DNA of 64,000 nucleotides. Origin: an uncultured virus (IMG/VR IMGVR_UViG_3300024518_002726). Taxonomy: Duplodnaviria > Heunggongvirae > Uroviricota > Caudoviricetes > Crassvirales. The translations under genes were made by a program, and so were the position numbers. Location of the stretch: the IMG/VR virus record IMGVR_UViG_3300024518_002726; one strand, 5' to 3'. The notes under the pieces are model-generated. The model saw only the letters and a program-made list of their open reading frames with translations. It searched no databases and had not been told where the DNA came from. Each line of letters opens with the position of its first letter. Position 1 is the stretch's first letter. This document shows positions 1 to 64,000 of the stretch, in pieces.

Positions 1-60
1 CAACAACAACAGGAATACAAGGCCAATACATACAAATGGCCCTATTGAGAAGGTAGATAT

Positions 61-146
61 GCACCTAAAATGGTGTGGTCTAACTCAGGTCTCAGACTGT
101 GGGTTGGCCTCCATAGTTCCTAGTTCGACTCTGGGATAGGTGCCCA
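61..146 (+). ncRNA. Atypical tRNA-like element (acceptor stem plus T-arm, no canonical D or anticodon arm)
   Basis: GCACCTA (61-67) pairs with TAGGTGC (137-143), followed by CCA. T-arm is TCCTAG-TTCGACT-CTGGGA. Hairpin CTGTGGG/TCCATAG sits in the variable-arm position. Confidence 0.55.
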
Positions 147-155
147 ACGATGTTG

Positions 156-248
156 TCTCAGGAGGGTGAAGGCAGCTTGGGATTAGATGTTCATAGACTC
201 ACAATAAGAGGGTGTGAGCACCAATCCCGAGTTGACCTTCATTTGGGA
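156..248 (+). ncRNA. Long imperfect hairpin, candidate structured RNA
   Basis: GTGAAGG-CAGCTTGGGATT pairs with AATCCCGAGTTG-A-CCTTCAT. Inner stem is TGTTCATA/TGTGAGCA. Confidence 0.4.
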
Positions 249-330
249 TGTTACAATCTATCTCAAGCACCAAACATACCACGAAGTTTACAAAGAGTTT
301 AGTTGAGACGTTGAGGTGGACCGTAAAGAC

Positions 331-371
331 GAGAAGAGGAGGGAGACATTAAGCCTTCCTCCTCTTTTTTC
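331..371 (+). terminator. Rho-independent terminator
   Basis: GAGAAGAGGAGGGAGAC-ATTAA-GCCTTCCTCCTCTTTTTT. Confidence 0.75.
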
Positions 372-555
372 TTATAGCTATCCCCTCTCGCTCTCGTGTC
401 GCTCCAGTCAATTACTCGACCGAGTACGCACCAGCTTGAGATTGGTTCACGAAAAAGGGTGTGAAGTTTTAGCTAAACACTCGAACCTTTTGATCTTTAA
501 CGACTTACACACTGTCCCTTTATTGGGATGGTCACTCAAACCTGAGACAGCCATC

Positions 556-1062
556 ATGAACCACGATCCACGAAACTTCATCCCTGATCACATACAGATG
601 TGTGACCCAGATCCCACAGAACTGTCAGGGATACAATTCTTCAATCTGGGACCTAATGTGCTCATCCACGGTGCAATCAGGTGGACATATTCAGACTCTG
701 ACGAAGCAAAGTGGCAGATCTGGAATCACAGGATACAAGAGTATCTGTTTCTACGCCCAGAGATAGATGCAGAGCAAGAAGTCATTGATAAGCTCAACTT
801 GGCTTACAAGGAGTACATCAAGAGTCCAGCACAGAAGGTGATTGACAACATGAGTGAGGAGTTTCTTCTCTCTGTTTGGAATGCACTTGGTGTTGGCTTC
901 TATGGTGGTCATCCCGGTCCACACGGATGTAAGACTATGGATGATTGGGCGGAACTTATCTATGCTGAAATCGGATACCGTAAGAGCATAGGTCTTATCA
1001 AAGGCGTGATTGGTACACCAATCGGTCTCTGGCACATTCCAAGAAAGAAAGAGGAAAACTAA
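556..1062 (+). CDS. Hypothetical phage protein (start moved from GTG 316 to ATG 556)
   Basis: The upstream extension would cross the terminator at 331-371. The stop overlaps the next start (TAATG). Confidence 0.7.
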   Translation: MNHDPRNFIPDHIQMCDPDPTELSGIQFFNLGPNVLIHGAIRWTYSDSDEAKWQIWNHRIQEYLFLRPEIDAEQEVIDKLNLAYKEYIKSPAQKVIDNMSEEFLLSVWNALGVGFYGGHPGPHGCKTMDDWAELIYAEIGYRKSIGLIKGVIGTPIGLWHIPRKKEEN

Positions 1063-1313
1063 TGGGAGTAGCAACAAGAGTATCTACGTCATCAGATGAT
1101 GTAGAAGTAACCGTTCAGACAAGAGGGAGATCACACAAAGATTTCACCCTTGAAGTCAGAGGCGATTCAGGTTACTTCATCGTGAATGATACAGAATCAA
1201 CAGCTATTGTTGGTTTCACCTTTAACCAAATACGTAATCTCAGAGATGCAGTAGAAACTGCAATAACTGCTCACAATCGAATGAAACAAGATGAAATGAG
1301 AGGTAACAAATGA
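1062..1313 (+). CDS. Hypothetical protein
   Basis: Translationally coupled ORF chain (TAATG, ATGA). Confidence 0.7.
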   Translation: MGVATRVSTSSDDVEVTVQTRGRSHKDFTLEVRGDSGYFIVNDTESTAIVGFTFNQIRNLRDAVETAITAHNRMKQDEMRGNK

Positions 1314-1837
1314 TTGAGGAACCGTTGCGACCGCCACAGACGATGGAGTGTTTGACTTTTCTCGACATTGTAAGAGGAAAAGGAATGATACAGCCAATGA
1401 GTCGTGAACTCATGGGGTATTTCGCACAGCTCGTATTTGCAGACTTGGAAGAGAAAGAGTTTGCAGAGATTGAGGAGATCAAAGCACATGTTCCTATAGC
1501 TGCAATTGCAGCAGGTAGACTGGAAGCATTCAGTCCAGATACTCAATTCAACAGTGGTTCGTTACTGCTGATTGGACTCCTCACTCAGAGTCCGGGTGGA
1601 GCCGTGATGTGGGCATGGACATTCCATAAGCTCTTTGAGATGAAGAAGGAGAAGATCACAGTGTCTCTCCTAGCTGATTTCTTTCCTGAAGGTTTTCCTA
1701 CAGAGAAAGGAAGCCACAAGGTGTGGGAAAGTCAGAAGATAGGGGGTTCAAACCTTCTTGATGTGGAAGAGACGTGGACGAAAAGACCACAGGCTGGAGT
1801 TGAGGCTTTCAGGAAGAAATACGGAGAGGATGGATGA
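1310..1837 (+). CDS. Hypothetical protein
   Basis: ATGA overlaps at both ends. Confidence 0.75.
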   Translation: MIEEPLRPPQTMECLTFLDIVRGKGMIQPMSRELMGYFAQLVFADLEEKEFAEIEEIKAHVPIAAIAAGRLEAFSPDTQFNSGSLLLIGLLTQSPGGAVMWAWTFHKLFEMKKEKITVSLLADFFPEGFPTEKGSHKVWESQKIGGSNLLDVEETWTKRPQAGVEAFRKKYGEDG

Positions 1838-2097
1838 GTGTATTACCCGGAAAGAAGCTTTACTTCATCTTTCGTAGTGAACTCACAGGAGGAGAAGCTG
1901 ATTGGGGAGATGGAGATTTCATCTCACTAGCTCTTCTTGATGAACACGAGTTATCAGTATTGAAGAACAACTTTGAGAAGATCAAGAAGGAGAACACAAC
2001 AAAGAAGGGAATCCATATGGTGACTTTCACTGTTCGTGAAGCTACGATCAATGACTTCGATCAGATGTACGCTTACTGTAAACTTCAAGAGGTATAG
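1834..2097 (+). CDS. Hypothetical protein
   Basis: ATGA overlap with the upstream gene. Confidence 0.7.
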   Translation: MSVLPGKKLYFIFRSELTGGEADWGDGDFISLALLDEHELSVLKNNFEKIKKENTTKKGIHMVTFTVREATINDFDQMYAYCKLQEV

Positions 2098-2100
2098 CCT

Positions 2101-2310
2101 ATGGCATACATGTTCGTAACGGGATACTGTTACGGATGTAAGAATATCTTCAGCTTCAACGCTGATTTTGTTCCAAGCATCAGGATCGAAGGGGAGAAGG
2201 AGCCAATCTGTGAAGAATGCATGAAACGTACAAACGTAGTCAGAGTGGAAAAAGGTCTTTCTCCACATCCCATTCACCCACAAGCATATGAGCCACAAAA
2301 GGTGGCTTAA
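2101..2310 (+). CDS. Small zinc-finger-like protein
   Basis: Two CxxC pairs, CYGC and CEEC. Confidence 0.7.
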   Translation: MAYMFVTGYCYGCKNIFSFNADFVPSIRIEGEKEPICEECMKRTNVVRVEKGLSPHPIHPQAYEPQKVA

Positions 2311-2338
2311 AAACGTTGCGAGATTCGTTAAGTTTTCC

Positions 2339-2367
2339 TTGACGGACTCGTATACATTTCTTACATT
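2339..2367 (+). promoter_or_regulatory. Housekeeping-sigma promoter upstream of the ncRNA cluster
   Basis: TTGACG-N17-TACATT, the same architecture as three other promoters in the window. Confidence 0.65.
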
Positions 2368-2368
2368 T

Positions 2369-2450
2369 CTCTTCCCCGTGTCACGGCTTACAATTAACTG
2401 AACCTGATTGTGGTTGCGTGTCCTGCAACTCGCTGTGATGCGGGGGAGAG
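2369..2450 (+). ncRNA. Small structured RNA: 19-bp closing stem with two inner hairpins
   Basis: CTCTTCCCCGTGTCACGGC/GCTGTGATGCGGGGGAGAG closes TTACAATTA/TGATTGTGG and GTTGC/GCAAC. Confidence 0.5.
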
Positions 2451-2460
2451 TTCTTTGAAT
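2449..2460 (+). promoter_or_regulatory. rrn-type boxA antitermination-like element
   Basis: AGTTCTTTGAAT directly ahead of a structured non-coding stretch. Confidence 0.45.
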
Positions 2461-2920
2461 TGATGATAATCTTGAGGTTGACTTAGTTCTTCCTTGAGTG
2501 TAGATATTCCAGAACAGGAAGGGTGGTGCCCTGAAATGTTCGTTCAGTGTGCAATCGCACCAGATGGCGCTGAATAGATGGGTAGTGTCCGTATAGGACA
2601 TTATCTTCATCGAAGGGCGTAGGTCCGTACTTAGACTTCTAAGGGAGTCTTCGCAGTATATCTCATCGAAGGGTGGGATGAGCCTACGAATGGCTTACCA
2701 AAAATGTATGGATATGGTAAGTTAAGTTTTTAGAGTAGCATCTCATCGCGTCATGCTTGAAGGCTAACGAAGCGGTGAGATATGCAGTTAGTCAACAAAT
2801 ATAAGAGGTGACACCATGCGGGGGACCTTAAAGCCCCCTTCTTGAAAGAGAAAGCATGATCTTGATGCGTAAGGTGAAATTGAGATGTTCCTTGGTCTAT
2901 GGAGAATAGTGAATAGACCT
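2461..2920 (+). ncRNA. Candidate structured ncRNA(s), family unknown
   Basis: No plus-strand ORF. Back-to-back helices such as GGGTAGTGTCC/GGACATTATCT, CGTAGGT/GCCTACG, GCTTACCA/TGGTAAGT, ATCTCATCGC/GCGGTGAGAT and GGTCTAT/ATAGACC. Confidence 0.5.
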
Positions 2921-2922
2921 GT

Positions 2923-3036
2923 AAGCCATGAAGTTAGAATAGTCGCAGTATGCTAGAGCGTCTTGGTGGTTATCGGTCGGTAACTATGTGTTGCGCAGCC
3001 GACAGTTCACGGGTTCGAATCCCGTCATGGCTTCAA
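2923..3036 (+). ncRNA. Oversized tRNA-like element (8-bp acceptor, 5-bp T-arm, non-canonical middle)
   Basis: AAGCCATG (2923-2930) pairs with CATGGCTT (3026-3033). Canonical T-arm ACGGG-TTCGAAT-CCCGT. The ~78-nt middle has no recognisable anticodon arm. Confidence 0.6.
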
Positions 3037-3139
3037 TGGTTGGGTATCACCGTAATTATAGCAGAATCTCCATAGTCAAAGCAGAATGCGGTTGCGACAA
3101 TAAGGAGAACCTGACCATTTATTCTTTAATAAACACAAT

Positions 3140-3550
3140 ATGAGAATAATGGAAGAACAAACAATTGAACTAACTGCAACAAGGGTAGATGAGATTCTCA
3201 TGGATTGTCTATCCAAAGAAGATGAGCTTAATGAGGATCTTGTTATAGTAGAGGGTGTCGTAAACAATTTTAGTTTCCATTCTGAGCGTCTCCAAGAACA
3301 TAAGGATGAAATCATTGCTCTACTTAGTCAACTCCCAACACAGTTTCAACAAAGTGAAGGTGGTGGGTGGTCGTTTCTCAATGCTTGTATGACCAAGGAT
3401 GGTACTCAATGGGGTGAACACAGAAATATGGAACACTTGTTTGTTCTTGGTTTAGGTATTGGTAAAGTAAGGTGGCAAATGCCTAAAGAGATGTGGAGTA
3501 TACTTCCCGGTGGGATGCCTTACGTTGTAGTATTAGATAAGTTGGGCTGA
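3140..3550 (+). CDS. Hypothetical phage protein
   Basis: 136-aa ORF with an A-rich start context and motif GGGWSFLNAC...QWGEH. Confidence 0.8.
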   Translation: MRIMEEQTIELTATRVDEILMDCLSKEDELNEDLVIVEGVVNNFSFHSERLQEHKDEIIALLSQLPTQFQQSEGGGWSFLNACMTKDGTQWGEHRNMEHLFVLGLGIGKVRWQMPKEMWSILPGGMPYVVVLDKLG

Positions 3551-3555
3551 GATCA

Positions 3556-3790
3556 TGGTGATTAGTGTTAACCAAGCTGATCCAAACAGGCTGTGGTCTC
3601 CGTTGACCTCCTCTATCTGAGAGTCTGATCAGATGGATGCGTAACGGGGTTGCCAATTATTGCAAGTGGTTGGCCTCTGTGTACATAACAAGACAGTACA
3701 CCAGATGGGAAGGACATCAGAATTATACTCTCTTCTTGTTTCAGACAAGGGTGATGGACCCTGAGTATCCGGCGAGAAGAGAACTTGCTA
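3556..3790 (+). ncRNA. Candidate structured ncRNA
   Basis: Consecutive helices CTCCGTT/AACGGGG, TCTATCTGA/TCAGATGGA, GCCAATTAT/GTGGTTGGC, TGTAC/GTACA and ATACTC/GAGTAT. Confidence 0.45.
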
Positions 3791-3796
3791 CACATT

Positions 3797-3808
3797 TGTT
3801 CTTTGAAA
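3797..3808 (+). promoter_or_regulatory. rrn-type boxA antitermination element
   Basis: TGTTCTTTGAAA immediately before the large structured RNA. Confidence 0.55.
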
Positions 3809-3809
3809 G

Positions 3810-4740
3810 ATTGTTTAGATATTACATCACTGTTAAAGGGGTGGTTAGAAGAAGTTTGGCTTGTCCATTCTAGAGATCTAACCCAATTGAACTGGAGACA
3901 GTGGATGGATCGGCGGCCTTCCCGTCGTTAGATAAACCGGGCAACCGGGATAAAGCAGAAGAGAGGTGAAATACTCGACTGCCGCCCTATGAAAACCAAC
4001 CTTGGGAAGTAATAGGACGTGAGTGAAAGGAGTTCTGTTATCGTAGAGTCGTACTAGCTAGGGCCTCACTGGTGTTAACTAAGTGACTGTACGATCTGTC
4101 CTATGCGGGGGCAGATTGAGAGGCGAAAGTCTCAATAAGAAGCGGAAGGGTTTCTGGTGTGATCAACTAGGGGGTTGTTAATGCTGGATTCACAAAGCAA
4201 TGATTCATCGTTACATCTGAAAAGGATGGGTGATAGGTACTTCGGTGCCGTAAAGTTGTAGAGAGTTAGTATCCCCCCAAGAGAAAGCAGGGAGGTGTTC
4301 GGTACGCTGTACCCAAAAGGTATGAAGCCGACTCTTCAGCACATCTGCCAACCCGCTAGTTTCGCTATAACGTGGGCTACGTCCGTAAATGTAGCACCAG
4401 ACCTGTAATCTGGATATTCATTAAGGATGAATAACATAACAAGCGAAAGACTGAAGGACTGTGCGCTAAAAGCCTACTTATCCATCTGAGATATGGTGGC
4501 TTCTAATGGTCGCAAGCCAGAGGAAGAAGGAAAGCTAGTAGTATCTCGTGGTGAGAGCGGTGGCTCTCTTTGTATCGACAGATGACATGGTACGAACGTA
4601 AGTAATTATCAGGCGTATGGTAAGGTCCTGTTGAAGCTCAGTAAAAGCTGTAGGTGATCTGATACTTCTAGTAATAGAAGTGTACATAGAGATGGTAACG
4701 TCTCTTAAAGTCAGATCAGGGTTTAAGTTAGTATCGCTTA
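3810..4740 (+). ncRNA. Giant structured ncRNA, GOLLD-like candidate
   Basis: About 930 nt with no credible ORF. Long-range helices GCGGG-GGCAGAT/ATCTGCC-AA-CCCGC (4105/4356) and AAGCGA/TCGCTT (4441/4739). GNRA loops at 3941, 4671 and 4695 and cUUCGg at 4241. The family assignment is from recalled resemblance only. Confidence 0.6.
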
Positions 4741-4766
4741 TTCCTACTTTTCTTGAAATTCCGAGT

Positions 4767-4867
4767 TGCCTCCCTTTATACAAGTGAGAGAGTAGTCTTC
4801 TGTGTCACGTCAGGTACATAACAGACCCTCTCTTGCGGACTAGGCTTGTGTAGGGGGAGGCATTTTT
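4767..4867 (+). ncRNA. 19-bp closing-stem RNA element ending in a U-tract (small RNA or terminator/switch)
   Basis: TGCCTCCCTTTATACAAGT/GCTTGTGTAGGGGGAGGCA followed by TTTTT. Confidence 0.5.
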
Positions 4868-4884
4868 AATTAAGAGGGTCCGTA

Positions 4885-5124
4885 ATGGAAACAATAGAAC
4901 AAGAAATGGAACTAAACGTAAGGATCAGAGGGAGTACCCGGAGAGTCGTTGTTGATGCTCTTGGACAGGTGTTTGAGATGGTGAAAGGTGGAGTAGATAT
5001 AACAACGATACAGAATGAGGAAAAGAAGTATGAAAGTACAGTGGAGTTGATACCCGTGGAGTTGTTAGAAGAGCTTGAGACTGATGGGTTTCCCTTTCCT
5101 GTACAGGAAGGAACATTTGGATAA
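4885..5124 (+). CDS. Hypothetical protein
   Basis: ORF on the coding strand directly after the ncRNA block. Confidence 0.65.
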   Translation: METIEQEMELNVRIRGSTRRVVVDALGQVFEMVKGGVDITTIQNEEKKYESTVELIPVELLEELETDGFPFPVQEGTFG

Positions 5125-5132
5125 ATAGAATT

Positions 5133-5453
5133 GTGATGAGTTTAGAACATGAGGTTATTATGAGTTTGACAGAAGCAGCAAAGACAATGAAAGAAGGACG
5201 ACAAGATTCAGCACTGGAGAAAATTCTAAATGGACAGAAGAGTATACTTTCTGATGTAAGTAGAGTTGAGGATAGGTTAGGTAGAATACTCTCAAATGCT
5301 TTTGGTCCTGAGCCTGAGGAAGAGTCACTGGATGCTGAAAAAATAGAGGAACCAGTGGGAAAACTTGCAGAGCTACATCGTATTGGTATTTCCATAGAGG
5401 GAATATTGGACAGGATAGAAGCAAAGTTAACTAAAATAGAGACTATTGTATGA
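5133..5453 (+). CDS. Hypothetical coiled-coil protein
   Basis: ATGA overlap with the next gene. Confidence 0.7.
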   Translation: MMSLEHEVIMSLTEAAKTMKEGRQDSALEKILNGQKSILSDVSRVEDRLGRILSNAFGPEPEEESLDAEKIEEPVGKLAELHRIGISIEGILDRIEAKLTKIETIV

Positions 5454-6046
5454 CAAGAGAAGAGTACATACCTCTAGCTTTGAGAACTCTAGCTTCAAGT
5501 GAAGCAATTATAACACCAGATCAGATGGAGTGGGACATAATCCACGCCGTTATTGGTATCAACACTGAGATTGGAGAGTTGAGTGGTGCTGTAATACAAG
5601 ATGATATGCGTAATGTACGTGAGGAAATAGGTGATATTTTCTGGTATTGTGCAGTTCTTGACTACACATCAGGAATCCCTATGAATGTGGAGATCATCAG
5701 AGAATCAGGGATAAAAGATATCAGGAGACACCTATCCATGTTTCGTGCAGAGCATCTTGCATGGACTGTAGGTCCTTTACATAGAAGAGCAACAGATCTT
5801 TTAGATGCAGTGAAAAAACGTCTCTTTTATGGTAGTCCGAGTTTTAAGTCTGATGAGTTTTATAATCTTGTAGTCCTTTTTACTGAGGAGTTGTCTGAAT
5901 TGTGCTCTATGTTTAATATAAATATTGGAGTTGTGAGGAAGAAGAATATACACAAGCTTAAGATAAGATATCCTCAGAAGTTTACATCATTAGATGCACT
6001 GAATAGAGATTTGGATGAAGAAAAGAAAGCATTAGGAGGAGACTAA
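5450..6046 (+). CDS. MazG-like NTP pyrophosphohydrolase family protein
   Basis: GINTEIGEL...EEIGDIFWY and a C-terminal NIHKLKIRYP motif. A second degenerate repeat (LLDAVKK.LFYG) is present. Confidence 0.8.
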   Translation: MTREEYIPLALRTLASSEAIITPDQMEWDIIHAVIGINTEIGELSGAVIQDDMRNVREEIGDIFWYCAVLDYTSGIPMNVEIIRESGIKDIRRHLSMFRAEHLAWTVGPLHRRATDLLDAVKKRLFYGSPSFKSDEFYNLVVLFTEELSELCSMFNINIGVVRKKNIHKLKIRYPQKFTSLDALNRDLDEEKKALGGD

Positions 6047-6237
6047 TGGGTATTATTATAGGTGTTCTTGGATTCATAGCAGTAATACAAGCAGGTACTC
6101 TGTTCTATCTGATTTTTAGGGACTATGGAGTTGAGAGATATCTGGAATCAACCAATCTTTACATTGAGAATATGTTCAATGAGGTATCAGAGTTTAGAGA
6201 TGAGTTTAAAAGATACACTAGAGGAGAATCAATATGA
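6046..6237 (+). CDS. Small membrane protein
   Basis: N-terminal hydrophobic helix; coupled by TAATG and ATGA. Confidence 0.65.
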   Translation: MGIIIGVLGFIAVIQAGTLFYLIFRDYGVERYLESTNLYIENMFNEVSEFRDEFKRYTRGESI

Positions 6238-6599
6238 GTAAGTTATTGGATGAACTCAAAACTGCAAAGATAATCCCACTACCAGAGGGTGAAGAAGAAG
6301 CAAGGAAGGAATTGACAAAGGAAACGAAGAGGACTTTGGTTGAGAGTTTCCTACTTCTTACAAAGCTCTATGAAAAAGAAGGAGAGATAGCTCATAAAGA
6401 AATCAGAAGACTTGAAGGAATCTGTGAATCCTCTAGGATGATAGCACAAGATATGATACAATTTGCTTATCCCCAGAGGATGGGTTGGGGTCAAAACAAA
6501 TCTATCCACAGGATCTATGGAGATCATCTTGAGAAGATCAGGGATAAACTAAGAACAGCAGAGAGTCATCACAATGAAACGTCAGATCAACGAACCTGA
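6234..6599 (+). CDS. Hypothetical protein
   Basis: Coupled ORF chain. Confidence 0.65.
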   Translation: MSKLLDELKTAKIIPLPEGEEEARKELTKETKRTLVESFLLLTKLYEKEGEIAHKEIRRLEGICESSRMIAQDMIQFAYPQRMGWGQNKSIHRIYGDHLEKIRDKLRTAESHHNETSDQRT

Positions 6600-6849
6600 G
6601 ATATTGAGGTGGGGTATTCTTGACATGCAAGTGTGTGTTCCTAAACACTGGGATGATAAGAGAGTAGAAGAGTTTGCATTAAGGAAAGCAGAGATTGAGT
6701 GTGGAGATATGGGTGCTCTAGTTCCTCATATAAGGACACAGAAGAGATGGGATGAAGATTGTCCTAATGAGTTACCTGATGAATAGAAGAAGGAAAGAGT
6801 ACAGTGTGTTGAAAGAAAAGCATTCAATCATATAGTCTTGGAGTTTTAA
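6574..6849 (+). pseudogene. Hypothetical protein interrupted by an in-frame TAG at 6784-6786 (pseudogene or readthrough)
   Basis: After the TAG the frame continues KKERVQCVERKAFNHIVLEF-TAA, ending directly at the next ATG (6850). Confidence 0.55.
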
Positions 6850-7317
6850 ATGAGAACCTTAAGTGAAGAAGAAAAACATGAAGTAAAGACTGGTATAGCC
6901 CTAGTGATGAGTCTTGCCAAGCTCCAAATATTAGATAATCCCAACGAAGTAGAAGTTGTTCATAAAGCCATATTTGATGTACTTAGTGAAAACAAAATAG
7001 CACCAGCAGTAGGAGTAATTCATCTTACTAGAATACTATTTGGTGCTCTAGGTATATGTGGTGCTGGATTCATAAAGGCTCAACTGAATGACGGTAAAGA
7101 TCCTGATCCTACCAAAGCTTTTCAGACTATGCAATGTATCTGGGAATATGCACAGTCACTAATTGATGATTACATTCAAAGAGAATTTGAACTCGGAGAG
7201 GGATCTCCAGTAATTTCTTTGGGTGGTAGTTGGGCAAATGCAGGAGATTCTAACATCTTAGAGGATATAAAGAAGATGGTGGACGAAGCTAATGAAAAGG
7301 GTAAATCTTCAAACTAA
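6850..7317 (+). CDS. Hypothetical protein
   Basis: 155-aa ORF in the chain. Confidence 0.7.
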   Translation: MRTLSEEEKHEVKTGIALVMSLAKLQILDNPNEVEVVHKAIFDVLSENKIAPAVGVIHLTRILFGALGICGAGFIKAQLNDGKDPDPTKAFQTMQCIWEYAQSLIDDYIQREFELGEGSPVISLGGSWANAGDSNILEDIKKMVDEANEKGKSSN

Positions 7318-7324
7318 TACTAAC

Positions 7325-7630
7325 ATGGAAACCTTCTTCGTGATAGCTGCAATCATTGGACTGGGAGTATTTGCTGCTGTTTCATTTGCAATTGCAAATA
7401 GTACCCCATATGCTGGATATCACAAGTTCTATGATTCACATACAGAGACTGAATATGGTTCTTTTGAGGTATTTCATATTGATCAGAGCATGGTTGATGA
7501 TGTGATTTCAACTTGGGATAAAGTAGGATGGTTCTGGTGGGCTTGTCATCCCGGAGGTCTTCCTGACAGTACTTCAAATGGTCCTTTCAATTCAGCTACT
7601 GAAGCTTATGATAACGCAAGAGATGAGTAA
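7325..7630 (+). CDS. Membrane-anchored hypothetical protein (ATG 7325 preferred over 7292)
   Basis: N-terminal TM helix, then GWFWWACHPGGLPD..GPF motif. Confidence 0.7.
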   Translation: METFFVIAAIIGLGVFAAVSFAIANSTPYAGYHKFYDSHTETEYGSFEVFHIDQSMVDDVISTWDKVGWFWWACHPGGLPDSTSNGPFNSATEAYDNARDE

Positions 7631-7811
7631 ACAATGGACCCCGGACAACAAGCAACAAAAGCATTTGGAGCTTGTTATGTCAATGACAACTGATTGTCTA
7701 ATGGATCGTGGGACGGATAGGGTATCAACTTATACGGCAAATCTGCGAAGAATAGCAGACTTACTTGATGAACAAAGTGTGAAGTCTAAAACCGGAGTAA
7801 AAGATGAGTGA
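7623..7811 (+). CDS. Hypothetical protein (ATG 7623 preferred)
   Basis: Short overlaps with both neighbours. Confidence 0.6.
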   Translation: MSKQWTPDNKQQKHLELVMSMTTDCLMDRGTDRVSTYTANLRRIADLLDEQSVKSKTGVKDE

Positions 7812-8307
7812 GAAAACTATCGGTCGTATGATCTGGTTAGCTCTTATGGTAGCAGGTATATGGATAGTTCTTGTTAGTCTTGCTTGTGATTCAACAGAGT
7901 TTGAGTCTACTCCAATCACTTCTATCGAACCTGAAGATGCACTTGGGAAGATTGGTAATGGACATCCGTACCTGAGTTTCCTGTATGTTAAGGACAATGG
8001 GGAAATTCACTTCTCGGTATGTGATCCTCCGACAGTTGATCCAATATCAATGAGTAAGACTGAATCGACCAATCCACCAGTACGTATTTGGTGGAAGTCA
8101 AATGCAATTGTTACATGGGCTTCACGTCCAACATGTTTCTATCAATGGGGATGGTGCAAGCAAACTGTAGCTCCACCTGCTGGTGGATGCCAACGTGTGA
8201 TTCTGATTGGTTCAACAAATGACGAACAATATTTACCCACACGTCTATATCTTCTATCAGGTGGGCGTGTTAACTATACACTCCTGCAACCTAAACAAAC
8301 GTACTAA
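7804..8307 (+). CDS. Membrane-anchored or lipoprotein-like protein
   Basis: Hydrophobic N-terminus ending VSLAC; further Cys residues in the mature part. Confidence 0.65.
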   Translation: MSEKTIGRMIWLALMVAGIWIVLVSLACDSTEFESTPITSIEPEDALGKIGNGHPYLSFLYVKDNGEIHFSVCDPPTVDPISMSKTESTNPPVRIWWKSNAIVTWASRPTCFYQWGWCKQTVAPPAGGCQRVILIGSTNDEQYLPTRLYLLSGGRVNYTLLQPKQTY

Positions 8308-8546
8308 TGAAACAATTCATCGCCATCTGTTTTATCGCACTACTCTCAGTAGGGATTACACCTACTGAAACTCAAGATCCCGGTGTACCAGCATCAGTTA
8401 TCTCTCTAGCTCTTCCCGGATGTGGTGAAGATGATGACTGTCCTGCTTGGAGTACAGACTGTTGTGTGGGTGTGGCCTGTAATAATCCATTAATTGGACT
8501 TAATGATGAGTCTAAAATCATATTTATCTTCGAAGAAGAAGAGTAA
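8307..8546 (+). CDS. Small secreted Cys-rich protein
   Basis: Signal-peptide-like MKQFIAICFIALLSVG, then C-x5-C-x6-CC-x4-C. Confidence 0.65.
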   Translation: MKQFIAICFIALLSVGITPTETQDPGVPASVISLALPGCGEDDDCPAWSTDCCVGVACNNPLIGLNDESKIIFIFEEEE

Positions 8547-8730
8547 ACTGTCTACAGATAGACAAAATGATCTATTAGAATGGATGCGAGAGGTATTGTA
8601 TTGGTATGGAATAAGTAGTATTCCTGCATTTATAGATCAGGGGAAAAGATATCGAAAGAGGTTTTCCAAGGAAGAAAGGAAGTTTATGAGGAAAGAATAC
8701 AACAGGATACGTGACTCACAACCAGATTAG
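8494..8730 (+). CDS. Hypothetical protein (start uncertain)
   Basis: Fills the gap between flanking genes. Confidence 0.5.
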   Translation: MDLMMSLKSYLSSKKKSKLSTDRQNDLLEWMREVLYWYGISSIPAFIDQGKRYRKRFSKEERKFMRKEYNRIRDSQPD

Positions 8731-8733
8731 ACG

Positions 8734-8955
8734 ATGAGTAACGAAAAAAAGATTACTCCCGGTTTACATGTTATACGAATCAATGCGAATCAATACACGA
8801 TATTTGAGGGACGGAATGGAGTGGAGAAAATGGAAACCTGCTTGATTGCTGGTTCTGCTGGATATATGGATGCTGTGCGAGTTGATTATACCGATAGATC
8901 AACAGGATATATTCCGTTTGCGAATGTAGAAGAAGTGAGACTACTTCATGAATAG
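8734..8955 (+). CDS. Hypothetical protein
   Basis: ORF in the chain. Confidence 0.6.
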   Translation: MSNEKKITPGLHVIRINANQYTIFEGRNGVEKMETCLIAGSAGYMDAVRVDYTDRSTGYIPFANVEEVRLLHE

Positions 8956-8979
8956 ATTAACCCTCAACTAGACCCGACG

Positions 8980-9327
8980 ATGCCAAGATATAATGAACCA
9001 CCAACAGCAGAGGAACAACAACAATGGTCTCCGGGTGATGACGAACCAGACCCGAAGATGAGTGAGATACCGGATCAAATTGACATGGCAAGCCCTGACG
9101 AACTTCACGATTGGTTACGTGAAGCCGTTGCTGAAATCAGCGCAAAAGACGCCGAGATCGAGCGCCTGCGGGGCGATCTACAGCGGGTCTTTGAACTATG
9201 CGGATTCAACTACAAGTCCGAGCGCGACATTCAGATCGTTATAGACCGGATCACGTCTTGGAACGCTGAACGAATTGAATTGGGCGGCGAAGCAATCACG
9301 CCCATAACCGGACCCGGCTATGAGTGA
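8980..9327 (+). CDS. Hypothetical coiled-coil protein
   Basis: Contains the AEIERLR motif; locally GC- and CpG-richer DNA. Confidence 0.65.
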   Translation: MPRYNEPPTAEEQQQWSPGDDEPDPKMSEIPDQIDMASPDELHDWLREAVAEISAKDAEIERLRGDLQRVFELCGFNYKSERDIQIVIDRITSWNAERIELGGEAITPITGPGYE

Positions 9328-9760
9328 CTTACCATGTCCAAAATGCGGCGTGAATACAAAATTTCACAGGCCCGATTATCCAATACGTGTAGCCCATGAT
9401 CCGCTTGACTGCGCCGAGATCGCCCGCCTACGGGCCAATCTGGAGGAAGCAGAAGCAGAAGCAGAAGCGACTTTATGGAAAGGTGCAGTAGAAAGCAGGA
9501 ACGACATGATAGAAGTTAGGAATGCTAAGATCGAACGCCTGCGGACTGAAGTTGACCGTGCAAGAAAGGCAGAACGTGATTGGACGATAGTCGCAACTGA
9601 TTGTTGCGAAGACCGAGAACGACTACAAACCGAGAATGAACAAATGAAAGCCGACATACGTGAGGCACAGGAAATGATTGGGCTGGATAACGGTGTCGAT
9701 GTAATGTTCGGTCCAAAAGAACTTGTCGAATATCTTCTAACCAAACTCAAAGATGTGTAG
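9320..9760 (+). CDS. Hypothetical Zn-ribbon plus coiled-coil protein
   Basis: CPKC at the N-terminus; AEIARLR and AKIERLR repeats. Confidence 0.65.
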   Translation: MSDLPCPKCGVNTKFHRPDYPIRVAHDPLDCAEIARLRANLEEAEAEAEATLWKGAVESRNDMIEVRNAKIERLRTEVDRARKAERDWTIVATDCCEDRERLQTENEQMKADIREAQEMIGLDNGVDVMFGPKELVEYLLTKLKDV

Positions 9761-9959
9761 TGATGGAATAAAAGAAGGTGATGTGGTAGCAGTGAATTTT
9801 CATGGTAGTCAACATACGCTTTGTAAGGAGGCAGAGGTTTTACATATTCCCTGTGCCACTGGTGACTCATGGATCTTTAAAGACATAGGTAGTGATAGAA
9901 TTAATCATGTAAGTGAAGGTTGTACAGTTACATTCTTATATCGAATTAAAGATGAGTGA
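9753..9959 (+). CDS. Hypothetical protein
   Basis: ORF in the chain. Confidence 0.6.
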   Translation: MCSDGIKEGDVVAVNFHGSQHTLCKEAEVLHIPCATGDSWIFKDIGSDRINHVSEGCTVTFLYRIKDE

Positions 9960-10317
9960 AGAAAAAGACACAACAGTTTATGTAAAGCTTCCGAAATGGG
10001 AAAAGGAGAGACTAGAAAAGTTAATTAAAACAAATCAGAAAAACTTCAGAGAGATTTTAAAGATCTATGATGATACCTTTCCTAATTATGCAACTACTGG
10101 AGAAGTCCATATAGTATCTGTTTTTCAAAGAGAATTAAAAAGACTTAGAAAATTATTACAACTTCAAGGTGTTTGTTGGAGGTGTGGTACTGAGGAGAAT
10201 GTAAATCATGTACATCATTATGAGAAGGATAGTCCACATACGAAGGGATATGAAAATGAAGTTGTAGTTTCTACTTGTAGTAAATGTGGACTTTATTGGA
10301 CAGATGCAGATTCATAG
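9952..10317 (+). CDS. Hypothetical protein with C-terminal Zn ribbon (ATG 9952 preferred)
   Basis: CWRC...CSKC pairs. Confidence 0.65.
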   Translation: MSEEKDTTVYVKLPKWEKERLEKLIKTNQKNFREILKIYDDTFPNYATTGEVHIVSVFQRELKRLRKLLQLQGVCWRCGTEENVNHVHHYEKDSPHTKGYENEVVVSTCSKCGLYWTDADS

Positions 10318-10320
10318 GTA

Positions 10321-10394
10321 GGACCCGTAGCTCAGTTGGTTAGAGCACTTGACTCATAATCAAACGGTCACAGGTTCAAATCCTGTCGGGTCCA
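10321..10394 (+). tRNA. tRNA with CAU anticodon (probably Ile2, otherwise Met); CCA not encoded
   Basis: Acceptor GGACCCG/CGGGTCC-A, D-arm GCTC/GAGC, anticodon arm TTGA-CTCATAA-TCAA, T-arm ACAGG-TTCAAAT-CCTGT. Confidence 0.93.
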
Positions 10395-10410
10395 CTAAAC
10401 ATAGTAGAAA

Positions 10411-10626
10411 ATGAATATACAAACAGAAGGTGAGAACGTAACAGTAAGAAATGATGGAGATAAGGTAGTTATCACTATTGGTCACAAACAGTTTAGTGAA
10501 GATTACTGGACTGAGAACATAACTATTAACGCTGTATTTGTTGGTACCAGAAAAGGTAAGTTCACATCAATTCCAGATGTGCCTCAGTATGTAAACTACT
10601 CATGTGGAGAGGACACTAAAGGATAA
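10411..10626 (+). CDS. Hypothetical protein
   Basis: ORF with an A-rich start context. Confidence 0.6.
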   Translation: MNIQTEGENVTVRNDGDKVVITIGHKQFSEDYWTENITINAVFVGTRKGKFTSIPDVPQYVNYSCGEDTKG

Positions 10627-10805
10627 GGACACACTCATACGCGGGGCACAGATATAGTCCTGTCGAAAGAGCGAATTAACGCAGTCTGTGGAGCACAGGA
10701 GAACAACGCTTATCCGTTGACTGAAACCTCTAAGGATCTCCGATGGCTATGAAGCAGGCGGGATTTGTGGCGTGGCGGTGAGTAGAGACACCGCATTGTG
10801 TCCTT
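10625..10805 (+). ncRNA. Candidate ~180-nt structured RNA with pseudoknot potential
   Basis: Closing stem AAGGACACA/TGTGTCCTT; inner CACAGAT/GTCTGTG, CAACG/CGTTG and GCGGTG/CACCGC; crossing pair TCCTGT/ACAGGA. Confidence 0.5.
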
Positions 10806-10819
10806 CAACAAAAAGATAT

Positions 10820-10903
10820 TCTGGGTTGGAGCTAATCTGTTCTTTCTATGAGGTGAGGAGACAGATCAACACCACGAAAACTTCGGTTAGCAAGTGGCCC
10901 AGA
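10820..10903 (+). ncRNA. Candidate three-way-junction RNA or 5' UTR element
   Basis: TCTGGGTT/GGCCCAGA closes ATCTGT/ACAGAT and CCAC-GAA-AAC-TTCG-GTT-AGCAA-GTGG (cUUCGg loop). Confidence 0.45.
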
Positions 10904-10917
10904 TTTAACTCAATACT

Positions 10918-11175
10918 ATGAAAACAATACTACATACACGTTTACAAGGAAATGATTATCCTAAATTACAAGTAAATAGAAAAGGAGAGATAGTATTAGC
11001 CTTTTCTAAAAAAAGTACATTGACAAGGGGAGTTCTTGTTGGATTTACTGAAGATATTAAGCCTGAAGATAAACAGTTTGAAATTGGAAAGATATTTGAT
11101 GATTGGGAAGTGGTAGGAGAGTTATTCGATTATGAGGAAGAAGTCCATATGTATTTAACAATACAAAATAATTAA
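10918..11175 (+). CDS. Hypothetical protein
   Basis: Coupled to the next gene by TAATG. Confidence 0.65.
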   Translation: MKTILHTRLQGNDYPKLQVNRKGEIVLAFSKKSTLTRGVLVGFTEDIKPEDKQFEIGKIFDDWEVVGELFDYEEEVHMYLTIQNN

Positions 11176-11384
11176 TGACTATTTGGTTAAAGCTTAATAA
11201 CCCACGAGAAGAGCTTCCCTTACTTGTACAAGTAAATGAGATGTCTCCTCTAGAAGCTCATATAAGACTCATAAGAGCAAATATTATTAGTGCAGGTGAT
11301 AAGGTTATTGGAGAGATGATAGATGAGGGTGAAGCTCAAAGACTTATTCAACTTAATCTGTGTAGATTTAAACGACTTAGATGA
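11175..11384 (+). CDS. Hypothetical protein
   Basis: Coupled by TAATG. Confidence 0.6.
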   Translation: MTIWLKLNNPREELPLLVQVNEMSPLEAHIRLIRANIISAGDKVIGEMIDEGEAQRLIQLNLCRFKRLR

Positions 11385-11393
11385 GGAATAAAG

Positions 11394-11879
11394 ATGATTC
11401 ATATTGTAAAAGGTGACATGTTTGCTGGAGGTCACGATGTACTTGTTAATGCTGTTAATTGTGATGGTGTAATGGGTGCTGGACTAGCTAAGATGTTTGC
11501 TGTACGATATCCACGAATGTATGATGCTTACAGACAAATCTGTAAAGCAGGGAAGCTACAGATTGGTAGTGTACATTCATTTCAAGATCGAGATACGGGT
11601 ATTCACATCATCAATTTCCCAACCGTAGGATCACTTCGAGAACTCTATCAGGAGAGAAAACAAGTATATGACAATGTACGAAGAACACTTCCTGCTTTTG
11701 TTGCAAGGTTGGAAGACATGCAACTAAGATCAGATGCTATCCATAGTGTTGGGATTCCAGCATTAGGTGCAGGCATTATGAGGGGGAAGTGGTCAATTTT
11801 GTTATGTGAGATTACAGAAGCTTGTCTTAGTTCAAAGTTAGCTGATCTTGATATTTATATTTACTGGCCTAGAGGTTAA
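11394..11879 (+). CDS. Macro domain (ADP-ribose processing, DarG/Poa1p-like) protein
   Basis: KGDMF...VNAVNCDGVMGAGLAKMF...IINFPT...SVGIPALGAG. Confidence 0.9.
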   Translation: MIHIVKGDMFAGGHDVLVNAVNCDGVMGAGLAKMFAVRYPRMYDAYRQICKAGKLQIGSVHSFQDRDTGIHIINFPTVGSLRELYQERKQVYDNVRRTLPAFVARLEDMQLRSDAIHSVGIPALGAGIMRGKWSILLCEITEACLSSKLADLDIYIYWPRG

Positions 11880-11881
11880 TT

Positions 11882-12163
11882 ATGCATCCAGTTTTAGAAA
11901 TTTTAGCTAGAGATGACGTAGATGAATATGTTTTCTATTCACTAACTAAAGAAGAAGAGCCACCTGAAGTCTCTGCTTTCTGCACAACACTCGATGATGA
12001 CATGACTCAAGAAGAGTTTGTAGACTTTTGTGGAAGTCAGGGTCACACTGTCAAAGAAATCACATCAGAAGAAGCAAGAAATCTAGTTAATGAACATCCT
12101 TCTCCTGTTTTCGGTGGTCATTTTTATGATGGACCAGAAGGAAGGGAGTTTCATCAAACTTAA
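11882..12163 (+). CDS. Hypothetical acidic protein
   Basis: ORF in the chain. Confidence 0.65.
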   Translation: MHPVLEILARDDVDEYVFYSLTKEEEPPEVSAFCTTLDDDMTQEEFVDFCGSQGHTVKEITSEEARNLVNEHPSPVFGGHFYDGPEGREFHQT

Positions 12164-12169
12164 AGAGCC

Positions 12170-12372
12170 GGGGAGAGAGTATCCAAACAGTACAAAAAGT
12201 GCTAGCCCTACTCTCTACAGTCGTTGTACTGTCTAGTAGTGTCCACCCAATTGCCTCTGGGTGGGCTAAAACAACTATGATAGATTAAATGAAGGTGGAT
12301 TCTATCGTAGGAAACTGTGTGGGTCTGTATATTTAACAGAACACCGGTGCTAGGGACTGTGGTTTACTCCCC
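12170..12372 (+). ncRNA. Candidate ~200-nt pseudoknotted RNA
   Basis: Closing stem GGGGAG/CTCCCC; crossing helices AGAGAGTA/TACTCTCT and ACAGTACAA/TTGTACTGT; hairpins GTCCACCCA/TGGGTGGGC and CTATGATAGA/TCTATCGTAG. Confidence 0.55.
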
Positions 12373-12390
12373 CTTTAAATAAAGAATGAT

Positions 12391-12726
12391 ATGAAGCATG
12401 ATATTTCAGATGAGCAATTGAGAAAGGAAACAGCACGTCTTAAACAAGATCAACCTGAACTCAGAAAGTTTATTCTAACTCGTTGGTGGGAAATAGCAAC
12501 TGCTAGAGAAGTTGTTGATTTTTATATGAGTGATTCTAGATTGTTATGCCCCTTGAAGGTTCTATTTAAGTCCTTTGATGAAGTTTTAGGAAGACCTGTT
12601 TTTACTCATGAACTGAGTGATAGAAAGAGTCTTAAGAAAGAAATGGAAGGAGAAATTGAACCTCTAACTATTCAGGATATCTTAGATAAGATGCCACAGG
12701 AGAAGATAATAATAATTTCAGAATAA
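12391..12726 (+). CDS. Hypothetical protein
   Basis: ORF with LGRPVFTHEL motif. Confidence 0.7.
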   Translation: MKHDISDEQLRKETARLKQDQPELRKFILTRWWEIATAREVVDFYMSDSRLLCPLKVLFKSFDEVLGRPVFTHELSDRKSLKKEMEGEIEPLTIQDILDKMPQEKIIIISE

Positions 12727-12727
12727 T

Positions 12728-13039
12728 ATGTCAAACGAATTAGCAAAAGGAAAGATTGATGATCTCATCAAGTGGCTTCATCTTCTGAGAGATGGTGAGA
12801 TGGGTGATGCAATTACAAGGGCTAGTATACAAAGTAATGTACAGACTGATACTCTAGAAGAGACTGTATTACAGCTAGACATAAGAGTAAGGATTACTCA
12901 AGATATGCTTGAGTATTTCAAGTCTTTAAAGGGATTTTCTATAAAGTATGATCCTTATAGATCTAAAAATGAATGGAATGATACTTTCTCGTTTCGATTT
13001 GATAGTATGACTTTAGATAAACCTTTTCATTTATATTAA
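12728..13039 (+). CDS. Hypothetical protein
   Basis: ORF in the chain. Confidence 0.65.
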   Translation: MSNELAKGKIDDLIKWLHLLRDGEMGDAITRASIQSNVQTDTLEETVLQLDIRVRITQDMLEYFKSLKGFSIKYDPYRSKNEWNDTFSFRFDSMTLDKPFHLY

Positions 13040-13044
13040 TCAAG

Positions 13045-13464
13045 ATGAAAATTGTAAAAGAAAAGAAAGTACACTTCTTAACAACAATAGGTGCTCAGAA
13101 GGGTGTTGCTGTTGTTTGTGGGAGTATATATGGAAGGAAGCCTACAGAAAAAGAAGCTACAGATAAACTTGAATTTGTATCCTGTGAACGTTGTGCAGCA
13201 ACTGAGGAGTATAAGAAATTAGCTAAAAATCATCAGTTTGGTACATTTAAGAAGCCAGAGTCTAAAGTTGAAGAAGTACCAGATGAAGAGATGAAAACCT
13301 CTGAGGTTAATGGAGAAATAGGAATAATTCATGATCTACGTAGTGTCAATGCCGATCTAATAGATGATATGAAGAGTATAGCAGGTGGACTTCATGAAGG
13401 ATTGATGTTACTTAAAGACGGAATAGAAGTTCTTGAGAAGATGATTGAGAAGATAGGAGAGTAA
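13045..13464 (+). CDS. Hypothetical protein (possible Zn site plus coiled coil)
   Basis: H...C...CERC residues. Confidence 0.65.
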   Translation: MKIVKEKKVHFLTTIGAQKGVAVVCGSIYGRKPTEKEATDKLEFVSCERCAATEEYKKLAKNHQFGTFKKPESKVEEVPDEEMKTSEVNGEIGIIHDLRSVNADLIDDMKSIAGGLHEGLMLLKDGIEVLEKMIEKIGE

Positions 13465-13467
13465 AAA

Positions 13468-13686
13468 ATGGACAATATAAAAGAATGTCCTTGTGGAAGG
13501 GAAGTTGATCTAAAAGATTGTGATCGTTTAGGAACTGTAGAATGTGAGTGTGGTCAACTCTATAATACCGCAGGACAGGAACTAAAGCCTGTTGATGATT
13601 GGTTTGACGAAGATGGTCTAACCCCAGATACAGGAGAATCAAGGGCTGATCTTTTCGGTCCACAACAAGATAACAATTGGTGGTAA
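13468..13686 (+). CDS. Small Zn-ribbon protein
   Basis: CPCG...CECGQLYN. Confidence 0.7.
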   Translation: MDNIKECPCGREVDLKDCDRLGTVECECGQLYNTAGQELKPVDDWFDEDGLTPDTGESRADLFGPQQDNNWW

Positions 13687-13687
13687 T

Positions 13688-14305
13688 ATGGCAAAATTGG
13701 CTAAAGCTATTCTCAGAGATGAGAAAGTTATAATCAAGACACCATACTTCCATCGAGAATTTGTCATAGCAATTCAGAGTATCCCACGCGGTTATAAGAC
13801 GTGGAATCCCAAACATGAATACTGGACAGTTTTTCGTCCCTATAGAAAGAAAGCTCTCTCTGCTTTAGAAGATGCCTTTGAGTTCTATACTATAGTTGAT
13901 AAAAGAGGAGAGCCTGATAAAGAGTTTGAGGAGAGCTTTAATAGAGATCAGAAGGCAAGGGCTAAGAGAAAGAGTGATGAACGAAGAGAAAGATATCAGA
14001 ACTCCCGTGATAGTCGTAGGGGATATCGTCGTAGGAGATATCGTGAGGATTATGAAAGAGGAAGTTGGTACGAAAGACAGGAAGAGCAATTCTATGGTAA
14101 ATCTACGGTAGAAAGAAGATCTGGTATTAGTTTTAGCCGAGCATGTAAGGTACTTGGAGTAGACAAAGATACAACTTACCAACTAATGAAGAAGGCTTAT
14201 TGGGCACTGGCTAAGAAACTTCACTCAGATAAACAGGGTGGAGAAGACGAAAAGATGAAAGAATTGAATAATGCTTGGGATGTGATAAAAGCCTATAAGA
14301 TATAG
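13688..14305 (+). CDS. Protein with a C-terminal DnaJ (J)-like domain, HPD replaced by HSD
   Basis: ACKVLGV...MKKAYWALAKKLHSDKQGG...MKELNNAWDVI. The N-terminal WNPKHEYW is HARP-like. Confidence 0.8.
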   Translation: MAKLAKAILRDEKVIIKTPYFHREFVIAIQSIPRGYKTWNPKHEYWTVFRPYRKKALSALEDAFEFYTIVDKRGEPDKEFEESFNRDQKARAKRKSDERRERYQNSRDSRRGYRRRRYREDYERGSWYERQEEQFYGKSTVERRSGISFSRACKVLGVDKDTTYQLMKKAYWALAKKLHSDKQGGEDEKMKELNNAWDVIKAYKI

Positions 14306-14344
14306 TAGGTGTCCGATGAAACTGGAATCTATAAGAAAATAGTA

Positions 14345-14373
14345 TTGTTTTATTCCAAAAAGTTTTATATATT
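14345..14373 (+). promoter_or_regulatory. Promoter upstream of the DNA polymerase operon
   Basis: TTGTTT-N17-TATATT. Confidence 0.55.
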
Positions 14374-14395
14374 TAATCTCCTAGACACAAAAATA

Positions 14396-14432
14396 AGGGG
14401 TCTAGCGGAACCCTTAAAACCGCTAGACCCCT
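14396..14432. repeat. Perfect 13-bp inverted repeat (leader hairpin or minus-strand terminator)
   Basis: AGGGGTCTAGCGG-N11-CCGCTAGACCCCT, with an A-tract on the 5' side. Confidence 0.7.
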
Positions 14433-14516
14433 ACGAAAAGCACCACACAGGATGGTCTGGAAGAATATAAGGGACTAAAGGAGATAACACAAGAACTAAA
14501 AAAAGTAACGATAACT

Positions 14517-16460
14517 ATGGCAAAACAGCACGATATATGCTTCTATGATATAGAAGTGTTTAAGAATTTCTTCCTGCTTATTGCCAAGACACTTAAAGAT
14601 GACAAGTTCCACTACTTCAGGATTTTTCATGTAGGGGGAGGTGCCTTTGTAGCAAATGAAGTAGAAGAACTAATACAATTCTTCTCTGTTAAGGGTAGGT
14701 TCTTTGTTGGGTTTAACAATCGTCACTTCGATGACCAGTTAGTTGCTTTGATATTCAAGAATAGAGAACTATATCTTGAGAAGGGTGCAAAATATGCTGC
14801 AACTCAATTAAAGAAAGCAACCAGTTCAATTATCACCTATGGTAACTGGACTAGACTACCTGTTTCTTTCAGAAGTATAGATCTACTGAGTATTACGCAA
14901 GTGAATGACAGGCGTATATCTCTTAAGAAGGCCGCTATCAATATGAAGTGGCCTTTGATTCTTGATCTACCTTTACCAGTAGAAGCAACAGTTCAATTAG
15001 CAGATGGTCCCTCAATGTTGAGGTATTGTAAGAACGATGTAAATATAACAGAACACTTATACAAAGCTCTCCGTGAGGATATAAATATGAGAGCTAAGAT
15101 GTCTGTTAAGTATGGTGTGAATCTATTGTCTGATAGCAATAGTACGATGAGTAGTAGAATCCTTGAGCCTGCTTATAGTAAGATAACTAAGCAGAATGTC
15201 TGGAGTTTTAGAAATGATAGAACTCCGAGAGAATGGATGAGCATGTCTGACATTGTGGGAGAAGAGATAGAGTTCAAGACTCCGGGATTACAGAGATTCT
15301 TGATAGATATAAAGGGAGACCATATCAATACTACTCAATCTTGGGGAAGAAAGGTAAGGATAAATGATACTTATTATGATGTAGCTAAAGGTGGTCTTCA
15401 TTCTGTACACTATGTTGTAGTAGGTAAGAAGAAGAAGCCCAAACCTGTAGTCTATCAAAGTAAGAAAGGATATGACATAATAGATGCAGATGTGAGTTCA
15501 TATTATCCCAATATAATGTTGAACTTACAGATAAGACCAGCTCACTTAGAGCCTTCTTTTCTTGATCTAGTTGGAGATATGACAGATGAGAGATTGGCAG
15601 CTAAGAAGAAAGGAGATGTGGTTACTAGTGAGTCGAATAAGGTTACTGTTAACAGTGTATTTGGTAAGTTTAATTATGAACACTCTTGGTTGTATGATCC
15701 TATGGCCCTCTATAGGATTACAATCAATGGACAGTTGTTCTTGTTGATGCTTATTGAAGCTTTGGAGATGAAAGGGATTACAGTCCTTTATGCTAATACT
15801 GATGGAATTGTAGCTAAAGTCTATAAAGATCAACGAGATCTTTTCTATACAATGTGTAGAGGTTGGACCAGAAGACATAAGTTTGTCTTAGACTTCTCAC
15901 TCTTCGAGACTTTCGCTATTCGAGATGTAAACAACTATCTAGCTATCAAAACAGATGGTAAGGTTAAAGGTAAGGGAGATCTAGACAAGGATAATCTTAT
16001 TCATCCAACAGTAATTTTAGGTTTACATAAAGGATTTGATTCGCCTATAATAAGTCTTGCTCTTCATAACTACTTTGTATATGGTATACAGATAGAGGAT
16101 ACGATAAATGATCATGAAGATGTCTTAGATTTCTGTAAAGCTCAAGGTGTAGGTAAGATGTTTAGTCAAGTATTTCATGAGAAGCTTGATATAGAAGGTA
16201 GAGTAGTAGTCCGTGAGCCTGTACAGAAGATCAATAGATATTTTGTTTGTAAGACAAGTCATGGTGGTATTCTCAGTAAATATAAAGCTGATGGTTCTAG
16301 AGTACAGATGGTAAAAGATCACAATGTCTTTTTAGTTAATGATCTAAAAGCTTATAAGAAGAAGATGGGTAGTCTTGATATAATAGATAGAAGATTTTAT
16401 ATAGGACAAGCAAACAAGATAGTAGAGATGTTTACAGTAACACAATCAAGTTTGATATGA
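14517..16460 (+). CDS. polB: Family B DNA polymerase (crAss-like type)
   Basis: ExoI YDIEVF, ExoII GFNNRHFD, ExoIII YCKND; polymerase motifs DADVSSYYPN, KVTVNSVFGK and YANTDG. Confidence 0.95.
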   Translation: MAKQHDICFYDIEVFKNFFLLIAKTLKDDKFHYFRIFHVGGGAFVANEVEELIQFFSVKGRFFVGFNNRHFDDQLVALIFKNRELYLEKGAKYAATQLKKATSSIITYGNWTRLPVSFRSIDLLSITQVNDRRISLKKAAINMKWPLILDLPLPVEATVQLADGPSMLRYCKNDVNITEHLYKALREDINMRAKMSVKYGVNLLSDSNSTMSSRILEPAYSKITKQNVWSFRNDRTPREWMSMSDIVGEEIEFKTPGLQRFLIDIKGDHINTTQSWGRKVRINDTYYDVAKGGLHSVHYVVVGKKKKPKPVVYQSKKGYDIIDADVSSYYPNIMLNLQIRPAHLEPSFLDLVGDMTDERLAAKKKGDVVTSESNKVTVNSVFGKFNYEHSWLYDPMALYRITINGQLFLLMLIEALEMKGITVLYANTDGIVAKVYKDQRDLFYTMCRGWTRRHKFVLDFSLFETFAIRDVNNYLAIKTDGKVKGKGDLDKDNLIHPTVILGLHKGFDSPIISLALHNYFVYGIQIEDTINDHEDVLDFCKAQGVGKMFSQVFHEKLDIEGRVVVREPVQKINRYFVCKTSHGGILSKYKADGSRVQMVKDHNVFLVNDLKAYKKKMGSLDIIDRRFYIGQANKIVEMFTVTQSSLI

Positions 16461-16723
16461 CTTTATCTGATTTATATGAGATAGCAAAAGATAAACCTAT
16501 TGGTTTAGCATCTAACAGTTTTATACGTGAACAAGTAGAGAAGGTAGTATCAGTACCCATATTTGAACCATTCACAACAATCAGAACTCTTCTAGATAAA
16601 CCGTGGGTAATAGATGAGTCAATGGTTGTCTTGAATGTCTGGTGGACTGAGAAGGGATGGAATGAATTTATCGAATCCGTAGATGAGAATAGTTTCGCCA
16701 AAGGAACAGAAGAAGCGCCTTAA
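16457..16723 (+). CDS. Hypothetical protein
   Basis: ATGA-coupled to the polymerase gene. Confidence 0.6.
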   Translation: MTLSDLYEIAKDKPIGLASNSFIREQVEKVVSVPIFEPFTTIRTLLDKPWVIDESMVVLNVWWTEKGWNEFIESVDENSFAKGTEEAP

Positions 16724-16925
16724 AGCTGCACAGTACTTTATTCAACTTCGTGATGAAGGAGTTAGTTCATACAAAGCAGCAAAGCTTTGTGGTTATCACT
16801 ACAACACAATCAAAAGAGTAATTGAGGGGTCAGATCTGCCAAATCCCTTTAATAATCATGAAGAATCCGCTCCTAAAGACGGTTGGTGGGTAGATGCTTA
16901 TTGTAAAATGATGCAGAGGTATTAA
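16683..16925 (+). CDS. Helix-turn-helix protein
   Basis: GVSSYKAAKLCGYHYNTIKRVI. Confidence 0.65.
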   Translation: MRIVSPKEQKKRLKAAQYFIQLRDEGVSSYKAAKLCGYHYNTIKRVIEGSDLPNPFNNHEESAPKDGWWVDAYCKMMQRY

Positions 16926-16928
16926 TTC

Positions 16929-18173
16929 ATGAAACTAGACCAGAGCAGGCTGAACAGACAGAAGAAAGCAGCTAGGTTGTGGATAGATGGGAAAGGAAGA
17001 GGAACTGTAGTAGGTACAACTGGCTTTGGGAAGAGCATGATAGCTCAGTTGATAGGTCGCTTTCTAAAGAATAAGAATCGTGGATTTCCTATCATCATTG
17101 TTGTTCCTACCAATTATCTGAAGGAACAATGGGAAGGGATAGTAAAAGATGAGAAGTGGTCTCGTACTCAAGTATGGGTAATTAACTCTCTAATAAGGAG
17201 TAAGCACAAAACAGGACTTCTAATACTAGACGAAGTTCACATGTATAGTGCTCCTACATTTAGAAAAGTATTTACTCATGTTGAGTACAAGTTTGTTATT
17301 GGTCTTACTGCTACACTGGATGAGAAGGACGCTAAGTATAACATAATCCGTAAGAAATGTCCAGTAGTAGATGAGATTACAATTAGAGAAGCTAGAGACA
17401 ATGGATGGATAAGTGATTATGTGATATACAATCTGGGTATAGAGTTACCAACGACAGATCGTGAAGCTTATGATGTAATAAACCAGAAGTTTATACGTCT
17501 ATTCGCAATGTTCCGTCACGACTTGAATCTGGCTAGAAAGTGTATGTTCAACAAAGCAGTGAGAGAGAAATTCTCTCAGGAGATGGACATACCAGCCAGC
17601 CAGATATTCCTTTTGGCAAGAAAGTTACAGGAATATATACGAAAACGTCAAACATTTCTGTATGAATACAGACCCAAGCTGGATCTTGCTATAGATATTT
17701 GTAATACTTTCCCGAATCGGAAGATAATAGCTTTCTCTCAGAGTATAGAAGCAGCAAATCACATACATAATAACATGGGAGATACGTGTGCTGTCTATCA
17801 CTCTAAAGTGAAAGGAGAGACTGTAGATGGAAAGTATGTTGGTGCTAAGAGAATGAAGCAGTATGCTGTTAAACGTTTTGCAAGTAATGATGGCACAGTT
17901 AAATGTCACGTCTTATCTACTGCAAGAGCTTTGGATCTTGGGGCTGATTTACCTCTTATTGATATGGTTATCGTCACGAGTGGTAGCTCTAAAGCTCTTC
18001 AAGCTATACAAAGATATGGTAGATCTCTTAGAAAGGTGGAAGGAAAATCGACAATAATTATAGAAATCTACGTATTAGAAACTCAAGACTATAAGTGGCT
18101 AAAGAGTCGGCAGAAGAAGGTGCCGAGAACGGTAATAACTCACATCAATAACATTAACCAAATTGAGGTTTAG
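16929..18173 (+). CDS. Superfamily 2 (DEAD/DEAH-like) helicase
   Basis: GTTGFGKS, LILDEVH, GLTAT, LDLGADLP, QRYGRSLR. Confidence 0.93.
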   Translation: MKLDQSRLNRQKKAARLWIDGKGRGTVVGTTGFGKSMIAQLIGRFLKNKNRGFPIIIVVPTNYLKEQWEGIVKDEKWSRTQVWVINSLIRSKHKTGLLILDEVHMYSAPTFRKVFTHVEYKFVIGLTATLDEKDAKYNIIRKKCPVVDEITIREARDNGWISDYVIYNLGIELPTTDREAYDVINQKFIRLFAMFRHDLNLARKCMFNKAVREKFSQEMDIPASQIFLLARKLQEYIRKRQTFLYEYRPKLDLAIDICNTFPNRKIIAFSQSIEAANHIHNNMGDTCAVYHSKVKGETVDGKYVGAKRMKQYAVKRFASNDGTVKCHVLSTARALDLGADLPLIDMVIVTSGSSKALQAIQRYGRSLRKVEGKSTIIIEIYVLETQDYKWLKSRQKKVPRTVITHINNINQIEV

Positions 18174-18197
18174 AATGGTAAGAATAAGAGATGATTG

Positions 18198-18237
18198 AAG
18201 GGTACACTGTATGATCTCTGCATTGTGTACCCTTTAA
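18198..18237 (+). terminator. Terminator-like hairpin
   Basis: AAGGGTACAC...GTGTACCCTTT. Confidence 0.55.
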
Positions 18238-18247
18238 TAAAACAGAA

Positions 18248-18910
18248 ATGATTCTGCAAGTCCATGAATATGTCTCATTCCTCATGGAATGGAAGATTAC
18301 TCCTAAACAGTTCTTACTCGTATATATTCTTCATTTATCTGAGCTTGAGAAAGCATCAGGTAGAAGTATATATCTTGAAGAATCAGGCGGTAAGAAGGCG
18401 ATAGCGAGTAGTCTGTATGAGTATGTTAACTTTATGAGGGAGATCCCTAAAAGAGAACAGAAGCTTATACACGGTAATTGGACTAGTGGAGATGTGCAGT
18501 ACTTGATAATGCGTGGCGTTCTAGATTCAAGCGTAGATGCAGAAAACCCAGATTTTGATCAATTAGATTTAACAGACAAATTTAGAAGTAGTTTATTCGC
18601 TCTAGAGGACGAGTTTGAAGAGTTCTGGAATCTCTATCCTGCTCATATATATACAATAAAAGATGGGCAGAATACTAGACTTCCCCTTAAAATCGTAGAC
18701 AAAGATAGTCTAGAAATAGACTATATGCGTAAGATAGTAACAAACAATCAGCATTTCAGACTAATCAGAGTATTGAAGTGGGCTAAAGATAAGAAGCTTG
18801 TCAATATGAGAATTGATAGGTTCCTTAAGTCTGAGTATTGGGTTGATCTTGAGAAAGAAATGGCTCAAGATAACGGAGACAAACCCGAACTCTCTGAAGT
18901 AGTGATTTAA
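18248..18910 (+). CDS. Putative replication initiator or helicase-loader-like protein
   Basis: FEEFWNLYP motif; coupled (TAATG) to the DnaB-like helicase. Confidence 0.55.
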   Translation: MILQVHEYVSFLMEWKITPKQFLLVYILHLSELEKASGRSIYLEESGGKKAIASSLYEYVNFMREIPKREQKLIHGNWTSGDVQYLIMRGVLDSSVDAENPDFDQLDLTDKFRSSLFALEDEFEEFWNLYPAHIYTIKDGQNTRLPLKIVDKDSLEIDYMRKIVTNNQHFRLIRVLKWAKDKKLVNMRIDRFLKSEYWVDLEKEMAQDNGDKPELSEVVI

Positions 18911-19986
18911 TGGGATACTATAACAAGTTTCTCAGAGAAGTTCAGAGAGGTAGATCAGGCAAGAGTGTATCAATCCCACTTCCATTTCCTAGACTATCTG
19001 AACATGTTGATATAACCAGAAATCAATATACATTAATAGGAGGAAACAGTGGTTCTGGTAAGAGTAGTCTCGTACATCAGATGTATGTACTTGAAGCATA
19101 TGATTGGTGGTATACCAATCGTAAGGAGACAAATATAAAATTAGCTATATTTATTAGAAGTATGGAGAGAGCGGAAGCATTTTATGTAGCTAAGTGGGCA
19201 TGTTATAGAATATATAAGAAATACGGATACATTTTACATCCAAGATATGTTTTAGGAAAAGTTCCCAAGAGCAGAGTTAGTGATGAACTATATGATATAA
19301 TAAAGGAACAATTAGATTATTTTGAGGAGATGCAGGACCATGTAAAGATTATGGGTGGAAGTCCAACAGCACTTCAAATATCCAAACATTTAGATGCATG
19401 GGCAAATAGGAATGGTACACTCAAAGTAATTAATAGAGACTATGGAATATATAGCTATAAAGCTAATGATGATAATCTAATTACATTGACAATATTAGAT
19501 CATTTTGGAAGATTAAAAGGAGGACCAAGAAAGTCTAGAAAGGAAACTATAGATGAGGTAAGTTCTGTATTGGCTAAGAAGAGAGATCTATATGGATTCT
19601 CTAACGTAGGAGTCAGTCAGTTCAATAGATCTTTATCAGACGTATATAGAAGAAAAGCAGAGACATTCTTTCCAGAAGAGACAGATTTTAAAGAGACAGG
19701 AAATACTTTTGAAGATTCCGATGTGTGTTTCACATTGTTCGACCCTAAGAGATTCGGTAGAACTGATTGTTTGAGATATAAGGTTAACAAGTTTACTGAT
19801 CCCAAAGGAAATAATAGGTTTCGTGTTCTAACTCTACTCAAGAATACTCTTGGGACAGATCAGGTTCACTTACCCCTCAATTTTATCGGTGAGATGGGCA
19901 TGTTTAAAGAATTGAAAAGAGTTGTAGATATGACAGATGACGATTATAAGCTAGCGACTTTTCCACCGTTAAGAAAACATCCATAA
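18910..19986 (+). CDS. DnaB-like (SF4) replicative helicase
   Basis: Walker A GGNSGSGKS, SME, ILDHFG, VSQFNR, KETGNTFEDSD. Confidence 0.88.
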   Translation: MGYYNKFLREVQRGRSGKSVSIPLPFPRLSEHVDITRNQYTLIGGNSGSGKSSLVHQMYVLEAYDWWYTNRKETNIKLAIFIRSMERAEAFYVAKWACYRIYKKYGYILHPRYVLGKVPKSRVSDELYDIIKEQLDYFEEMQDHVKIMGGSPTALQISKHLDAWANRNGTLKVINRDYGIYSYKANDDNLITLTILDHFGRLKGGPRKSRKETIDEVSSVLAKKRDLYGFSNVGVSQFNRSLSDVYRRKAETFFPEETDFKETGNTFEDSDVCFTLFDPKRFGRTDCLRYKVNKFTDPKGNNRFRVLTLLKNTLGTDQVHLPLNFIGEMGMFKELKRVVDMTDDDYKLATFPPLRKHP

Positions 19987-19990
19987 ACAC

Positions 19991-20019
19991 TTGACAAAAC
20001 TGTTTAAAAAAGTTATATT
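19991..20019 (+). promoter_or_regulatory. Strong promoter
   Basis: TTGACA-N17-TATATT, 9 nt upstream of the ATG (near-leaderless mRNA). Confidence 0.75.
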
Positions 20020-20028
20020 ATCAAAGAG

Positions 20029-20859
20029 ATGACAACAGACACACAGGCTGAAAAACCCAAATCCAAACCCAAGTCCAAGCCAGTAGTTCTCCCAACTGGT
20101 ATCGTTCGTTCAAAAATCTTTAATCCCCGAGTCCTACTGGTCTACGCTGCTCCGAAAAAGGGCAAGAGTACAATCATGACAGGCTTCGAGAATTATATCA
20201 TACTTGATACGGAGGGTTCAACGGATTATCTGGACGCTGTGAAGATTAACGTCCGTGGGGCTGGAGGATTTCTTAAGACTTGCGATGCTATTATTGCTGC
20301 GGGTCGTCCCTACAAGTATGTGATAGTAGACACCGTATCCGGTCTTGAGAACTTCATCCAGCCTCTAGCCATCAAGATGTATAAAAGGAGTCCTGCGGGT
20401 AAGAACTTTACCAGTGATGATATTCTTGGTCTACCTCATGGTGGTGGTTACTATTGGTATCGCAAAGCATTCTTCCATATGCTTAACAAAGCGGAGGCTT
20501 GTAGACCGAAAGATGGAAGTTTAGTTCTTGTAGCTCACCTCAGAGACAAAATCATTCGAAAAGGTGATGAAGAAGTCCAAGCTAAGGATATAGATCTGAC
20601 CGGAAAGATGCGTGAGATTCTCTGTAGAGATTGTGACGCAATCGGTTATTTCTATAGAGATGGAGATGACGGGAGACTCAATTTCCAAACCTCAGATATG
20701 GACAACTGCGGGACAAGATGTAGACATTTGGATGGAAAGGATATCTTGATATCAAAAAAGGTTGGCGAAAGGGTTGACATTTTCTGGAAGGAAGTCTATA
20801 TTAATGTCCAACAACAAAATCGCTCTACTAACAGAGCATCACACAAACAAAATCCCTAA
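20029..20859 (+). CDS. AAA-family ATPase (AAA_24/Sak4-like)
   Basis: Walker A variant YAAPKKGKST, ILDTEGS, VIVDTVS, LVAH, DAIGY. Confidence 0.85.
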   Translation: MTTDTQAEKPKSKPKSKPVVLPTGIVRSKIFNPRVLLVYAAPKKGKSTIMTGFENYIILDTEGSTDYLDAVKINVRGAGGFLKTCDAIIAAGRPYKYVIVDTVSGLENFIQPLAIKMYKRSPAGKNFTSDDILGLPHGGGYYWYRKAFFHMLNKAEACRPKDGSLVLVAHLRDKIIRKGDEEVQAKDIDLTGKMREILCRDCDAIGYFYRDGDDGRLNFQTSDMDNCGTRCRHLDGKDILISKKVGERVDIFWKEVYINVQQQNRSTNRASHKQNP

Positions 20860-20865
20860 AGTATC

Positions 20866-21408
20866 ATGACACTCGAATTGTCAGACATCACTCCTGTCTC
20901 AATGAAAGCTCGAAGAGCAGGAACTCGTTACGATCTCCGGTTTGTTGCAGGTAAGAAAGCATTTCAGTTTGGTAATGCCAAGGCTCGGGTTGATCCCTAT
21001 GGGTTCAATGTTGGTACAGCCAATGGTAATGTCTACTTGCAATGTGTTCCCGATGGTGAAGGTCAGGTATACAATACGAAGACGTATACCGATGAAGCTG
21101 GAGTAAAGACCAAGCGGGAGAAGACAGGAACCTTCCAGCGTCCGGCTCTCAGAGTCCTGCTTGACAACAGCGGATTGGAAGGAATCAATGAGTTCAAGCT
21201 CGTTGAGGTTGAAATTGAAGGTGCAGAACGTCCGATCTTCCAAATCGTAGCTCTTGGAGAAGGAGAGTCTACCCGAGAGGTAGCAACAGAGGAAGATTCC
21301 GAAGCAGAGGTTGCACAAGAGGATTCTGCTGTAGAGACAGAAGAAGAAGGACTGGAAGGTGATGTGGAACTCGATGACGAAGGTGAAGACGTATTTGCGT
21401 CTCTTTAG
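20866..21408 (+). CDS. Hypothetical protein with acidic C-terminal tail
   Basis: E/D-rich last 45 aa; lies in the replication operon. Confidence 0.75.
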   Translation: MTLELSDITPVSMKARRAGTRYDLRFVAGKKAFQFGNAKARVDPYGFNVGTANGNVYLQCVPDGEGQVYNTKTYTDEAGVKTKREKTGTFQRPALRVLLDNSGLEGINEFKLVEVEIEGAERPIFQIVALGEGESTREVATEEDSEAEVAQEDSAVETEEEGLEGDVELDDEGEDVFASL

Positions 21409-21432
21409 ACAAAGAGTTCAAAGGAAAGAGAG

Positions 21433-21466
21433 AGGGGGGAGATACTCAGGTGTCTTCTCCCTTTCT
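21433..21466 (+). terminator. Terminator-like hairpin
   Basis: GGGGGAGATAC-TCAG-GTGTCTTCTCCCTTT. Confidence 0.6.
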
Positions 21467-21494
21467 ATGTTCTTAACCCCTAGATAATAGAATT

Positions 21495-22205
21495 ATGCCA
21501 TTTGGAAAAGAATCATTAGGAGATCGTAAACCATTTCAAGACAGCACAGGGTTTCTGGACAGACCTTATTGTGGACCAGTTGTACTACTTGAGTTTGGTA
21601 TTGAAGAACTGGATTTTCAAGAGAATAAATGGAAGACCTTGCAAGCAGTCTTTGAACTGAAAGGTGAAGGATTTGAAGGTCTGAAATTCACATATGCTTT
21701 TAAGGCTCCTAATACCAAGAGTGAGTATTATGTTAGAGAAGAGCACGAAGAGCAGATGATGTTTATGGTTAATCACTGGTTGTTCTATTTCTGTCTGCTG
21801 GAAGGAAAAGAAGAACGAGAGAAGTGGGCCGGTGATCAGATTGATGTTCCACATCAAGGAGATAGCGATGAAGCTATCTTAAAGGAGTGGGGCATGTTCA
21901 TGAAGCAGTTTGTAGCTGCTATGGAGAAAGTCAGGGCTACTGAGAAAGAGGACTTGCAGATTAAAATTCTTGGATCTGTATATACAGGTAGTCCGAGACT
22001 TGTTCTTCCATATTATCCTCACCTTTCAGATAGTAGAGGTACGGGTAAACTGGTCTTCACTCCAAAAGAAAGGGCACAAGGTCAAGAGTATATGGATGCT
22101 AAGGATGCAAAACCTTCTGACCCAGATGACATCAATCTGGATGATGACAGCGATGAGTCTTCGGATGTTGATGATATCTCAAACTTGGATGATGCAGACT
22201 TCTAG
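21495..22205 (+). CDS. Putative single-stranded DNA-binding protein
   Basis: Acidic tail ending DDADF; located between the AAA ATPase and primase. Confidence 0.5.
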   Translation: MPFGKESLGDRKPFQDSTGFLDRPYCGPVVLLEFGIEELDFQENKWKTLQAVFELKGEGFEGLKFTYAFKAPNTKSEYYVREEHEEQMMFMVNHWLFYFCLLEGKEEREKWAGDQIDVPHQGDSDEAILKEWGMFMKQFVAAMEKVRATEKEDLQIKILGSVYTGSPRLVLPYYPHLSDSRGTGKLVFTPKERAQGQEYMDAKDAKPSDPDDINLDDDSDESSDVDDISNLDDADF

Positions 22206-22226
22206 AAAATAAGATAAGCACGGAGG

Positions 22227-22262
22227 AAAGGGGGAGGGTCTTAATTGGTCCTTCCCCTTTTA
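22227..22262 (+). terminator. Rho-independent terminator
   Basis: AAAGGGGAGGGTC-TTAATT-GGTCCTTCCCCTTTT. Confidence 0.7.
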
Positions 22263-22266
22263 CATT

Positions 22267-22482
22267 ATGCCAGCGACTAAGAAACAAATATGGGCACAGG
22301 ATAGGAACTTCATGTTGATGCGATTATATGGGATGTTATCAACTACTAGAGGTTCTGTAATTTTCAAGTATTTAGATAGAGAAACTGTTAATAGATTACA
22401 AGAGAATATAGAAGAGGCTATTTCTGAGATGGAAGAACAAAATACCTATGAGAAATGGCATATCAAACGACAAAGAAGATAA
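22267..22482 (+). CDS. Hypothetical protein
   Basis: ORF overlapping the primase start. Confidence 0.6.
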   Translation: MPATKKQIWAQDRNFMLMRLYGMLSTTRGSVIFKYLDRETVNRLQENIEEAISEMEEQNTYEKWHIKRQRR

Positions 22483-23504
22483 TCACTAAGGAGTATATTC
22501 TATCAAGGATATCAGAGAAGGAAATATTTGAATACTATCTGGGAATTAAAGCAAAACCTAATAGGCTATATCGTTCCCCACTTCGAGATGATCGCCACCC
22601 TACTTGTTCCTTTTCTTACAGGGGAGGTAGGCTCAGATTCCGGGATTGGAAGGAAAGTGGTGATAAGGATTGTTTTGATATAGTTGCTAAGATGTTTGGA
22701 TTGGACTTTGGGACTGCTCTTGAAAAGATAGCTTGGGATTTCGAGCTATCAGATAAGCCTATCGTAGCAGAACTTGTAGAAAAGTTGAGGAACATCAAAA
22801 ACAAAACCTATCGTAGTTCTGGTAGTAGTGATATTCGTGTAACTATACAGAAGGAGACTAAAGTAGATAGAGAATATCTAGAGTCTTTTGGTATAAAAGA
22901 GTGGACTTGGAGAAGATATAAATGTGTTAGCATAAAGAAGCTGTGGGTTAACGGTAGAGCTACTTATTATTATAGAGATAGAGATCCTGCTCTTGGATAT
23001 TATTTTGGGATAGGTAAAGATGAAAGACAACTCTGGAAGATATACTTCTATAAAAGAGGGAAGACTACTGGTTCAGGCATACCTATATCAAGAACCAGAT
23101 TTGTATCTAATACATCTAAGATGAATGGTTGGAATCAGTTACCAAAGGATGGTAGTACTTTGATTATAACTAAGAGTATGAAGGATGTTATGGTACTAGC
23201 TCAAATGGGTTTCTACGCTATAGCTCCACAGGCAGAAAGTGCAATTATAAGAGGAGAGATATTAGATCTCATTTCTGATAAGTTTACTCATGTATATAGT
23301 CTGTACGATTTTGATTACACAGGAATAGTAGCTGCTAATAAACTAAAGAGAAATGGAGTAGTTCCTCTCTTCTTAACCAATGGTAGATTTGGTACTCATG
23401 ATTACGGTAGCAAAGATATCAGTGACTATGTAAGAGATAATGATTTCCAAAAGGCTAAAAACCTAATACTATTAATGCTCTATGAAACACGTACTAAAAA
23501 GTAG
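22455..23504 (+). CDS. DNA primase (crAss-type DnaG-like, TOPRIM)
   Basis: Degenerate Zn-binding SPLRDDRHPTCSF; TOPRIM IITKSMKDVM, APQAE, LYDFDYTG, KDISD. Confidence 0.88.
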   Translation: MAYQTTKKIITKEYILSRISEKEIFEYYLGIKAKPNRLYRSPLRDDRHPTCSFSYRGGRLRFRDWKESGDKDCFDIVAKMFGLDFGTALEKIAWDFELSDKPIVAELVEKLRNIKNKTYRSSGSSDIRVTIQKETKVDREYLESFGIKEWTWRRYKCVSIKKLWVNGRATYYYRDRDPALGYYFGIGKDERQLWKIYFYKRGKTTGSGIPISRTRFVSNTSKMNGWNQLPKDGSTLIITKSMKDVMVLAQMGFYAIAPQAESAIIRGEILDLISDKFTHVYSLYDFDYTGIVAANKLKRNGVVPLFLTNGRFGTHDYGSKDISDYVRDNDFQKAKNLILLMLYETRTKK

Positions 23505-24171
23505 TAAGATGCTACATGCTCCATATGCCATATATATGCATCAGCAGATGTGTGCAGATAAAGATTTGAAAAGAGCTGGTAGAAGTCTTCACAAAATATA
23601 TCCTTCACTTTCCAAGCAATTAATATCTGGTCTTATCAAAGGAGAAGTCAAGTTTTCTATAGAAGGAGATGATGCAGTCTTCAGTACTGAAGGAGAAGGT
23701 AAGAAGATACATCGTCAGTCTATGCCTAAAGAAACTATAGATAAAGCACACGCTACAGATCAGGGACACATATCTGATCTTACTAAAGGACATATGCCTA
23801 CAAAAAGACAAACACAGCGACAGATCAATGAGGAAAAGGAAAAGCTTGCTAGAGAAAAACACATGAAGATGGTAAAATCTCTTGCTGATATGATGAACAG
23901 GCCAGTAGTTAAAATCATTGAAAATCCAAAGAGGAATTTACCAGCCGAAGTTCTTATTGATGGAATAATCATGTTAATGAAACATCACCTCATTGGTTTC
24001 ATTACAAGCTTTGGATCTGGACCAGAAATTAGAGAGTTCATTGGAAATAAGATAGGAGAACTAACAGCCTTTGTGATAGGGATGGACTATGGAGATGATA
24101 ATAAGAGACTACCTACTGAAAGTACAGACCAGCAAGGCGAGAAGAAAGGTGTTCCTGAAATGGGAGAATAG
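23482..24171 (+). CDS. Hypothetical protein
   Basis: 229-aa ORF in the operon. Confidence 0.65.
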   Translation: MKHVLKSSKMLHAPYAIYMHQQMCADKDLKRAGRSLHKIYPSLSKQLISGLIKGEVKFSIEGDDAVFSTEGEGKKIHRQSMPKETIDKAHATDQGHISDLTKGHMPTKRQTQRQINEEKEKLAREKHMKMVKSLADMMNRPVVKIIENPKRNLPAEVLIDGIIMLMKHHLIGFITSFGSGPEIREFIGNKIGELTAFVIGMDYGDDNKRLPTESTDQQGEKKGVPEMGE

Positions 24172-24679
24172 AGATGAAGTAAAAATCCCCAAGAAGTACA
24201 AACCCATCAGTTGCAGGAAGGGATATGTTATTGACAAATGGGGAGAGAGATATATTATCAACCGTCGTGTAGCAGGGACACCTAAGTTCGAAACCCTATC
24301 TGGTAATAAGTTCTACTCTGGTTATGGAAATTCTAGAGTAAGGGCGATGTTAATGGATAAGTTGAAAGATGATTTTCGAAAGAAGATCAAGAAGTATTTA
24401 CCCATTAAGATAAGACCTGAAGATTTTCCTATAAGAATAGATTGGGATATTTTTTCAGTGAAAGGAAAAGGAGATTGGGATTTAGATAATCTATGGTTCT
24501 ATAGAAAAGCATTTGTAGATGTACTTAAAGAATGTAAAGTCATACCTGATGATAGCATTGAATATGTCACAGGATTTGATACTCAATGGTATGAAATTCC
24601 AGAAGGAGAAACTCGTATGTTAATATTCACATTTAGTAGAAACCCTTTAGACCGTAGTGTCAGAGAGTTAATAGAGTAA
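24089..24679 (+). CDS. RusA-like Holliday junction resolvase
   Basis: WDLDNL.FYRKAFVDVL....IPDDS.EYV. Confidence 0.75.
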   Translation: MEMIIRDYLLKVQTSKARRKVFLKWENRDEVKIPKKYKPISCRKGYVIDKWGERYIINRRVAGTPKFETLSGNKFYSGYGNSRVRAMLMDKLKDDFRKKIKKYLPIKIRPEDFPIRIDWDIFSVKGKGDWDLDNLWFYRKAFVDVLKECKVIPDDSIEYVTGFDTQWYEIPEGETRMLIFTFSRNPLDRSVRELIE

Positions 24680-24685
24680 TTTAAT

Positions 24686-24907
24686 ATGAGTATGGATTTA
24701 GTATTGGTTTTTATGGAAGGTGGTCAACCTAAAGCAGTTGTAGTTGATGGTCCTAAACTAAACCTTGCATTTTATGATAGAGATAAAGAGAAGGTAGGAA
24801 AAGAAAATCCTCTAACTCTTTTCAAAGAACAGTTAGCTACTGAAGAAACTCCAGAAAACGTACAAAAGTTGATGGAGAGTATAAAGTCAAACTGGTATAC
24901 ATTATGA
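24686..24907 (+). CDS. Hypothetical protein
   Basis: ATGA-coupled. Confidence 0.65.
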   Translation: MSMDLVLVFMEGGQPKAVVVDGPKLNLAFYDRDKEKVGKENPLTLFKEQLATEETPENVQKLMESIKSNWYTL

Positions 24908-25902
24908 AGAAAGAAACTGAACAGTTGTATAGAGATCACAGTGCTATTTCCTTCTCTGATCTGAAACTTTTATATGATAGTCCAGCAAGATTCCATGCTC
25001 TGAAGTATGGAACTGCTGAGGAACTAGGATTAAAGAGAAAGGAAAGTACTGGATATAAGGTTGGAGATATTGTTGATTGTCTCACACTCTATCCTGATGA
25101 TTTTGATGATCATTTTATAGTTAAAACAGAGGAGATGAAGGAGCCATCCTCTCCAAATATGATCAAGTTCTTGAGTCTTTATGATAAAGATATTCCTATA
25201 GCTAAAGCATATGAAGACTCCTACAGTACTCGTGGACTTAAGAAAATAGACATAGAGAATAAAGGTTTAGCTCTTATCAAAGAGTTGATGCCGTATATAA
25301 ACTTCAGAGATAGTATTGGAGATAGAAGACTAGTAGCTGAAGTAGATATAAACATTGCTAAAATCTGCGTACAAGTCTTAAAAGAGAACCCATTTGCCAA
25401 AGGATTCTTCTGGGGAGATAGATGGAGTGAGAGGTTTACTCAGAAAGTCATTAAAGGCACTGTGGATGATATTCTCTTTAAGTGTATGGTAGACCTTATT
25501 TTGGTTGATGATAATTCAAAGACTGTCTGGGTTATAGATCTTAAGACCATAGGTAGGAGTATGTCTATCATACGAAAACAAGTAAGGATGTTCCATTATG
25601 ATGAACAGCTTGTTTTCTATCTGATGATGATTCTTAGATGGATAAGTGCAAAGAGACCGGAACTTACAGATTATACATTCAGATTAGTTAATACGTTTGT
25701 ACAGACAGAACCTCTATATGAAGTAGATATAGTTGAATATAGTCAGGAATATATAAGTCTAGCCACTGTCAAAATAGACAAACTCATAGAGCGTTTGACG
25801 TATCACATAGAAACTGATAAGTGGGATATGAGTATGGAAAGACATAAGAATAGAGGTATTACGCTATTAACACCAAATGAGGAACGAGAGTGGCTAGTAT
25901 AA
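24904..25902 (+). CDS. PD-(D/E)XK exonuclease (RecE/DUF3799-like)
   Basis: ISFSDLK, KCMVDLI, VIDLKT, YDEQLVFY. Confidence 0.85.
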   Translation: MKKETEQLYRDHSAISFSDLKLLYDSPARFHALKYGTAEELGLKRKESTGYKVGDIVDCLTLYPDDFDDHFIVKTEEMKEPSSPNMIKFLSLYDKDIPIAKAYEDSYSTRGLKKIDIENKGLALIKELMPYINFRDSIGDRRLVAEVDINIAKICVQVLKENPFAKGFFWGDRWSERFTQKVIKGTVDDILFKCMVDLILVDDNSKTVWVIDLKTIGRSMSIIRKQVRMFHYDEQLVFYLMMILRWISAKRPELTDYTFRLVNTFVQTEPLYEVDIVEYSQEYISLATVKIDKLIERLTYHIETDKWDMSMERHKNRGITLLTPNEEREWLV

Positions 25903-26624
25903 AAGAGCAGTTTGGAGAAGAATGGTTCAGCCTTCTTGAAAGAGAGTTTAAGAAGCCTTATATGAAGAATATACAGGAACAACTCAAAATAGATAGGAGG
26001 AAGTTAATAATATGGCCTAAGAAGGAGAATGTATTTCGTGCTCTAAAGCTGACTCAGTTTAGTGATGTAAAGATTGTAATGCTAGGTCAAGACCCATACT
26101 ACACTAGAAATGTAGCAGATGGTCTTGCATTTTCTACACAGAATACCAAGTACACTCCTCCTACTCTTAAGAATATCTTCACAGAGCTTGAGACTGATAT
26201 TGGCTTCTTTCAGGTCGCCCACAATCCAGATTTAGAGCGTTGGGCACAGCAGGGTGTATTGCTCTTGAACGCCTCTCTCACGGTCATTCAGGGTGCTCCA
26301 GTGTCTCACGGACGCATAGGCTGGCAGTATCTCACAAAGCGGATTGTCAAGCTGCTTGCAGAGCGTGAAAATCCCTGTGGATTCGTTCTCTGGGGTCGAT
26401 ATGCACAGGCTGTAGCCAATCCCTTTATGGATACAGAGAGACATCTTATAATCCGCTCTCCTCATCCAAGTCCCAGATCAGCATCAAGAGGATTCTTTGG
26501 TAGTAAGCCATTTAGTCGTATCAATAAGTGGCTGGAACTGAATGATAAGAAACTAATAGATTGGACATGCCATGAGTATAAAACAGGAATGGTTCAGGGA
26601 GAAAACATTGAAGGAGAAGTGTGA
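25890..26624 (+). CDS. ung: Uracil-DNA glycosylase, family 1
   Basis: GQDPY, ADGLAFS, WAQQGVLLLN, FVLWG, HPSPRSA, GFFGSKPFS. Confidence 0.96.
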   Translation: MASIKEQFGEEWFSLLEREFKKPYMKNIQEQLKIDRRKLIIWPKKENVFRALKLTQFSDVKIVMLGQDPYYTRNVADGLAFSTQNTKYTPPTLKNIFTELETDIGFFQVAHNPDLERWAQQGVLLLNASLTVIQGAPVSHGRIGWQYLTKRIVKLLAERENPCGFVLWGRYAQAVANPFMDTERHLIIRSPHPSPRSASRGFFGSKPFSRINKWLELNDKKLIDWTCHEYKTGMVQGENIEGEV

Positions 26625-26769
26625 TTATATATCCGAGAGATTAGGAGAGGAACTTGATCTTAAAGATATACCTATAGAACTTCTTGGAATAAGTCTTGCA
26701 GCTAAAGTTGTTCTGGAAGATATAAGTAGAAAATTAACAGATGGTAGATTAACTGAGAAAGAATTATGA
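26572..26769 (+). CDS. Hypothetical protein
   Basis: ATGA-coupled to the peptidase gene. Confidence 0.55.
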   Translation: MSIKQEWFREKTLKEKCDYISERLGEELDLKDIPIELLGISLAAKVVLEDISRKLTDGRLTEKEL

Positions 26770-27197
26770 ATTTAAGAAATAATGAATTGGATACCTCTAT
26801 ATGGTATTCTACTCTATTGAAGCCAGAAAATTATAAAGTAAGTTATCATTTCTTCCTACGTGAGTTTGCTTCTCACGATGGAGAACATGGTGTACTTGTA
26901 CATAACGAGTTGCTTTTGGGATTAGAAGCTCTCAGGAATCATTTTAATGCAGTGGTAATGATTAACTCTGGGTATCGTAGTACAAGACATAATGAAATTG
27001 TAGGAGGAGTTAGAATGAGTAAACACTTATTTGGTCTTGCTGCTGATATAGATGTTTTAGGAATACACCCTGATATAGTAGCAGAATATGCAGGTATAAC
27101 ATTAGACTTTGGTGGAGTAGGGAGATATAATACATTTACACATGTAGATGTATTTGGAGAAGATAGAAGATGGGATAGTAGAACTCCTAGAGTATGA
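26766..27197 (+). CDS. Peptidase M15A-family Zn peptidase (putative endolysin)
   Basis: INSGYRS..HN..VGG...SKHLFGLAADI...FTHVD. Confidence 0.9.
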   Translation: MNLRNNELDTSIWYSTLLKPENYKVSYHFFLREFASHDGEHGVLVHNELLLGLEALRNHFNAVVMINSGYRSTRHNEIVGGVRMSKHLFGLAADIDVLGIHPDIVAEYAGITLDFGGVGRYNTFTHVDVFGEDRRWDSRTPRV

Positions 27198-29662
27198 GGA
27201 TAAAGCAGTATACATCACATGATTTTAGTGGAGATGCAATAAAGACAAAGAAGTTTGAATTAGATCCTCAAAGTATGAAGTTGGCTGTTGAGTTCTTCAG
27301 TCAATATAAAGATCCTATTGGTAGTATTGTAAGAGAAGTAACGACTAATTGTGCTGATTCTCGTAAGGAGATGTGGGATTATAAAACTGGTACTGTAGAA
27401 CAACTTAGAAGTTGGTATCCAAATCTTGAAAAGTTATCTGATGCTTCTATAATGAAGCTTAAGACATACTTTCAGAAGAAGCAGGATAAGCCAGTTGAAG
27501 TCAGACTTGAAGGATTAAGTTCTCTAGATTCCCATCCTACTATAGTATTCAGAGATTGGGGGGTAGGTATATCTCCTAGTCGAGCTGAAAATGTATATTC
27601 AAACTACTTTGCTTCTACTAAGAGGATGACCAACACTCAGATGGGTGCTTGGGGTCTTGGTGCAAAATCTCCACTTGGTTATATCGAAATATTTAGTGTA
27701 GACACTGTATTTAATGGTAAGAGATATGAGTACATAATAAGAGCTACAGAGAGTTCTCCTGACTTTGATCTGTATTCTGTTACAGATACAGATGAGGAGA
27801 ACAATACTGTAGTGATGGTTTCTATCAAGGATGGTGATTTGGGTGCTTTTCAGAAAGCAATAAGTGAACAGTTAGCATACTTTGACGATCTTAGATTCAT
27901 CAATTGTGGTCTTGAAGGAGACTATGAGATATATAGGGGAGAACATTTTATATACAGAAGTAATACTCCTTTTACGGAGATGCACCTCTGTCTAGGAAAT
28001 GTTTATTATCCTATATCATTCTATACCATGAATTGGGCTTATCAATCTGGTCGTAATTGTCCTATAGGTCTTCTCTTCTCTATGGATGAAGTTGAGAAGC
28101 TTACTATAATGAAGACCAGAGAAGATCTTACGTATGACTTCGATACTGTACAATGTATACGAGATAAGTATGATCTTGCTAAAGAGGAACTAACTGATCT
28201 AGTTAATGAAGCAGATGAACCAATACAAGATCTTCTTGAGTATTATGATGCTATTCATCAGGATACAAGAAAGGTTCAAATATATCCCGGTGTTTCTGTA
28301 GCTGGTTTAGATGACTTAGTTACTGTAGAGAAGATTAAATTAGCAGGTTATGATAATCTTAAGAAGATTCCTGATAATCCTTTTGATTTATTCTTTAAAC
28401 TCAAAGCCAAGTTAGGACCCGCAGGAAAGAGAAAACTTCAACAGAGAGATCTACAGTTGAAGAGATATATCATGGGGGAGAGTACATGGTTTAGACCATA
28501 CTATAGGTGTAAACCTGAAACTCTTCTTTCTGGTCAAAAGAACAGATATCTTGCTAGACTTAACAATTGCCTTCTTGTATCTACAAGACTTATTTTTGAT
28601 TTTCAAGATGAAGCTATAAAGACCAATGGAGTATTGTTGAATTATTTTGGACTTGGTAGCCAAGATGAGATGACAGATGCTCAACTATTGGAAATAAGGG
28701 CTTTTGCTAAGTCTGTAGAGAGTATAGTTACTGATAGACTTACAATGTATGAAGATCAAACAGTAGATCTTCTCTGGGTTGAAGAGGAAAAGAAGGAGAG
28801 TAAGGCGTTAAGAACGCAAAGGAAGGGTAGTATTACCATAAAGGATATCTATCAGAATGACAGATATAATGTACGTATGGGACAGGCTCCTCTTAAATGG
28901 TCTATGGATAGGTTTGAGATCAATTATTGGATTAATACTGTACAGAAAGGGAGATCGAGTAGTTTGATTATCTATGGTTATCAGTCAGATGAACCTATGT
29001 TATTTGCTGCTGCTTCTATCATCTTTCATCAGAAGAATCTTCATCATTCCCATTATAATCATGTATTAGATGCAAAAAAGATCTCTATCTATAAGATAGC
29101 TGTAGGTAATACCCACGTAATGGAACAATTAGAAAATACAATACATGTGAATGACTTTTTATCCTTAACAAGAGGTGCATCTATAATACGAAGATCTATG
29201 ACTGCTCATAGACTTAACATTATCATGGGTCCTCAACTTGCAAGACTTCTTCACCCTAATCTTATGAAGGTGAATCCGAGTCTATATATTATTATTAACA
29301 GACTCCATAGCTATATACAAAGTAATACATCTAATCCAAGAGGTGCTATAAAAGTCAACGAAGAGTTAGTAGAGTTCTTCAATGATTATGAAAGAAAGAG
29401 AAGAAAGATGATAGCTAGAGCTAAGAGGTTTAATAAACCTATGCCTAGACTTGAACCAGCATATGACTACGCTATCATAGAACTAGCACAGGAAGTATCT
29501 TCTCATCTAGATAAGTATTCTCTACTACCTTGGTTAGATTTTGATGTAATACCCAGTGAGGTTCTTGAGAACTATTTCGGGAGTTTATCTCCAATTAACT
29601 CTAGATTACTAAAGAGGTTTAAAGCACATGTCAGAACTAAAGCAAAAGTGCTTGGTAAGTAG
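27194..29662 (+). CDS. rIIA: rIIA-like protein (N-terminal GHKL/HSP90-type ATPase)
   Basis: YKDPIGSIVREVTTNCADS, RDWGVGIS, ASTK, MGAWGLGAKSPLGY; followed by an rIIB-like gene. Confidence 0.85.
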   Translation: MRIKQYTSHDFSGDAIKTKKFELDPQSMKLAVEFFSQYKDPIGSIVREVTTNCADSRKEMWDYKTGTVEQLRSWYPNLEKLSDASIMKLKTYFQKKQDKPVEVRLEGLSSLDSHPTIVFRDWGVGISPSRAENVYSNYFASTKRMTNTQMGAWGLGAKSPLGYIEIFSVDTVFNGKRYEYIIRATESSPDFDLYSVTDTDEENNTVVMVSIKDGDLGAFQKAISEQLAYFDDLRFINCGLEGDYEIYRGEHFIYRSNTPFTEMHLCLGNVYYPISFYTMNWAYQSGRNCPIGLLFSMDEVEKLTIMKTREDLTYDFDTVQCIRDKYDLAKEELTDLVNEADEPIQDLLEYYDAIHQDTRKVQIYPGVSVAGLDDLVTVEKIKLAGYDNLKKIPDNPFDLFFKLKAKLGPAGKRKLQQRDLQLKRYIMGESTWFRPYYRCKPETLLSGQKNRYLARLNNCLLVSTRLIFDFQDEAIKTNGVLLNYFGLGSQDEMTDAQLLEIRAFAKSVESIVTDRLTMYEDQTVDLLWVEEEKKESKALRTQRKGSITIKDIYQNDRYNVRMGQAPLKWSMDRFEINYWINTVQKGRSSSLIIYGYQSDEPMLFAAASIIFHQKNLHHSHYNHVLDAKKISIYKIAVGNTHVMEQLENTIHVNDFLSLTRGASIIRRSMTAHRLNIIMGPQLARLLHPNLMKVNPSLYIIINRLHSYIQSNTSNPRGAIKVNEELVEFFNDYERKRRKMIARAKRFNKPMPRLEPAYDYAIIELAQEVSSHLDKYSLLPWLDFDVIPSEVLENYFGSLSPINSRLLKRFKAHVRTKAKVLGK

Positions 29663-30809
29663 AAACGTAGAGAAAGGAATCACTACCATGATTATTGGTT
29701 CCAAACACTATCGGGAGAAAGATCCAAATGGAGAGATATATGCTGCTGCTCAGAGTTTTCGAGCAAAGAGGAGTCGGGCAGCACTTGATTTTCTCATGGG
29801 TCTTCTTGCTCCTGAGTTAAAAGCTATGGAAAAGGCTATAGAGGTCGCTTTCTCTTCAGATGAATTTGAAGTGATAGATGATCAAATTTGTTTGAAAGGA
29901 ACGAATATTCCGCTTCCTCCTGTAATGGTGAGAAAGGTGAAGCACTTTGCAGAGAAAGGTTATCCTCTATCGGCTCTTGCAAACTTTTGGTCTCTTTGTC
30001 TCCTTAATCCCAGTGCCGTAGCCAGAGATAGGTTCTATGAGTACTGTGATAAGTACAACGTAACTATTACCGATGGTGGTTATGCTGTATTATATAAGAC
30101 AGTTACTCATAAGAGAAAGGCCAAGTATCGTACAGACCTTGCTGACTTTGTAGCAGAAGCTGTATTGAAGGTGAAGAGAAGTAAGAAAGCGAAGAAGTGG
30201 TATGATGTGTATCTCATACAAGAGAATGGTGAGGATTATTACGAATTACATCATACACAAGCAAAGAATCTTCCTACTGGTGAAGGTAAAACAAAGTCTG
30301 GAAATCTAGACTATCTCTTTGGTAAGTTGGATGAGATTGCAAGAGAGAGTAAAACTCTTTATACAGATAAGCATTCAAAGAAGATGAATATCTATCTTGG
30401 TACTCCTGTTTCTATGTCAAGAGAGAAATGTGATCCTAATATTAATAGTGCTTGTTCTTATGGTCTCCATGTAGGTTCTGAAGCATATGTTCAAGAATTT
30501 GCAAGTCCAAGTGATACTGTTCTAGCTACTCTTGTAAGTCCAATGAATGTTGTAGCTCTTCCTTTCTATGACAATTCAAAGATCAGGGTTTGTGAGTACT
30601 TCCCCTATGCTATAATGAGTAGAGATAGTACTGGACATTGGGATGAACTTGAAACAGAGTACTTTGAAGAGAACTTCAGAGATTACGAGAGAGATACTAT
30701 AAAGCTACTCACTCTTAATACTGGACAGGTTTCTGTTGAAGTTTCACCAAGGGTCATTGATCTATATGGAACAGGAAAGAAGAAACGAAAGCCAAGAAGT
30801 AAAAAGTGA
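29628..30809 (+). CDS. rIIB: rIIB-like protein
   Basis: NFWSLCLLNPS, ITDGGYAVLYK, CDPN..SACSYGLHVGS..YV, KIRVCEY. Confidence 0.88.
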   Translation: MSELKQKCLVSRNVEKGITTMIIGSKHYREKDPNGEIYAAAQSFRAKRSRAALDFLMGLLAPELKAMEKAIEVAFSSDEFEVIDDQICLKGTNIPLPPVMVRKVKHFAEKGYPLSALANFWSLCLLNPSAVARDRFYEYCDKYNVTITDGGYAVLYKTVTHKRKAKYRTDLADFVAEAVLKVKRSKKAKKWYDVYLIQENGEDYYELHHTQAKNLPTGEGKTKSGNLDYLFGKLDEIARESKTLYTDKHSKKMNIYLGTPVSMSREKCDPNINSACSYGLHVGSEAYVQEFASPSDTVLATLVSPMNVVALPFYDNSKIRVCEYFPYAIMSRDSTGHWDELETEYFEENFRDYERDTIKLLTLNTGQVSVEVSPRVIDLYGTGKKKRKPRSKK

Positions 30810-31056
30810 TAATGAGGTAGATAGGGGGCTTCGGCCCCCTAACCTCACACATGAGGAATTAAAATTTGAAAAAAGAATACAAGGCTCCAGAGTTAATAGG
30901 TTCTATGGAAGAGTAGCTAGTGTATCAACTGAACACGGTTGTATCACTATTTTCTATGAGGGAGGAGAAGTTGTTTCACTTCCCTTAATAGTTAATACCT
31001 ATCATTACTTTCATTACCTTGTGGAAAAGTACTTTTTAGAGTTTCTAAACACTTGA
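30736..31056 (+). CDS. Doubtful ORF or gene remnant (start unclear)
   Basis: TTG start inside rIIB and the ORF crosses the hairpin; the 3' part looks protein-like. Confidence 0.3.
   Translation: MKFHQGSLIYMEQERRNESQEVKSDNEVDRGLRPPNLTHEELKFEKRIQGSRVNRFYGRVASVSTEHGCITIFYEGGEVVSLPLIVNTYHYFHYLVEKYFLEFLNT
30823..30840 (+). terminator. GC hairpin with cUUCGg loop after rIIB
   Basis: AGGGGGC-TTCG-GCCCCCT; no U-tract. Confidence 0.5.
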
Positions 31057-31104
31057 CTTATGGGGATATAGGGAGTATCTTCAGACAACCCTCCCTTTAT
31101 CCCC
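31053..31104 (+). promoter_or_regulatory. Promoter embedded in an inverted repeat
   Basis: TTGACT-N17-TATCTT; arms GGGGATATAGGGAG (31062-31075) and CTCCCTTTATCCCC (31091-31104). Confidence 0.55.
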
Positions 31105-31191
31105 CCTTTTTCTGTGTCGTTATTAACGGATAAAGAAGAGAGGTCAGTTCTTTTTTTAAACTCAGATAGTTAAGGTAATACAGTTCTAACC

Positions 31192-31800
31192 GTGAGTGGT
31201 TGTTTCGGTAGAGATGCAGGATCAAGTGAATTTGATCCTATTGTACCAGTTCCTCCCATTATACCAAGTCTTTGTGCAGTGATGGGAAAGGAATTAGCTT
31301 GTGAAGGATTTAGCGGTACAGTTAGAGTAGTATGGTGTACTACTTTACCTTCAGATAGTAAAGTGTATGTAAGCATCGTTGGTGCTACTGGTCCTTGGAT
31401 ACTTGTAGATTCGGATATAACTCTAGTTAATTGCCATGATATAACATTTGGAGTATTGGCAATTGGTACACACTGGTTCTATGTAGAAAGTGAATATGCT
31501 ACAGGACTTGTACAAACTAGTGATGTTTACGTTTTTTGCACTTCTGGTCTATTTATCTTTGAGCAAAGTGGAGATGATCTACTTGAAATAATCTATGAAC
31601 TAGTTCCTCTATTTGGGGAACAAGTTGTATATGTGACTATGACAGGAGAATGGATAGATGCTGGTTTGGACGCAGGTGAAGTTCTTCCACCTGAAATATC
31701 AACTCCTACATATGAATTAGTCACACTTTTCGGAGAGAATCTAAATATAATAGATAGTGACTCCCATTTTACAGAATTTGGATCAATAATAGTATCATAA
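31192..31800 (+). CDS. Putative structural protein with an FN3-like domain
   Basis: VVWCTTLPSDSKVYV...HDITF...THWFYVES pattern; internal YELV.LFGE repeat; start uncertain. Confidence 0.55.
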   Translation: MSGCFGRDAGSSEFDPIVPVPPIIPSLCAVMGKELACEGFSGTVRVVWCTTLPSDSKVYVSIVGATGPWILVDSDITLVNCHDITFGVLAIGTHWFYVESEYATGLVQTSDVYVFCTSGLFIFEQSGDDLLEIIYELVPLFGEQVVYVTMTGEWIDAGLDAGEVLPPEISTPTYELVTLFGENLNIIDSDSHFTEFGSIIVS

Positions 31801-33725
31801 TGAGTAGAGTTATTCATCTAGATGAGAAGCTTGCTACAAAAAGACTTCATTTAGGAAGTAAGTCTCCAATTCAAGCACCGATGACTGAAATTATTCCTTC
31901 TAATCATCTTATTCAACCACTCAGTATTGGTTTTGGTGAAAGTCTAACTACTGAAGTCAATATTGGTGTTATTGGAAGAGATGGAAAAAGGAGAGTAATT
32001 GAACAAAGAGAAGGTCACTCTCTTACATATGGTTTCTTATGGCTTCTTTATTGTCAAATGGCAGGGATATATAGATATGACAAAGTTAGTGTAGTAGACG
32101 GTGGAAATATATTTCCAGATAACTATGCTAAATCTTCCTATATAGAACCGGGTGATGATAGAGAAGGTTGTATAGTTGCTACTGCAAGTCAAGCAGCTAC
32201 TTGTAGAATAACAGTCACTGCTGATACAGCGATGGGTACTGAAAATACTCTGATTAAAGTATGGGGCGCTACAGGTATGACAGAACTCAATGGAGAGTTC
32301 TATGCAAAATATGTCTCAAGTAACACATTTGATCTCTATACTGATGAAACAGAAGCAGTTCCTTTAGATACAAGTTTAGCATCACCTTTAAGTAACACAC
32401 CTGAATGTGTTATGGGTGGACATATCCCAGATTACGTAGCACAAACTAGTTGGTGGGCATCAACTGATAACTTCGACAATCCATACCTTGTAATTGGAAC
32501 TGGAAATACTCCTGTACGATTCTTTGATTGGACACTAGATGAATATATTTCACATGGTACAGGAACTAATCAGGTAGAATATACAGCAACAACAATCACT
32601 GCTCCTGTTATTGATGCACCTAATGATACTGGAATTATTCAGTTCAGCGCACAGATGGCAAACAATAGTGGGAGTTCAATCACAGCAAAGGAAATAGGAA
32701 TTGGTGTAGATTTTGAAGTCTTTACCTCAGATATTCAGCAAAAAATGCTTGTTGCTAGAGATCTGATTTCGGCTGGTGTAGGAGTTGCTATCTTACATGG
32801 GGAAGCACTTGACATTCAGTATCGTCTCAAGATTGATTCTGATCCTGCAAGTGGAAATGGTGGTTGGGTACGTCAATTCCTTGAGTTGATGTATCGACAA
32901 TTCGCTTACAATACGACTCGGGAAGTTAAGACTTGGGAAAACGCTAATCATACAGCAGCAACATATACTGGATTCCATATGAGAGTCCAAGCAGAAGGAG
33001 GTTTTTCGAAAGGAACAAGTGTTACTGCTAACTCTATAGGTGCTGAAAAAAACTATTTTATTGGTCCTTTATTTGGTGTATATAGTGGAGCAGCAGCACC
33101 AACTGTCTCAATTGATGATTTTTCTCTTGTAGATGGAGGTGCAGCAGATAGTATTATTCATCATGGAAGAGATACAGATGAAGTACTTATATATGGTTCT
33201 TTATGTGAGAATCCCAAATTACTTAGTGTTCTTACACTAACGGCAGGTGCAGGTGGGGATACAATAACATCTCTTACTGTCAATCAAATTGCAACTGAGC
33301 TTTTAAGTGCTACCGTAAACTTCAATACAGATCTTGCCACCACAGCAGGAGATATTGCTACTAACATTGCAGCATATAGTGGCACAAGTGGATATACAGC
33401 AGAAGCTATAGGAGCTGTTATTTATATTTCAAAAGTTGCTCCTGCTCATCAAGTTGACATTAGAGATGATTTTGTTAATGTTCCTACATTTACTGGAACA
33501 TTAGATGGAACATCTCAAGCAGGAGCATCATTTGAAGTATCTAAGTTAATGGAGAATAGAAGTGGAGCAACTATTACTGCATATGAAGCAGGGTTGTTCT
33601 GTTGCTATAACTATATTGACCCAGAGTATATTTACATGATGGCTCGGCATCCAATTTCAGGTGGGTTTGCAATTCCAAATAATCAGATAGGGAAACTGAC
33701 ATATAGAATCATTGGAATTGCATAA
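31800..33725 (+). CDS. Putative tail or baseplate-attachment protein with a duplicated domain
   Basis: T/G/A-rich; two copies of N[NR]SG..ITA.E.G...M[LM].AR......YR. Confidence 0.65.
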   Translation: MSRVIHLDEKLATKRLHLGSKSPIQAPMTEIIPSNHLIQPLSIGFGESLTTEVNIGVIGRDGKRRVIEQREGHSLTYGFLWLLYCQMAGIYRYDKVSVVDGGNIFPDNYAKSSYIEPGDDREGCIVATASQAATCRITVTADTAMGTENTLIKVWGATGMTELNGEFYAKYVSSNTFDLYTDETEAVPLDTSLASPLSNTPECVMGGHIPDYVAQTSWWASTDNFDNPYLVIGTGNTPVRFFDWTLDEYISHGTGTNQVEYTATTITAPVIDAPNDTGIIQFSAQMANNSGSSITAKEIGIGVDFEVFTSDIQQKMLVARDLISAGVGVAILHGEALDIQYRLKIDSDPASGNGGWVRQFLELMYRQFAYNTTREVKTWENANHTAATYTGFHMRVQAEGGFSKGTSVTANSIGAEKNYFIGPLFGVYSGAAAPTVSIDDFSLVDGGAADSIIHHGRDTDEVLIYGSLCENPKLLSVLTLTAGAGGDTITSLTVNQIATELLSATVNFNTDLATTAGDIATNIAAYSGTSGYTAEAIGAVIYISKVAPAHQVDIRDDFVNVPTFTGTLDGTSQAGASFEVSKLMENRSGATITAYEAGLFCCYNYIDPEYIYMMARHPISGGFAIPNNQIGKLTYRIIGIA

Positions 33726-33758
33726 GAAAAAAGAGAACAACATTCAGGGTATACTACA

Positions 33759-34166
33759 ATGGTAATGCAAGCAACAGATGATCTCTATAGTCCTGTTAAG
33801 AATCTCCACGAAGATTTAAATGCTGTTGGAGTTCAACTACGATCCTTGACTATTGCAGACGAAGGAACAACTAGTTCTTCTATCTACATAGCCGATGCAG
33901 TTCCTGTAAGACTAGATATGCCTTCTAGTGGTGCATGGGAAGCAGCAAACCTCACATTCCAAGCATCTCCTGATGGAACTACTTGGAGAGATCTTTATGA
34001 TAAAGATGGAGATCAGATAACCATTACAGGTCCTGATGTAGACTATTCTATAGCTCTTAATCCAGCAGAGTTTGCTTATGCTGGACCATATCTAAGAGTA
34101 GTTGCTTCTGCTGCACAAACAACAGGAGCCAAAGTACTTACTCTCTATATACGAAGAGTACTATAA
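33759..34166 (+). CDS. Putative virion beta-sandwich protein
   Basis: LTFQASPDGTTWRDL...YLRVV. Confidence 0.6.
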   Translation: MVMQATDDLYSPVKNLHEDLNAVGVQLRSLTIADEGTTSSSIYIADAVPVRLDMPSSGAWEAANLTFQASPDGTTWRDLYDKDGDQITITGPDVDYSIALNPAEFAYAGPYLRVVASAAQTTGAKVLTLYIRRVL

Positions 34167-34420
34167 TGTCTTTGCTTACACTCTTTCGACGTAGTGAAGC
34201 AGCAGCGGCTGAATCTCCTGCTGTACCAGAAGGTGGAAGTGCTGCTGTAAATATAGATTGGACAGTTGCCTCCGCTACAGATGTAGATGACCACAATATT
34301 GATTTTGTTGCAGTAACATCATATGGTGGTGGATACGGAAGTATACTAGTAAACTTTGAAGCGGAATCTACTACAGATGTAGATGACCATAATTTAGACT
34401 TAACAATAAGCGTAATTTAA
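34166..34420 (+). CDS. Small protein with internal duplication
   Basis: TDVDDHN[IL]D occurs twice; DNA repeat CTACAGATGTAGATGACCA. Confidence 0.65.
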   Translation: MSLLTLFRRSEAAAAESPAVPEGGSAAVNIDWTVASATDVDDHNIDFVAVTSYGGGYGSILVNFEAESTTDVDDHNLDLTISVI

Positions 34421-34421
34421 A

Positions 34422-35360
34422 ATGTTTGCTTCAGGAAGTTTTGCTCTCTCAACAGGCGACAAATGTGAGGCGATCCTTGAGACGCTTGGTGATGCTATTC
34501 GGGATGCTGTTGGTAGTCCACTAACAGAGATAGTAGCTGGAGGATTTGCATCAGACTATGATGCTGCTCAAGCTAGAGATAATCATCACTATAGTTTTAC
34601 CCTTGATACTGATGGGGATACAGAGTTTATTCTCTCTCTTCGATCAGATCTAGATGGTATCTCTGCTGGATATACAGACGGTCTTGCTCTAAGTCTAACA
34701 GATTGGGCCACAGATTGGGCCACATTCTTTACTCCTCTAAATTGGGATTGGGACGGTGGGACTGATACTGGTGAAGAATGTCTTATTGGTATGAATGGGT
34801 TAACCTTAAATGCATCCTATGATGCTAGTACTGTTTATTGGTTTCTTCATTCTGATACTGATGATGGTATGCTATGTGTTGTACATGTTAATGCTGCTGG
34901 TAATGCACTTCATGGAGGAGGTTCAGTCTGGTGGAAATACATGACTACAGGAACATTGATACCCGGAAGCCAGATGATCAGAGAAATGGGAAGACCAATT
35001 ATAGCTTTTGGTTATCCTGTTGGTTATGTAGATAGTACTGGTTTAAATTTGGGTACAGATCAAGCTGCTTATGATGGCATCGGAGCGGTAAACGATCCAA
35101 CTTGGAATTGGTGGTTTCCTTTCTACTTTGATACAAATGTAGATAAAGACGGAAAGGTAATTACTGTAAATGCAATTATCAGCGGTGGTGGAACTAGCGG
35201 GCTTATAATGCCGGGTCCACAATATCTTAGAGGGATTGGTGCAGATGATATTGCTTTTTGGGGAACAAGAACGCTTGCAGATGGGAAAGAATATAGATGT
35301 ATAGCTCACAGAGCTAGTAACATAGCTCTCCTTATTGCTAATGAAGACATGGCAGCCTAG
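34422..35360 (+). CDS. Putative virion structural protein
   Basis: Acidic, G/T-rich; last gene before the convergent terminator. Confidence 0.6.
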   Translation: MFASGSFALSTGDKCEAILETLGDAIRDAVGSPLTEIVAGGFASDYDAAQARDNHHYSFTLDTDGDTEFILSLRSDLDGISAGYTDGLALSLTDWATDWATFFTPLNWDWDGGTDTGEECLIGMNGLTLNASYDASTVYWFLHSDTDDGMLCVVHVNAAGNALHGGGSVWWKYMTTGTLIPGSQMIREMGRPIIAFGYPVGYVDSTGLNLGTDQAAYDGIGAVNDPTWNWWFPFYFDTNVDKDGKVITVNAIISGGGTSGLIMPGPQYLRGIGADDIAFWGTRTLADGKEYRCIAHRASNIALLIANEDMAA

Positions 35361-35371
35361 ATAATTCCGCA

Positions 35372-35410
35372 CAAAGAAAAAGGGGAGTACACTATGTCTC
35401 CCCTTTTTTA
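35372..35410. terminator. Bidirectional Rho-independent terminator between convergent halves
   Basis: AAAGAAAAAGGGGAG-TACACTATGT-CTCCCCTTTTTT. Confidence 0.85.
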
Positions 35411-35427
35411 TTGCCGTAAAGGATCTA

Positions 35428-36726
35428 CTACTCTTCCCATAGATCAGGTGGCCCAAGCCATTCTTCCAATCTCTTAATAGCCTTTCTGTTTTCTTTAGCC
35501 ATTATAAGAGCCTCATCTTCTTCAGGAGGAGGTTCAGGCTGTTCTTCATACTTAGCTACAAAATGGGAATCTTCTGTTATTTCATTCCCTACTATAAACA
35601 TTATCTGTTGAGGCTTACTCGTTGGAAAGGGTTTGTTAAAGTCATTTCTTAGAACACCATTTACTTCCCAACCAGCAAAAGGAACACCTGAACTCTCTTC
35701 AGGACACCACAAAGAAATTAATTCTCCTTGATCGGCTTCATACTCAACTCCAACATAAGTCCAACTAGCATTTGCCTGATCACTCGCAATAAATATCTTA
35801 CTTAGCAAGTCACATGTAATCTTTGTCATAGGTATACTCCCATTCGAGTTTGTCCATCTTCTCATCTGTTCTCGTATTCTAGGAATAGCCGTTGGTACAA
35901 CTGTATCCCAGATTGATCTCACTGTAGTATCTCTAAACATAGCAGATCCTTCTGCCATATTATAGAACACAGTAGTTCTCATATTTCCACGAAAGAAATC
36001 TCTTATTCTACTAAAGGGAATACCTAGAGAGGACCATTTTGTACGTGAAAAAGCAATTCCTCCACCAGAAACTTCATTCCAAACACAGTCTGGTTCTCCT
36101 TTTCCTTTCCACATTGAGTCATAAGTCTCTGTTCCAGAGTTATCTTGAAATCCACCACACCCTTTGTTATCTATAGCATATTCACATACTACCTCTCCCT
36201 CTCCCATACATACTAGATGCTTTACTCTACTAGATTTCCAAGCATCTATTTGAATATTTACAAGATCTATACCATAAATATCAGCTTGTATCTCATTAGG
36301 AATTAGATTCGATTCATTTAAAATACCCCTACCTGAAAGTTCTATAATAAAGATACCGTATTCTTGTACTCGTTCTATTACTTCCTTATAGTCTTCTTTT
36401 ATCTCATTAATCTTTCTTTTTAACCAAGCTATAGCTTCAGGTTGTCTTATATCTAATATCTTCCAATCATTCCCATGACCATTTACAATGAAATGCGGAA
36501 TGTCATTTGGAATCTCAGATCTCCCAACAACATCATTGTATATCCATCTAAGACATACATGTAGTCGGTTTGGAATAGCCTCACTAACAACATACCTCTT
36601 CATTGAGTTTAAGAAAAAGCTATTCCCTCTAAAGAAATAATAGCCATAGAAGTTAGGACTATCTCCTATCTCTGCAAAGGTAGGGTGCTTGTTTGCTCCG
36701 AAAGCTAAGGGTATGTCAAAATTCAT
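35428..36726 (-). CDS. Hypothetical protein: possible enzyme domain plus C-terminal InlB B-repeat-like domain
   Basis: C-terminal GVPFAGWEVNG...FVAKYE, then a Pro-rich linker and coiled coil. Confidence 0.65.
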   Translation of the reverse strand: MNFDIPLAFGANKHPTFAEIGDSPNFYGYYFFRGNSFFLNSMKRYVVSEAIPNRLHVCLRWIYNDVVGRSEIPNDIPHFIVNGHGNDWKILDIRQPEAIAWLKRKINEIKEDYKEVIERVQEYGIFIIELSGRGILNESNLIPNEIQADIYGIDLVNIQIDAWKSSRVKHLVCMGEGEVVCEYAIDNKGCGGFQDNSGTETYDSMWKGKGEPDCVWNEVSGGGIAFSRTKWSSLGIPFSRIRDFFRGNMRTTVFYNMAEGSAMFRDTTVRSIWDTVVPTAIPRIREQMRRWTNSNGSIPMTKITCDLLSKIFIASDQANASWTYVGVEYEADQGELISLWCPEESSGVPFAGWEVNGVLRNDFNKPFPTSKPQQIMFIVGNEITEDSHFVAKYEEQPEPPPEEDEALIMAKENRKAIKRLEEWLGPPDLWEE

Positions 36727-36739
36727 TTGTAACAGTAGT

Positions 36740-38455
36740 TTATTTCTGGATTACCCCAAGTGATATATTAGAGATAGTTGCAGTACCCGCTGTACCACTT
36801 GCAACAAATCCAATAGACAACAGATCACCCGGAACAAAGTCAAAACTATTGCTCAAATCTGTCTGCCAACCAGTTCCGGTAGCAGCAAATGTAACGGTCA
36901 CTGTCTGATTCGCCCCGTTTTTTCGTAACGTCAACACGAGCGTACTATCAAGGGTGTTACTCGAACAATACACTTCAAAATTCTTAATCGTCCCATAAGT
37001 ACGAACTCTGTGCTGTGCTTCTACCTCAATTGACCTACCACTAGTAGCAAGAATCGAACTGTATTCAGTTACTCCGAAGGCTATCGGGTTCGCTACCTGA
37101 CCACCTAATATCTCCATCGGGTAATCCCCGATTGGACCAAGATCAAAAGGAATACCATCTTCTACAATAGCAGGATGAATAGCACGGCAAGCGTTACGAA
37201 AGTCTTCTTCTGACCAAGGATTATCTATAATGATAAACCCGTTCTTCATAGACTGCACATCATCATACAGCGCCCTTGCATAGGTAGCAGATTGTATCCA
37301 AGTACAAGCTCCTGCAGCATGGGTACAAGTCTCATAAAGCCCGTCCGCCTGAAGTGCATATCCAGTCAATGTACCATCAGTCTTCCATTCGGCATAGAGC
37401 ATAATCCATTGAGATGCCACACCCGCAGAAGGAAAGGTTGCAGTTTGTGAAGCAGGTACATCATTCCGAATGTTGATGAAGTGTTTACCTGCATTAAACC
37501 CTAGATAGGCGTATTTAGAGCCAGAAAGACCAAATCGAAAATGAGCATGAAGAGCCGCCGAGTCCACTCGACAGAGGCTAAAGTAACCTATAGAGGTTGC
37601 GCTTCCCCAACCAGCCACAATAGAATCAAAGTCAATTCGGTTAGTACCATTGTCTGTCCCGGTCTTGACTATTCCGTCTGTAGCATGATAATCTATTACT
37701 CCACTAGGGTCAGTGATATCGAACTCTGGCCCATAAGTATTGCCGAAGTCTGCGAATACCTTAGTTTCTCCACCTACCCAATCTTTACAAAGTGTGCCTG
37801 CTACGACCCCCTTAATTGGAAATTTGCTATATCTCCATTTCTCTCTAAGGGACAAGAGGGTTGTTTCTACGGATGTAACATTATGTGTAACTTGATTACT
37901 TTGTACATCGTGGGGATCATCAGTACGTACATCATGATCTCCATCTGTAACTTTCTCTAATTCTACTAGATTACTATGAACATGCTCTTTGCTGATTGCA
38001 TCGGCTATATCAGCCTCTGTTTGACTGTAAGTGTCAAGGAGAGCTTTATTGGCATGTTCGTGTTCCTTACTAATAGCATCTGCTATATCTGCTTCAGTCT
38101 GAGTATAAGTATCAAGAAGGGCTTTGTTACTGTGAGTGTGTCTATCTGTAGTATTTTGATCAAGATTTGTCTTATCTGTGGGGGTCATTACTCCATGAGT
38201 AGAACCAGTTGCAGGCTCTGCTTCAAGTTCTTGTCCAGATAATTTTAAACTTTCTGTAGTGGGAGCATCTGGAGACTTTAATGTAACAGCAGCATGGGAT
38301 GCAGTTCCTAAAGCATCAACAGTAGCATCTATTTCATCAATAGCTGCTTGAACCTTCTCAGCCGCTAGTCCAGAAGTAGTGTTATCGTAGTCTACCTCAT
38401 CTGCATCAATATTGACTACAGGACTTCCAAACTTATCTCCTTTAACGTGTGCCAT
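36740..38455 (-). CDS. Tail fibre or spike-like protein
   Basis: VDYDNTTSGLAAEKVQAAIDEI motif, HxH repeats and a beta-rich C-terminal half. Confidence 0.75.
   Translation of the reverse strand: MAHVKGDKFGSPVVNIDADEVDYDNTTSGLAAEKVQAAIDEIDATVDALGTASHAAVTLKSPDAPTTESLKLSGQELEAEPATGSTHGVMTPTDKTNLDQNTTDRHTHSNKALLDTYTQTEADIADAISKEHEHANKALLDTYSQTEADIADAISKEHVHSNLVELEKVTDGDHDVRTDDPHDVQSNQVTHNVTSVETTLLSLREKWRYSKFPIKGVVAGTLCKDWVGGETKVFADFGNTYGPEFDITDPSGVIDYHATDGIVKTGTDNGTNRIDFDSIVAGWGSATSIGYFSLCRVDSAALHAHFRFGLSGSKYAYLGFNAGKHFINIRNDVPASQTATFPSAGVASQWIMLYAEWKTDGTLTGYALQADGLYETCTHAAGACTWIQSATYARALYDDVQSMKNGFIIIDNPWSEEDFRNACRAIHPAIVEDGIPFDLGPIGDYPMEILGGQVANPIAFGVTEYSSILATSGRSIEVEAQHRVRTYGTIKNFEVYCSSNTLDSTLVLTLRKNGANQTVTVTFAATGTGWQTDLSNSFDFVPGDLLSIGFVASGTAGTATISNISLGVIQK
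37950..38141 (-). repeat. About 2.4 copies of a 78-nt (26-aa) coding repeat
   Basis: HTHSNKALLDTYTQTEADIADAISKE / HEHANKALLDTYSQTEADIADAISKE / HVHSN. Confidence 0.85.
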
Positions 38456-38841
38456 TAGAACATATACCCAAATACTTCAATTGTGGCATTTGCCGCACCA
38501 GTGGAACCAGTGATAACATCTATATCAAAAGATACACCTGCTGCAAATAGTGCAAGTAGAGCATTACTGTTTTCTATGATCCAGTACCCATCAGCAGAGG
38601 TCATAGACGAAAGATCGACTGTAGACTTGAAAAAGTCACCTCCAGATGTATCTCCGAAGTCATAGTCTGATCCTCCTGCAAGAGTAGCTGTATTAGATCT
38701 CACAACAATGTGAGTGACTACCATTGTAAAAGGAACAGGTGTAAGCGGTACTGTAAGTATCGACGTAGTTGCAACCGCTTGCATATCTACTACTACACTA
38801 CCTAATAGTGTAATAACATTCTCTCTAAGCTGTTGACTCAT
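38455..38841 (-). CDS. Putative small virion protein
   Basis: Beta-rich; coupled by TAATG. Confidence 0.65.
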   Translation of the reverse strand: MSQQLRENVITLLGSVVVDMQAVATTSILTVPLTPVPFTMVVTHIVVRSNTATLAGGSDYDFGDTSGGDFFKSTVDLSSMTSADGYWIIENSNALLALFAAGVSFDIDVITGSTGAANATIEVFGYMF

Positions 38842-39125
38842 CAGAAGTGTACCACTGGTTCATTTAGATGGAAAACGAAGTGTCCATTATGACACACCAT
38901 ATCGACAATGTGAGGTTCAGCATTCAATGCAGCTACCTGAGCTTCTAATATAACTACTCTAGCAGTCAGACCAACTCCACTAAAAGAAAGTTCTTTAATA
39001 ACCTGTCCAGTATCCCTAGATGATAGTTCTGTAGACTCAGATATAAAAGGCAGATCCTCACTGACTACAGCCCTATTGGGATTATAGTCATCCTCATGTC
39101 TTTTTGGTTTATATTTCTGAGCCAT
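38841..39125 (-). CDS. Hypothetical protein
   Basis: Coupled by TAATG and TGATG. Confidence 0.65.
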   Translation of the reverse strand: MAQKYKPKRHEDDYNPNRAVVSEDLPFISESTELSSRDTGQVIKELSFSGVGLTARVVILEAQVAALNAEPHIVDMVCHNGHFVFHLNEPVVHF

Positions 39126-42061
39126 TAGGTTGAGAAGTTTGTTATAGTATTACAGTTTGTAACTCCACATTGATCAGGAACATCAAAAGGACGTACTTTA
39201 GTCCAGAAGTCGGTAACTATATTTGCAGCCTGTGAAGGTCTTATATCATAAAACGTAGCTATTCTTCCTCCTCCATAATAATTGGCAAGATTATCTCTAT
39301 CCCCATATACACCTGTCTGTTTATATGTAGGAAGATTCAAAAACCTCTTGTTATAGTTGACGTTGATAAGACCTCTCTTTAATGCTACATAGATAGGAGA
39401 TAGAGCTGATATATTCCATACACTACCATTAGAAAACGTTGCTGGATCTCCCGGAGGTTGTGGGTTCTCAGGTAGAGCAGGATCTAATGCTGTATCTACA
39501 CCTGTTTTCCTTCTATCTAGAGCATAGTCAAGAAGAGGATCTCCTCCTGAACCAGATGCTGGAGTTCCCGGTGGATGATTTGCTTCAGTTATACTATATC
39601 CACCCATACCAGAGATATCCCATAGAACGTATGTCACGAGACCCTGAGCTTCACAGATGATCTTGAAAGCTACAGGATCACCTGCCATGTTAAATTGTTG
39701 ATCTGTGAATATATATCCCTGTGGATGACTATCTGGAATAACTCTAAACATCTCTATAATAACAATAATTCTTTGATTGATCTGAGACTGAGTTAGTCTA
39801 CCATCCTCAATCAAAATTCTCATTGCCGCTGCAAGATTGGTAACTTGTCCTCCAACTACAAACCACAACCGTCCTCCTGTTGTTGGATGAGCTTCTATAA
39901 GATCAGCATAAGCTACCGCTGCAACAGTCCTTGGAGGATTAGCCTCTGGATTTGTAGAGAGATCTCTGTCGAATGCAGGATTTTCATCATCACCATTCCC
40001 ACCTACAAGAGAGGCTGTATATCCATGATGTAAAGGGATAGTGGTATCGTTAAACCCTAACAAACACCTTGATCTATTTGCCACAAGATAGCTTCTACGT
40101 GCAGGATAGTTTTCATAATCAGAATGAGCAGGATTTGTATTTGGCATACCTAGTGCATCAGTATTCCATCCTATAACTCCTATAGCTTTAAGATCTATTT
40201 CAGGAGAACAGATAGTATAGGCCACACCGTAGGGACCATCTCCTTCATTGGCAGGATCATCATCATACACAACAGAAATTGATTCTGGCGTAGTTGGTCT
40301 TTCACAAATCGTTCCAACACCAGATACAAATATAGACTTTGTGGTTACATCAGTTTGACCATTTACATCTTCTACTCTAAGAGTTACAAGATATGTTCCT
40401 TTCTGTGGAAAGACATGGTTAAAGGCAATAGAATCAGCCTTTAAAGTTGTTGTACCGTCTCCAAAGTTCCATGTCCACTCAACTATAGCTGCATCTGTAA
40501 CTTGAGATGTATCATCAAACTCAACTGTAAGTCCAGATATGATTGTCCAATCGAAATCAGCAACAGGTGGTTCTCCTGTTGGTTCCGTACAACTAGTAGT
40601 ATTATATGTTACTATTTTAGTATCTTTACGACCAAGACTATCTGTTATAGTCAGTTCTATATCGTAACTACCAGTAGAGGTGTATTGGTGATTTGGATTC
40701 TGTTCGCCTCTACCTTCTACGACAGGACTCCCATCATCAAAGTCCCAAGACCAGTGGGATATACGAATAAGCTGTCCATCTTCATTTGTTCCCGGAGTAC
40801 TCTTATCTGCAAAACTAACAAGATAATTATCTCCACCCTCATCTTTACAGCTATTTATCTCAAAATCAGCATCAGGAGGAACTCCAGAAACAGGAGGATC
40901 TGAAACTGTGAGTTCTTTCTCATGTGTATATAGCACTCCCCCTGCTCCTGTTACCGTCAACTTGGTTTGATAGGTACCATTAGCAGTATAAGTATGAAGA
41001 GGATCGGAAGAAGCACCAGTATCAAGGGAACTACCATCTCCGTACTCCCAGAGCCAATTAGTTATGGTTCCGTTTGGATCTGCACTCTCATCGAAGAACT
41101 GATATTGTTTTCCAGATACATGTTCTATTCTATATTCAGGTACTGGAACTGGAGCTGGTACATCTGGAATAGTATCTACAGTTATCTGTTGTCTTGAAGT
41201 ATGTACTTGTCCAGCATCATCAGTTACAGAAAGGGATACAATATAACCTCCATTTGCAGAGTAGACATGAACTGGATTTGTACTTACTGAAAAGGTATCT
41301 GAATCACCATCCCCATAATCCCATACCCATTCTGCTATACTATTCTCAGCATCAGTACTATCATCTATGAATCTATATCCTCCGGGATCTTCTTGAGCTA
41401 TAGGTGTAAATATTGCAACAGGAGGAAGGTTGAGAGTAGTTACTGCAATAGCTTGCTGATCAGCATCTTCATTAGCATTATTATCTGTTACAGTAAGTTC
41501 AACATCCCTTGTAATAGAAAGTCTTGGGAACGTATAAGTAAAAGGACTACCATCTAGTAGTTTGTCTACTGTTGGATTACCATCATCGAAATCCCAGACT
41601 CTATTTATAATGTGGGCCTCTGGTGAGAAGCTCTGGTCTGTAAACTTTACTGTAGGAGGATCATCAGAAATCTGCTCGAAGGAGAAACCAGCAGTGGGGC
41701 CATAGTAAACCGTTACGGTTTTTGTGACGATATGTTGCCATCCGTAGTTTGTTGCTACAAATAATCTGGCCTGATAGCTGCCCCCTTTAACATAGTTATG
41801 AACAAAAGGATCAGAATCGGTTTTCTCCTCAAATACAGAACCATCTCCATAGTCCCACATCCAAACTGCTATTTCAGCATTAGGTGTAACTCCTGTAGGA
41901 TTAGAAATAGTAGACGTATCATCAAACTCTACGTTTCCACTACCTTGATCTGTCCAATCGAAATTGGCTGTAGGCTCTATATCAGGGTTGCTAAGAGTAT
42001 CAACGTTAGCATCTATAACGTCTATCTTAGCTATTATAGCATTCCAGAGAGCACTTGTCAT
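39125..42061 (-). CDS. Six PKD domains plus a C-terminal nucleoside-hydrolase-like domain; putative virion surface protein
   Basis: Six W.W[DNE][FY][GD]DG-type units; C-terminal VVYDDDPANEGDG, VVGGQVTNLAAAM and FNMAGDPVA. Confidence 0.8.
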   Translation of the reverse strand: MTSALWNAIIAKIDVIDANVDTLSNPDIEPTANFDWTDQGSGNVEFDDTSTISNPTGVTPNAEIAVWMWDYGDGSVFEEKTDSDPFVHNYVKGGSYQARLFVATNYGWQHIVTKTVTVYYGPTAGFSFEQISDDPPTVKFTDQSFSPEAHIINRVWDFDDGNPTVDKLLDGSPFTYTFPRLSITRDVELTVTDNNANEDADQQAIAVTTLNLPPVAIFTPIAQEDPGGYRFIDDSTDAENSIAEWVWDYGDGDSDTFSVSTNPVHVYSANGGYIVSLSVTDDAGQVHTSRQQITVDTIPDVPAPVPVPEYRIEHVSGKQYQFFDESADPNGTITNWLWEYGDGSSLDTGASSDPLHTYTANGTYQTKLTVTGAGGVLYTHEKELTVSDPPVSGVPPDADFEINSCKDEGGDNYLVSFADKSTPGTNEDGQLIRISHWSWDFDDGSPVVEGRGEQNPNHQYTSTGSYDIELTITDSLGRKDTKIVTYNTTSCTEPTGEPPVADFDWTIISGLTVEFDDTSQVTDAAIVEWTWNFGDGTTTLKADSIAFNHVFPQKGTYLVTLRVEDVNGQTDVTTKSIFVSGVGTICERPTTPESISVVYDDDPANEGDGPYGVAYTICSPEIDLKAIGVIGWNTDALGMPNTNPAHSDYENYPARRSYLVANRSRCLLGFNDTTIPLHHGYTASLVGGNGDDENPAFDRDLSTNPEANPPRTVAAVAYADLIEAHPTTGGRLWFVVGGQVTNLAAAMRILIEDGRLTQSQINQRIIVIIEMFRVIPDSHPQGYIFTDQQFNMAGDPVAFKIICEAQGLVTYVLWDISGMGGYSITEANHPPGTPASGSGGDPLLDYALDRRKTGVDTALDPALPENPQPPGDPATFSNGSVWNISALSPIYVALKRGLINVNYNKRFLNLPTYKQTGVYGDRDNLANYYGGGRIATFYDIRPSQAANIVTDFWTKVRPFDVPDQCGVTNCNTITNFST

Positions 42062-42062
42062 G

Positions 42063-42401
42063 TTACAATGGATCTAAGAGATCATCTACATTAGCATCTA
42101 TGACATCTAACTTATCGTTAATTGTATCATAAACACTATCAGCAGGAGGTGATGTATCAAAGTTAGCAGTGAAACTCAAAGCTTTAGGATCTCCACCCAT
42201 GACCATAGAGAAAGAGGGAGCAGCAATACTTGGGTCTGAAAGATAACCTGTATCTCCCAACCATCCAAGAAAAGTTTGTCCTGCTGGTGGCACTCCTGCA
42301 ATGATCGTTCCATTTTCAAAGTCTTCCAGTTCAGCACTTGAACCAAGACTCCTTCCAGTCACATAGATCTCACCACCAGATACTGTTACTAAGTTAGCCA
42401 T
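42063..42401 (-). CDS. Small InlB B-repeat-like domain protein
   Basis: PPAGQTFLGWLGD...SFSM...SFTANF. Confidence 0.65.
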   Translation of the reverse strand: MANLVTVSGGEIYVTGRSLGSSAELEDFENGTIIAGVPPAGQTFLGWLGDTGYLSDPSIAAPSFSMVMGGDPKALSFTANFDTSPPADSVYDTINDKLDVIDANVDDLLDPL

Positions 42402-45400
42402 TATCTATTCAGGTTTGAATAAGCAATCTTATCTTTTATATGAATCAAAGACTGTATAGCCCTGACTCCCGGTATGAGGTTTTGAAACTTCTTTCTTAAT
42501 TTCCATTGTCCTGCTCTACTTCCAGTTTGATAGGTTTCCATACCCTGCAAAGTACCTACACCCCAGATATCATGTAACAATTGTTCTCCAAACTCACTCA
42601 GAGCACCCGCAGCAGATACAACTACAGCAGGACTTCCTACTATATCAAGTAAAGCAGTAGGGTTATAGTACAGAGCAAGTTCAATTCTCATTCTATATGC
42701 TGTATAGTAAAAGACATTTCTCCACCAAGACTTTGCTTCTTCATCATCTTCTTCCAAGTCAAAGCCGTGTGAAAGTATGAATACTACAAAGGAAGACATT
42801 ACAGTAGCTACAGCGACTTCGAACCAACTCTTCAAGTAACTTGCTTTTTCTACATCGTCCAATTGCCTATATGCAGATACAACTGCCTTTCTATTTGCCC
42901 CATTCATAATAGTGAGAGGATTCCAAGACATGTCTCGAATAAGCTTTCTATGGAATCTAAGAGCAGTTATAAATATACCTTCAAAATTATCGCCAAGCTC
43001 ATTGTCAGCTATTGTAATATCTTTTTCCCACCAAGGAAGGTCTGATGAAGTTTTTCCTTTTGTGATACTATACGCCATACGTCTTCTTGCACCCTGCAAC
43101 ATCCACTTACGAAGCTGAAGTGCAAATCTACCCATTATATATCTTTCAATCTCAGACTTCGCTTGATGACCATAGTTACCATGTATTGTTGTATTCATAT
43201 GATGGACTCTTCTTCTGACAAAGTTTTCATTCTGCTCATTCCAATCCATATGTCTGTTATCAAGAGCAATTTTCTTTACCATAGGATTGATTTCTACATA
43301 CCCTTTATCATTCTTCTGGTATGCGTCAGCAAGAGTCATAGCATCTTTTTCACTTCCTACAACAGTACCGTCTTTATTTATATATTCTCCATTTTCATTT
43401 ATGATCTTTACTCTATTAAGCATAGCATACATATTCACACCTTGTATGAAATGCTCACCAGATGTATGAAATGCTAACATTGTAGAGGGTTCTATAACTC
43501 TTTTCAATCTGGTGTTTTCAGAGTACACATGTCTGGGACCACGAAAGTCCTTCATAGCATCAAACATAAGCATTAACTGATGTGTTCTAGAATCAGTTGT
43601 AGCATTTGTCCAATCCTTCCACATTTCAAACATATCTGCACTATACTGACCGAAGGCTTTTCTTAGATCTTTTCTCTTATAGTAACCTCCAGATATTGCT
43701 TCTACAGTGTTCAGAGCTTGACCATATATAAGGTTCTGAAAAGAGGCTACAGCGTGCGCACCTAAGTATAGATGAGATACATATCCTTGCAACGTATCCC
43801 ACATTTTAACATTGCTTTTGTCCTGCCTGTGTACTCCATAAAGTTGATCTAGAAGCATCACTTCAAAAGCCTCAGTAGCATTAGCTTCTGCTTTGGCTAG
43901 ATTCTTCTCATCTCCTGCTCTCTTTATACTAGTACCAACGTCTCTCATTTTTACCAGATCTCTAGCAGCTTCTAGATCTGGTGCTATCTCTACAAGATTT
44001 TGAAATCTCATAGTCATTTCAGCATTGGCAAGAAACATGGTAGCTACGTCATAACTTTGATGCTTCTCATCAATTTCTCCTGTATAGTAGATAGGTATAA
44101 ACCTATGAGTCTCACCTTCAAGGTCAAGTCTGAATAAACGTTCTGGATCACCAAATTCTATATCGTCTTTCCTTCTTCTAAGCTCATCCTTTGTCATCTC
44201 CCACATACCCTCTGCACCCTGAGCTTCTCCTGTTCTTTCCCAACCTTTCTTTCTTATACCCGGAAGACGACCATTGAGTTTTCTTCCTATTGGACGGAAC
44301 CTGTCGAACTCTGCCTGTCGCTTCATGATATACTCGTAAAGCTTTCTAGTTGAGTTACTTTCAGGGAGCGCCATCAGATCTTTATACTGCCTACTCAGCC
44401 ACTTTTCTTTTAGAGTATATTTTCCTTCTTGATATCTTGAGTTGGAATACCTTTTTAAGTCTTTAGGGACAAGCTTCCTGAATATAGGTAGAGGTACAGA
44501 GCTTTTAGGATTGTCAGGGTTCATCCTTACATGCGTAGCTTCATACCATAGGTTATACTCATCATCGGTTATTACACCATTCTTCTTATCCGATTGCATC
44601 TTGATAAGAGCATTCTGATATTCATCAGTTTGAGGATGGTCAGCTATTGCTTTAAGAGCTTTTCTCTGCTTAATCCCCATCTTTCCAAGAATCTTATTCC
44701 TCTCTTCATACAAGGTTTTAAGAGATTTAAGGAAGTCTACGGAAGTCTCTTGAGGATCTATATTTTCTCCGTGATATACAGCTATAATATTTGCTATTCT
44801 CTGATTTATTGCTTCAAGTTCTTTACTAGGTTTGCCAAATATTCCATCTAGTTTCTTGTACCATTCGTCTGTATAACGTCTTTCAAAGTTATCCTTAAAG
44901 AATAGCCTACGAATCTTTCCGGCTTCTAATTCTGTTATCTTTCCAGAATCAATTGTCTCATCTAGTTCCGCATAGAGCTTCCTCTGTATAGCTCGAAATT
45001 CACCCATTCGATACTCTTGCACAAAGTATTGGGTAAAAGTTCCAGTACTATCTACTTCAAGTATAGCTTTATAAAACTCCTTCTGATTTGAAACCTTACC
45101 TGAATCCCTCTCAAACTCCCTGAATATCTCAATAAACTCTTTCTCAAGAGGCCAGTATTCTCTGAGAGTATTATCTATAGCATGTTTATCAAGAAGCAAT
45201 TTTGAAAGCTGCATAATCTCATCAGTAGACTGATGATAGGGCATAGTCTTTCGCCAGAGATAGCTAACATCTCTAGGAAGATACTTTAATAAATCTTTTA
45301 TCTTTTTCTTTACTGCTTCATCTATCTCAGATTGGTGTTCAGCCATATATATAGGTATATGCTTCTCTAATAGCTGACTTGCCTGTGCTCTTGTAAGATG

Positions 45401-47338
45401 ATCATTCTTCTTGCGAAACTGCTTTTCTTCTCTTCTTTCAAATTCTCTCATAACAAGAGGAAGAGCAAAAGGACTCATCAGGTTAATTAACTTCCTGTGA
45501 TACTCCTCAAGTATTTCCTCTCTAGAGTTGTTTGCCTCATTTATTATTCTATTTAGTCTTACTGCCTCATCCTTAGTAAAGATCTGTTGTACGAGAGTGT
45601 CTTCCTGTAAGAGAGATGCTATATCTTCAAGGATGGGTTGATAGGCATTGAGTTCTTTATGATAGAATTTCAAACGATGTGTAAGAAGTTGCTCCGCACC
45701 CTGATCTAGATCACTACGAATCCTGTTGAACCTCTTTTCAGCTTCTTTAAAGAAGTTGTGTAGTACTATCTCTGCCTGCTTCTGCTCTATTTTATCTTGT
45801 GTAACTTTTCTCTCTCCCGCTATATTACTTATTTCTCGTTGAAGCGATTCTAGATCATCATTATAATGTACTTGATTCCAACGAAGTTCATCTATTCTTT
45901 GATAGTAAACCTGAGCTACCCTCTTAGCAAGAGCCATACGTTTACTATCAGGAGGAACCTCTCCTTTTAGTTCTTCTTCACTAAAAGCTCTGGCATAAAG
46001 AGGATCTTCAAAAGCAATAGAGTTGCTATTAAGAACCTTAAATTCTTTTGCAAGATTCAAAAGTCTGGATATTTCGTCCTGACTAGAAAATGTTCCTCTA
46101 GTACTTCTAGTATCTAAGCCAAGAAGATTCTTCAGAGCTTCTATAAACTTCTGCCAGAGTGTTTTCTTCTCGTGTTTACCTTCTCTTGTTATATTGACAG
46201 CCTGATCTACAAACTTTCTGAAATTTGGGTTTGAAAAAAGCTCACTTGTAAACTCATGAATGGATCGAATACCATACAAATCCATATCATTAAGTTCTTC
46301 ATCCGTAAACTTACCACCCGTATCCTCCATAAAGGCCATAAGCTCACCATAGATAGTCTCTATCCTATTTCTAAACTCTCTTTCCGAAGTATTGAGTGCA
46401 TCAAGATCTGCACTTAGTACTGTCCTACTTATAGAGTGTACTATCTCATGAAACAGAACGGTGGCAAGTTTATCCTTTCTCTCTTGATCAGACATCTGAC
46501 TTTCATCCAGAAAGACTTCAAAGAACTCTATGCTCTCTCTGGATATCTGTATCTTAGATATAAAATTCCCATTACTAGTTCTATTAAACACCTGAGAAGC
46601 AAGTTTTCCCTTCTTGTTAACATATATCCTCTCTACGACTTGTACAGTAGATCTGTTAGAGAGTATCCGTCTCATCAGAGGACGGAGCTTCTTGAACATA
46701 AGGGATATCTCTTGAGATGGGTTTGAAGCAAGAACAGAGGCTATAACATCATCCAGAGATGCAGTATCTGATCCTTTAATTCCTAATATCCTCTCTAAAA
46801 TATCTGGACCCTTAACTGTGGTACCCAGAGTATAGCCATAATCAGAAAATAGGACAGAGAAATCATCTCCAAAGTCTCTCCTAAATAGATCTTCTATTGC
46901 AACCCATAGACTCTTATTTCTTTTCAGCTTAGATCTAAAGGCTCCAGAGGTTAATATGCGATTAAAAAAGTCCTCTGTAGATTTGGATTGTGATTCTCCT
47001 GTTACTTCAACCCTTGCTATTCTTCTGAAACTATCAAGAAGATCCATGAACCTCTGATTGTTTCTGAGAGCCTCTAGTCTTTCTTCAAATTCATCTCTAT
47101 ACGCTTCCTCTTTTACATCTTTAAGGTCTTCCAGATATTGATAGAAGTTCCACGTCTCTCCAGAATTATTCCAGAGACGACCATCCTCAGAGATCTCGGG
47201 TAATTCAGGGTCTCCTTTCCAATCCCTGAAAGTAGGAGAAGAAACTACTTCATTCAAAATATAGGCAGCATCTATCCCCCGTGTCCTATGGACAGTACGG
47301 AATGGTTCAAGCTTGAGATTTGGACAGAACTTGCTCAT
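42401..47338 (-). CDS. Large ejection/cargo-type virion protein with a zincin-like domain
   Basis: 1645 aa; LFHEIVHS...HEFTSELFSNP; hydrophobic segment near the C-terminus; directly downstream of the virion RNAP. Confidence 0.75.
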   Translation of the reverse strand: MSKFCPNLKLEPFRTVHRTRGIDAAYILNEVVSSPTFRDWKGDPELPEISEDGRLWNNSGETWNFYQYLEDLKDVKEEAYRDEFEERLEALRNNQRFMDLLDSFRRIARVEVTGESQSKSTEDFFNRILTSGAFRSKLKRNKSLWVAIEDLFRRDFGDDFSVLFSDYGYTLGTTVKGPDILERILGIKGSDTASLDDVIASVLASNPSQEISLMFKKLRPLMRRILSNRSTVQVVERIYVNKKGKLASQVFNRTSNGNFISKIQISRESIEFFEVFLDESQMSDQERKDKLATVLFHEIVHSISRTVLSADLDALNTSEREFRNRIETIYGELMAFMEDTGGKFTDEELNDMDLYGIRSIHEFTSELFSNPNFRKFVDQAVNITREGKHEKKTLWQKFIEALKNLLGLDTRSTRGTFSSQDEISRLLNLAKEFKVLNSNSIAFEDPLYARAFSEEELKGEVPPDSKRMALAKRVAQVYYQRIDELRWNQVHYNDDLESLQREISNIAGERKVTQDKIEQKQAEIVLHNFFKEAEKRFNRIRSDLDQGAEQLLTHRLKFYHKELNAYQPILEDIASLLQEDTLVQQIFTKDEAVRLNRIINEANNSREEILEEYHRKLINLMSPFALPLVMREFERREEKQFRKKNDHLTRAQASQLLEKHIPIYMAEHQSEIDEAVKKKIKDLLKYLPRDVSYLWRKTMPYHQSTDEIMQLSKLLLDKHAIDNTLREYWPLEKEFIEIFREFERDSGKVSNQKEFYKAILEVDSTGTFTQYFVQEYRMGEFRAIQRKLYAELDETIDSGKITELEAGKIRRLFFKDNFERRYTDEWYKKLDGIFGKPSKELEAINQRIANIIAVYHGENIDPQETSVDFLKSLKTLYEERNKILGKMGIKQRKALKAIADHPQTDEYQNALIKMQSDKKNGVITDDEYNLWYEATHVRMNPDNPKSSVPLPIFRKLVPKDLKRYSNSRYQEGKYTLKEKWLSRQYKDLMALPESNSTRKLYEYIMKRQAEFDRFRPIGRKLNGRLPGIRKKGWERTGEAQGAEGMWEMTKDELRRRKDDIEFGDPERLFRLDLEGETHRFIPIYYTGEIDEKHQSYDVATMFLANAEMTMRFQNLVEIAPDLEAARDLVKMRDVGTSIKRAGDEKNLAKAEANATEAFEVMLLDQLYGVHRQDKSNVKMWDTLQGYVSHLYLGAHAVASFQNLIYGQALNTVEAISGGYYKRKDLRKAFGQYSADMFEMWKDWTNATTDSRTHQLMLMFDAMKDFRGPRHVYSENTRLKRVIEPSTMLAFHTSGEHFIQGVNMYAMLNRVKIINENGEYINKDGTVVGSEKDAMTLADAYQKNDKGYVEINPMVKKIALDNRHMDWNEQNENFVRRRVHHMNTTIHGNYGHQAKSEIERYIMGRFALQLRKWMLQGARRRMAYSITKGKTSSDLPWWEKDITIADNELGDNFEGIFITALRFHRKLIRDMSWNPLTIMNGANRKAVVSAYRQLDDVEKASYLKSWFEVAVATVMSSFVVFILSHGFDLEEDDEEAKSWWRNVFYYTAYRMRIELALYYNPTALLDIVGSPAVVVSAAGALSEFGEQLLHDIWGVGTLQGMETYQTGSRAGQWKLRKKFQNLIPGVRAIQSLIHIKDKIAYSNLNR

Positions 47339-50300
47339 TCAAATAGATTCGTTTGTCCCGGTTCACATTTCTCTTTAGTTCGTCTAGCACTTTCCTCTAT
47401 CTCCTCAGAAGTTAGATTTGTAACATCTGTGAGATTTCCTCCATCGTCTGCTCCTATAACATCCTCTTCCAGTTCTGGATTTTGAGCGAATGAAACTTTC
47501 TTTCTAAGCTCATCATCCTGTACTGCTCTGGTTGGGACTTTTATTCTATAATATTCTCCACTTTCTGTATGATACTCAGTCTTTCTATCAGCATCTTGAT
47601 AGTATCCCAACTTCCTCACTTCTTTGTAAGTAGCTGTACCATTAGGACTCATAGTTGAAATTTGGTACAATCTCTCATTACTTACATCATAAAGGAAAGG
47701 TTTATACACAAGTTGATCGTCTTCCTTACTTGCCTCAAAGACCCCAGATATTAATCTTAGGTTTTGTGCTCCAACGATACCTATGGTAATAGTTTTTTCA
47801 TCTACTATCTCTACATCTTTCTCTTCTAACAGTTCTATCTCTGAGAGTTGACGCACAAAGTTCTTGTTGTTATAATTGTGAGCATAGACTTGAGCAAGAA
47901 CATCAGAGTGATAACTTGGATAGGTATCTACCCCTTTCATCTTCTCCTTGAAATAGTTATCAATTTGAATATGATCTCTAAACAACTGGGAGTTTAAAGT
48001 AACATCGTGGAAAGTAAAAGTACCTCTTCTTCCTCCACTGGCTACTATACTATAGTATCCTATGTCCTTTGCAAACTGTTCATCTTCTTCAAGCAACTCT
48101 TCAAATCCTGCAATAAGTAGCTGAAGTTTGTCACCATCTCTCTTATTCTGCTTTGCCCTTATAAACTGATATCCTTCAGCGGGAGTATGTACATCTAGAA
48201 AGTCAAGAAACTCATTTCTTGTAAGTTGTGTTTTAGCTGCTTCATCCCAAGCACCAGAATCCATCTCTTTCTGAAGCTCTACTCTTGTACTTTCTACTCT
48301 CTTATCTATGTATTCCTGTCTCTCATCTCCCTTGAGTTTCTTCTGATCTGCCTCTTGATTCAGAAAATGCTTTCTTATCCTCAGATTACGATTCAGTTTA
48401 TTTTTCTTTGCCCATCTTTGCTTTACAACCTTTAGCTGTTCAACCATGTTATTTGGACCTATAAACATATCCTCTATCTGAGAATCTGTTATTCCAGAGT
48501 AGTCCAAAAACTCCATCAACTGATAGGAGTATACAGAATTATGAATCTCTTGAATGGCCTCTTCATTTATACCTATGAAATCACCTTGAGTCTTTCGGAT
48601 ATCGCTCAGGGCAGACTCATAGAAAGGAGAGAGTTCAAGAAAGTATTGCTTCAGGAGCTTTAGAGAAAAGAGTACAGAGTTCCTATAGTACGTAGTTATC
48701 ATATTGTCAGGGTTCCTGAATATAGACTCAGCACCCTCAATATTTGTATTCTCAGAACTTAATACTTCATTTATCCTGTTCCTTGTAGCAACAAGACTTG
48801 CTATAGAGCTTCCCGGACCCAGAGTATCAACCCTTGTAGCTCGAATTAACATACCCAAAGTTCTAGACGTAGCTGACCAATTACTAAACTCTCTGATAAA
48901 CATCCTCTGAAAGAAGTGAAAATCAGATCCACTTTGATTATCAGGGTTTAAGTAATAGTCAAGCATATCTTCATTCATATGCTCTAACTTGGTCTTGAAA
49001 ACCTCCCCTTTCTCAAGAGCCTCCTTTACTGGCTTTGGTATTCTTAGTCTTGGTCTCCTTATTGTATCTTTCTCCTTATTATATAGAGCTTCTCTTTCGG
49101 AATCTAAAAATCCAGCAGGTACTCCTAGATCATCAGTCTCAGAAAGCTCTGGGAAAATAGAGATGAGTTCTTCGTTTCTGGCATCTTGTATCTTTTTAAC
49201 AGTTCCTTTTTCCAGATTTTCTACTACTATTCTCGCACTGGGACTTTTTCTTGCATAAAACTCACTCTGTCCCATAGCTAATTGTTGGGAGAGTTCTTCT
49301 ATGATAGGCTGCTTGAGAAACTTAAATACCTTTCTATAGGGTATACCAGCACGTATCATAGTAAGAGCAACCTGTGCAGTAAACTCATTCATCCCGAGAT
49401 AGTGCAGATAGGGATTCTTTACAGCATCAAGTGCTCCATTAAGTATACCGGAGAGAACATCTACAATTATATACTCCTTATCAGTATCAAATATGTTACT
49501 AAAGGTGAAACCACCTTTGATATTAACTCCAGTATCTTGAAGAAGAGCGTGATTTACGATATGTACAGCAGTCTGACTAATCAAACCTTTAGAGTCACCA
49601 AAGATATCGGTCTGATTCAACTGGTTGGTAATAGTAAAGAAGTCAGGCATATTAGACTTCTCTCTACCAGTTATTGCTTCAATCTCATCTGCAAGTTCAC
49701 CTAACTTTATAGATTCAATAGGAGTAACAGAGTGAAGATATACCGCAGGATGAGAGAGAAGTCCGTGGTACATCTCAATAATCCTATTAGTAATAGCTCC
49801 CTTACCGTTTTGCCGTTCTGGAGACCATCTTATAAATTGCTTTATTGATGAAAGACCTCTTCTCTTAGCAAAGTCAGCAATTACTCTATCTTGCTCAAAC
49901 TTATCTTTTGCTCTCCGTAGTCTAGCTCGATCTTGATTGGTACCCTTGGACTTCATGTGACCCAAAACATACCTTCGGTATCTTCCTAATGCAGCAGCAG
50001 TAGGAGTCTTACCATCTTCTTTCAGAGAAGGAGCGTTATCCATCTTGTGATAACGAATCTCTCCTTTGCTGTTTATATAAAACTCAGGCAACATCAAGTA
50101 CATCTTATCTATGTCAAAGTCAGAACCAGTTTTAACTGTGACTTCATCATACATAATAATACTATCTCCCATCTCTGGTGGTAGAAATCCTACCACTCTA
50201 GCAGAGTCGATGGAAAATCTTGCCTGACCGGGCACACGATATGTAATTACACGAGATAGTTCTGGATTCTCATTAAAGAACCTTCTTACTTCCTCTTGAT

Positions 50301-53300
50301 TATAGGTACCATCTTCATTGTATATATTTTCTGGAAGCTTATCTGCAAACCAGCTAGGAAGAAGAATATCTCCCGGCTTATAAATCTGAGATCCTACAGC
50401 TATTGAAGGGAGTTTCTTTTTTAAGGTCTCTTCATAGACAGTACGTATCGCATTAGCTTGCTTTTCATTTATCTTAAGTTGACCTCTGGGTCCTCTACCT
50501 CTTGTGCCAATAAGAGCAGCATTATTAACAAGGGTAGGAGTAGAATCCATCCTGTTAAATTTTCCTTCCTCATAGTTCCAAGTGAACCAAGAATTTTGGG
50601 TATCTACGAATACAAATACTGCTTTACCGTTGTCAATAGCCATCTGCACTCCCCACCCAGTTCCACCCTGCACTGCTGTAGTTCCGTCAAAGTCATTGGC
50701 AATAGCATATACAGCCTTTGCATTTTTAATCTGGAACCAGTTTCTACGGAGGAGATCGTTAGTATACCTATTAGGTTCTCCTTTATTGGGACCAGACCTA
50801 ATGACCATAGGATAGTCTCTATTTGGAAGAGACTCATAAGCTTTGGCTACGTGTTCATCAGCTTCCTCAAGCTGTTCATCGGTCAATACAATAAGATTCT
50901 TTCTTCCTTGCCTTCTCATAGAAGCTTCATGAACTTCTCCTATGATGTTGCCCATCTTAATACCATACTCCTGACCTAGATCAAACCAGAGAGTATCCGA
51001 TCCACTCGCAGCACCAGAGAAAGCAGTTATATTGTCAAGCGTACTGGATTTATCTATCTGACCTGTTTCACTCACACGTCTTATCTTATAGACATATAGG
51101 GATCGTTTACCCTCTATAAAGTCACGAGTATGCTTGAACTTTGCATTCTCTTTTGCATCTTCTAAACTATCAAATCCCTCTCTCTTAGCCCAATCCTCCT
51201 GTCTTTCACTAGAGAGCTTGGTAAAGTCTTCTACTTTCCTTCCACTAATATGAACTACAGTTCCATCTGGAAGTTTGTAATATCCTTGTTGTAAGAACTT
51301 TGTTCTTGTGGTAACATCTTTACGACCAGACTTTATCTTCTTTATGTTATCCGGTTGCATCGCTAGAGCAGGAGCGTCTTCAAAATCCTTTCCTACTAAC
51401 TGAGGTGGAAGCAGATCAGGATACATGGAGTAGAGGGTAGCCTTATCCTCCTGTGATAGCTTAGAGAATCCCCTGAAGCCTGCAATCCCGGCTCCTGAGA
51501 TCTGTATCATTGAACCGCCAAAAGAGTTCGATTCAACAGAGTAACGACGTATTACGCCAAGCACGATATGCTGAATGCTTCGCTTCATCGCGTGGGTAGA
51601 GAAGGGAACCTTTATTTCCCCTGACTCATCAAGATCAAACATCTCAATGACAGAGTTTGGAAGTCCTTCTCTAGCTGCACGTCTCTTCAACGTAGAAACA
51701 AAAGCACCGTGCCTACTAACTTCGAAATGACTACCTCTATCTATTATACCCCACTTATCTCTAAGAGTCTCCATCTCAATATCACTAAGAGCAGAGTAAA
51801 GATGATTCATCTCCTTCTTCCAGTCAGAAGCAGACATGTCCTTACCAGAGACTTCAAACAGAAAATAGTCAGCTATTGCAGCAAACACATTTTTACGTTG
51901 CTGCGTGCCTATTTTTCTGTTCTTCATTCCCTTATAGGGAGTTTCGCTCTGTAGTTTCCAGTATTCATTTTGAAGAACTATAGGAGCAAGAGATTGATCA
52001 CCACTTATAAAACCTTGAAGTGTTCTTAATCCAGATGCTCCTACCTTTATACCAGATTCATAGATAGCTTCACCTATTCCTTCTTCATTCATACGAGCAA
52101 GGAGGTTCTCCATAACAGTATTTCCCTTGACCAGAGAGGGAAGAAGTACGGCTTGAGAGTATTTGAGATAAACAGGAACCAGATGCTCTCCACGTTTTTC
52201 AAGATTCCAGTATACTCCCTTTAAAGGCTGGAGAAATAACCCGTGGGCTTTTGGATCTATAGGCTTTCCTGCTTTAAGATCTTCAAATGGTGCATCATAT
52301 TCAGGTCTCCATCTTCCTATACCAACCATTATCTCTTTGAATCTATCAAGAGTAATGTAAGCTTGAGCATCTGTGGTATTTACTTCTCTATATGGAGCTA
52401 CAATTTCTTCTGCTCTTTTCTCAATTATTGCTTCATCATCATATCCCCATTGTTCTCTCAATATCTGTTTGATCCTTCCCTTGAACTTACTTGTGCCAAG
52501 GAACTCACTCTGAGCTATAATATCTCTAAGAACAATGACTTTAAAGGTTGGACTTATATCTTCTTTATAGACTATAGGATGAATGCCGGAAACCATAATA
52601 GCACCAGCTCTCTTTCCTATATCCGCAACGTCTTTGTAGAAAGCCCAATCTCCATGATTGAGATACATCTGTTCTACGTTAGCTACAAGAGAATTACTCA
52701 AAGCATCTACTACAGCCAACATCTCAGATATGCGTGAACCTTCGCCTCTAAATTTACGGTACCAATCAACAAAAGGTTTGTGAATAAACTTGTTACGGAC
52801 CTCATAGAAACCTTCATTTTCGGTTTCCATCATGAGTTCCATGTCTACAAGATTATCAAAATCGGTTTTGAGTCTCCACCTTAACCAGTTATTTGCATAT
52901 GGATTTAGAAGTTTTTCTTCTTCGCTAGTCAGAGAAGATTTTCTTGCTAAAAACTTTCCTTCCTCATCACTTTCTACTTCTCCTATTCTAACAAGAGATC
53001 TTCCAAAGTGATTCTCATACAGAACTTCAAACAGATCAGGATCACTATTGATAAGTATTTCTGGAGATAGTTCGGGGAACATAAGCATTTTGAGTCCATT
53101 TGCTTCAGTCAGCAAACGTGCTCTATACTGTTTTATTCCCTCTCCTTCTTCCATAGCAACATTGCCGTGGAAAGTTGAGATGAGTTCATCAGGATGTAGA
53201 GAGTTTATTTCATCATAAACAACACGGGTTCTCATCAGTTCAGAGATCATAAACTTCCGAACTATCTTTTGGATATTACTGTGGAACTTTACTCTCAGAG

Positions 53301-56300
53301 GATCTATTTGAGCATTCTCGTTATACTCAAGACTTTCTACTGTTCTTACAGGTACATATCCATGACCAAAGAACTGGTCCAATCTATCTGACATATTCAG
53401 AAGCGGGAAGTGAGTCATATTATTATAACCCTCACTTCCAACTACTCCTTTTAACATCAAGTTCAGAATAGTAACTGTCTTATCCGTCTTGGATAGTTCT
53501 TCAAAAGTCTTACCTTTATCTCCTCTAATAGATCTCGTATTTCTAACATCAAGACCAAGAACTAGTCTCAAAGTCTTTACACTTCTACCAGCCCTTCCAC
53601 TTCTTTTAACACGAAGCAGATTGTTGTAAAATGTACTTCCTATTCTCGTGAAGAAGGATGACTCATAATCTCTAAGATGTTCACTAGGATTCTGAGATAT
53701 CTGTGCCCAACGTCTTTGAAGCCATCTTTGAGGACCATATATCCACCTTACATTCTTTCCAGCTACAGTTACTGTGGTATCATTTCCCTGACCATCTACA
53801 AATATCTTAGCATCTGCCAGTTCTGTAAAAGCCACAGACCAAAGAGGAGAGTGTTCTCTTTTGGATAGATCTACATCTCCTGCTTCTTCTGCTTCTACAA
53901 GATTTACAAGTCTTTCAAAAGTCGTAGTTCCTCTAGCTCTTCTTGGAGATATAGAACGCTGAATAAGATCATCTAGAAATGCCTGAAAGTTATCAAACTT
54001 GCTATTATTTATCCCTCTACCTACAGATATAGCAAAGTTTATAGCTTGAAACTCTATGTTTATTCCTATAGAGTTAAATGCTTCCTTCAAAAGATCCATC
54101 TGTTCATCTACAAATGCATCAGGAGGAAGAGCATCTAGCTGTGTAATCCTATTTATAGCTTCATAGTCAGTAAGACTTTTGTATATCTTATTTACATCTT
54201 CTATAAAGCTTCTTATCAGGTGTGGATTAGTCTTCACACCCATACTTTCCATATTAGATGCCCACTCAGCTATTATAGCACGAGCACCTGCTTGTCGTCT
54301 ACTGGAAAAGTCAGCACCTTCTAAACCAGATTTCTTCCCGCGTTGATCAAATATTGGATTCCAGAGAAAACTTCTGAACTCAGAGTCATTTAATTGGAAA
54401 GCAAGAGCCAACTGCTTTAGCAGTCTAGGCTTCTTCTTCATCTGATTTATAACTATGATCAGATATTCAAGATTTGGATCAAAGGTTTTTATGCGTTCGA
54501 GCTTGGCCTCCATAGACTCTATCTCACCAAGCTCTCTATTTATAGGAACTCCTCCCTCAAGAAGAGATTCAAGTCTACCCCAAACACTTGCAAAGGGTAT
54601 GAACTTAGGCATACCAAAATAGCGACCATTTTTAACCTTTAGAGAAGGAAGACCTTTACTTAGAGCAGTAGCAGGAACAGTTTCCATCTCAGGCAACATA
54701 GCGAGAGCTAGCTTTATACTAGATCTTGCTCTTTCCTTCTGGCTATATTCATATGGCTTTCTGGTATCAAAGTCCTTTCCTTGCTTTCTACGTTCTTCTT
54801 CTTCAGCATCTTCTATAAGAGAAAGTTCAAGATCATTCGACTCTACTCCTAATCTTTCAAAGAATAGTTTCAGATCTTCTTGAACTGCCCTCCAGACAGC
54901 AGGGTCTTTTAGTATTTGTTCTAACTTTTCAGCTACTTCTCTATTTCCTTTCTGTCTTTGCTTTACAATTACAGAAGTGAGGTATTTCTTTGCACTATCG
55001 AAATTAGCATGTGTTATATGCTCAAGTTCTGGAAGTCTACCTTTAGCTTTCTTTCTATCCTCAGCTATACTATAGTCCAAACCAGAATACTTAACAGCTA
55101 CATAGGCAAGACTATTTCTAAGTTCCAGTAATTCTGGATCACTGAAATTATCTATCTTAAGATAAGAGTAGTCATGATAGTACGTACTTCTATATACAGG
55201 CTTTGGTTTATACGCATAGACTCCAAGTTCTATGTTCCTGAATAGATCTTCAATAGAAACTCTATTATGTCTCAGAGCTTGTATAAATCTTATTATTCTC
55301 TCAAAGAATCTCTTAACTTTTGCTCCGAAGGAGTTATCTACCTCTTGATCAATAGTAGCAAATCTGAGTTCTTGAGATAGAAATTCTTCAACTTCTCTAT
55401 CAGACAGAGAATCTAAAGCTGGAAACTTTTCTCTAGCTTCATCTATTATCTCCGCACGTTGCCTATCATCTAGGTAAGAATTAAATACAGCGTGAAACGC
55501 CTCATGATAAGCTGTACCCGGAATACCCATTTTACTCAAGGTAATAACACCACTCTTGAATAAACCGTAGGCTTCAGTTCCGTGTAGATTTACCAGATCT
55601 TCTATAACGTCAACTGATATATAAGGAAGTCTTTTCTTTAACCAAGCTACTTCTCTCTGAATATCTATTCTTCCTTCTTGGTCCCTCTCAACCTGAGTAG
55701 TTCCTCTTACAAGGAAGAGTTCATCTGTAGGTTCATCTGCAACATCGTCTATCCAAGAATCATCTTCTTTACCCTCTTCCTGTACTGCCTCTTCCATAAG
55801 GACAGGTTCAGCAGTAGCACGAGCATCTTTAGTTTCTTCTGTAAGATCCTCCCACAAGAATCTGATATATTCATTCCAAGTAGCTATAGGATTAGGAATG
55901 ACCCAAAGATTTCCTGCCTCATCTCTAGTTGCCAGAAGAGTACTGACTTGTGGAGAGGGTTCAATAATAGGTTTACTCTTAAAAAACTCAGTCTCATCAA
56001 TTCCTACTATACTATAGTCTAGATTAAAACTTTCTCTAGGTGGAGAAACAGCCTTCTTTACTACTTCCTCTCGAACCTCAGCCTCCGTAACCCTTCCCTC
56101 AAGACTAAAGGGATCATCAGCAGAAATGACCCATTCTGCCTCTATATCAGTAAGAGTTCTTCCTGTAAGTAGTCTATAGGCTTGACGTAGAGAATCAAGA
56201 ACTGGTTCAGCTCTCTCATCACTCATCTCTACGATTTGATCTGCAAGCTCGTCTACAGTAAGATCTCTACCCGGATTATCTCTATTGTAGTTCTCAACCC

Positions 56301-59300
56301 ATACATCTATGGGTATAGCAAATCTTCCACTTCCTGCTACACCAAGACCGGGTGCAAATTTAGGACCTAGATACTTGAGTAGACCGCTGGAGGATAATTT
56401 ATCATATGCTCTTTGGAAACTATCCCAAGTAACTAAACCATATGCAGCAAAAGAAGACTTAAGTGGATGATTAGAAAACTCGTCATCTAACAACTGTCTG
56501 ACAGCAACATAAGCCTGAGCAATCTCTTGAGGGTTCTTACTCCTCTCAGATACTAACTTACCGAGATTCCTTGGTTCTGCGTTTCCTCCTTCGTCAAAAT
56601 AATTCTCAGCATCCTCTCTAGAAATACCAGTAAGGACATTTTCCGTGTCCATATCGGCTTTACTATATGAGACAAGATTGCTAAAGAGGTATTCATCGCT
56701 ATAGCTATAAAGTCTATTGTCTGCAAGAGCATCTCTAAATACAGGAGAACCATCTTTATCATTCCCTGTAAATACAAGTTCTCTTACTACCTCTTCATCT
56801 TCTCCTCTTTCGTTTCTACGAATTACAGTAAGTTCTATTCTGTCTCCTGTAAAACCAACAGTAGCTGTATCTCTTCTCTTCTTGAGAATCCCATCCCACG
56901 CACTTCTAGATTGACTATCTTGATCAGAAGTATCACTGAGATCAAGGTCTGTATATGTTACAGAGACTACAGGTTCTATATATGTTCCTAGATGATCCTC
57001 AATATTATCATCAGTAATTATACTACTACCTCCTTCAAGATATACCTGTGGATGATAGAAGAGTCCTTGAATGGGAGGACCACCTCTTTCATCTCCTTCT
57101 AGCTGAAGATCAGTAGTCAGTACAGGATCATCTCCTTTAGTTATAAGATCTCTGTACTTTGTATCCTCATTTATTTCCTCTCCAAGAAAAGTAAATGTGT
57201 CATTAGATTGAGTTGCTTCACTGTTAAGCATCTCAACAATATTGTCATCACCTTCGTTATCAAGAAACTTCTTCTTTACAGCACGTACTTTATGTGTCAT
57301 CAAATGTTCAATGACATCTTGCTTAACAGGACGTAAACTAGAGATTCTATAGTTTTGATCTCCTATGGTTACTGTAGTCCTACCAAGTTGACCTTTTTTG
57401 AAGTTAATCTTAAGGTTTCTGGCAATATTATGTGGAGCTTCCCTGCTCAGAAAGGGATAGGTAAGAAGATCCAGAGCAGCAAGAGGAGTAATACCTTCTA
57501 CAATAATGTCTCCTTTTTCATTAACTATTGGCTTCTGATTGGGATTCTGAGTTGTATCCCCTATGATCTTATCGAATTGAAAAGTAAGTCCGTGGATAAG
57601 AAGATCATATATAAGTTCAGCTTCTTGTCTATTGAGGTGTCTTTGCTTGAGTTTTACGGGGAACAGTTTCCCTATAGTATCTCGAAGAACAGCATAGACA
57701 GAACCAGAAGATCTGATTACACTGTCTGGATCATTGGAGTCCATCAATATAGGATCTCCATTCTCATCCCGATAAACTTGATTAATCGGTTTTGGAATTG
57801 CTATATAATGACCTGTTGCATCTACAAGTCTACCATTTGGAAGTACAATTCCAAGTAGATAGTGATCTTGATTTACAACTGTTAGTAATTCATCAAGAGT
57901 AGACTCCTTTTCTACATTAGGAATTAACTTCCCTCTAGTCTCATAGGCACGAACGTATACATTTTCATTTTTGGCAAGTCTTTCGTAAGCAGCAGCTTTG
58001 AGAGATGCTGTCCCTACTTCTTTATGTTCTATTCTAAGAGCAGGATAATCCTTATCTTTAAGATTTTGAGTAAGACTACTATCTCGTATGAAGGTAGATA
58101 CAATATTTCCATTCTTGTCTTTCATAGGGTTCGTAGTACCCTCTTCAAGACCATGAAATTTCATAGGGAAGTCTATAGGATCTACAGCTACTTCATTTCC
58201 TTCTTCATTTACAAAGTAATAAGAAACTATAGTCTCTATTCCACCAACAAGTTTTGTATGAGCACCAATAGGCGCTCTATTCATATAGAGTTGAAATTGT
58301 TCGTCTGTTAATCTGTGTCCTTTAGGATTTTCAGGAGTGCCAACAATCTCTTCTTCTGTAGGGATATACAGACGAACAGGACTTCCATTGAATACTGCTG
58401 AGGTTTGGGCTTCAAGATGTGCAGCAAATCCATAGTTTGCATCTCCCGGAATCAGTCTATGGTATCCAGCCATAGCTTCTGTGTGCTCCATTACACTAAA
58501 AGCAGAAACTCTATCTGTATTGAAGTCATTGAAAATGTATGCGCCTTCTACATCAGCACCATCAGGATCTGCTTCTTGACCATCAGTAGTATCGAAAAAT
58601 TCATCCTGAGTAACTCTGCTATCAGAGTCTTCTGCTTCATCATCACCAGCAGGTCTGTCTTCTGTAGTAACTGTACCTGCCTTTCTTCTCTCCTCCTCTT
58701 GTTTAGCTACAGCTTCTGTATCCTTAATCGTCTTTTCAAGATCTCTAAGGTGTTGTTCTCCAGCCTTGTTGTCATCAAAAGGAAGTCCATCTGATACATT
58801 TAAATCAAAATCTTCCTCATCTTCCTCCTCCTCTTCTTCAATTTCTCCTTCTGTTTTAGGAGCATCTTCCTTATCTACTTTCTCTCCTGTAGCCTCTTCG
58901 TATATCTTCTTTGCCTTATCAGAGAGATCAACATCTTCATCACCTGAAATCTCAGCACCTTCAGCCGATTCAGCCTCATCTTTTGTTCTCTTCTCTTCTT
59001 CTTTTGCCTCTTCAAAAGCCTCTTCAGAAGCTTGTTCTGCTTCCTTTGAGATCTTTTCTTCCTCTACCTTCTTCTTTGATCGCCTCTTCCAAAATTTAGC
59101 TCTTTCAACTACAGTTTCTTTCTTATCTTTTCTACTTTCTTTCTCTTTCTCTTCCTGCTTCTCCCTCTTAACTTCTTTATCTTTCTCTCTAAGTGCGTTC
59201 TGTCCTTCTGTAGATTCTAGATAAGCTAGTTGCTCATTAGTATTATCTAAGAAAATCTCAATTCCAGAAACAAGAGCATCTGCTTTTTTCCAAGAACTAT

Positions 59301-61245
59301 AAGCTACAGTATCTTCTATTTCAGCTTTAAACTTTTCCCAATTCTCACGTTGAGCTTCGCCTTCTTCATATGGATTTACAGAATTATCAGGATCATAATC
59401 AAAATTATAACCTCTCTTTGCCCACTTATTTTGTACAGTACTTACAATCTCATCTAAAGATTTCGTCTGTTTCTTTTTAGCAACTTCTGCTTCTTTTACA
59501 CTATCTTCCAGTATCTTCTTACCTATACGAAGAGCACCTATCCGTTCTATTCCTTTCAACCCACGTCTAGACTGAACATTTGCTATATAGTCACTCTCCA
59601 TAGCAGCAAGATCTCTGAGAAATCCTGCTGCTCTTGTTCTAATACCTTGTGCTCCTTCAGCATCTACCCCAAACTCTTCAGCTAATTCTTCGTCCGTCTT
59701 CTGAGTATATAACTTAAAATTATCCTCAAGACTCTGAGTGGTACCAGCATGAAAGTTTCTAGTAACAAGATCAGCAAAGTCCATCCTTTCTGCTATACTA
59801 GCATCAGCAGAATCTCCTCTGTCATCAAGTTCACTTATTGCCTCTTTAAAGTATGTCTTACTACGAAGAGCGTGTTGTATAAGCTCGCTATTATCCTCTA
59901 TTATACTTTGCTGGTCAAAATAGAGATCTTGTAACCTTTTTCTCTGATCTTTACCTCTGTTAGAATACCAATCAAGTACTCCTCTCTGAGCAACACCTCC
60001 AATAAAGCCAAGAATACCTTCATAAAGAACATCTCCATCACTCTTAGCCTGCCATGCTGCTTTAAGAATTTCATCAGAAGTCTGATTTGAGACATCACCA
60101 TATGCCCTTTCCCCCATCGCCTGATAAATCTCCTCACCAGCTTCACCTAGTCCCTGTAGAGCAAGATTATCAGAGGAAAATTTGAGAAGGTTCTTAAAAT
60201 GTGTTCCCCTTATGGTAGGTGCCGCTCTCAAACTTCTGGTATAACCAATCCCCTTCATGATCCCATTAACCTCAAAGAGATTCTGAAGGATCATAGCTCG
60301 GTTATATCGCTTGAACCTACTTCCTGCCTGTCTTGCCAGAGTCTCTACATCTTCTGGATTTTCAAGTTCTCCGTTTGCATATTTAAATAGACCATCTTCT
60401 CTAGCCTGCTTATATACTTCATAAGCCATGAGAGAACCTTCCATCTCATTCAGGAAAAGAGCAGTTGCTACATTGGTTGCAGCTTCTGTCTTAAAGAATG
60501 TAGAAAGAAGTCCAAGTGCCTGTCCTCTTTTAGTTGTAGCCTGAGCAGCTTTGGTTAAACTACCAAGAAACCTTGCACCTAATGTTGTTTCAGCTAGAAT
60601 ACCACTTGTGGCACCAATAGCAGCACTTGTACCAGCAGCTACTAGTGCGAAGGCTCCAACTGACTCTATCAGAGAACCAAGACCCATCCACACACCTTCA
60701 CTAGAAGAAAGACCCCTAGAAGGAGACATGTGTATGGGAAGAGCCTCTTCTGCAATATATTTTCTAGCTTGAGCAAGAGAGTTTGCTATTCTATCATTGA
60801 AACCAAAGAGATCTACAGGACTTCCTCTAGATATAAGTTCTCCTCCCATTAGAACTAATCTAGGTACACCTCCCACTAAGGCATTCATCATAGAGTTGGC
60901 CCAACCTTGTTGGTTAGCCATCTCATCACCAAAGTTGTCAGTTACATTACTCAGGAAGGGATCATCAAGATCATCCATCCTGATTCTATTACGAGAAAAC
61001 TTCTCTTTTGGAGTTGCATTACGAAGAGAAGGAAGTCCCGTAACCCCATAGTCTCTTGAAAGGGAACCTTGAGTAAGACCCTCCTCTATCAGTTCTTTGA
61101 GACTTTTAGATTGTTTACCTAAAGGACGCCTTCCGTTCTTATCGACTTGTCGTTCTCTCGGATCTTCTAAATCTTTACTGAACCTAGATATGTCTCTATA
61201 AGATGTGGGCCTATCGAGCATTTTCGCTGTAGTGTATATCGTCAA
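47335..61245 (-). CDS. Virion-packaged multidomain DNA-dependent RNA polymerase (crAss-like, two-barrel)
   Basis: 4636 aa; TTDAQAYI, PLKGVY, YLKYSQ and ESGIKVG (beta-like); YRVPGQ and catalytic GSDFDIDK (DFDIDK at 50104-50121); zincin AYHEAFH near 55.5 kb. Confidence 0.9.
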   Translation of the reverse strand: MTIYTTAKMLDRPTSYRDISRFSKDLEDPRERQVDKNGRRPLGKQSKSLKELIEEGLTQGSLSRDYGVTGLPSLRNATPKEKFSRNRIRMDDLDDPFLSNVTDNFGDEMANQQGWANSMMNALVGGVPRLVLMGGELISRGSPVDLFGFNDRIANSLAQARKYIAEEALPIHMSPSRGLSSSEGVWMGLGSLIESVGAFALVAAGTSAAIGATSGILAETTLGARFLGSLTKAAQATTKRGQALGLLSTFFKTEAATNVATALFLNEMEGSLMAYEVYKQAREDGLFKYANGELENPEDVETLARQAGSRFKRYNRAMILQNLFEVNGIMKGIGYTRSLRAAPTIRGTHFKNLLKFSSDNLALQGLGEAGEEIYQAMGERAYGDVSNQTSDEILKAAWQAKSDGDVLYEGILGFIGGVAQRGVLDWYSNRGKDQRKRLQDLYFDQQSIIEDNSELIQHALRSKTYFKEAISELDDRGDSADASIAERMDFADLVTRNFHAGTTQSLEDNFKLYTQKTDEELAEEFGVDAEGAQGIRTRAAGFLRDLAAMESDYIANVQSRRGLKGIERIGALRIGKKILEDSVKEAEVAKKKQTKSLDEIVSTVQNKWAKRGYNFDYDPDNSVNPYEEGEAQRENWEKFKAEIEDTVAYSSWKKADALVSGIEIFLDNTNEQLAYLESTEGQNALREKDKEVKREKQEEKEKESRKDKKETVVERAKFWKRRSKKKVEEEKISKEAEQASEEAFEEAKEEEKRTKDEAESAEGAEISGDEDVDLSDKAKKIYEEATGEKVDKEDAPKTEGEIEEEEEEDEEDFDLNVSDGLPFDDNKAGEQHLRDLEKTIKDTEAVAKQEEERRKAGTVTTEDRPAGDDEAEDSDSRVTQDEFFDTTDGQEADPDGADVEGAYIFNDFNTDRVSAFSVMEHTEAMAGYHRLIPGDANYGFAAHLEAQTSAVFNGSPVRLYIPTEEEIVGTPENPKGHRLTDEQFQLYMNRAPIGAHTKLVGGIETIVSYYFVNEEGNEVAVDPIDFPMKFHGLEEGTTNPMKDKNGNIVSTFIRDSSLTQNLKDKDYPALRIEHKEVGTASLKAAAYERLAKNENVYVRAYETRGKLIPNVEKESTLDELLTVVNQDHYLLGIVLPNGRLVDATGHYIAIPKPINQVYRDENGDPILMDSNDPDSVIRSSGSVYAVLRDTIGKLFPVKLKQRHLNRQEAELIYDLLIHGLTFQFDKIIGDTTQNPNQKPIVNEKGDIIVEGITPLAALDLLTYPFLSREAPHNIARNLKINFKKGQLGRTTVTIGDQNYRISSLRPVKQDVIEHLMTHKVRAVKKKFLDNEGDDNIVEMLNSEATQSNDTFTFLGEEINEDTKYRDLITKGDDPVLTTDLQLEGDERGGPPIQGLFYHPQVYLEGGSSIITDDNIEDHLGTYIEPVVSVTYTDLDLSDTSDQDSQSRSAWDGILKKRRDTATVGFTGDRIELTVIRRNERGEDEEVVRELVFTGNDKDGSPVFRDALADNRLYSYSDEYLFSNLVSYSKADMDTENVLTGISREDAENYFDEGGNAEPRNLGKLVSERSKNPQEIAQAYVAVRQLLDDEFSNHPLKSSFAAYGLVTWDSFQRAYDKLSSSGLLKYLGPKFAPGLGVAGSGRFAIPIDVWVENYNRDNPGRDLTVDELADQIVEMSDERAEPVLDSLRQAYRLLTGRTLTDIEAEWVISADDPFSLEGRVTEAEVREEVVKKAVSPPRESFNLDYSIVGIDETEFFKSKPIIEPSPQVSTLLATRDEAGNLWVIPNPIATWNEYIRFLWEDLTEETKDARATAEPVLMEEAVQEEGKEDDSWIDDVADEPTDELFLVRGTTQVERDQEGRIDIQREVAWLKKRLPYISVDVIEDLVNLHGTEAYGLFKSGVITLSKMGIPGTAYHEAFHAVFNSYLDDRQRAEIIDEAREKFPALDSLSDREVEEFLSQELRFATIDQEVDNSFGAKVKRFFERIIRFIQALRHNRVSIEDLFRNIELGVYAYKPKPVYRSTYYHDYSYLKIDNFSDPELLELRNSLAYVAVKYSGLDYSIAEDRKKAKGRLPELEHITHANFDSAKKYLTSVIVKQRQKGNREVAEKLEQILKDPAVWRAVQEDLKLFFERLGVESNDLELSLIEDAEEEERRKQGKDFDTRKPYEYSQKERARSSIKLALAMLPEMETVPATALSKGLPSLKVKNGRYFGMPKFIPFASVWGRLESLLEGGVPINRELGEIESMEAKLERIKTFDPNLEYLIIVINQMKKKPRLLKQLALAFQLNDSEFRSFLWNPIFDQRGKKSGLEGADFSSRRQAGARAIIAEWASNMESMGVKTNPHLIRSFIEDVNKIYKSLTDYEAINRITQLDALPPDAFVDEQMDLLKEAFNSIGINIEFQAINFAISVGRGINNSKFDNFQAFLDDLIQRSISPRRARGTTTFERLVNLVEAEEAGDVDLSKREHSPLWSVAFTELADAKIFVDGQGNDTTVTVAGKNVRWIYGPQRWLQRRWAQISQNPSEHLRDYESSFFTRIGSTFYNNLLRVKRSGRAGRSVKTLRLVLGLDVRNTRSIRGDKGKTFEELSKTDKTVTILNLMLKGVVGSEGYNNMTHFPLLNMSDRLDQFFGHGYVPVRTVESLEYNENAQIDPLRVKFHSNIQKIVRKFMISELMRTRVVYDEINSLHPDELISTFHGNVAMEEGEGIKQYRARLLTEANGLKMLMFPELSPEILINSDPDLFEVLYENHFGRSLVRIGEVESDEEGKFLARKSSLTSEEEKLLNPYANNWLRWRLKTDFDNLVDMELMMETENEGFYEVRNKFIHKPFVDWYRKFRGEGSRISEMLAVVDALSNSLVANVEQMYLNHGDWAFYKDVADIGKRAGAIMVSGIHPIVYKEDISPTFKVIVLRDIIAQSEFLGTSKFKGRIKQILREQWGYDDEAIIEKRAEEIVAPYREVNTTDAQAYITLDRFKEIMVGIGRWRPEYDAPFEDLKAGKPIDPKAHGLFLQPLKGVYWNLEKRGEHLVPVYLKYSQAVLLPSLVKGNTVMENLLARMNEEGIGEAIYESGIKVGASGLRTLQGFISGDQSLAPIVLQNEYWKLQSETPYKGMKNRKIGTQQRKNVFAAIADYFLFEVSGKDMSASDWKKEMNHLYSALSDIEMETLRDKWGIIDRGSHFEVSRHGAFVSTLKRRAAREGLPNSVIEMFDLDESGEIKVPFSTHAMKRSIQHIVLGVIRRYSVESNSFGGSMIQISGAGIAGFRGFSKLSQEDKATLYSMYPDLLPPQLVGKDFEDAPALAMQPDNIKKIKSGRKDVTTRTKFLQQGYYKLPDGTVVHISGRKVEDFTKLSSERQEDWAKREGFDSLEDAKENAKFKHTRDFIEGKRSLYVYKIRRVSETGQIDKSSTLDNITAFSGAASGSDTLWFDLGQEYGIKMGNIIGEVHEASMRRQGRKNLIVLTDEQLEEADEHVAKAYESLPNRDYPMVIRSGPNKGEPNRYTNDLLRRNWFQIKNAKAVYAIANDFDGTTAVQGGTGWGVQMAIDNGKAVFVFVDTQNSWFTWNYEEGKFNRMDSTPTLVNNAALIGTRGRGPRGQLKINEKQANAIRTVYEETLKKKLPSIAVGSQIYKPGDILLPSWFADKLPENIYNEDGTYNQEEVRRFFNENPELSRVITYRVPGQARFSIDSARVVGFLPPEMGDSIIMYDEVTVKTGSDFDIDKMYLMLPEFYINSKGEIRYHKMDNAPSLKEDGKTPTAAALGRYRRYVLGHMKSKGTNQDRARLRRAKDKFEQDRVIADFAKRRGLSSIKQFIRWSPERQNGKGAITNRIIEMYHGLLSHPAVYLHSVTPIESIKLGELADEIEAITGREKSNMPDFFTITNQLNQTDIFGDSKGLISQTAVHIVNHALLQDTGVNIKGGFTFSNIFDTDKEYIIVDVLSGILNGALDAVKNPYLHYLGMNEFTAQVALTMIRAGIPYRKVFKFLKQPIIEELSQQLAMGQSEFYARKSPSARIVVENLEKGTVKKIQDARNEELISIFPELSETDDLGVPAGFLDSEREALYNKEKDTIRRPRLRIPKPVKEALEKGEVFKTKLEHMNEDMLDYYLNPDNQSGSDFHFFQRMFIREFSNWSATSRTLGMLIRATRVDTLGPGSSIASLVATRNRINEVLSSENTNIEGAESIFRNPDNMITTYYRNSVLFSLKLLKQYFLELSPFYESALSDIRKTQGDFIGINEEAIQEIHNSVYSYQLMEFLDYSGITDSQIEDMFIGPNNMVEQLKVVKQRWAKKNKLNRNLRIRKHFLNQEADQKKLKGDERQEYIDKRVESTRVELQKEMDSGAWDEAAKTQLTRNEFLDFLDVHTPAEGYQFIRAKQNKRDGDKLQLLIAGFEELLEEDEQFAKDIGYYSIVASGGRRGTFTFHDVTLNSQLFRDHIQIDNYFKEKMKGVDTYPSYHSDVLAQVYAHNYNNKNFVRQLSEIELLEEKDVEIVDEKTITIGIVGAQNLRLISGVFEASKEDDQLVYKPFLYDVSNERLYQISTMSPNGTATYKEVRKLGYYQDADRKTEYHTESGEYYRIKVPTRAVQDDELRKKVSFAQNPELEEDVIGADDGGNLTDVTNLTSEEIEESARRTKEKCEPGQTNLFE

Positions 61246-63679
61246 ATATAACTTTTGCGTCTCCCGGATGAGTAACAGTTAATGGCCTATCCCAAATACG
61301 CCGAAGTCTTGTAATTATAGAATCAACCTCTTCTTTTCTATAATTTCTGAAACTACTCAAGTCTCCAGTTTTCCGATATTCCAAGTAGTCAACTATATCC
61401 TCTTGTGTTACTCTTACTTGTTTTGGTTTTACTCCCCTCTTCTTCTTTCTATTTTCTAGTTCATTATTTATAAGAATAGTTTTTCCAACATAGGCACTAA
61501 AGTCTCTAGCTTTTTGAGTAGGTCCCAGTTTATCTATAATATCGAAAGCTTTATCAGGAGTAACCACATATCGAGTATTCTGGTTCTCTCTTATCATTAC
61601 AAGTCCATCCTGTGCAGTACTATAGGATATATAGTCTCCCCTACGTTTCATGGGAGTTGCTTCACCATCTTGTTCATATATCGTATTTACTTGAATATCA
61701 TCTTGTTCAACTCTACCAATTATATCTACCAGAGCTTGTGCATCATCATCTTTCTCTAGTTTTATAGCGTGCAACATTTTTAAAGTAGTAGCCTTGGGAA
61801 GTTCTATGAGCATATGCTGCTCTGGCTTACTTCTATCTGGATTTCCTTTACTATCTAATACATCCCATTCAATATTAAACTTGGTTGGCCCGCTAAAGGT
61901 ATTCGATTCCTCTATGCTTCTTATCCGAGCACGCGGCATAATCAGTTCCATCTGCTCTCTCAACTTACTAGCATCTCCTTCCTTCCACTTGAACCTATCT
62001 CCATTAGGAAGAAGGAGATCTTCATCAATAAGATGAGCATATATTTTGGGAACACTTCCTTCGATGTTATTAAGTTGATAGTTTGCTTCAGTGGCCTCTG
62101 ACGAACTCTCAATTATCAATAGAGGAGGAGTTTCAACTAATCTTTCATGGGAGAATTTATTTAAGTCTTCAGCAAGTAATTCAATATCATCTTTTATATC
62201 ATCAGGAGCATCTGGTACAGTATCCTCATCTACCGTACCAAGTTTCTTACTCAGTGCTGAAAACTGTATAGCTCCGGGAGTAGCTCCAAATTGTTCAAGT
62301 TGACCTCTTTGAGATGCTGTGTGCATTAACACACTATCCTCAGCCCACCCCCTTATCTCATCTTCAGTATAAATCTTACTCCACTTGTCCCTCATAGTTA
62401 TCCATTCAGGACTTTCTTCATCAAAGTAATCATCTATAAGAACTCTTGCTCTAAAATCAATAGTAGCTTCTCTAGCAGCAGTTACATCAGGATCTACATC
62501 GTTTGTCTTATCTTCTCTAAGATTTCTAGCCTTCCTCTTTTGAAGACCAGAAATTGTATCTTCACTTACAAGAACATTTTCACTTCTTCCTTGGGTGGGG
62601 ATGAAAGGTGGTTCTCCTCTCACGCCCGTAGTATCTCTACTACCTCCCATTCCAACTCCTAAACCTTTCTTAGACGCCCAGTTTCCAAGCTGATCTGACA
62701 GATAAGAAACATCCACATTCGTTCTTGCATTTGTAAGAATTGCCTGTTGTATTACGGGATCTGTGATCTCTCTCCTAGCAAACTCAGCAATACTTATAGA
62801 GTCAATCTCAGCCATCTCTTTCTTTCTTTCTTCTTCAGAAAGATTGCTGTCAAGAATTATCTGATTTGCATCTTCTTTGAACTGATTCAAACGAGTAGCA
62901 AGCTCAGGATCATTAAACTGAGAAAGCCTGACCATATCATTGATTCTAGATCTGGTCTCTGGATTATTCTCAAGTTCTAATCTGACAACTTCCTCTACAA
63001 GATGAGGAAGAACTTCATTTACACCTACTCTAGTAAAGTAACCGGGAACTTCAGAAGGAAGAAGATTAAGCTTCCTTATAAGACTATTTACAGCATCGTC
63101 ACCAAATACTTGCGAGAGTCCTTCTTGTGTAAAGTTCTCCTTTATAAATGCATACTTCTCAGGTTCTATTCTTGCAGCAGCTTGTTGAGCAGGAGTATTC
63201 AGATTTGAATATTTGCTAAAGGGAGTTACATCGCTAGGGAGGGGATGTACACCAGATACCTCTTCTGGAAACTGATCCTTATAATACTGTTGAATCTCAT
63301 AGAGAGGTTCTCCCGTGTAACCCATGTCCTTCAATTCATCAGTTATATTCTTGAAATATTCGCTACGCCTATTGTAAGGCTGTATGTCTCTCCCCATCTG
63401 TCTAGCGAGAGCCTTTACATTAGAGAGTTGACCATAAAGAGGACCTTCCGCCATAGTATCTATTTCTGATAGATACATCTCTGACATCTTCTCTACAGCA
63501 GGACGGTCAATATCAAGATGATCAATAGCAGACGCTACTGTACGTGCTCCAGTGAGAATCTCTTCTGCCTTCTCTATCCTAGATTGAGCTAAAGCAGTAG
63601 AGCGAGTAATAGCTTCAATAGGAAGTCTTGGTTCAGGTATGGGAGCAAGACCCCTTGCTGGTCCTAAACTAATTGGCAT
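61211..63679 (-). CDS. Putative ejection/cargo protein
   Basis: 822 aa, helical; immediately upstream of the virion RNAP as in crAss-like genomes. Confidence 0.65.
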   Translation of the reverse strand: MPISLGPARGLAPIPEPRLPIEAITRSTALAQSRIEKAEEILTGARTVASAIDHLDIDRPAVEKMSEMYLSEIDTMAEGPLYGQLSNVKALARQMGRDIQPYNRRSEYFKNITDELKDMGYTGEPLYEIQQYYKDQFPEEVSGVHPLPSDVTPFSKYSNLNTPAQQAAARIEPEKYAFIKENFTQEGLSQVFGDDAVNSLIRKLNLLPSEVPGYFTRVGVNEVLPHLVEEVVRLELENNPETRSRINDMVRLSQFNDPELATRLNQFKEDANQIILDSNLSEEERKKEMAEIDSISIAEFARREITDPVIQQAILTNARTNVDVSYLSDQLGNWASKKGLGVGMGGSRDTTGVRGEPPFIPTQGRSENVLVSEDTISGLQKRKARNLREDKTNDVDPDVTAAREATIDFRARVLIDDYFDEESPEWITMRDKWSKIYTEDEIRGWAEDSVLMHTASQRGQLEQFGATPGAIQFSALSKKLGTVDEDTVPDAPDDIKDDIELLAEDLNKFSHERLVETPPLLIIESSSEATEANYQLNNIEGSVPKIYAHLIDEDLLLPNGDRFKWKEGDASKLREQMELIMPRARIRSIEESNTFSGPTKFNIEWDVLDSKGNPDRSKPEQHMLIELPKATTLKMLHAIKLEKDDDAQALVDIIGRVEQDDIQVNTIYEQDGEATPMKRRGDYISYSTAQDGLVMIRENQNTRYVVTPDKAFDIIDKLGPTQKARDFSAYVGKTILINNELENRKKKRGVKPKQVRVTQEDIVDYLEYRKTGDLSSFRNYRKEEVDSIITRLRRIWDRPLTVTHPGDAKVIFDDIHYSENAR

Positions 63680-63684
63680 ACACT

Positions 63685-64000
63685 TTATCCTTCATATTGA
63701 ATATGAAAATGATTGCTTTCTTGAACAACTCGCCAACCTTTACCTAACTTACTTTTCATCGCAGCAGCAAGTTTCCCTCTGTCTGTTCTAGATAGACCCT
63801 TATAACTTATATCAAAAGCTTCTCCAGTCAGATGTCTAGAGTTATCAACTCCACCCTCCCGTTCATTTTCTTCTTTACTTCTCTTCGTACTAGTTATTGT
63901 GGGTTTTACGCCGAGTGTATCACTAAACACTTTCCCTACAACACCAATAGCTCTTTGAGTTTCACCACTAGAAGTTGATGGGCTAACACCAGCCTTAAAG
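63685..64000 (-). CDS. C-terminal M15-like Zn peptidase domain of a protein truncated by the window edge
   Basis: ITSTKRS..EN...GG..NSRHLTGEAFDI...ESNHFHIQ; the frame is open to the window end. Confidence 0.75.
   Translation of the reverse strand, partial: FKAGVSPSTSSGETQRAIGVVGKVFSDTLGVKPTITSTKRSKEENEREGGVDNSRHLTGEAFDISYKGLSRTDRGKLAAAMKSKLGKGWRVVQESNHFHIQYEG

Follow-up and report, generated by a model that had tools for sequence, protein, structure and literature searches.

A probable divergent GOLLD RNA behind a boxA-type motif in a distantly crAss-like marine phage

A gene-free stretch in a marine phage most probably codes for a divergent GOLLD-family RNA, about 900-950 nt long and read left to right (probability roughly 0.9). 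All positions refer to the window, the whole 64,000-nt stretch of phage DNA that was analyzed. A hairpin and a boxA-type motif precede it, and a terminator-like hairpin follows. A single account that combines a divergent GOLLD, a boxA leader, co-transcription with an upstream region, cage assembly and a link to translation is, taken as a whole, likely to be the best explanation.

The gene-free stretch and its phage

The original prediction described about 930 nt without a credible gene. The ORF-free stretch is larger, covering 1334 nt (3551-4884) between credible ORFs at 3140-3550 and 4885-5124, and no ORF inside it exceeds 82 aa. Pfam searches returned 0 matches for the 82-aa ORF (4535-4783, minus strand), for a 78-aa ORF (3637-3873, also 0 matches in PHROG) and for 8 neighboring ORFs.

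Hallmark proteins show that the phage is crAss-like, as had been proposed, though distantly so. Its DNA polymerase has 27-30% identity to Crassvirales polymerases, the best matches being cr52_1, cr10_1 and cr4_1 (27-29% over 98-99% of the query). A 1645-aa protein resembles the RNA-polymerase-associated protein of the Crassvirales member Cellulophaga phage phi14:2, and its 61 matching records are chiefly Bacteroides crAss phages and phi14:2; it has no match in five ordinary GOLLD contigs (~100 kb, CheckV 34-40% complete). The window also encodes a 4636-aa ORF.

The crAss-like carrier distinguishes the window RNA from ordinary GOLLDs, and so does the lack of an adjoining tRNA array or tmRNA. 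Rfam and ARAGORN detected no tRNA array beside the stretch, which counts against the family reading. The nearest tRNA is a tRNA-Met 5.6 kb downstream, and a tRNA-like element 0.8 kb upstream scores 28.1 bits, below the tRNA cut-off of 29. By title, none of the literature matches listed deals with GOLLD in crAss-like phages. A GOLLD in a marine crAss-like phage would widen the host range of the family beyond the large tRNA-rich phages that carry ordinary GOLLDs.

Two domains of a divergent GOLLD

Infernal was run with Rfam covariance models, as the original prediction had proposed. The GOLLD model RF02032 aligned over its full length to 4290-4740, on the plus strand only, with a score of 102.3 bits and E = 4.4e-27. 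ROOL (RF03087), likewise a large ornate phage RNA, went undetected anywhere in 2200-5000, with E values up to 10 admitted; it is described as cage-forming and often near tRNAs (PMC5737381, PMC12286853), and its published fold is unrelated. The elements of the predicted RNA are:

3825-4289, plus strand: GOLLD 5' domain, elements read from the sequence, fold resolved in part
3825-3832/3899-3907, plus strand: P1-like helix, read from the sequence
3843-3849/3877-3883, plus strand: hairpin, read from the sequence
3906-4042, plus strand: match to the 5'-core model R1 (26.1 bits, E 3.7e-5, positions 1-116 of 116)
3912-3917/3981-3986, plus strand: long-range helix, read from the sequence
3937-3948, plus strand: GNRA hairpin, read from the sequence
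3986-3990/4012-4016, plus strand: hairpin, read from the sequence
4116-4141, plus strand: UUGA-GNRA hairpin-AAUAAGAA, read from the sequence
4290-4740, plus strand: GOLLD conserved 3' domain (RF02032 positions 1-416 of 416)
4350-4440, plus strand: variable linker (J13/15-like) with three small hairpins in the minimum free energy (MFE) fold; a 37-nt insertion in the Rfam alignment
4527-4611, plus strand: rebuilt P20-P21 region, from the RF02032 alignment and pair check
4656-4717, plus strand: three-way junction bearing two hairpins with GUAA loops, where conservation in the Rfam alignment is highest

The 3' domain scores below the RF02032 gathering score of 150 bits, a curator's cut-off that marks no structural feature, and is absent from gathering-threshold output, which counts against the family reading. 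Ordinary GOLLD loci scored 277.6-327.7 bits in 20 of 20 cases, and the window copy reaches about one third of this. The low score would fit a sister class distinct from GOLLD, one that shares the 3' three-way junction, P17 and P19 but differs in its middle part and has a separate quaternary structure or none. Against such a class, RF02032 is matched end to end, and the E value is far below the E < 1e-5 used as the criterion in a published census (PMC12286853).

Base pairing was then read from the RF02032 alignment. The window forms 80 of the 98 model pairs, with 9 mismatched and 9 deleted, which is 80 of 89 where both partners are present, and keeps 13 of 15 helices. About 43 pairs differ from the consensus yet are compatible according to Infernal (hand count). 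In the three-way junction, the closing helix (7/7), the first hairpin (8/8) and the second hairpin (6/6) are fully paired. The A-rich L14-type loop, which makes an inter-subunit A-minor contact in GOLLD, is kept as CAAAA at 4314-4318, aligned to UCAAAAG in the model. Window and GOLLD have in common the two-domain layout, the phage origin, the variable linker after P14, the 3' helices P13/14, P17, P18 and P19, the three-way junction and the 3' hairpin. Unlike in ordinary GOLLDs, P17 is lengthened by AGGACU/GGUCCU. Rfam and ARAGORN found no tRNA within the linker.

Natural variants were read from contigs of runs X5-X8, each covering only parts of the stretch. An A>G change at 4311 converts A-U to G-U with pairing kept, a C>T change at 4307 converts a C.A mismatch to U-A, and a 16-nt deletion falls in the loop of the hairpin 3986-3990/4012-4016. 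These variants bear on whether the stretch is the degenerating remnant of a GOLLD gene that has lost its function, a reading that would fit the low score, the loss of one region and the missing tRNA array. The two substitutions keep or improve pairing (n = 2 only), the 80 of 89 pairs still form, conserved loops persist along with the junction motifs, and the leader and terminator-like hairpin are intact; a relic is very improbable.

The 5' domain was searched with R1, a covariance model made from the 5' halves of 47 ordinary GOLLD loci that holds 24 pairs, 11 of them with compensatory changes. With both strands searched, R1 matched the 64-kb window once only, at 3906-4042, and blastn aligned window 3893-3955 to an ordinary locus (L032) with E = 3e-6. 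The 5'-core GNRA hairpin is flanked by AUAAAC and GAUAAAG, as in GOLLD, and its stem covaries (CCGG/CCGG, CTGG/CCAG, CTAG/CTAG, CCAC/GTGG) with the GNRA loop kept. Another three landmarks of the 5' half follow the order seen in ordinary GOLLDs. The UUGA-hairpin-AAUAAGAA element lies at -547 in the window; 46 of 54 ordinary loci have it between -561 and -520, with different stems. The R1 match, the collinear landmarks and the RF02032 match therefore indicate that both GOLLD domains are present. The original prediction had named a divergent GOLLD or a new giant RNA class; the former agrees with the end-to-end, sub-gathering RF02032 match, the 5'-core match and the collinear landmarks, and the latter is not needed given GOLLD matches in both domains.

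Structural differences still speak for a sister class. The two P20-like helices form 1 of 9 pairs, which counts against the GOLLD reading in its own right, both L21 loops are changed, and the window 5' core is without two hairpins that separate GAUAAAG from the long-range helix in ordinary GOLLDs. Nor were intermediate forms found in pattern scans of viral and metagenome contigs. These differences are set against both domains and four landmarks that are collinear with GOLLD and against solved GOLLDs that, as PMC12990946 reports, themselves vary in the P elements carried and in copy number. A sister class is accordingly judged unlikely, and a divergent GOLLD is the preferred reading.

No diverged relative of the crAss-branch lineage was found, hence no covariation within the lineage, and this counts against the assignment. 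Of 3 loci from a metagenome scan, two are without GOLLD, and the third (L158), from the same phage at 99% identity, is the sole other copy of the window RNA. Window-specific patterns had 0 matches in viral contigs, none of 26 loci with the TACTTCNNGTAANNGAAGTG pattern had GOLLD landmarks, and 65 loci with a 5'-domain pattern had 0 R1 matches at E up to 0.01. Among 120 scanned loci, the match length deviated from 50-51 nt in 32, of which 5 were GOLLD and the rest chance. A genome-contig scan, used to reach Flavobacteriia genomes, returned 120 loci, none with GOLLD landmarks. Synteny was followed through 10 loci where relatives of the protein encoded at 3140-3550 occur (no Rfam match at E up to 0.01 and no boxA) and 5 loci around MazG relatives (no GOLLD); on these 15 loci R1 gave one match only, with E = 0.74. 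With E limited to 0.01, GOLLD was found in 0 of 5 other crAss-like genomes (phi14:2, cr52_1, cr10_1, cr4_1 and a 55-kb phage), none of which had yielded a candidate in the initial screen; the search recovered 2 of 2 positive controls but may not reach a 100-bit variant. The 3551-4884 stretch had no DNA match in the phage collection, and nhmmer with the window stretch as query found nothing.

Folding energy was compared with that of shuffled sequences. The plus-strand MFE of -294.9 compares with -269.4 ± 10.2 for shuffles (z = -2.49, 0/20 as good), and the minus strand gave z = -1.21 with 2/20 shuffles as good. The advantage over shuffles is thus present on the plus strand and modest; the covariance-model matches are decisive.

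All seven complementary pairs named in the original prediction exist in the sequence: GCGGG/CCCGC (5/5 pairs), GGCAGAU/AUCUGCC (7/7), AAGCGA/UCGCUU (6/6), AGGACU/GGUCCU (6/6), GUGCGCU/GGCGUAU (7/7), UGAUCUGAU/GUCAGAUCA (9/9) and GAGAUA/UAUCUC (4488-4493/4542-4547). The named loops are there too (GUAA at 4671-4674 and 4695-4698, GCAA at 3941-3944, UUCG at 4241-4244), and CGCAA occurs at 4511-4515. The two long-range helices said to close about 250 and 300 nt are complementary, but could not be confirmed in that closing role. The helix 4105-4116/4343-4356 competes with the P13-like helix 4290-4298/4341-4349, and 4441-4446/4734-4739 competes with the 3' hairpin 4725-4727/4737-4739. Neither appears in the unconstrained MFE of 3885-4745. 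Forced alternatives cost about the same (-267.6 versus -269.7 kcal/mol), and therefore energy does not decide. These two longest-range helices are probably wrong.

The boxA leader and the candidate transcription unit

The sequence elements around the predicted GOLLD form a candidate non-coding unit:

2339-2369, plus strand: promoter-like site TTG-N20-TACATTTC (TTGACG-17-TACATT), candidate start of the whole non-coding unit
2450-2460, plus strand: first boxA-like motif GTTCTTTGAAT, heading a gene-free stretch
2461-3033, plus strand: structured RNA region of ~0.6 kb, ending in a tRNA-like element (2924-3033)
3140-3550, plus strand: protein gene between the two RNAs (phrog_26039, E 1.3e-37)
3729-3782, plus strand: leader hairpin ahead of boxA; the MFE of 3700-3830 pairs 3729-3740 with 3771-3782
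3798-3808, plus strand: second boxA-like motif GUUCUUUGAAA, ~17 nt before the first GOLLD helix
4767-4867, plus strand: long terminator-like hairpin, then a U run (fold of 4741-4884; TTTTT at 4863-4867)

A boxA ahead of the RNA was part of the original prediction, and it proved to be a conserved motif with look-alikes in 3/3 Flavobacteriia genomes. GTTCTTTGA, at 3798 in the window, recurs in ordinary GOLLD loci, exactly in 49 of 54 and with ≤1 mismatch in 53 of 54. Relative to the 3' junction motif, its position ranges from -723 to -943 in those loci and is -865 in the window. Five exact copies of GTTCTTTGA occur in the window versus 0.88 expected by chance, and 2 of the 5 head gene-free stretches on the plus strand. 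The leader hairpin core GGGTGATGG..GAGTATCCGG resembles the GGTGATGAAAGATACTCGG hairpin that precedes boxA in several ordinary GOLLD loci; the fold of 3700-3830 has a z of only -1.27.

The motif was compared with bacterial boxA elements. GTTCTTTGAAA agrees with the boxA consensus GYTCTTTAANA given in PMC5725501 at 10 of 11 positions. The boxA sequences in PMC13753749 are UGCUCUUUAACA for E. coli and AUGAUCUUUGAAA for B. subtilis. UCUUUGAAA is common to the window boxA and the B. subtilis consensus, from which the boxA of the phage's own host may differ. The rRNA leaders of the three Flavobacteriia genomes (3/3) have a promoter, a hairpin and then GTTCATTAA, GTTCTTTAA or GATCATTGA, placed 81-142 nt before the 16S gene; the actual phage host may differ from these. 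These look-alikes were sought at ≤2 mismatches, where ~0.7 chance matches per 500 nt are expected, and it is the context that counts. The window boxA is like that of E. coli and B. subtilis rRNA operons in its consensus fit and in its place, behind a hairpin within the 5' leader that heads a long untranslated RNA. It differs in lying in a phage, ahead of an RNA of a cage-forming family and without a host-type promoter of its own, and binding of NusB/NusE to it is putative. Other reported sites of boxA lie ahead of suhB and of CRISPR operons.

Host-type promoters were sought upstream of the motif. The layout TTG-N18-22-TAnnTTTG occurs within 120 nt upstream in 45 of 52 ordinary GOLLD loci and in 0 of 52 control segments. 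Unlike these 45 loci, the window has no such promoter within 120 nt before the 3798 boxA, a point against the combined account and the reason why co-transcription from the 2339 site is probable. That site shares its layout with the promoters of ordinary GOLLDs and agrees with their second box at 7 of 8 letters; its promoter function is putative. Host RNA polymerase would transcribe the GOLLD stretch as part of a unit that also holds the first boxA, the structured RNA with the tRNA-like end and one small gene. NusB/NusE would bind boxA on the nascent RNA, and the resulting Nus complex would resist Rho and aid folding of the long untranslated RNA, as in rRNA operons. For their early genes, crAss-like phages supply a virion RNA polymerase of their own. 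Were this enzyme to transcribe the region, boxA would be left without its partner, which counts against the Nus step. The odds that the 3798 boxA works as a Nus site are put at slightly better than even.

The upstream RNA is structured. The fold of 2440-3045 has z = -4.19 on the plus strand and -2.75 on the minus strand. The sole Rfam match in 2461-3033 is the tRNA at 28.1 bits (cut-off 29), and ARAGORN at default settings found no tRNA there. In the tRNA-like element the acceptor and T arms are intact, and there are long insertions. An intron-bearing tRNA-Asn at 2858-3034, called by ARAGORN with relaxed settings, was rejected as unconvincing, and a tmRNA was rejected with no Rfam or ARAGORN tmRNA match and both acceptor strands within 110 nt. 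The protein encoded at 3140-3550 belongs to no Pfam family; viral contigs encode ten relatives of it, 43-55% identical.

The fold of 4741-4884 has an energy of -52.6 kcal/mol (z = -3.97, 0/200 shuffles as good); a simple terminator scan missed the 4767-4867 hairpin because its loop is long. This hairpin bears on the least probable alternative, a long cis-acting leader that controls the genes from 4885 onward and is not a free-standing RNA. The stretch does lie directly upstream of a plus-strand gene run, and protein genes too can be boxA-regulated (PMC5725501), but the GOLLD family is known as stand-alone RNAs and the long hairpin with its U run separates the RNA from the next gene.

Predicted cage assembly and significance

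Structures of GOLLD cages have been solved, and their function is not known. Cage formation and phage context are described for the family (PMC12286853, PMC12990946). Two solved examples are env-38 (833 nt, a 14-mer cage) and the Streptococcus agalactiae GOLLD (700 nt, a 12-mer cage). By analogy with these, copies of the window RNA would self-assemble into a closed RNA-only cage, and we consider cage formation reasonably likely. In lytic growth the cage may act on the translation apparatus, holding or shielding tRNAs or ribosomes; a translation-linked role is doubtful.

rRNA operons hold boxA twice, in the leader and in the spacer, and the window unit also has two. The phage might imitate an rRNA operon, with one promoter-like site, two boxA motifs and two large stable RNAs; GOLLD cages might generally be products of the Nus machinery, and the crAss-branch cage might have a different copy number. 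This broader scheme is speculative. Among the papers searched, none was found on GOLLD synthesis in cells and none joining GOLLD with boxA, a motif that older papers or supplements could already show. A boxA in 53 of 54 loci and in a far-diverged copy raises the testable question of whether the making and folding of GOLLD are under the control of Nus factors and Rho.

The copy number of the cage may differ in this phage because the P20-P21 contacts are rebuilt. In env-38, L21a and L21b form inter-subunit kissing loops (bridges B8 and B9). Hairpins are present at both positions in the window (4554-4567 and 4571-4587), but their loops are GGUG and CGACAG, in contrast to CGCAAG and GGCA in ordinary GOLLDs. 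The S. agalactiae GOLLD is described as lacking P21b (PMC12990946), so the feature is not universal. The rebuilt inter-subunit loops amount to a natural experiment on what sets cage copy number.

The gene-free stretch and its 3' domain

The window RNA belongs to the GOLLD family in both domains, carries the conserved leader and lies on the plus strand. It occupies a break in the plus-strand gene row of the window's ORF map, between these two genes.

3140-3550, plus strand: ORF, a genuine protein-coding gene (phrog_26039, E 1.3e-37)
4885-5124, plus strand: ORF, the next gene after the free stretch

The original prediction described about 930 nt without a credible ORF; the absence holds, but the stretch is 1334 nt long. 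Its ORFs do not exceed 82 aa, and Pfam returned no family for the two longest. Minimum free energies were compared with those of shuffled sequences, a check that had been proposed with the prediction. The plus-strand fold was better (z -2.49, 0/20 shuffles equally good) and the minus-strand fold was barely better than shuffles (z -1.21). Taken alone, the folding-energy signal is modest.

The proposed Rfam search, reported by E-value, matched 4290-4740 (plus strand) to all 416 positions of the GOLLD model RF02032 with E 4.4e-27, although the score of 102.3 bits is below the gathering cut-off of 150 bits. One tRNA is the sole match of the window at gathering thresholds. A junction-motif scan of viral contigs gave 120 loci, and all 20 of those passed to Rfam are GOLLDs with 277.6-327.7 bits; the window copy is therefore far from these ordinary GOLLDs. 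The model structure was projected onto 4290-4740 to count pairs. Eighty of 98 form, and the remainder divides into 9 mismatches and 9 losses by deletion; about 43 are compatible yet unlike the consensus, by hand count of Infernal ':' marks. Thirteen of the 15 model helices are kept, and the retained elements include the following.

P17: 10/10 pairs, the predicted GUGCGCU/GGCGUAU helix
P19: kept, with a CGCAA loop
Three-way junction: kept, with 7/7, 8/8 and 6/6 pairs

The CAAAA loop is also kept; in the solved GOLLD cage this loop is described as contacting another subunit through an A-minor interaction (PMC12286853). The two P20-like helices are not kept (1/9 pairs). Hairpins are present at the L21a and L21b positions with loops GGUG and CGACAG, whereas ordinary GOLLDs have CGCAAG and GGCA. 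Judged by its sequence, the 3' half of the RNA is a GOLLD 3' domain.

The 5' domain and competing helices

The 5' domain was tested separately because the Rfam model does not cover it. Window positions 3893-3955 align by blastn with four ordinary loci (best L032, E 3e-6) over a motif of GUCGUUA-AUAAAC, a hairpin and GAUAAAG, in which the stem differs among loci and the GNRA loop is kept. A covariance model, R1, was built from an alignment of the 5' cores from 47 ordinary loci, none identical to another. Its consensus fold comprises 24 pairs, and compensatory changes occur in 11. Run against both strands of the 64-kb window, R1 gave a single match, at 3906-4042 (plus strand), full length, with 26.1 bits and E 3.7e-5. 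A UUGA, GNRA hairpin, AAUAAGAA motif sits at -547 from the 3' junction motif in the window, and its counterpart, with another stem and loop, lies at -561 to -520 in 46/54 ordinary loci. Inspected by eye, the core's long-range helix persists in wholly different sequence, GCCUA/UAGGC and covarying forms being replaced by GGCGGC/GCCGCC. A P1-like helix closes 3825-3907. Compared with ordinary cores, the window lacks the two hairpins found after GAUAAAG; only part of its 5' fold is resolved. These comparisons identify the 5' half of the RNA, at the level of sequence, as a GOLLD 5' domain.

All complementary pairs named in the original prediction are present, including GAGAUA/UAUCUC at 4488-4493/4542-4547, as are its GUAA, GCAA, CGCAA and UUCG loops. 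Three of its helices match the family fold: GUGCGCU/GGCGUAU, the stem of the junction, and AGGACU/GGUCCU, which is a lineage-specific extension of P17 relative to the family. The two long-range helices compete with that fold. One of them, 4105-4116/4343-4356 (12 bp), occupies the 3' strand of a P13-like helix (4290-4298/4341-4349, 8/9 pairs formed); the other, AAGCGA/UCGCUU, draws on bases of the conserved junction AAGCGAAAG and of the 3' hairpin. The unconstrained minimum-energy fold of 3885-4745 contains neither, and forcing the predicted or the family helix costs about equal energy.

The boxA leader and a proposed transcription unit

The predicted boxA ahead of the RNA proved to be a conserved motif of the family. 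The boxA-like GTTCTTTGA at 3798 is exact in 49/54 ordinary loci and has at most one mismatch in 53/54, the 54 being those of L011-L090 whose upstream sequence extends 1000 nt or more and whose motif is of the usual length (50-51 nt). It lies at -865 in the window and at -723 to -943 in ordinary loci. The motif fits the published boxA consensus GYTCTTTAANA (PMC5725501) at 10/11 positions. Set against the consensus sequences for E. coli and B. subtilis given in PMC13753749, it is intermediate.

Anchored on boxA, ordinary leaders run promoter, hairpin, boxA and, about 10 nt on, the first GOLLD helix. TTG-N18-22-TAnnTTTG, in which TAnnTTTG is the Bacteroidota promoter box, occurs within 120 nt upstream of boxA in 45/52 ordinary loci versus 0/52 control segments; none lies within 120 nt of the boxA of the window GOLLD. 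Leaders of 16S genes were examined in three Flavobacteriia (Gelidibacter sediminis, Chryseobacterium luteum and Phaeocystidibacter luteus). In each of them a TAnnTTTG-type box and a hairpin are followed by GTTCATTAA, GTTCTTTAA or GATCATTGA, 81-142 nt ahead of the 16S gene. These look-alikes were sought at up to 2 mismatches, a setting at which about 0.7 per 500 nt would arise by chance, and it is their context that carries the argument. GOLLD leaders share this promoter-hairpin-boxA layout and therefore copy rRNA leaders. Nus factors would be expected to bind the GOLLD boxA.

The rRNA leaders of the Flavobacteriia genomes (L286, L287, L288) have one or two tandem promoter-hairpin-boxA-like units ahead of 16S, and GTTCATTAA occurs twice in the Gelidibacter genome. 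In the 120 nt upstream of boxA in ordinary loci (L011-L090), the hairpin is short (e.g. ATCGGAAACGTCCGAT) or longer with core GGTGATGAAAGATACTCGG; the window hairpin resembles the longer type, whose UGAUGA-like core is a candidate kink for protein binding. In some ordinary loci (L013, L036, L063 and others) the main boxA is preceded, about 240 nt upstream, by a further boxA-like motif (GTTCTTTAA), a hint that GOLLD may follow an additional small RNA there.

Exact boxA copies number 5 in the window versus 0.88 expected, and two head gene-free stretches. The second of these, at 2450, lies 81 nt after a promoter-like site and leads the stretch 2311-3139 (plus strand), which folds well (z -4.19 plus strand, -2.75 minus strand). 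Rfam gave no family for it besides a borderline tRNA match.

2339-2369, plus strand: promoter-like site TTG-N20-TACATTTC, by layout
2924-3033, plus strand: tRNA-like element at the end of the 2311-3139 stretch (28.1 bits, borderline Rfam tRNA), with perfect acceptor and T arms and aberrant D and anticodon regions
4767-4862: long hairpin downstream of GOLLD (z -3.97, 0/200 shuffles as good), with TTTTT next

The layout suggests a single unit that spans about 2375 to 4867 and includes both boxA motifs; host polymerase would transcribe it with Nus assistance. GOLLDs are reported to self-assemble from RNA alone, as 14-mer or 12-mer cages, copy number varying with differences in P elements; the linker faces the cage interior, sometimes with tRNA, and expression rises at lysis (PMC12286853; PMC12990946). 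The window GOLLD would likewise form a cage, possibly with a different subunit number, and its role may touch tRNAs or ribosomes.

The phage, its habitat and its relatives

The window comes from a distant crAss-like phage. A 4636-aa ORF adjoins 1645- and 978-aa ORFs at 47335-61245 (minus strand), a giant-protein block typical of crAss-like phages; the neighbours tested in this block had no PHROG match at 1e-5.

The free stretch was found in 8 runs of 8 studies labelled seawater metagenome, 3 of the runs being possible sources. Nine of 11 pieces from four seawater runs have at least 99% identity to the window. The pair at 4311 survives the variant A>G, and at 4307 C>T turns a mismatch into a pair. 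A 16-nt deletion with two substitutions at 3991-4009 shortens the loop of hairpin 3986-3990/4012-4016, and this polymorphism is present in L158, a metagenome locus of the same phage, and in contigs of seawater runs X5 and X6. The natural variants fit the GOLLD fold.

Pattern scans of viral contigs and metagenomes, and searches of loci around relatives of neighbouring genes, gave no diverged relative of this GOLLD lineage. Among viral records the nearest is G001, with 98% identity; it stops at window 4876 and contains no GOLLD. The contig behind L158 ends at window 5014, so both assemblies stop shortly downstream of the long hairpin. A GOLLD search of five GenBank crAss-like genomes, run with a positive control, saw none, and five ordinary GOLLD contigs (34-40% complete) had no match to the crAss-type 1645-aa protein of the window phage. 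A tmRNA gene lies within 1.5 kb in 7 of the 20 ordinary GOLLD loci scanned (L014, L027, L032, L074, L011, L039 and L065), directly upstream of the GOLLD promoter in the first four (about 150-600), and most of these loci carry tRNA arrays too.
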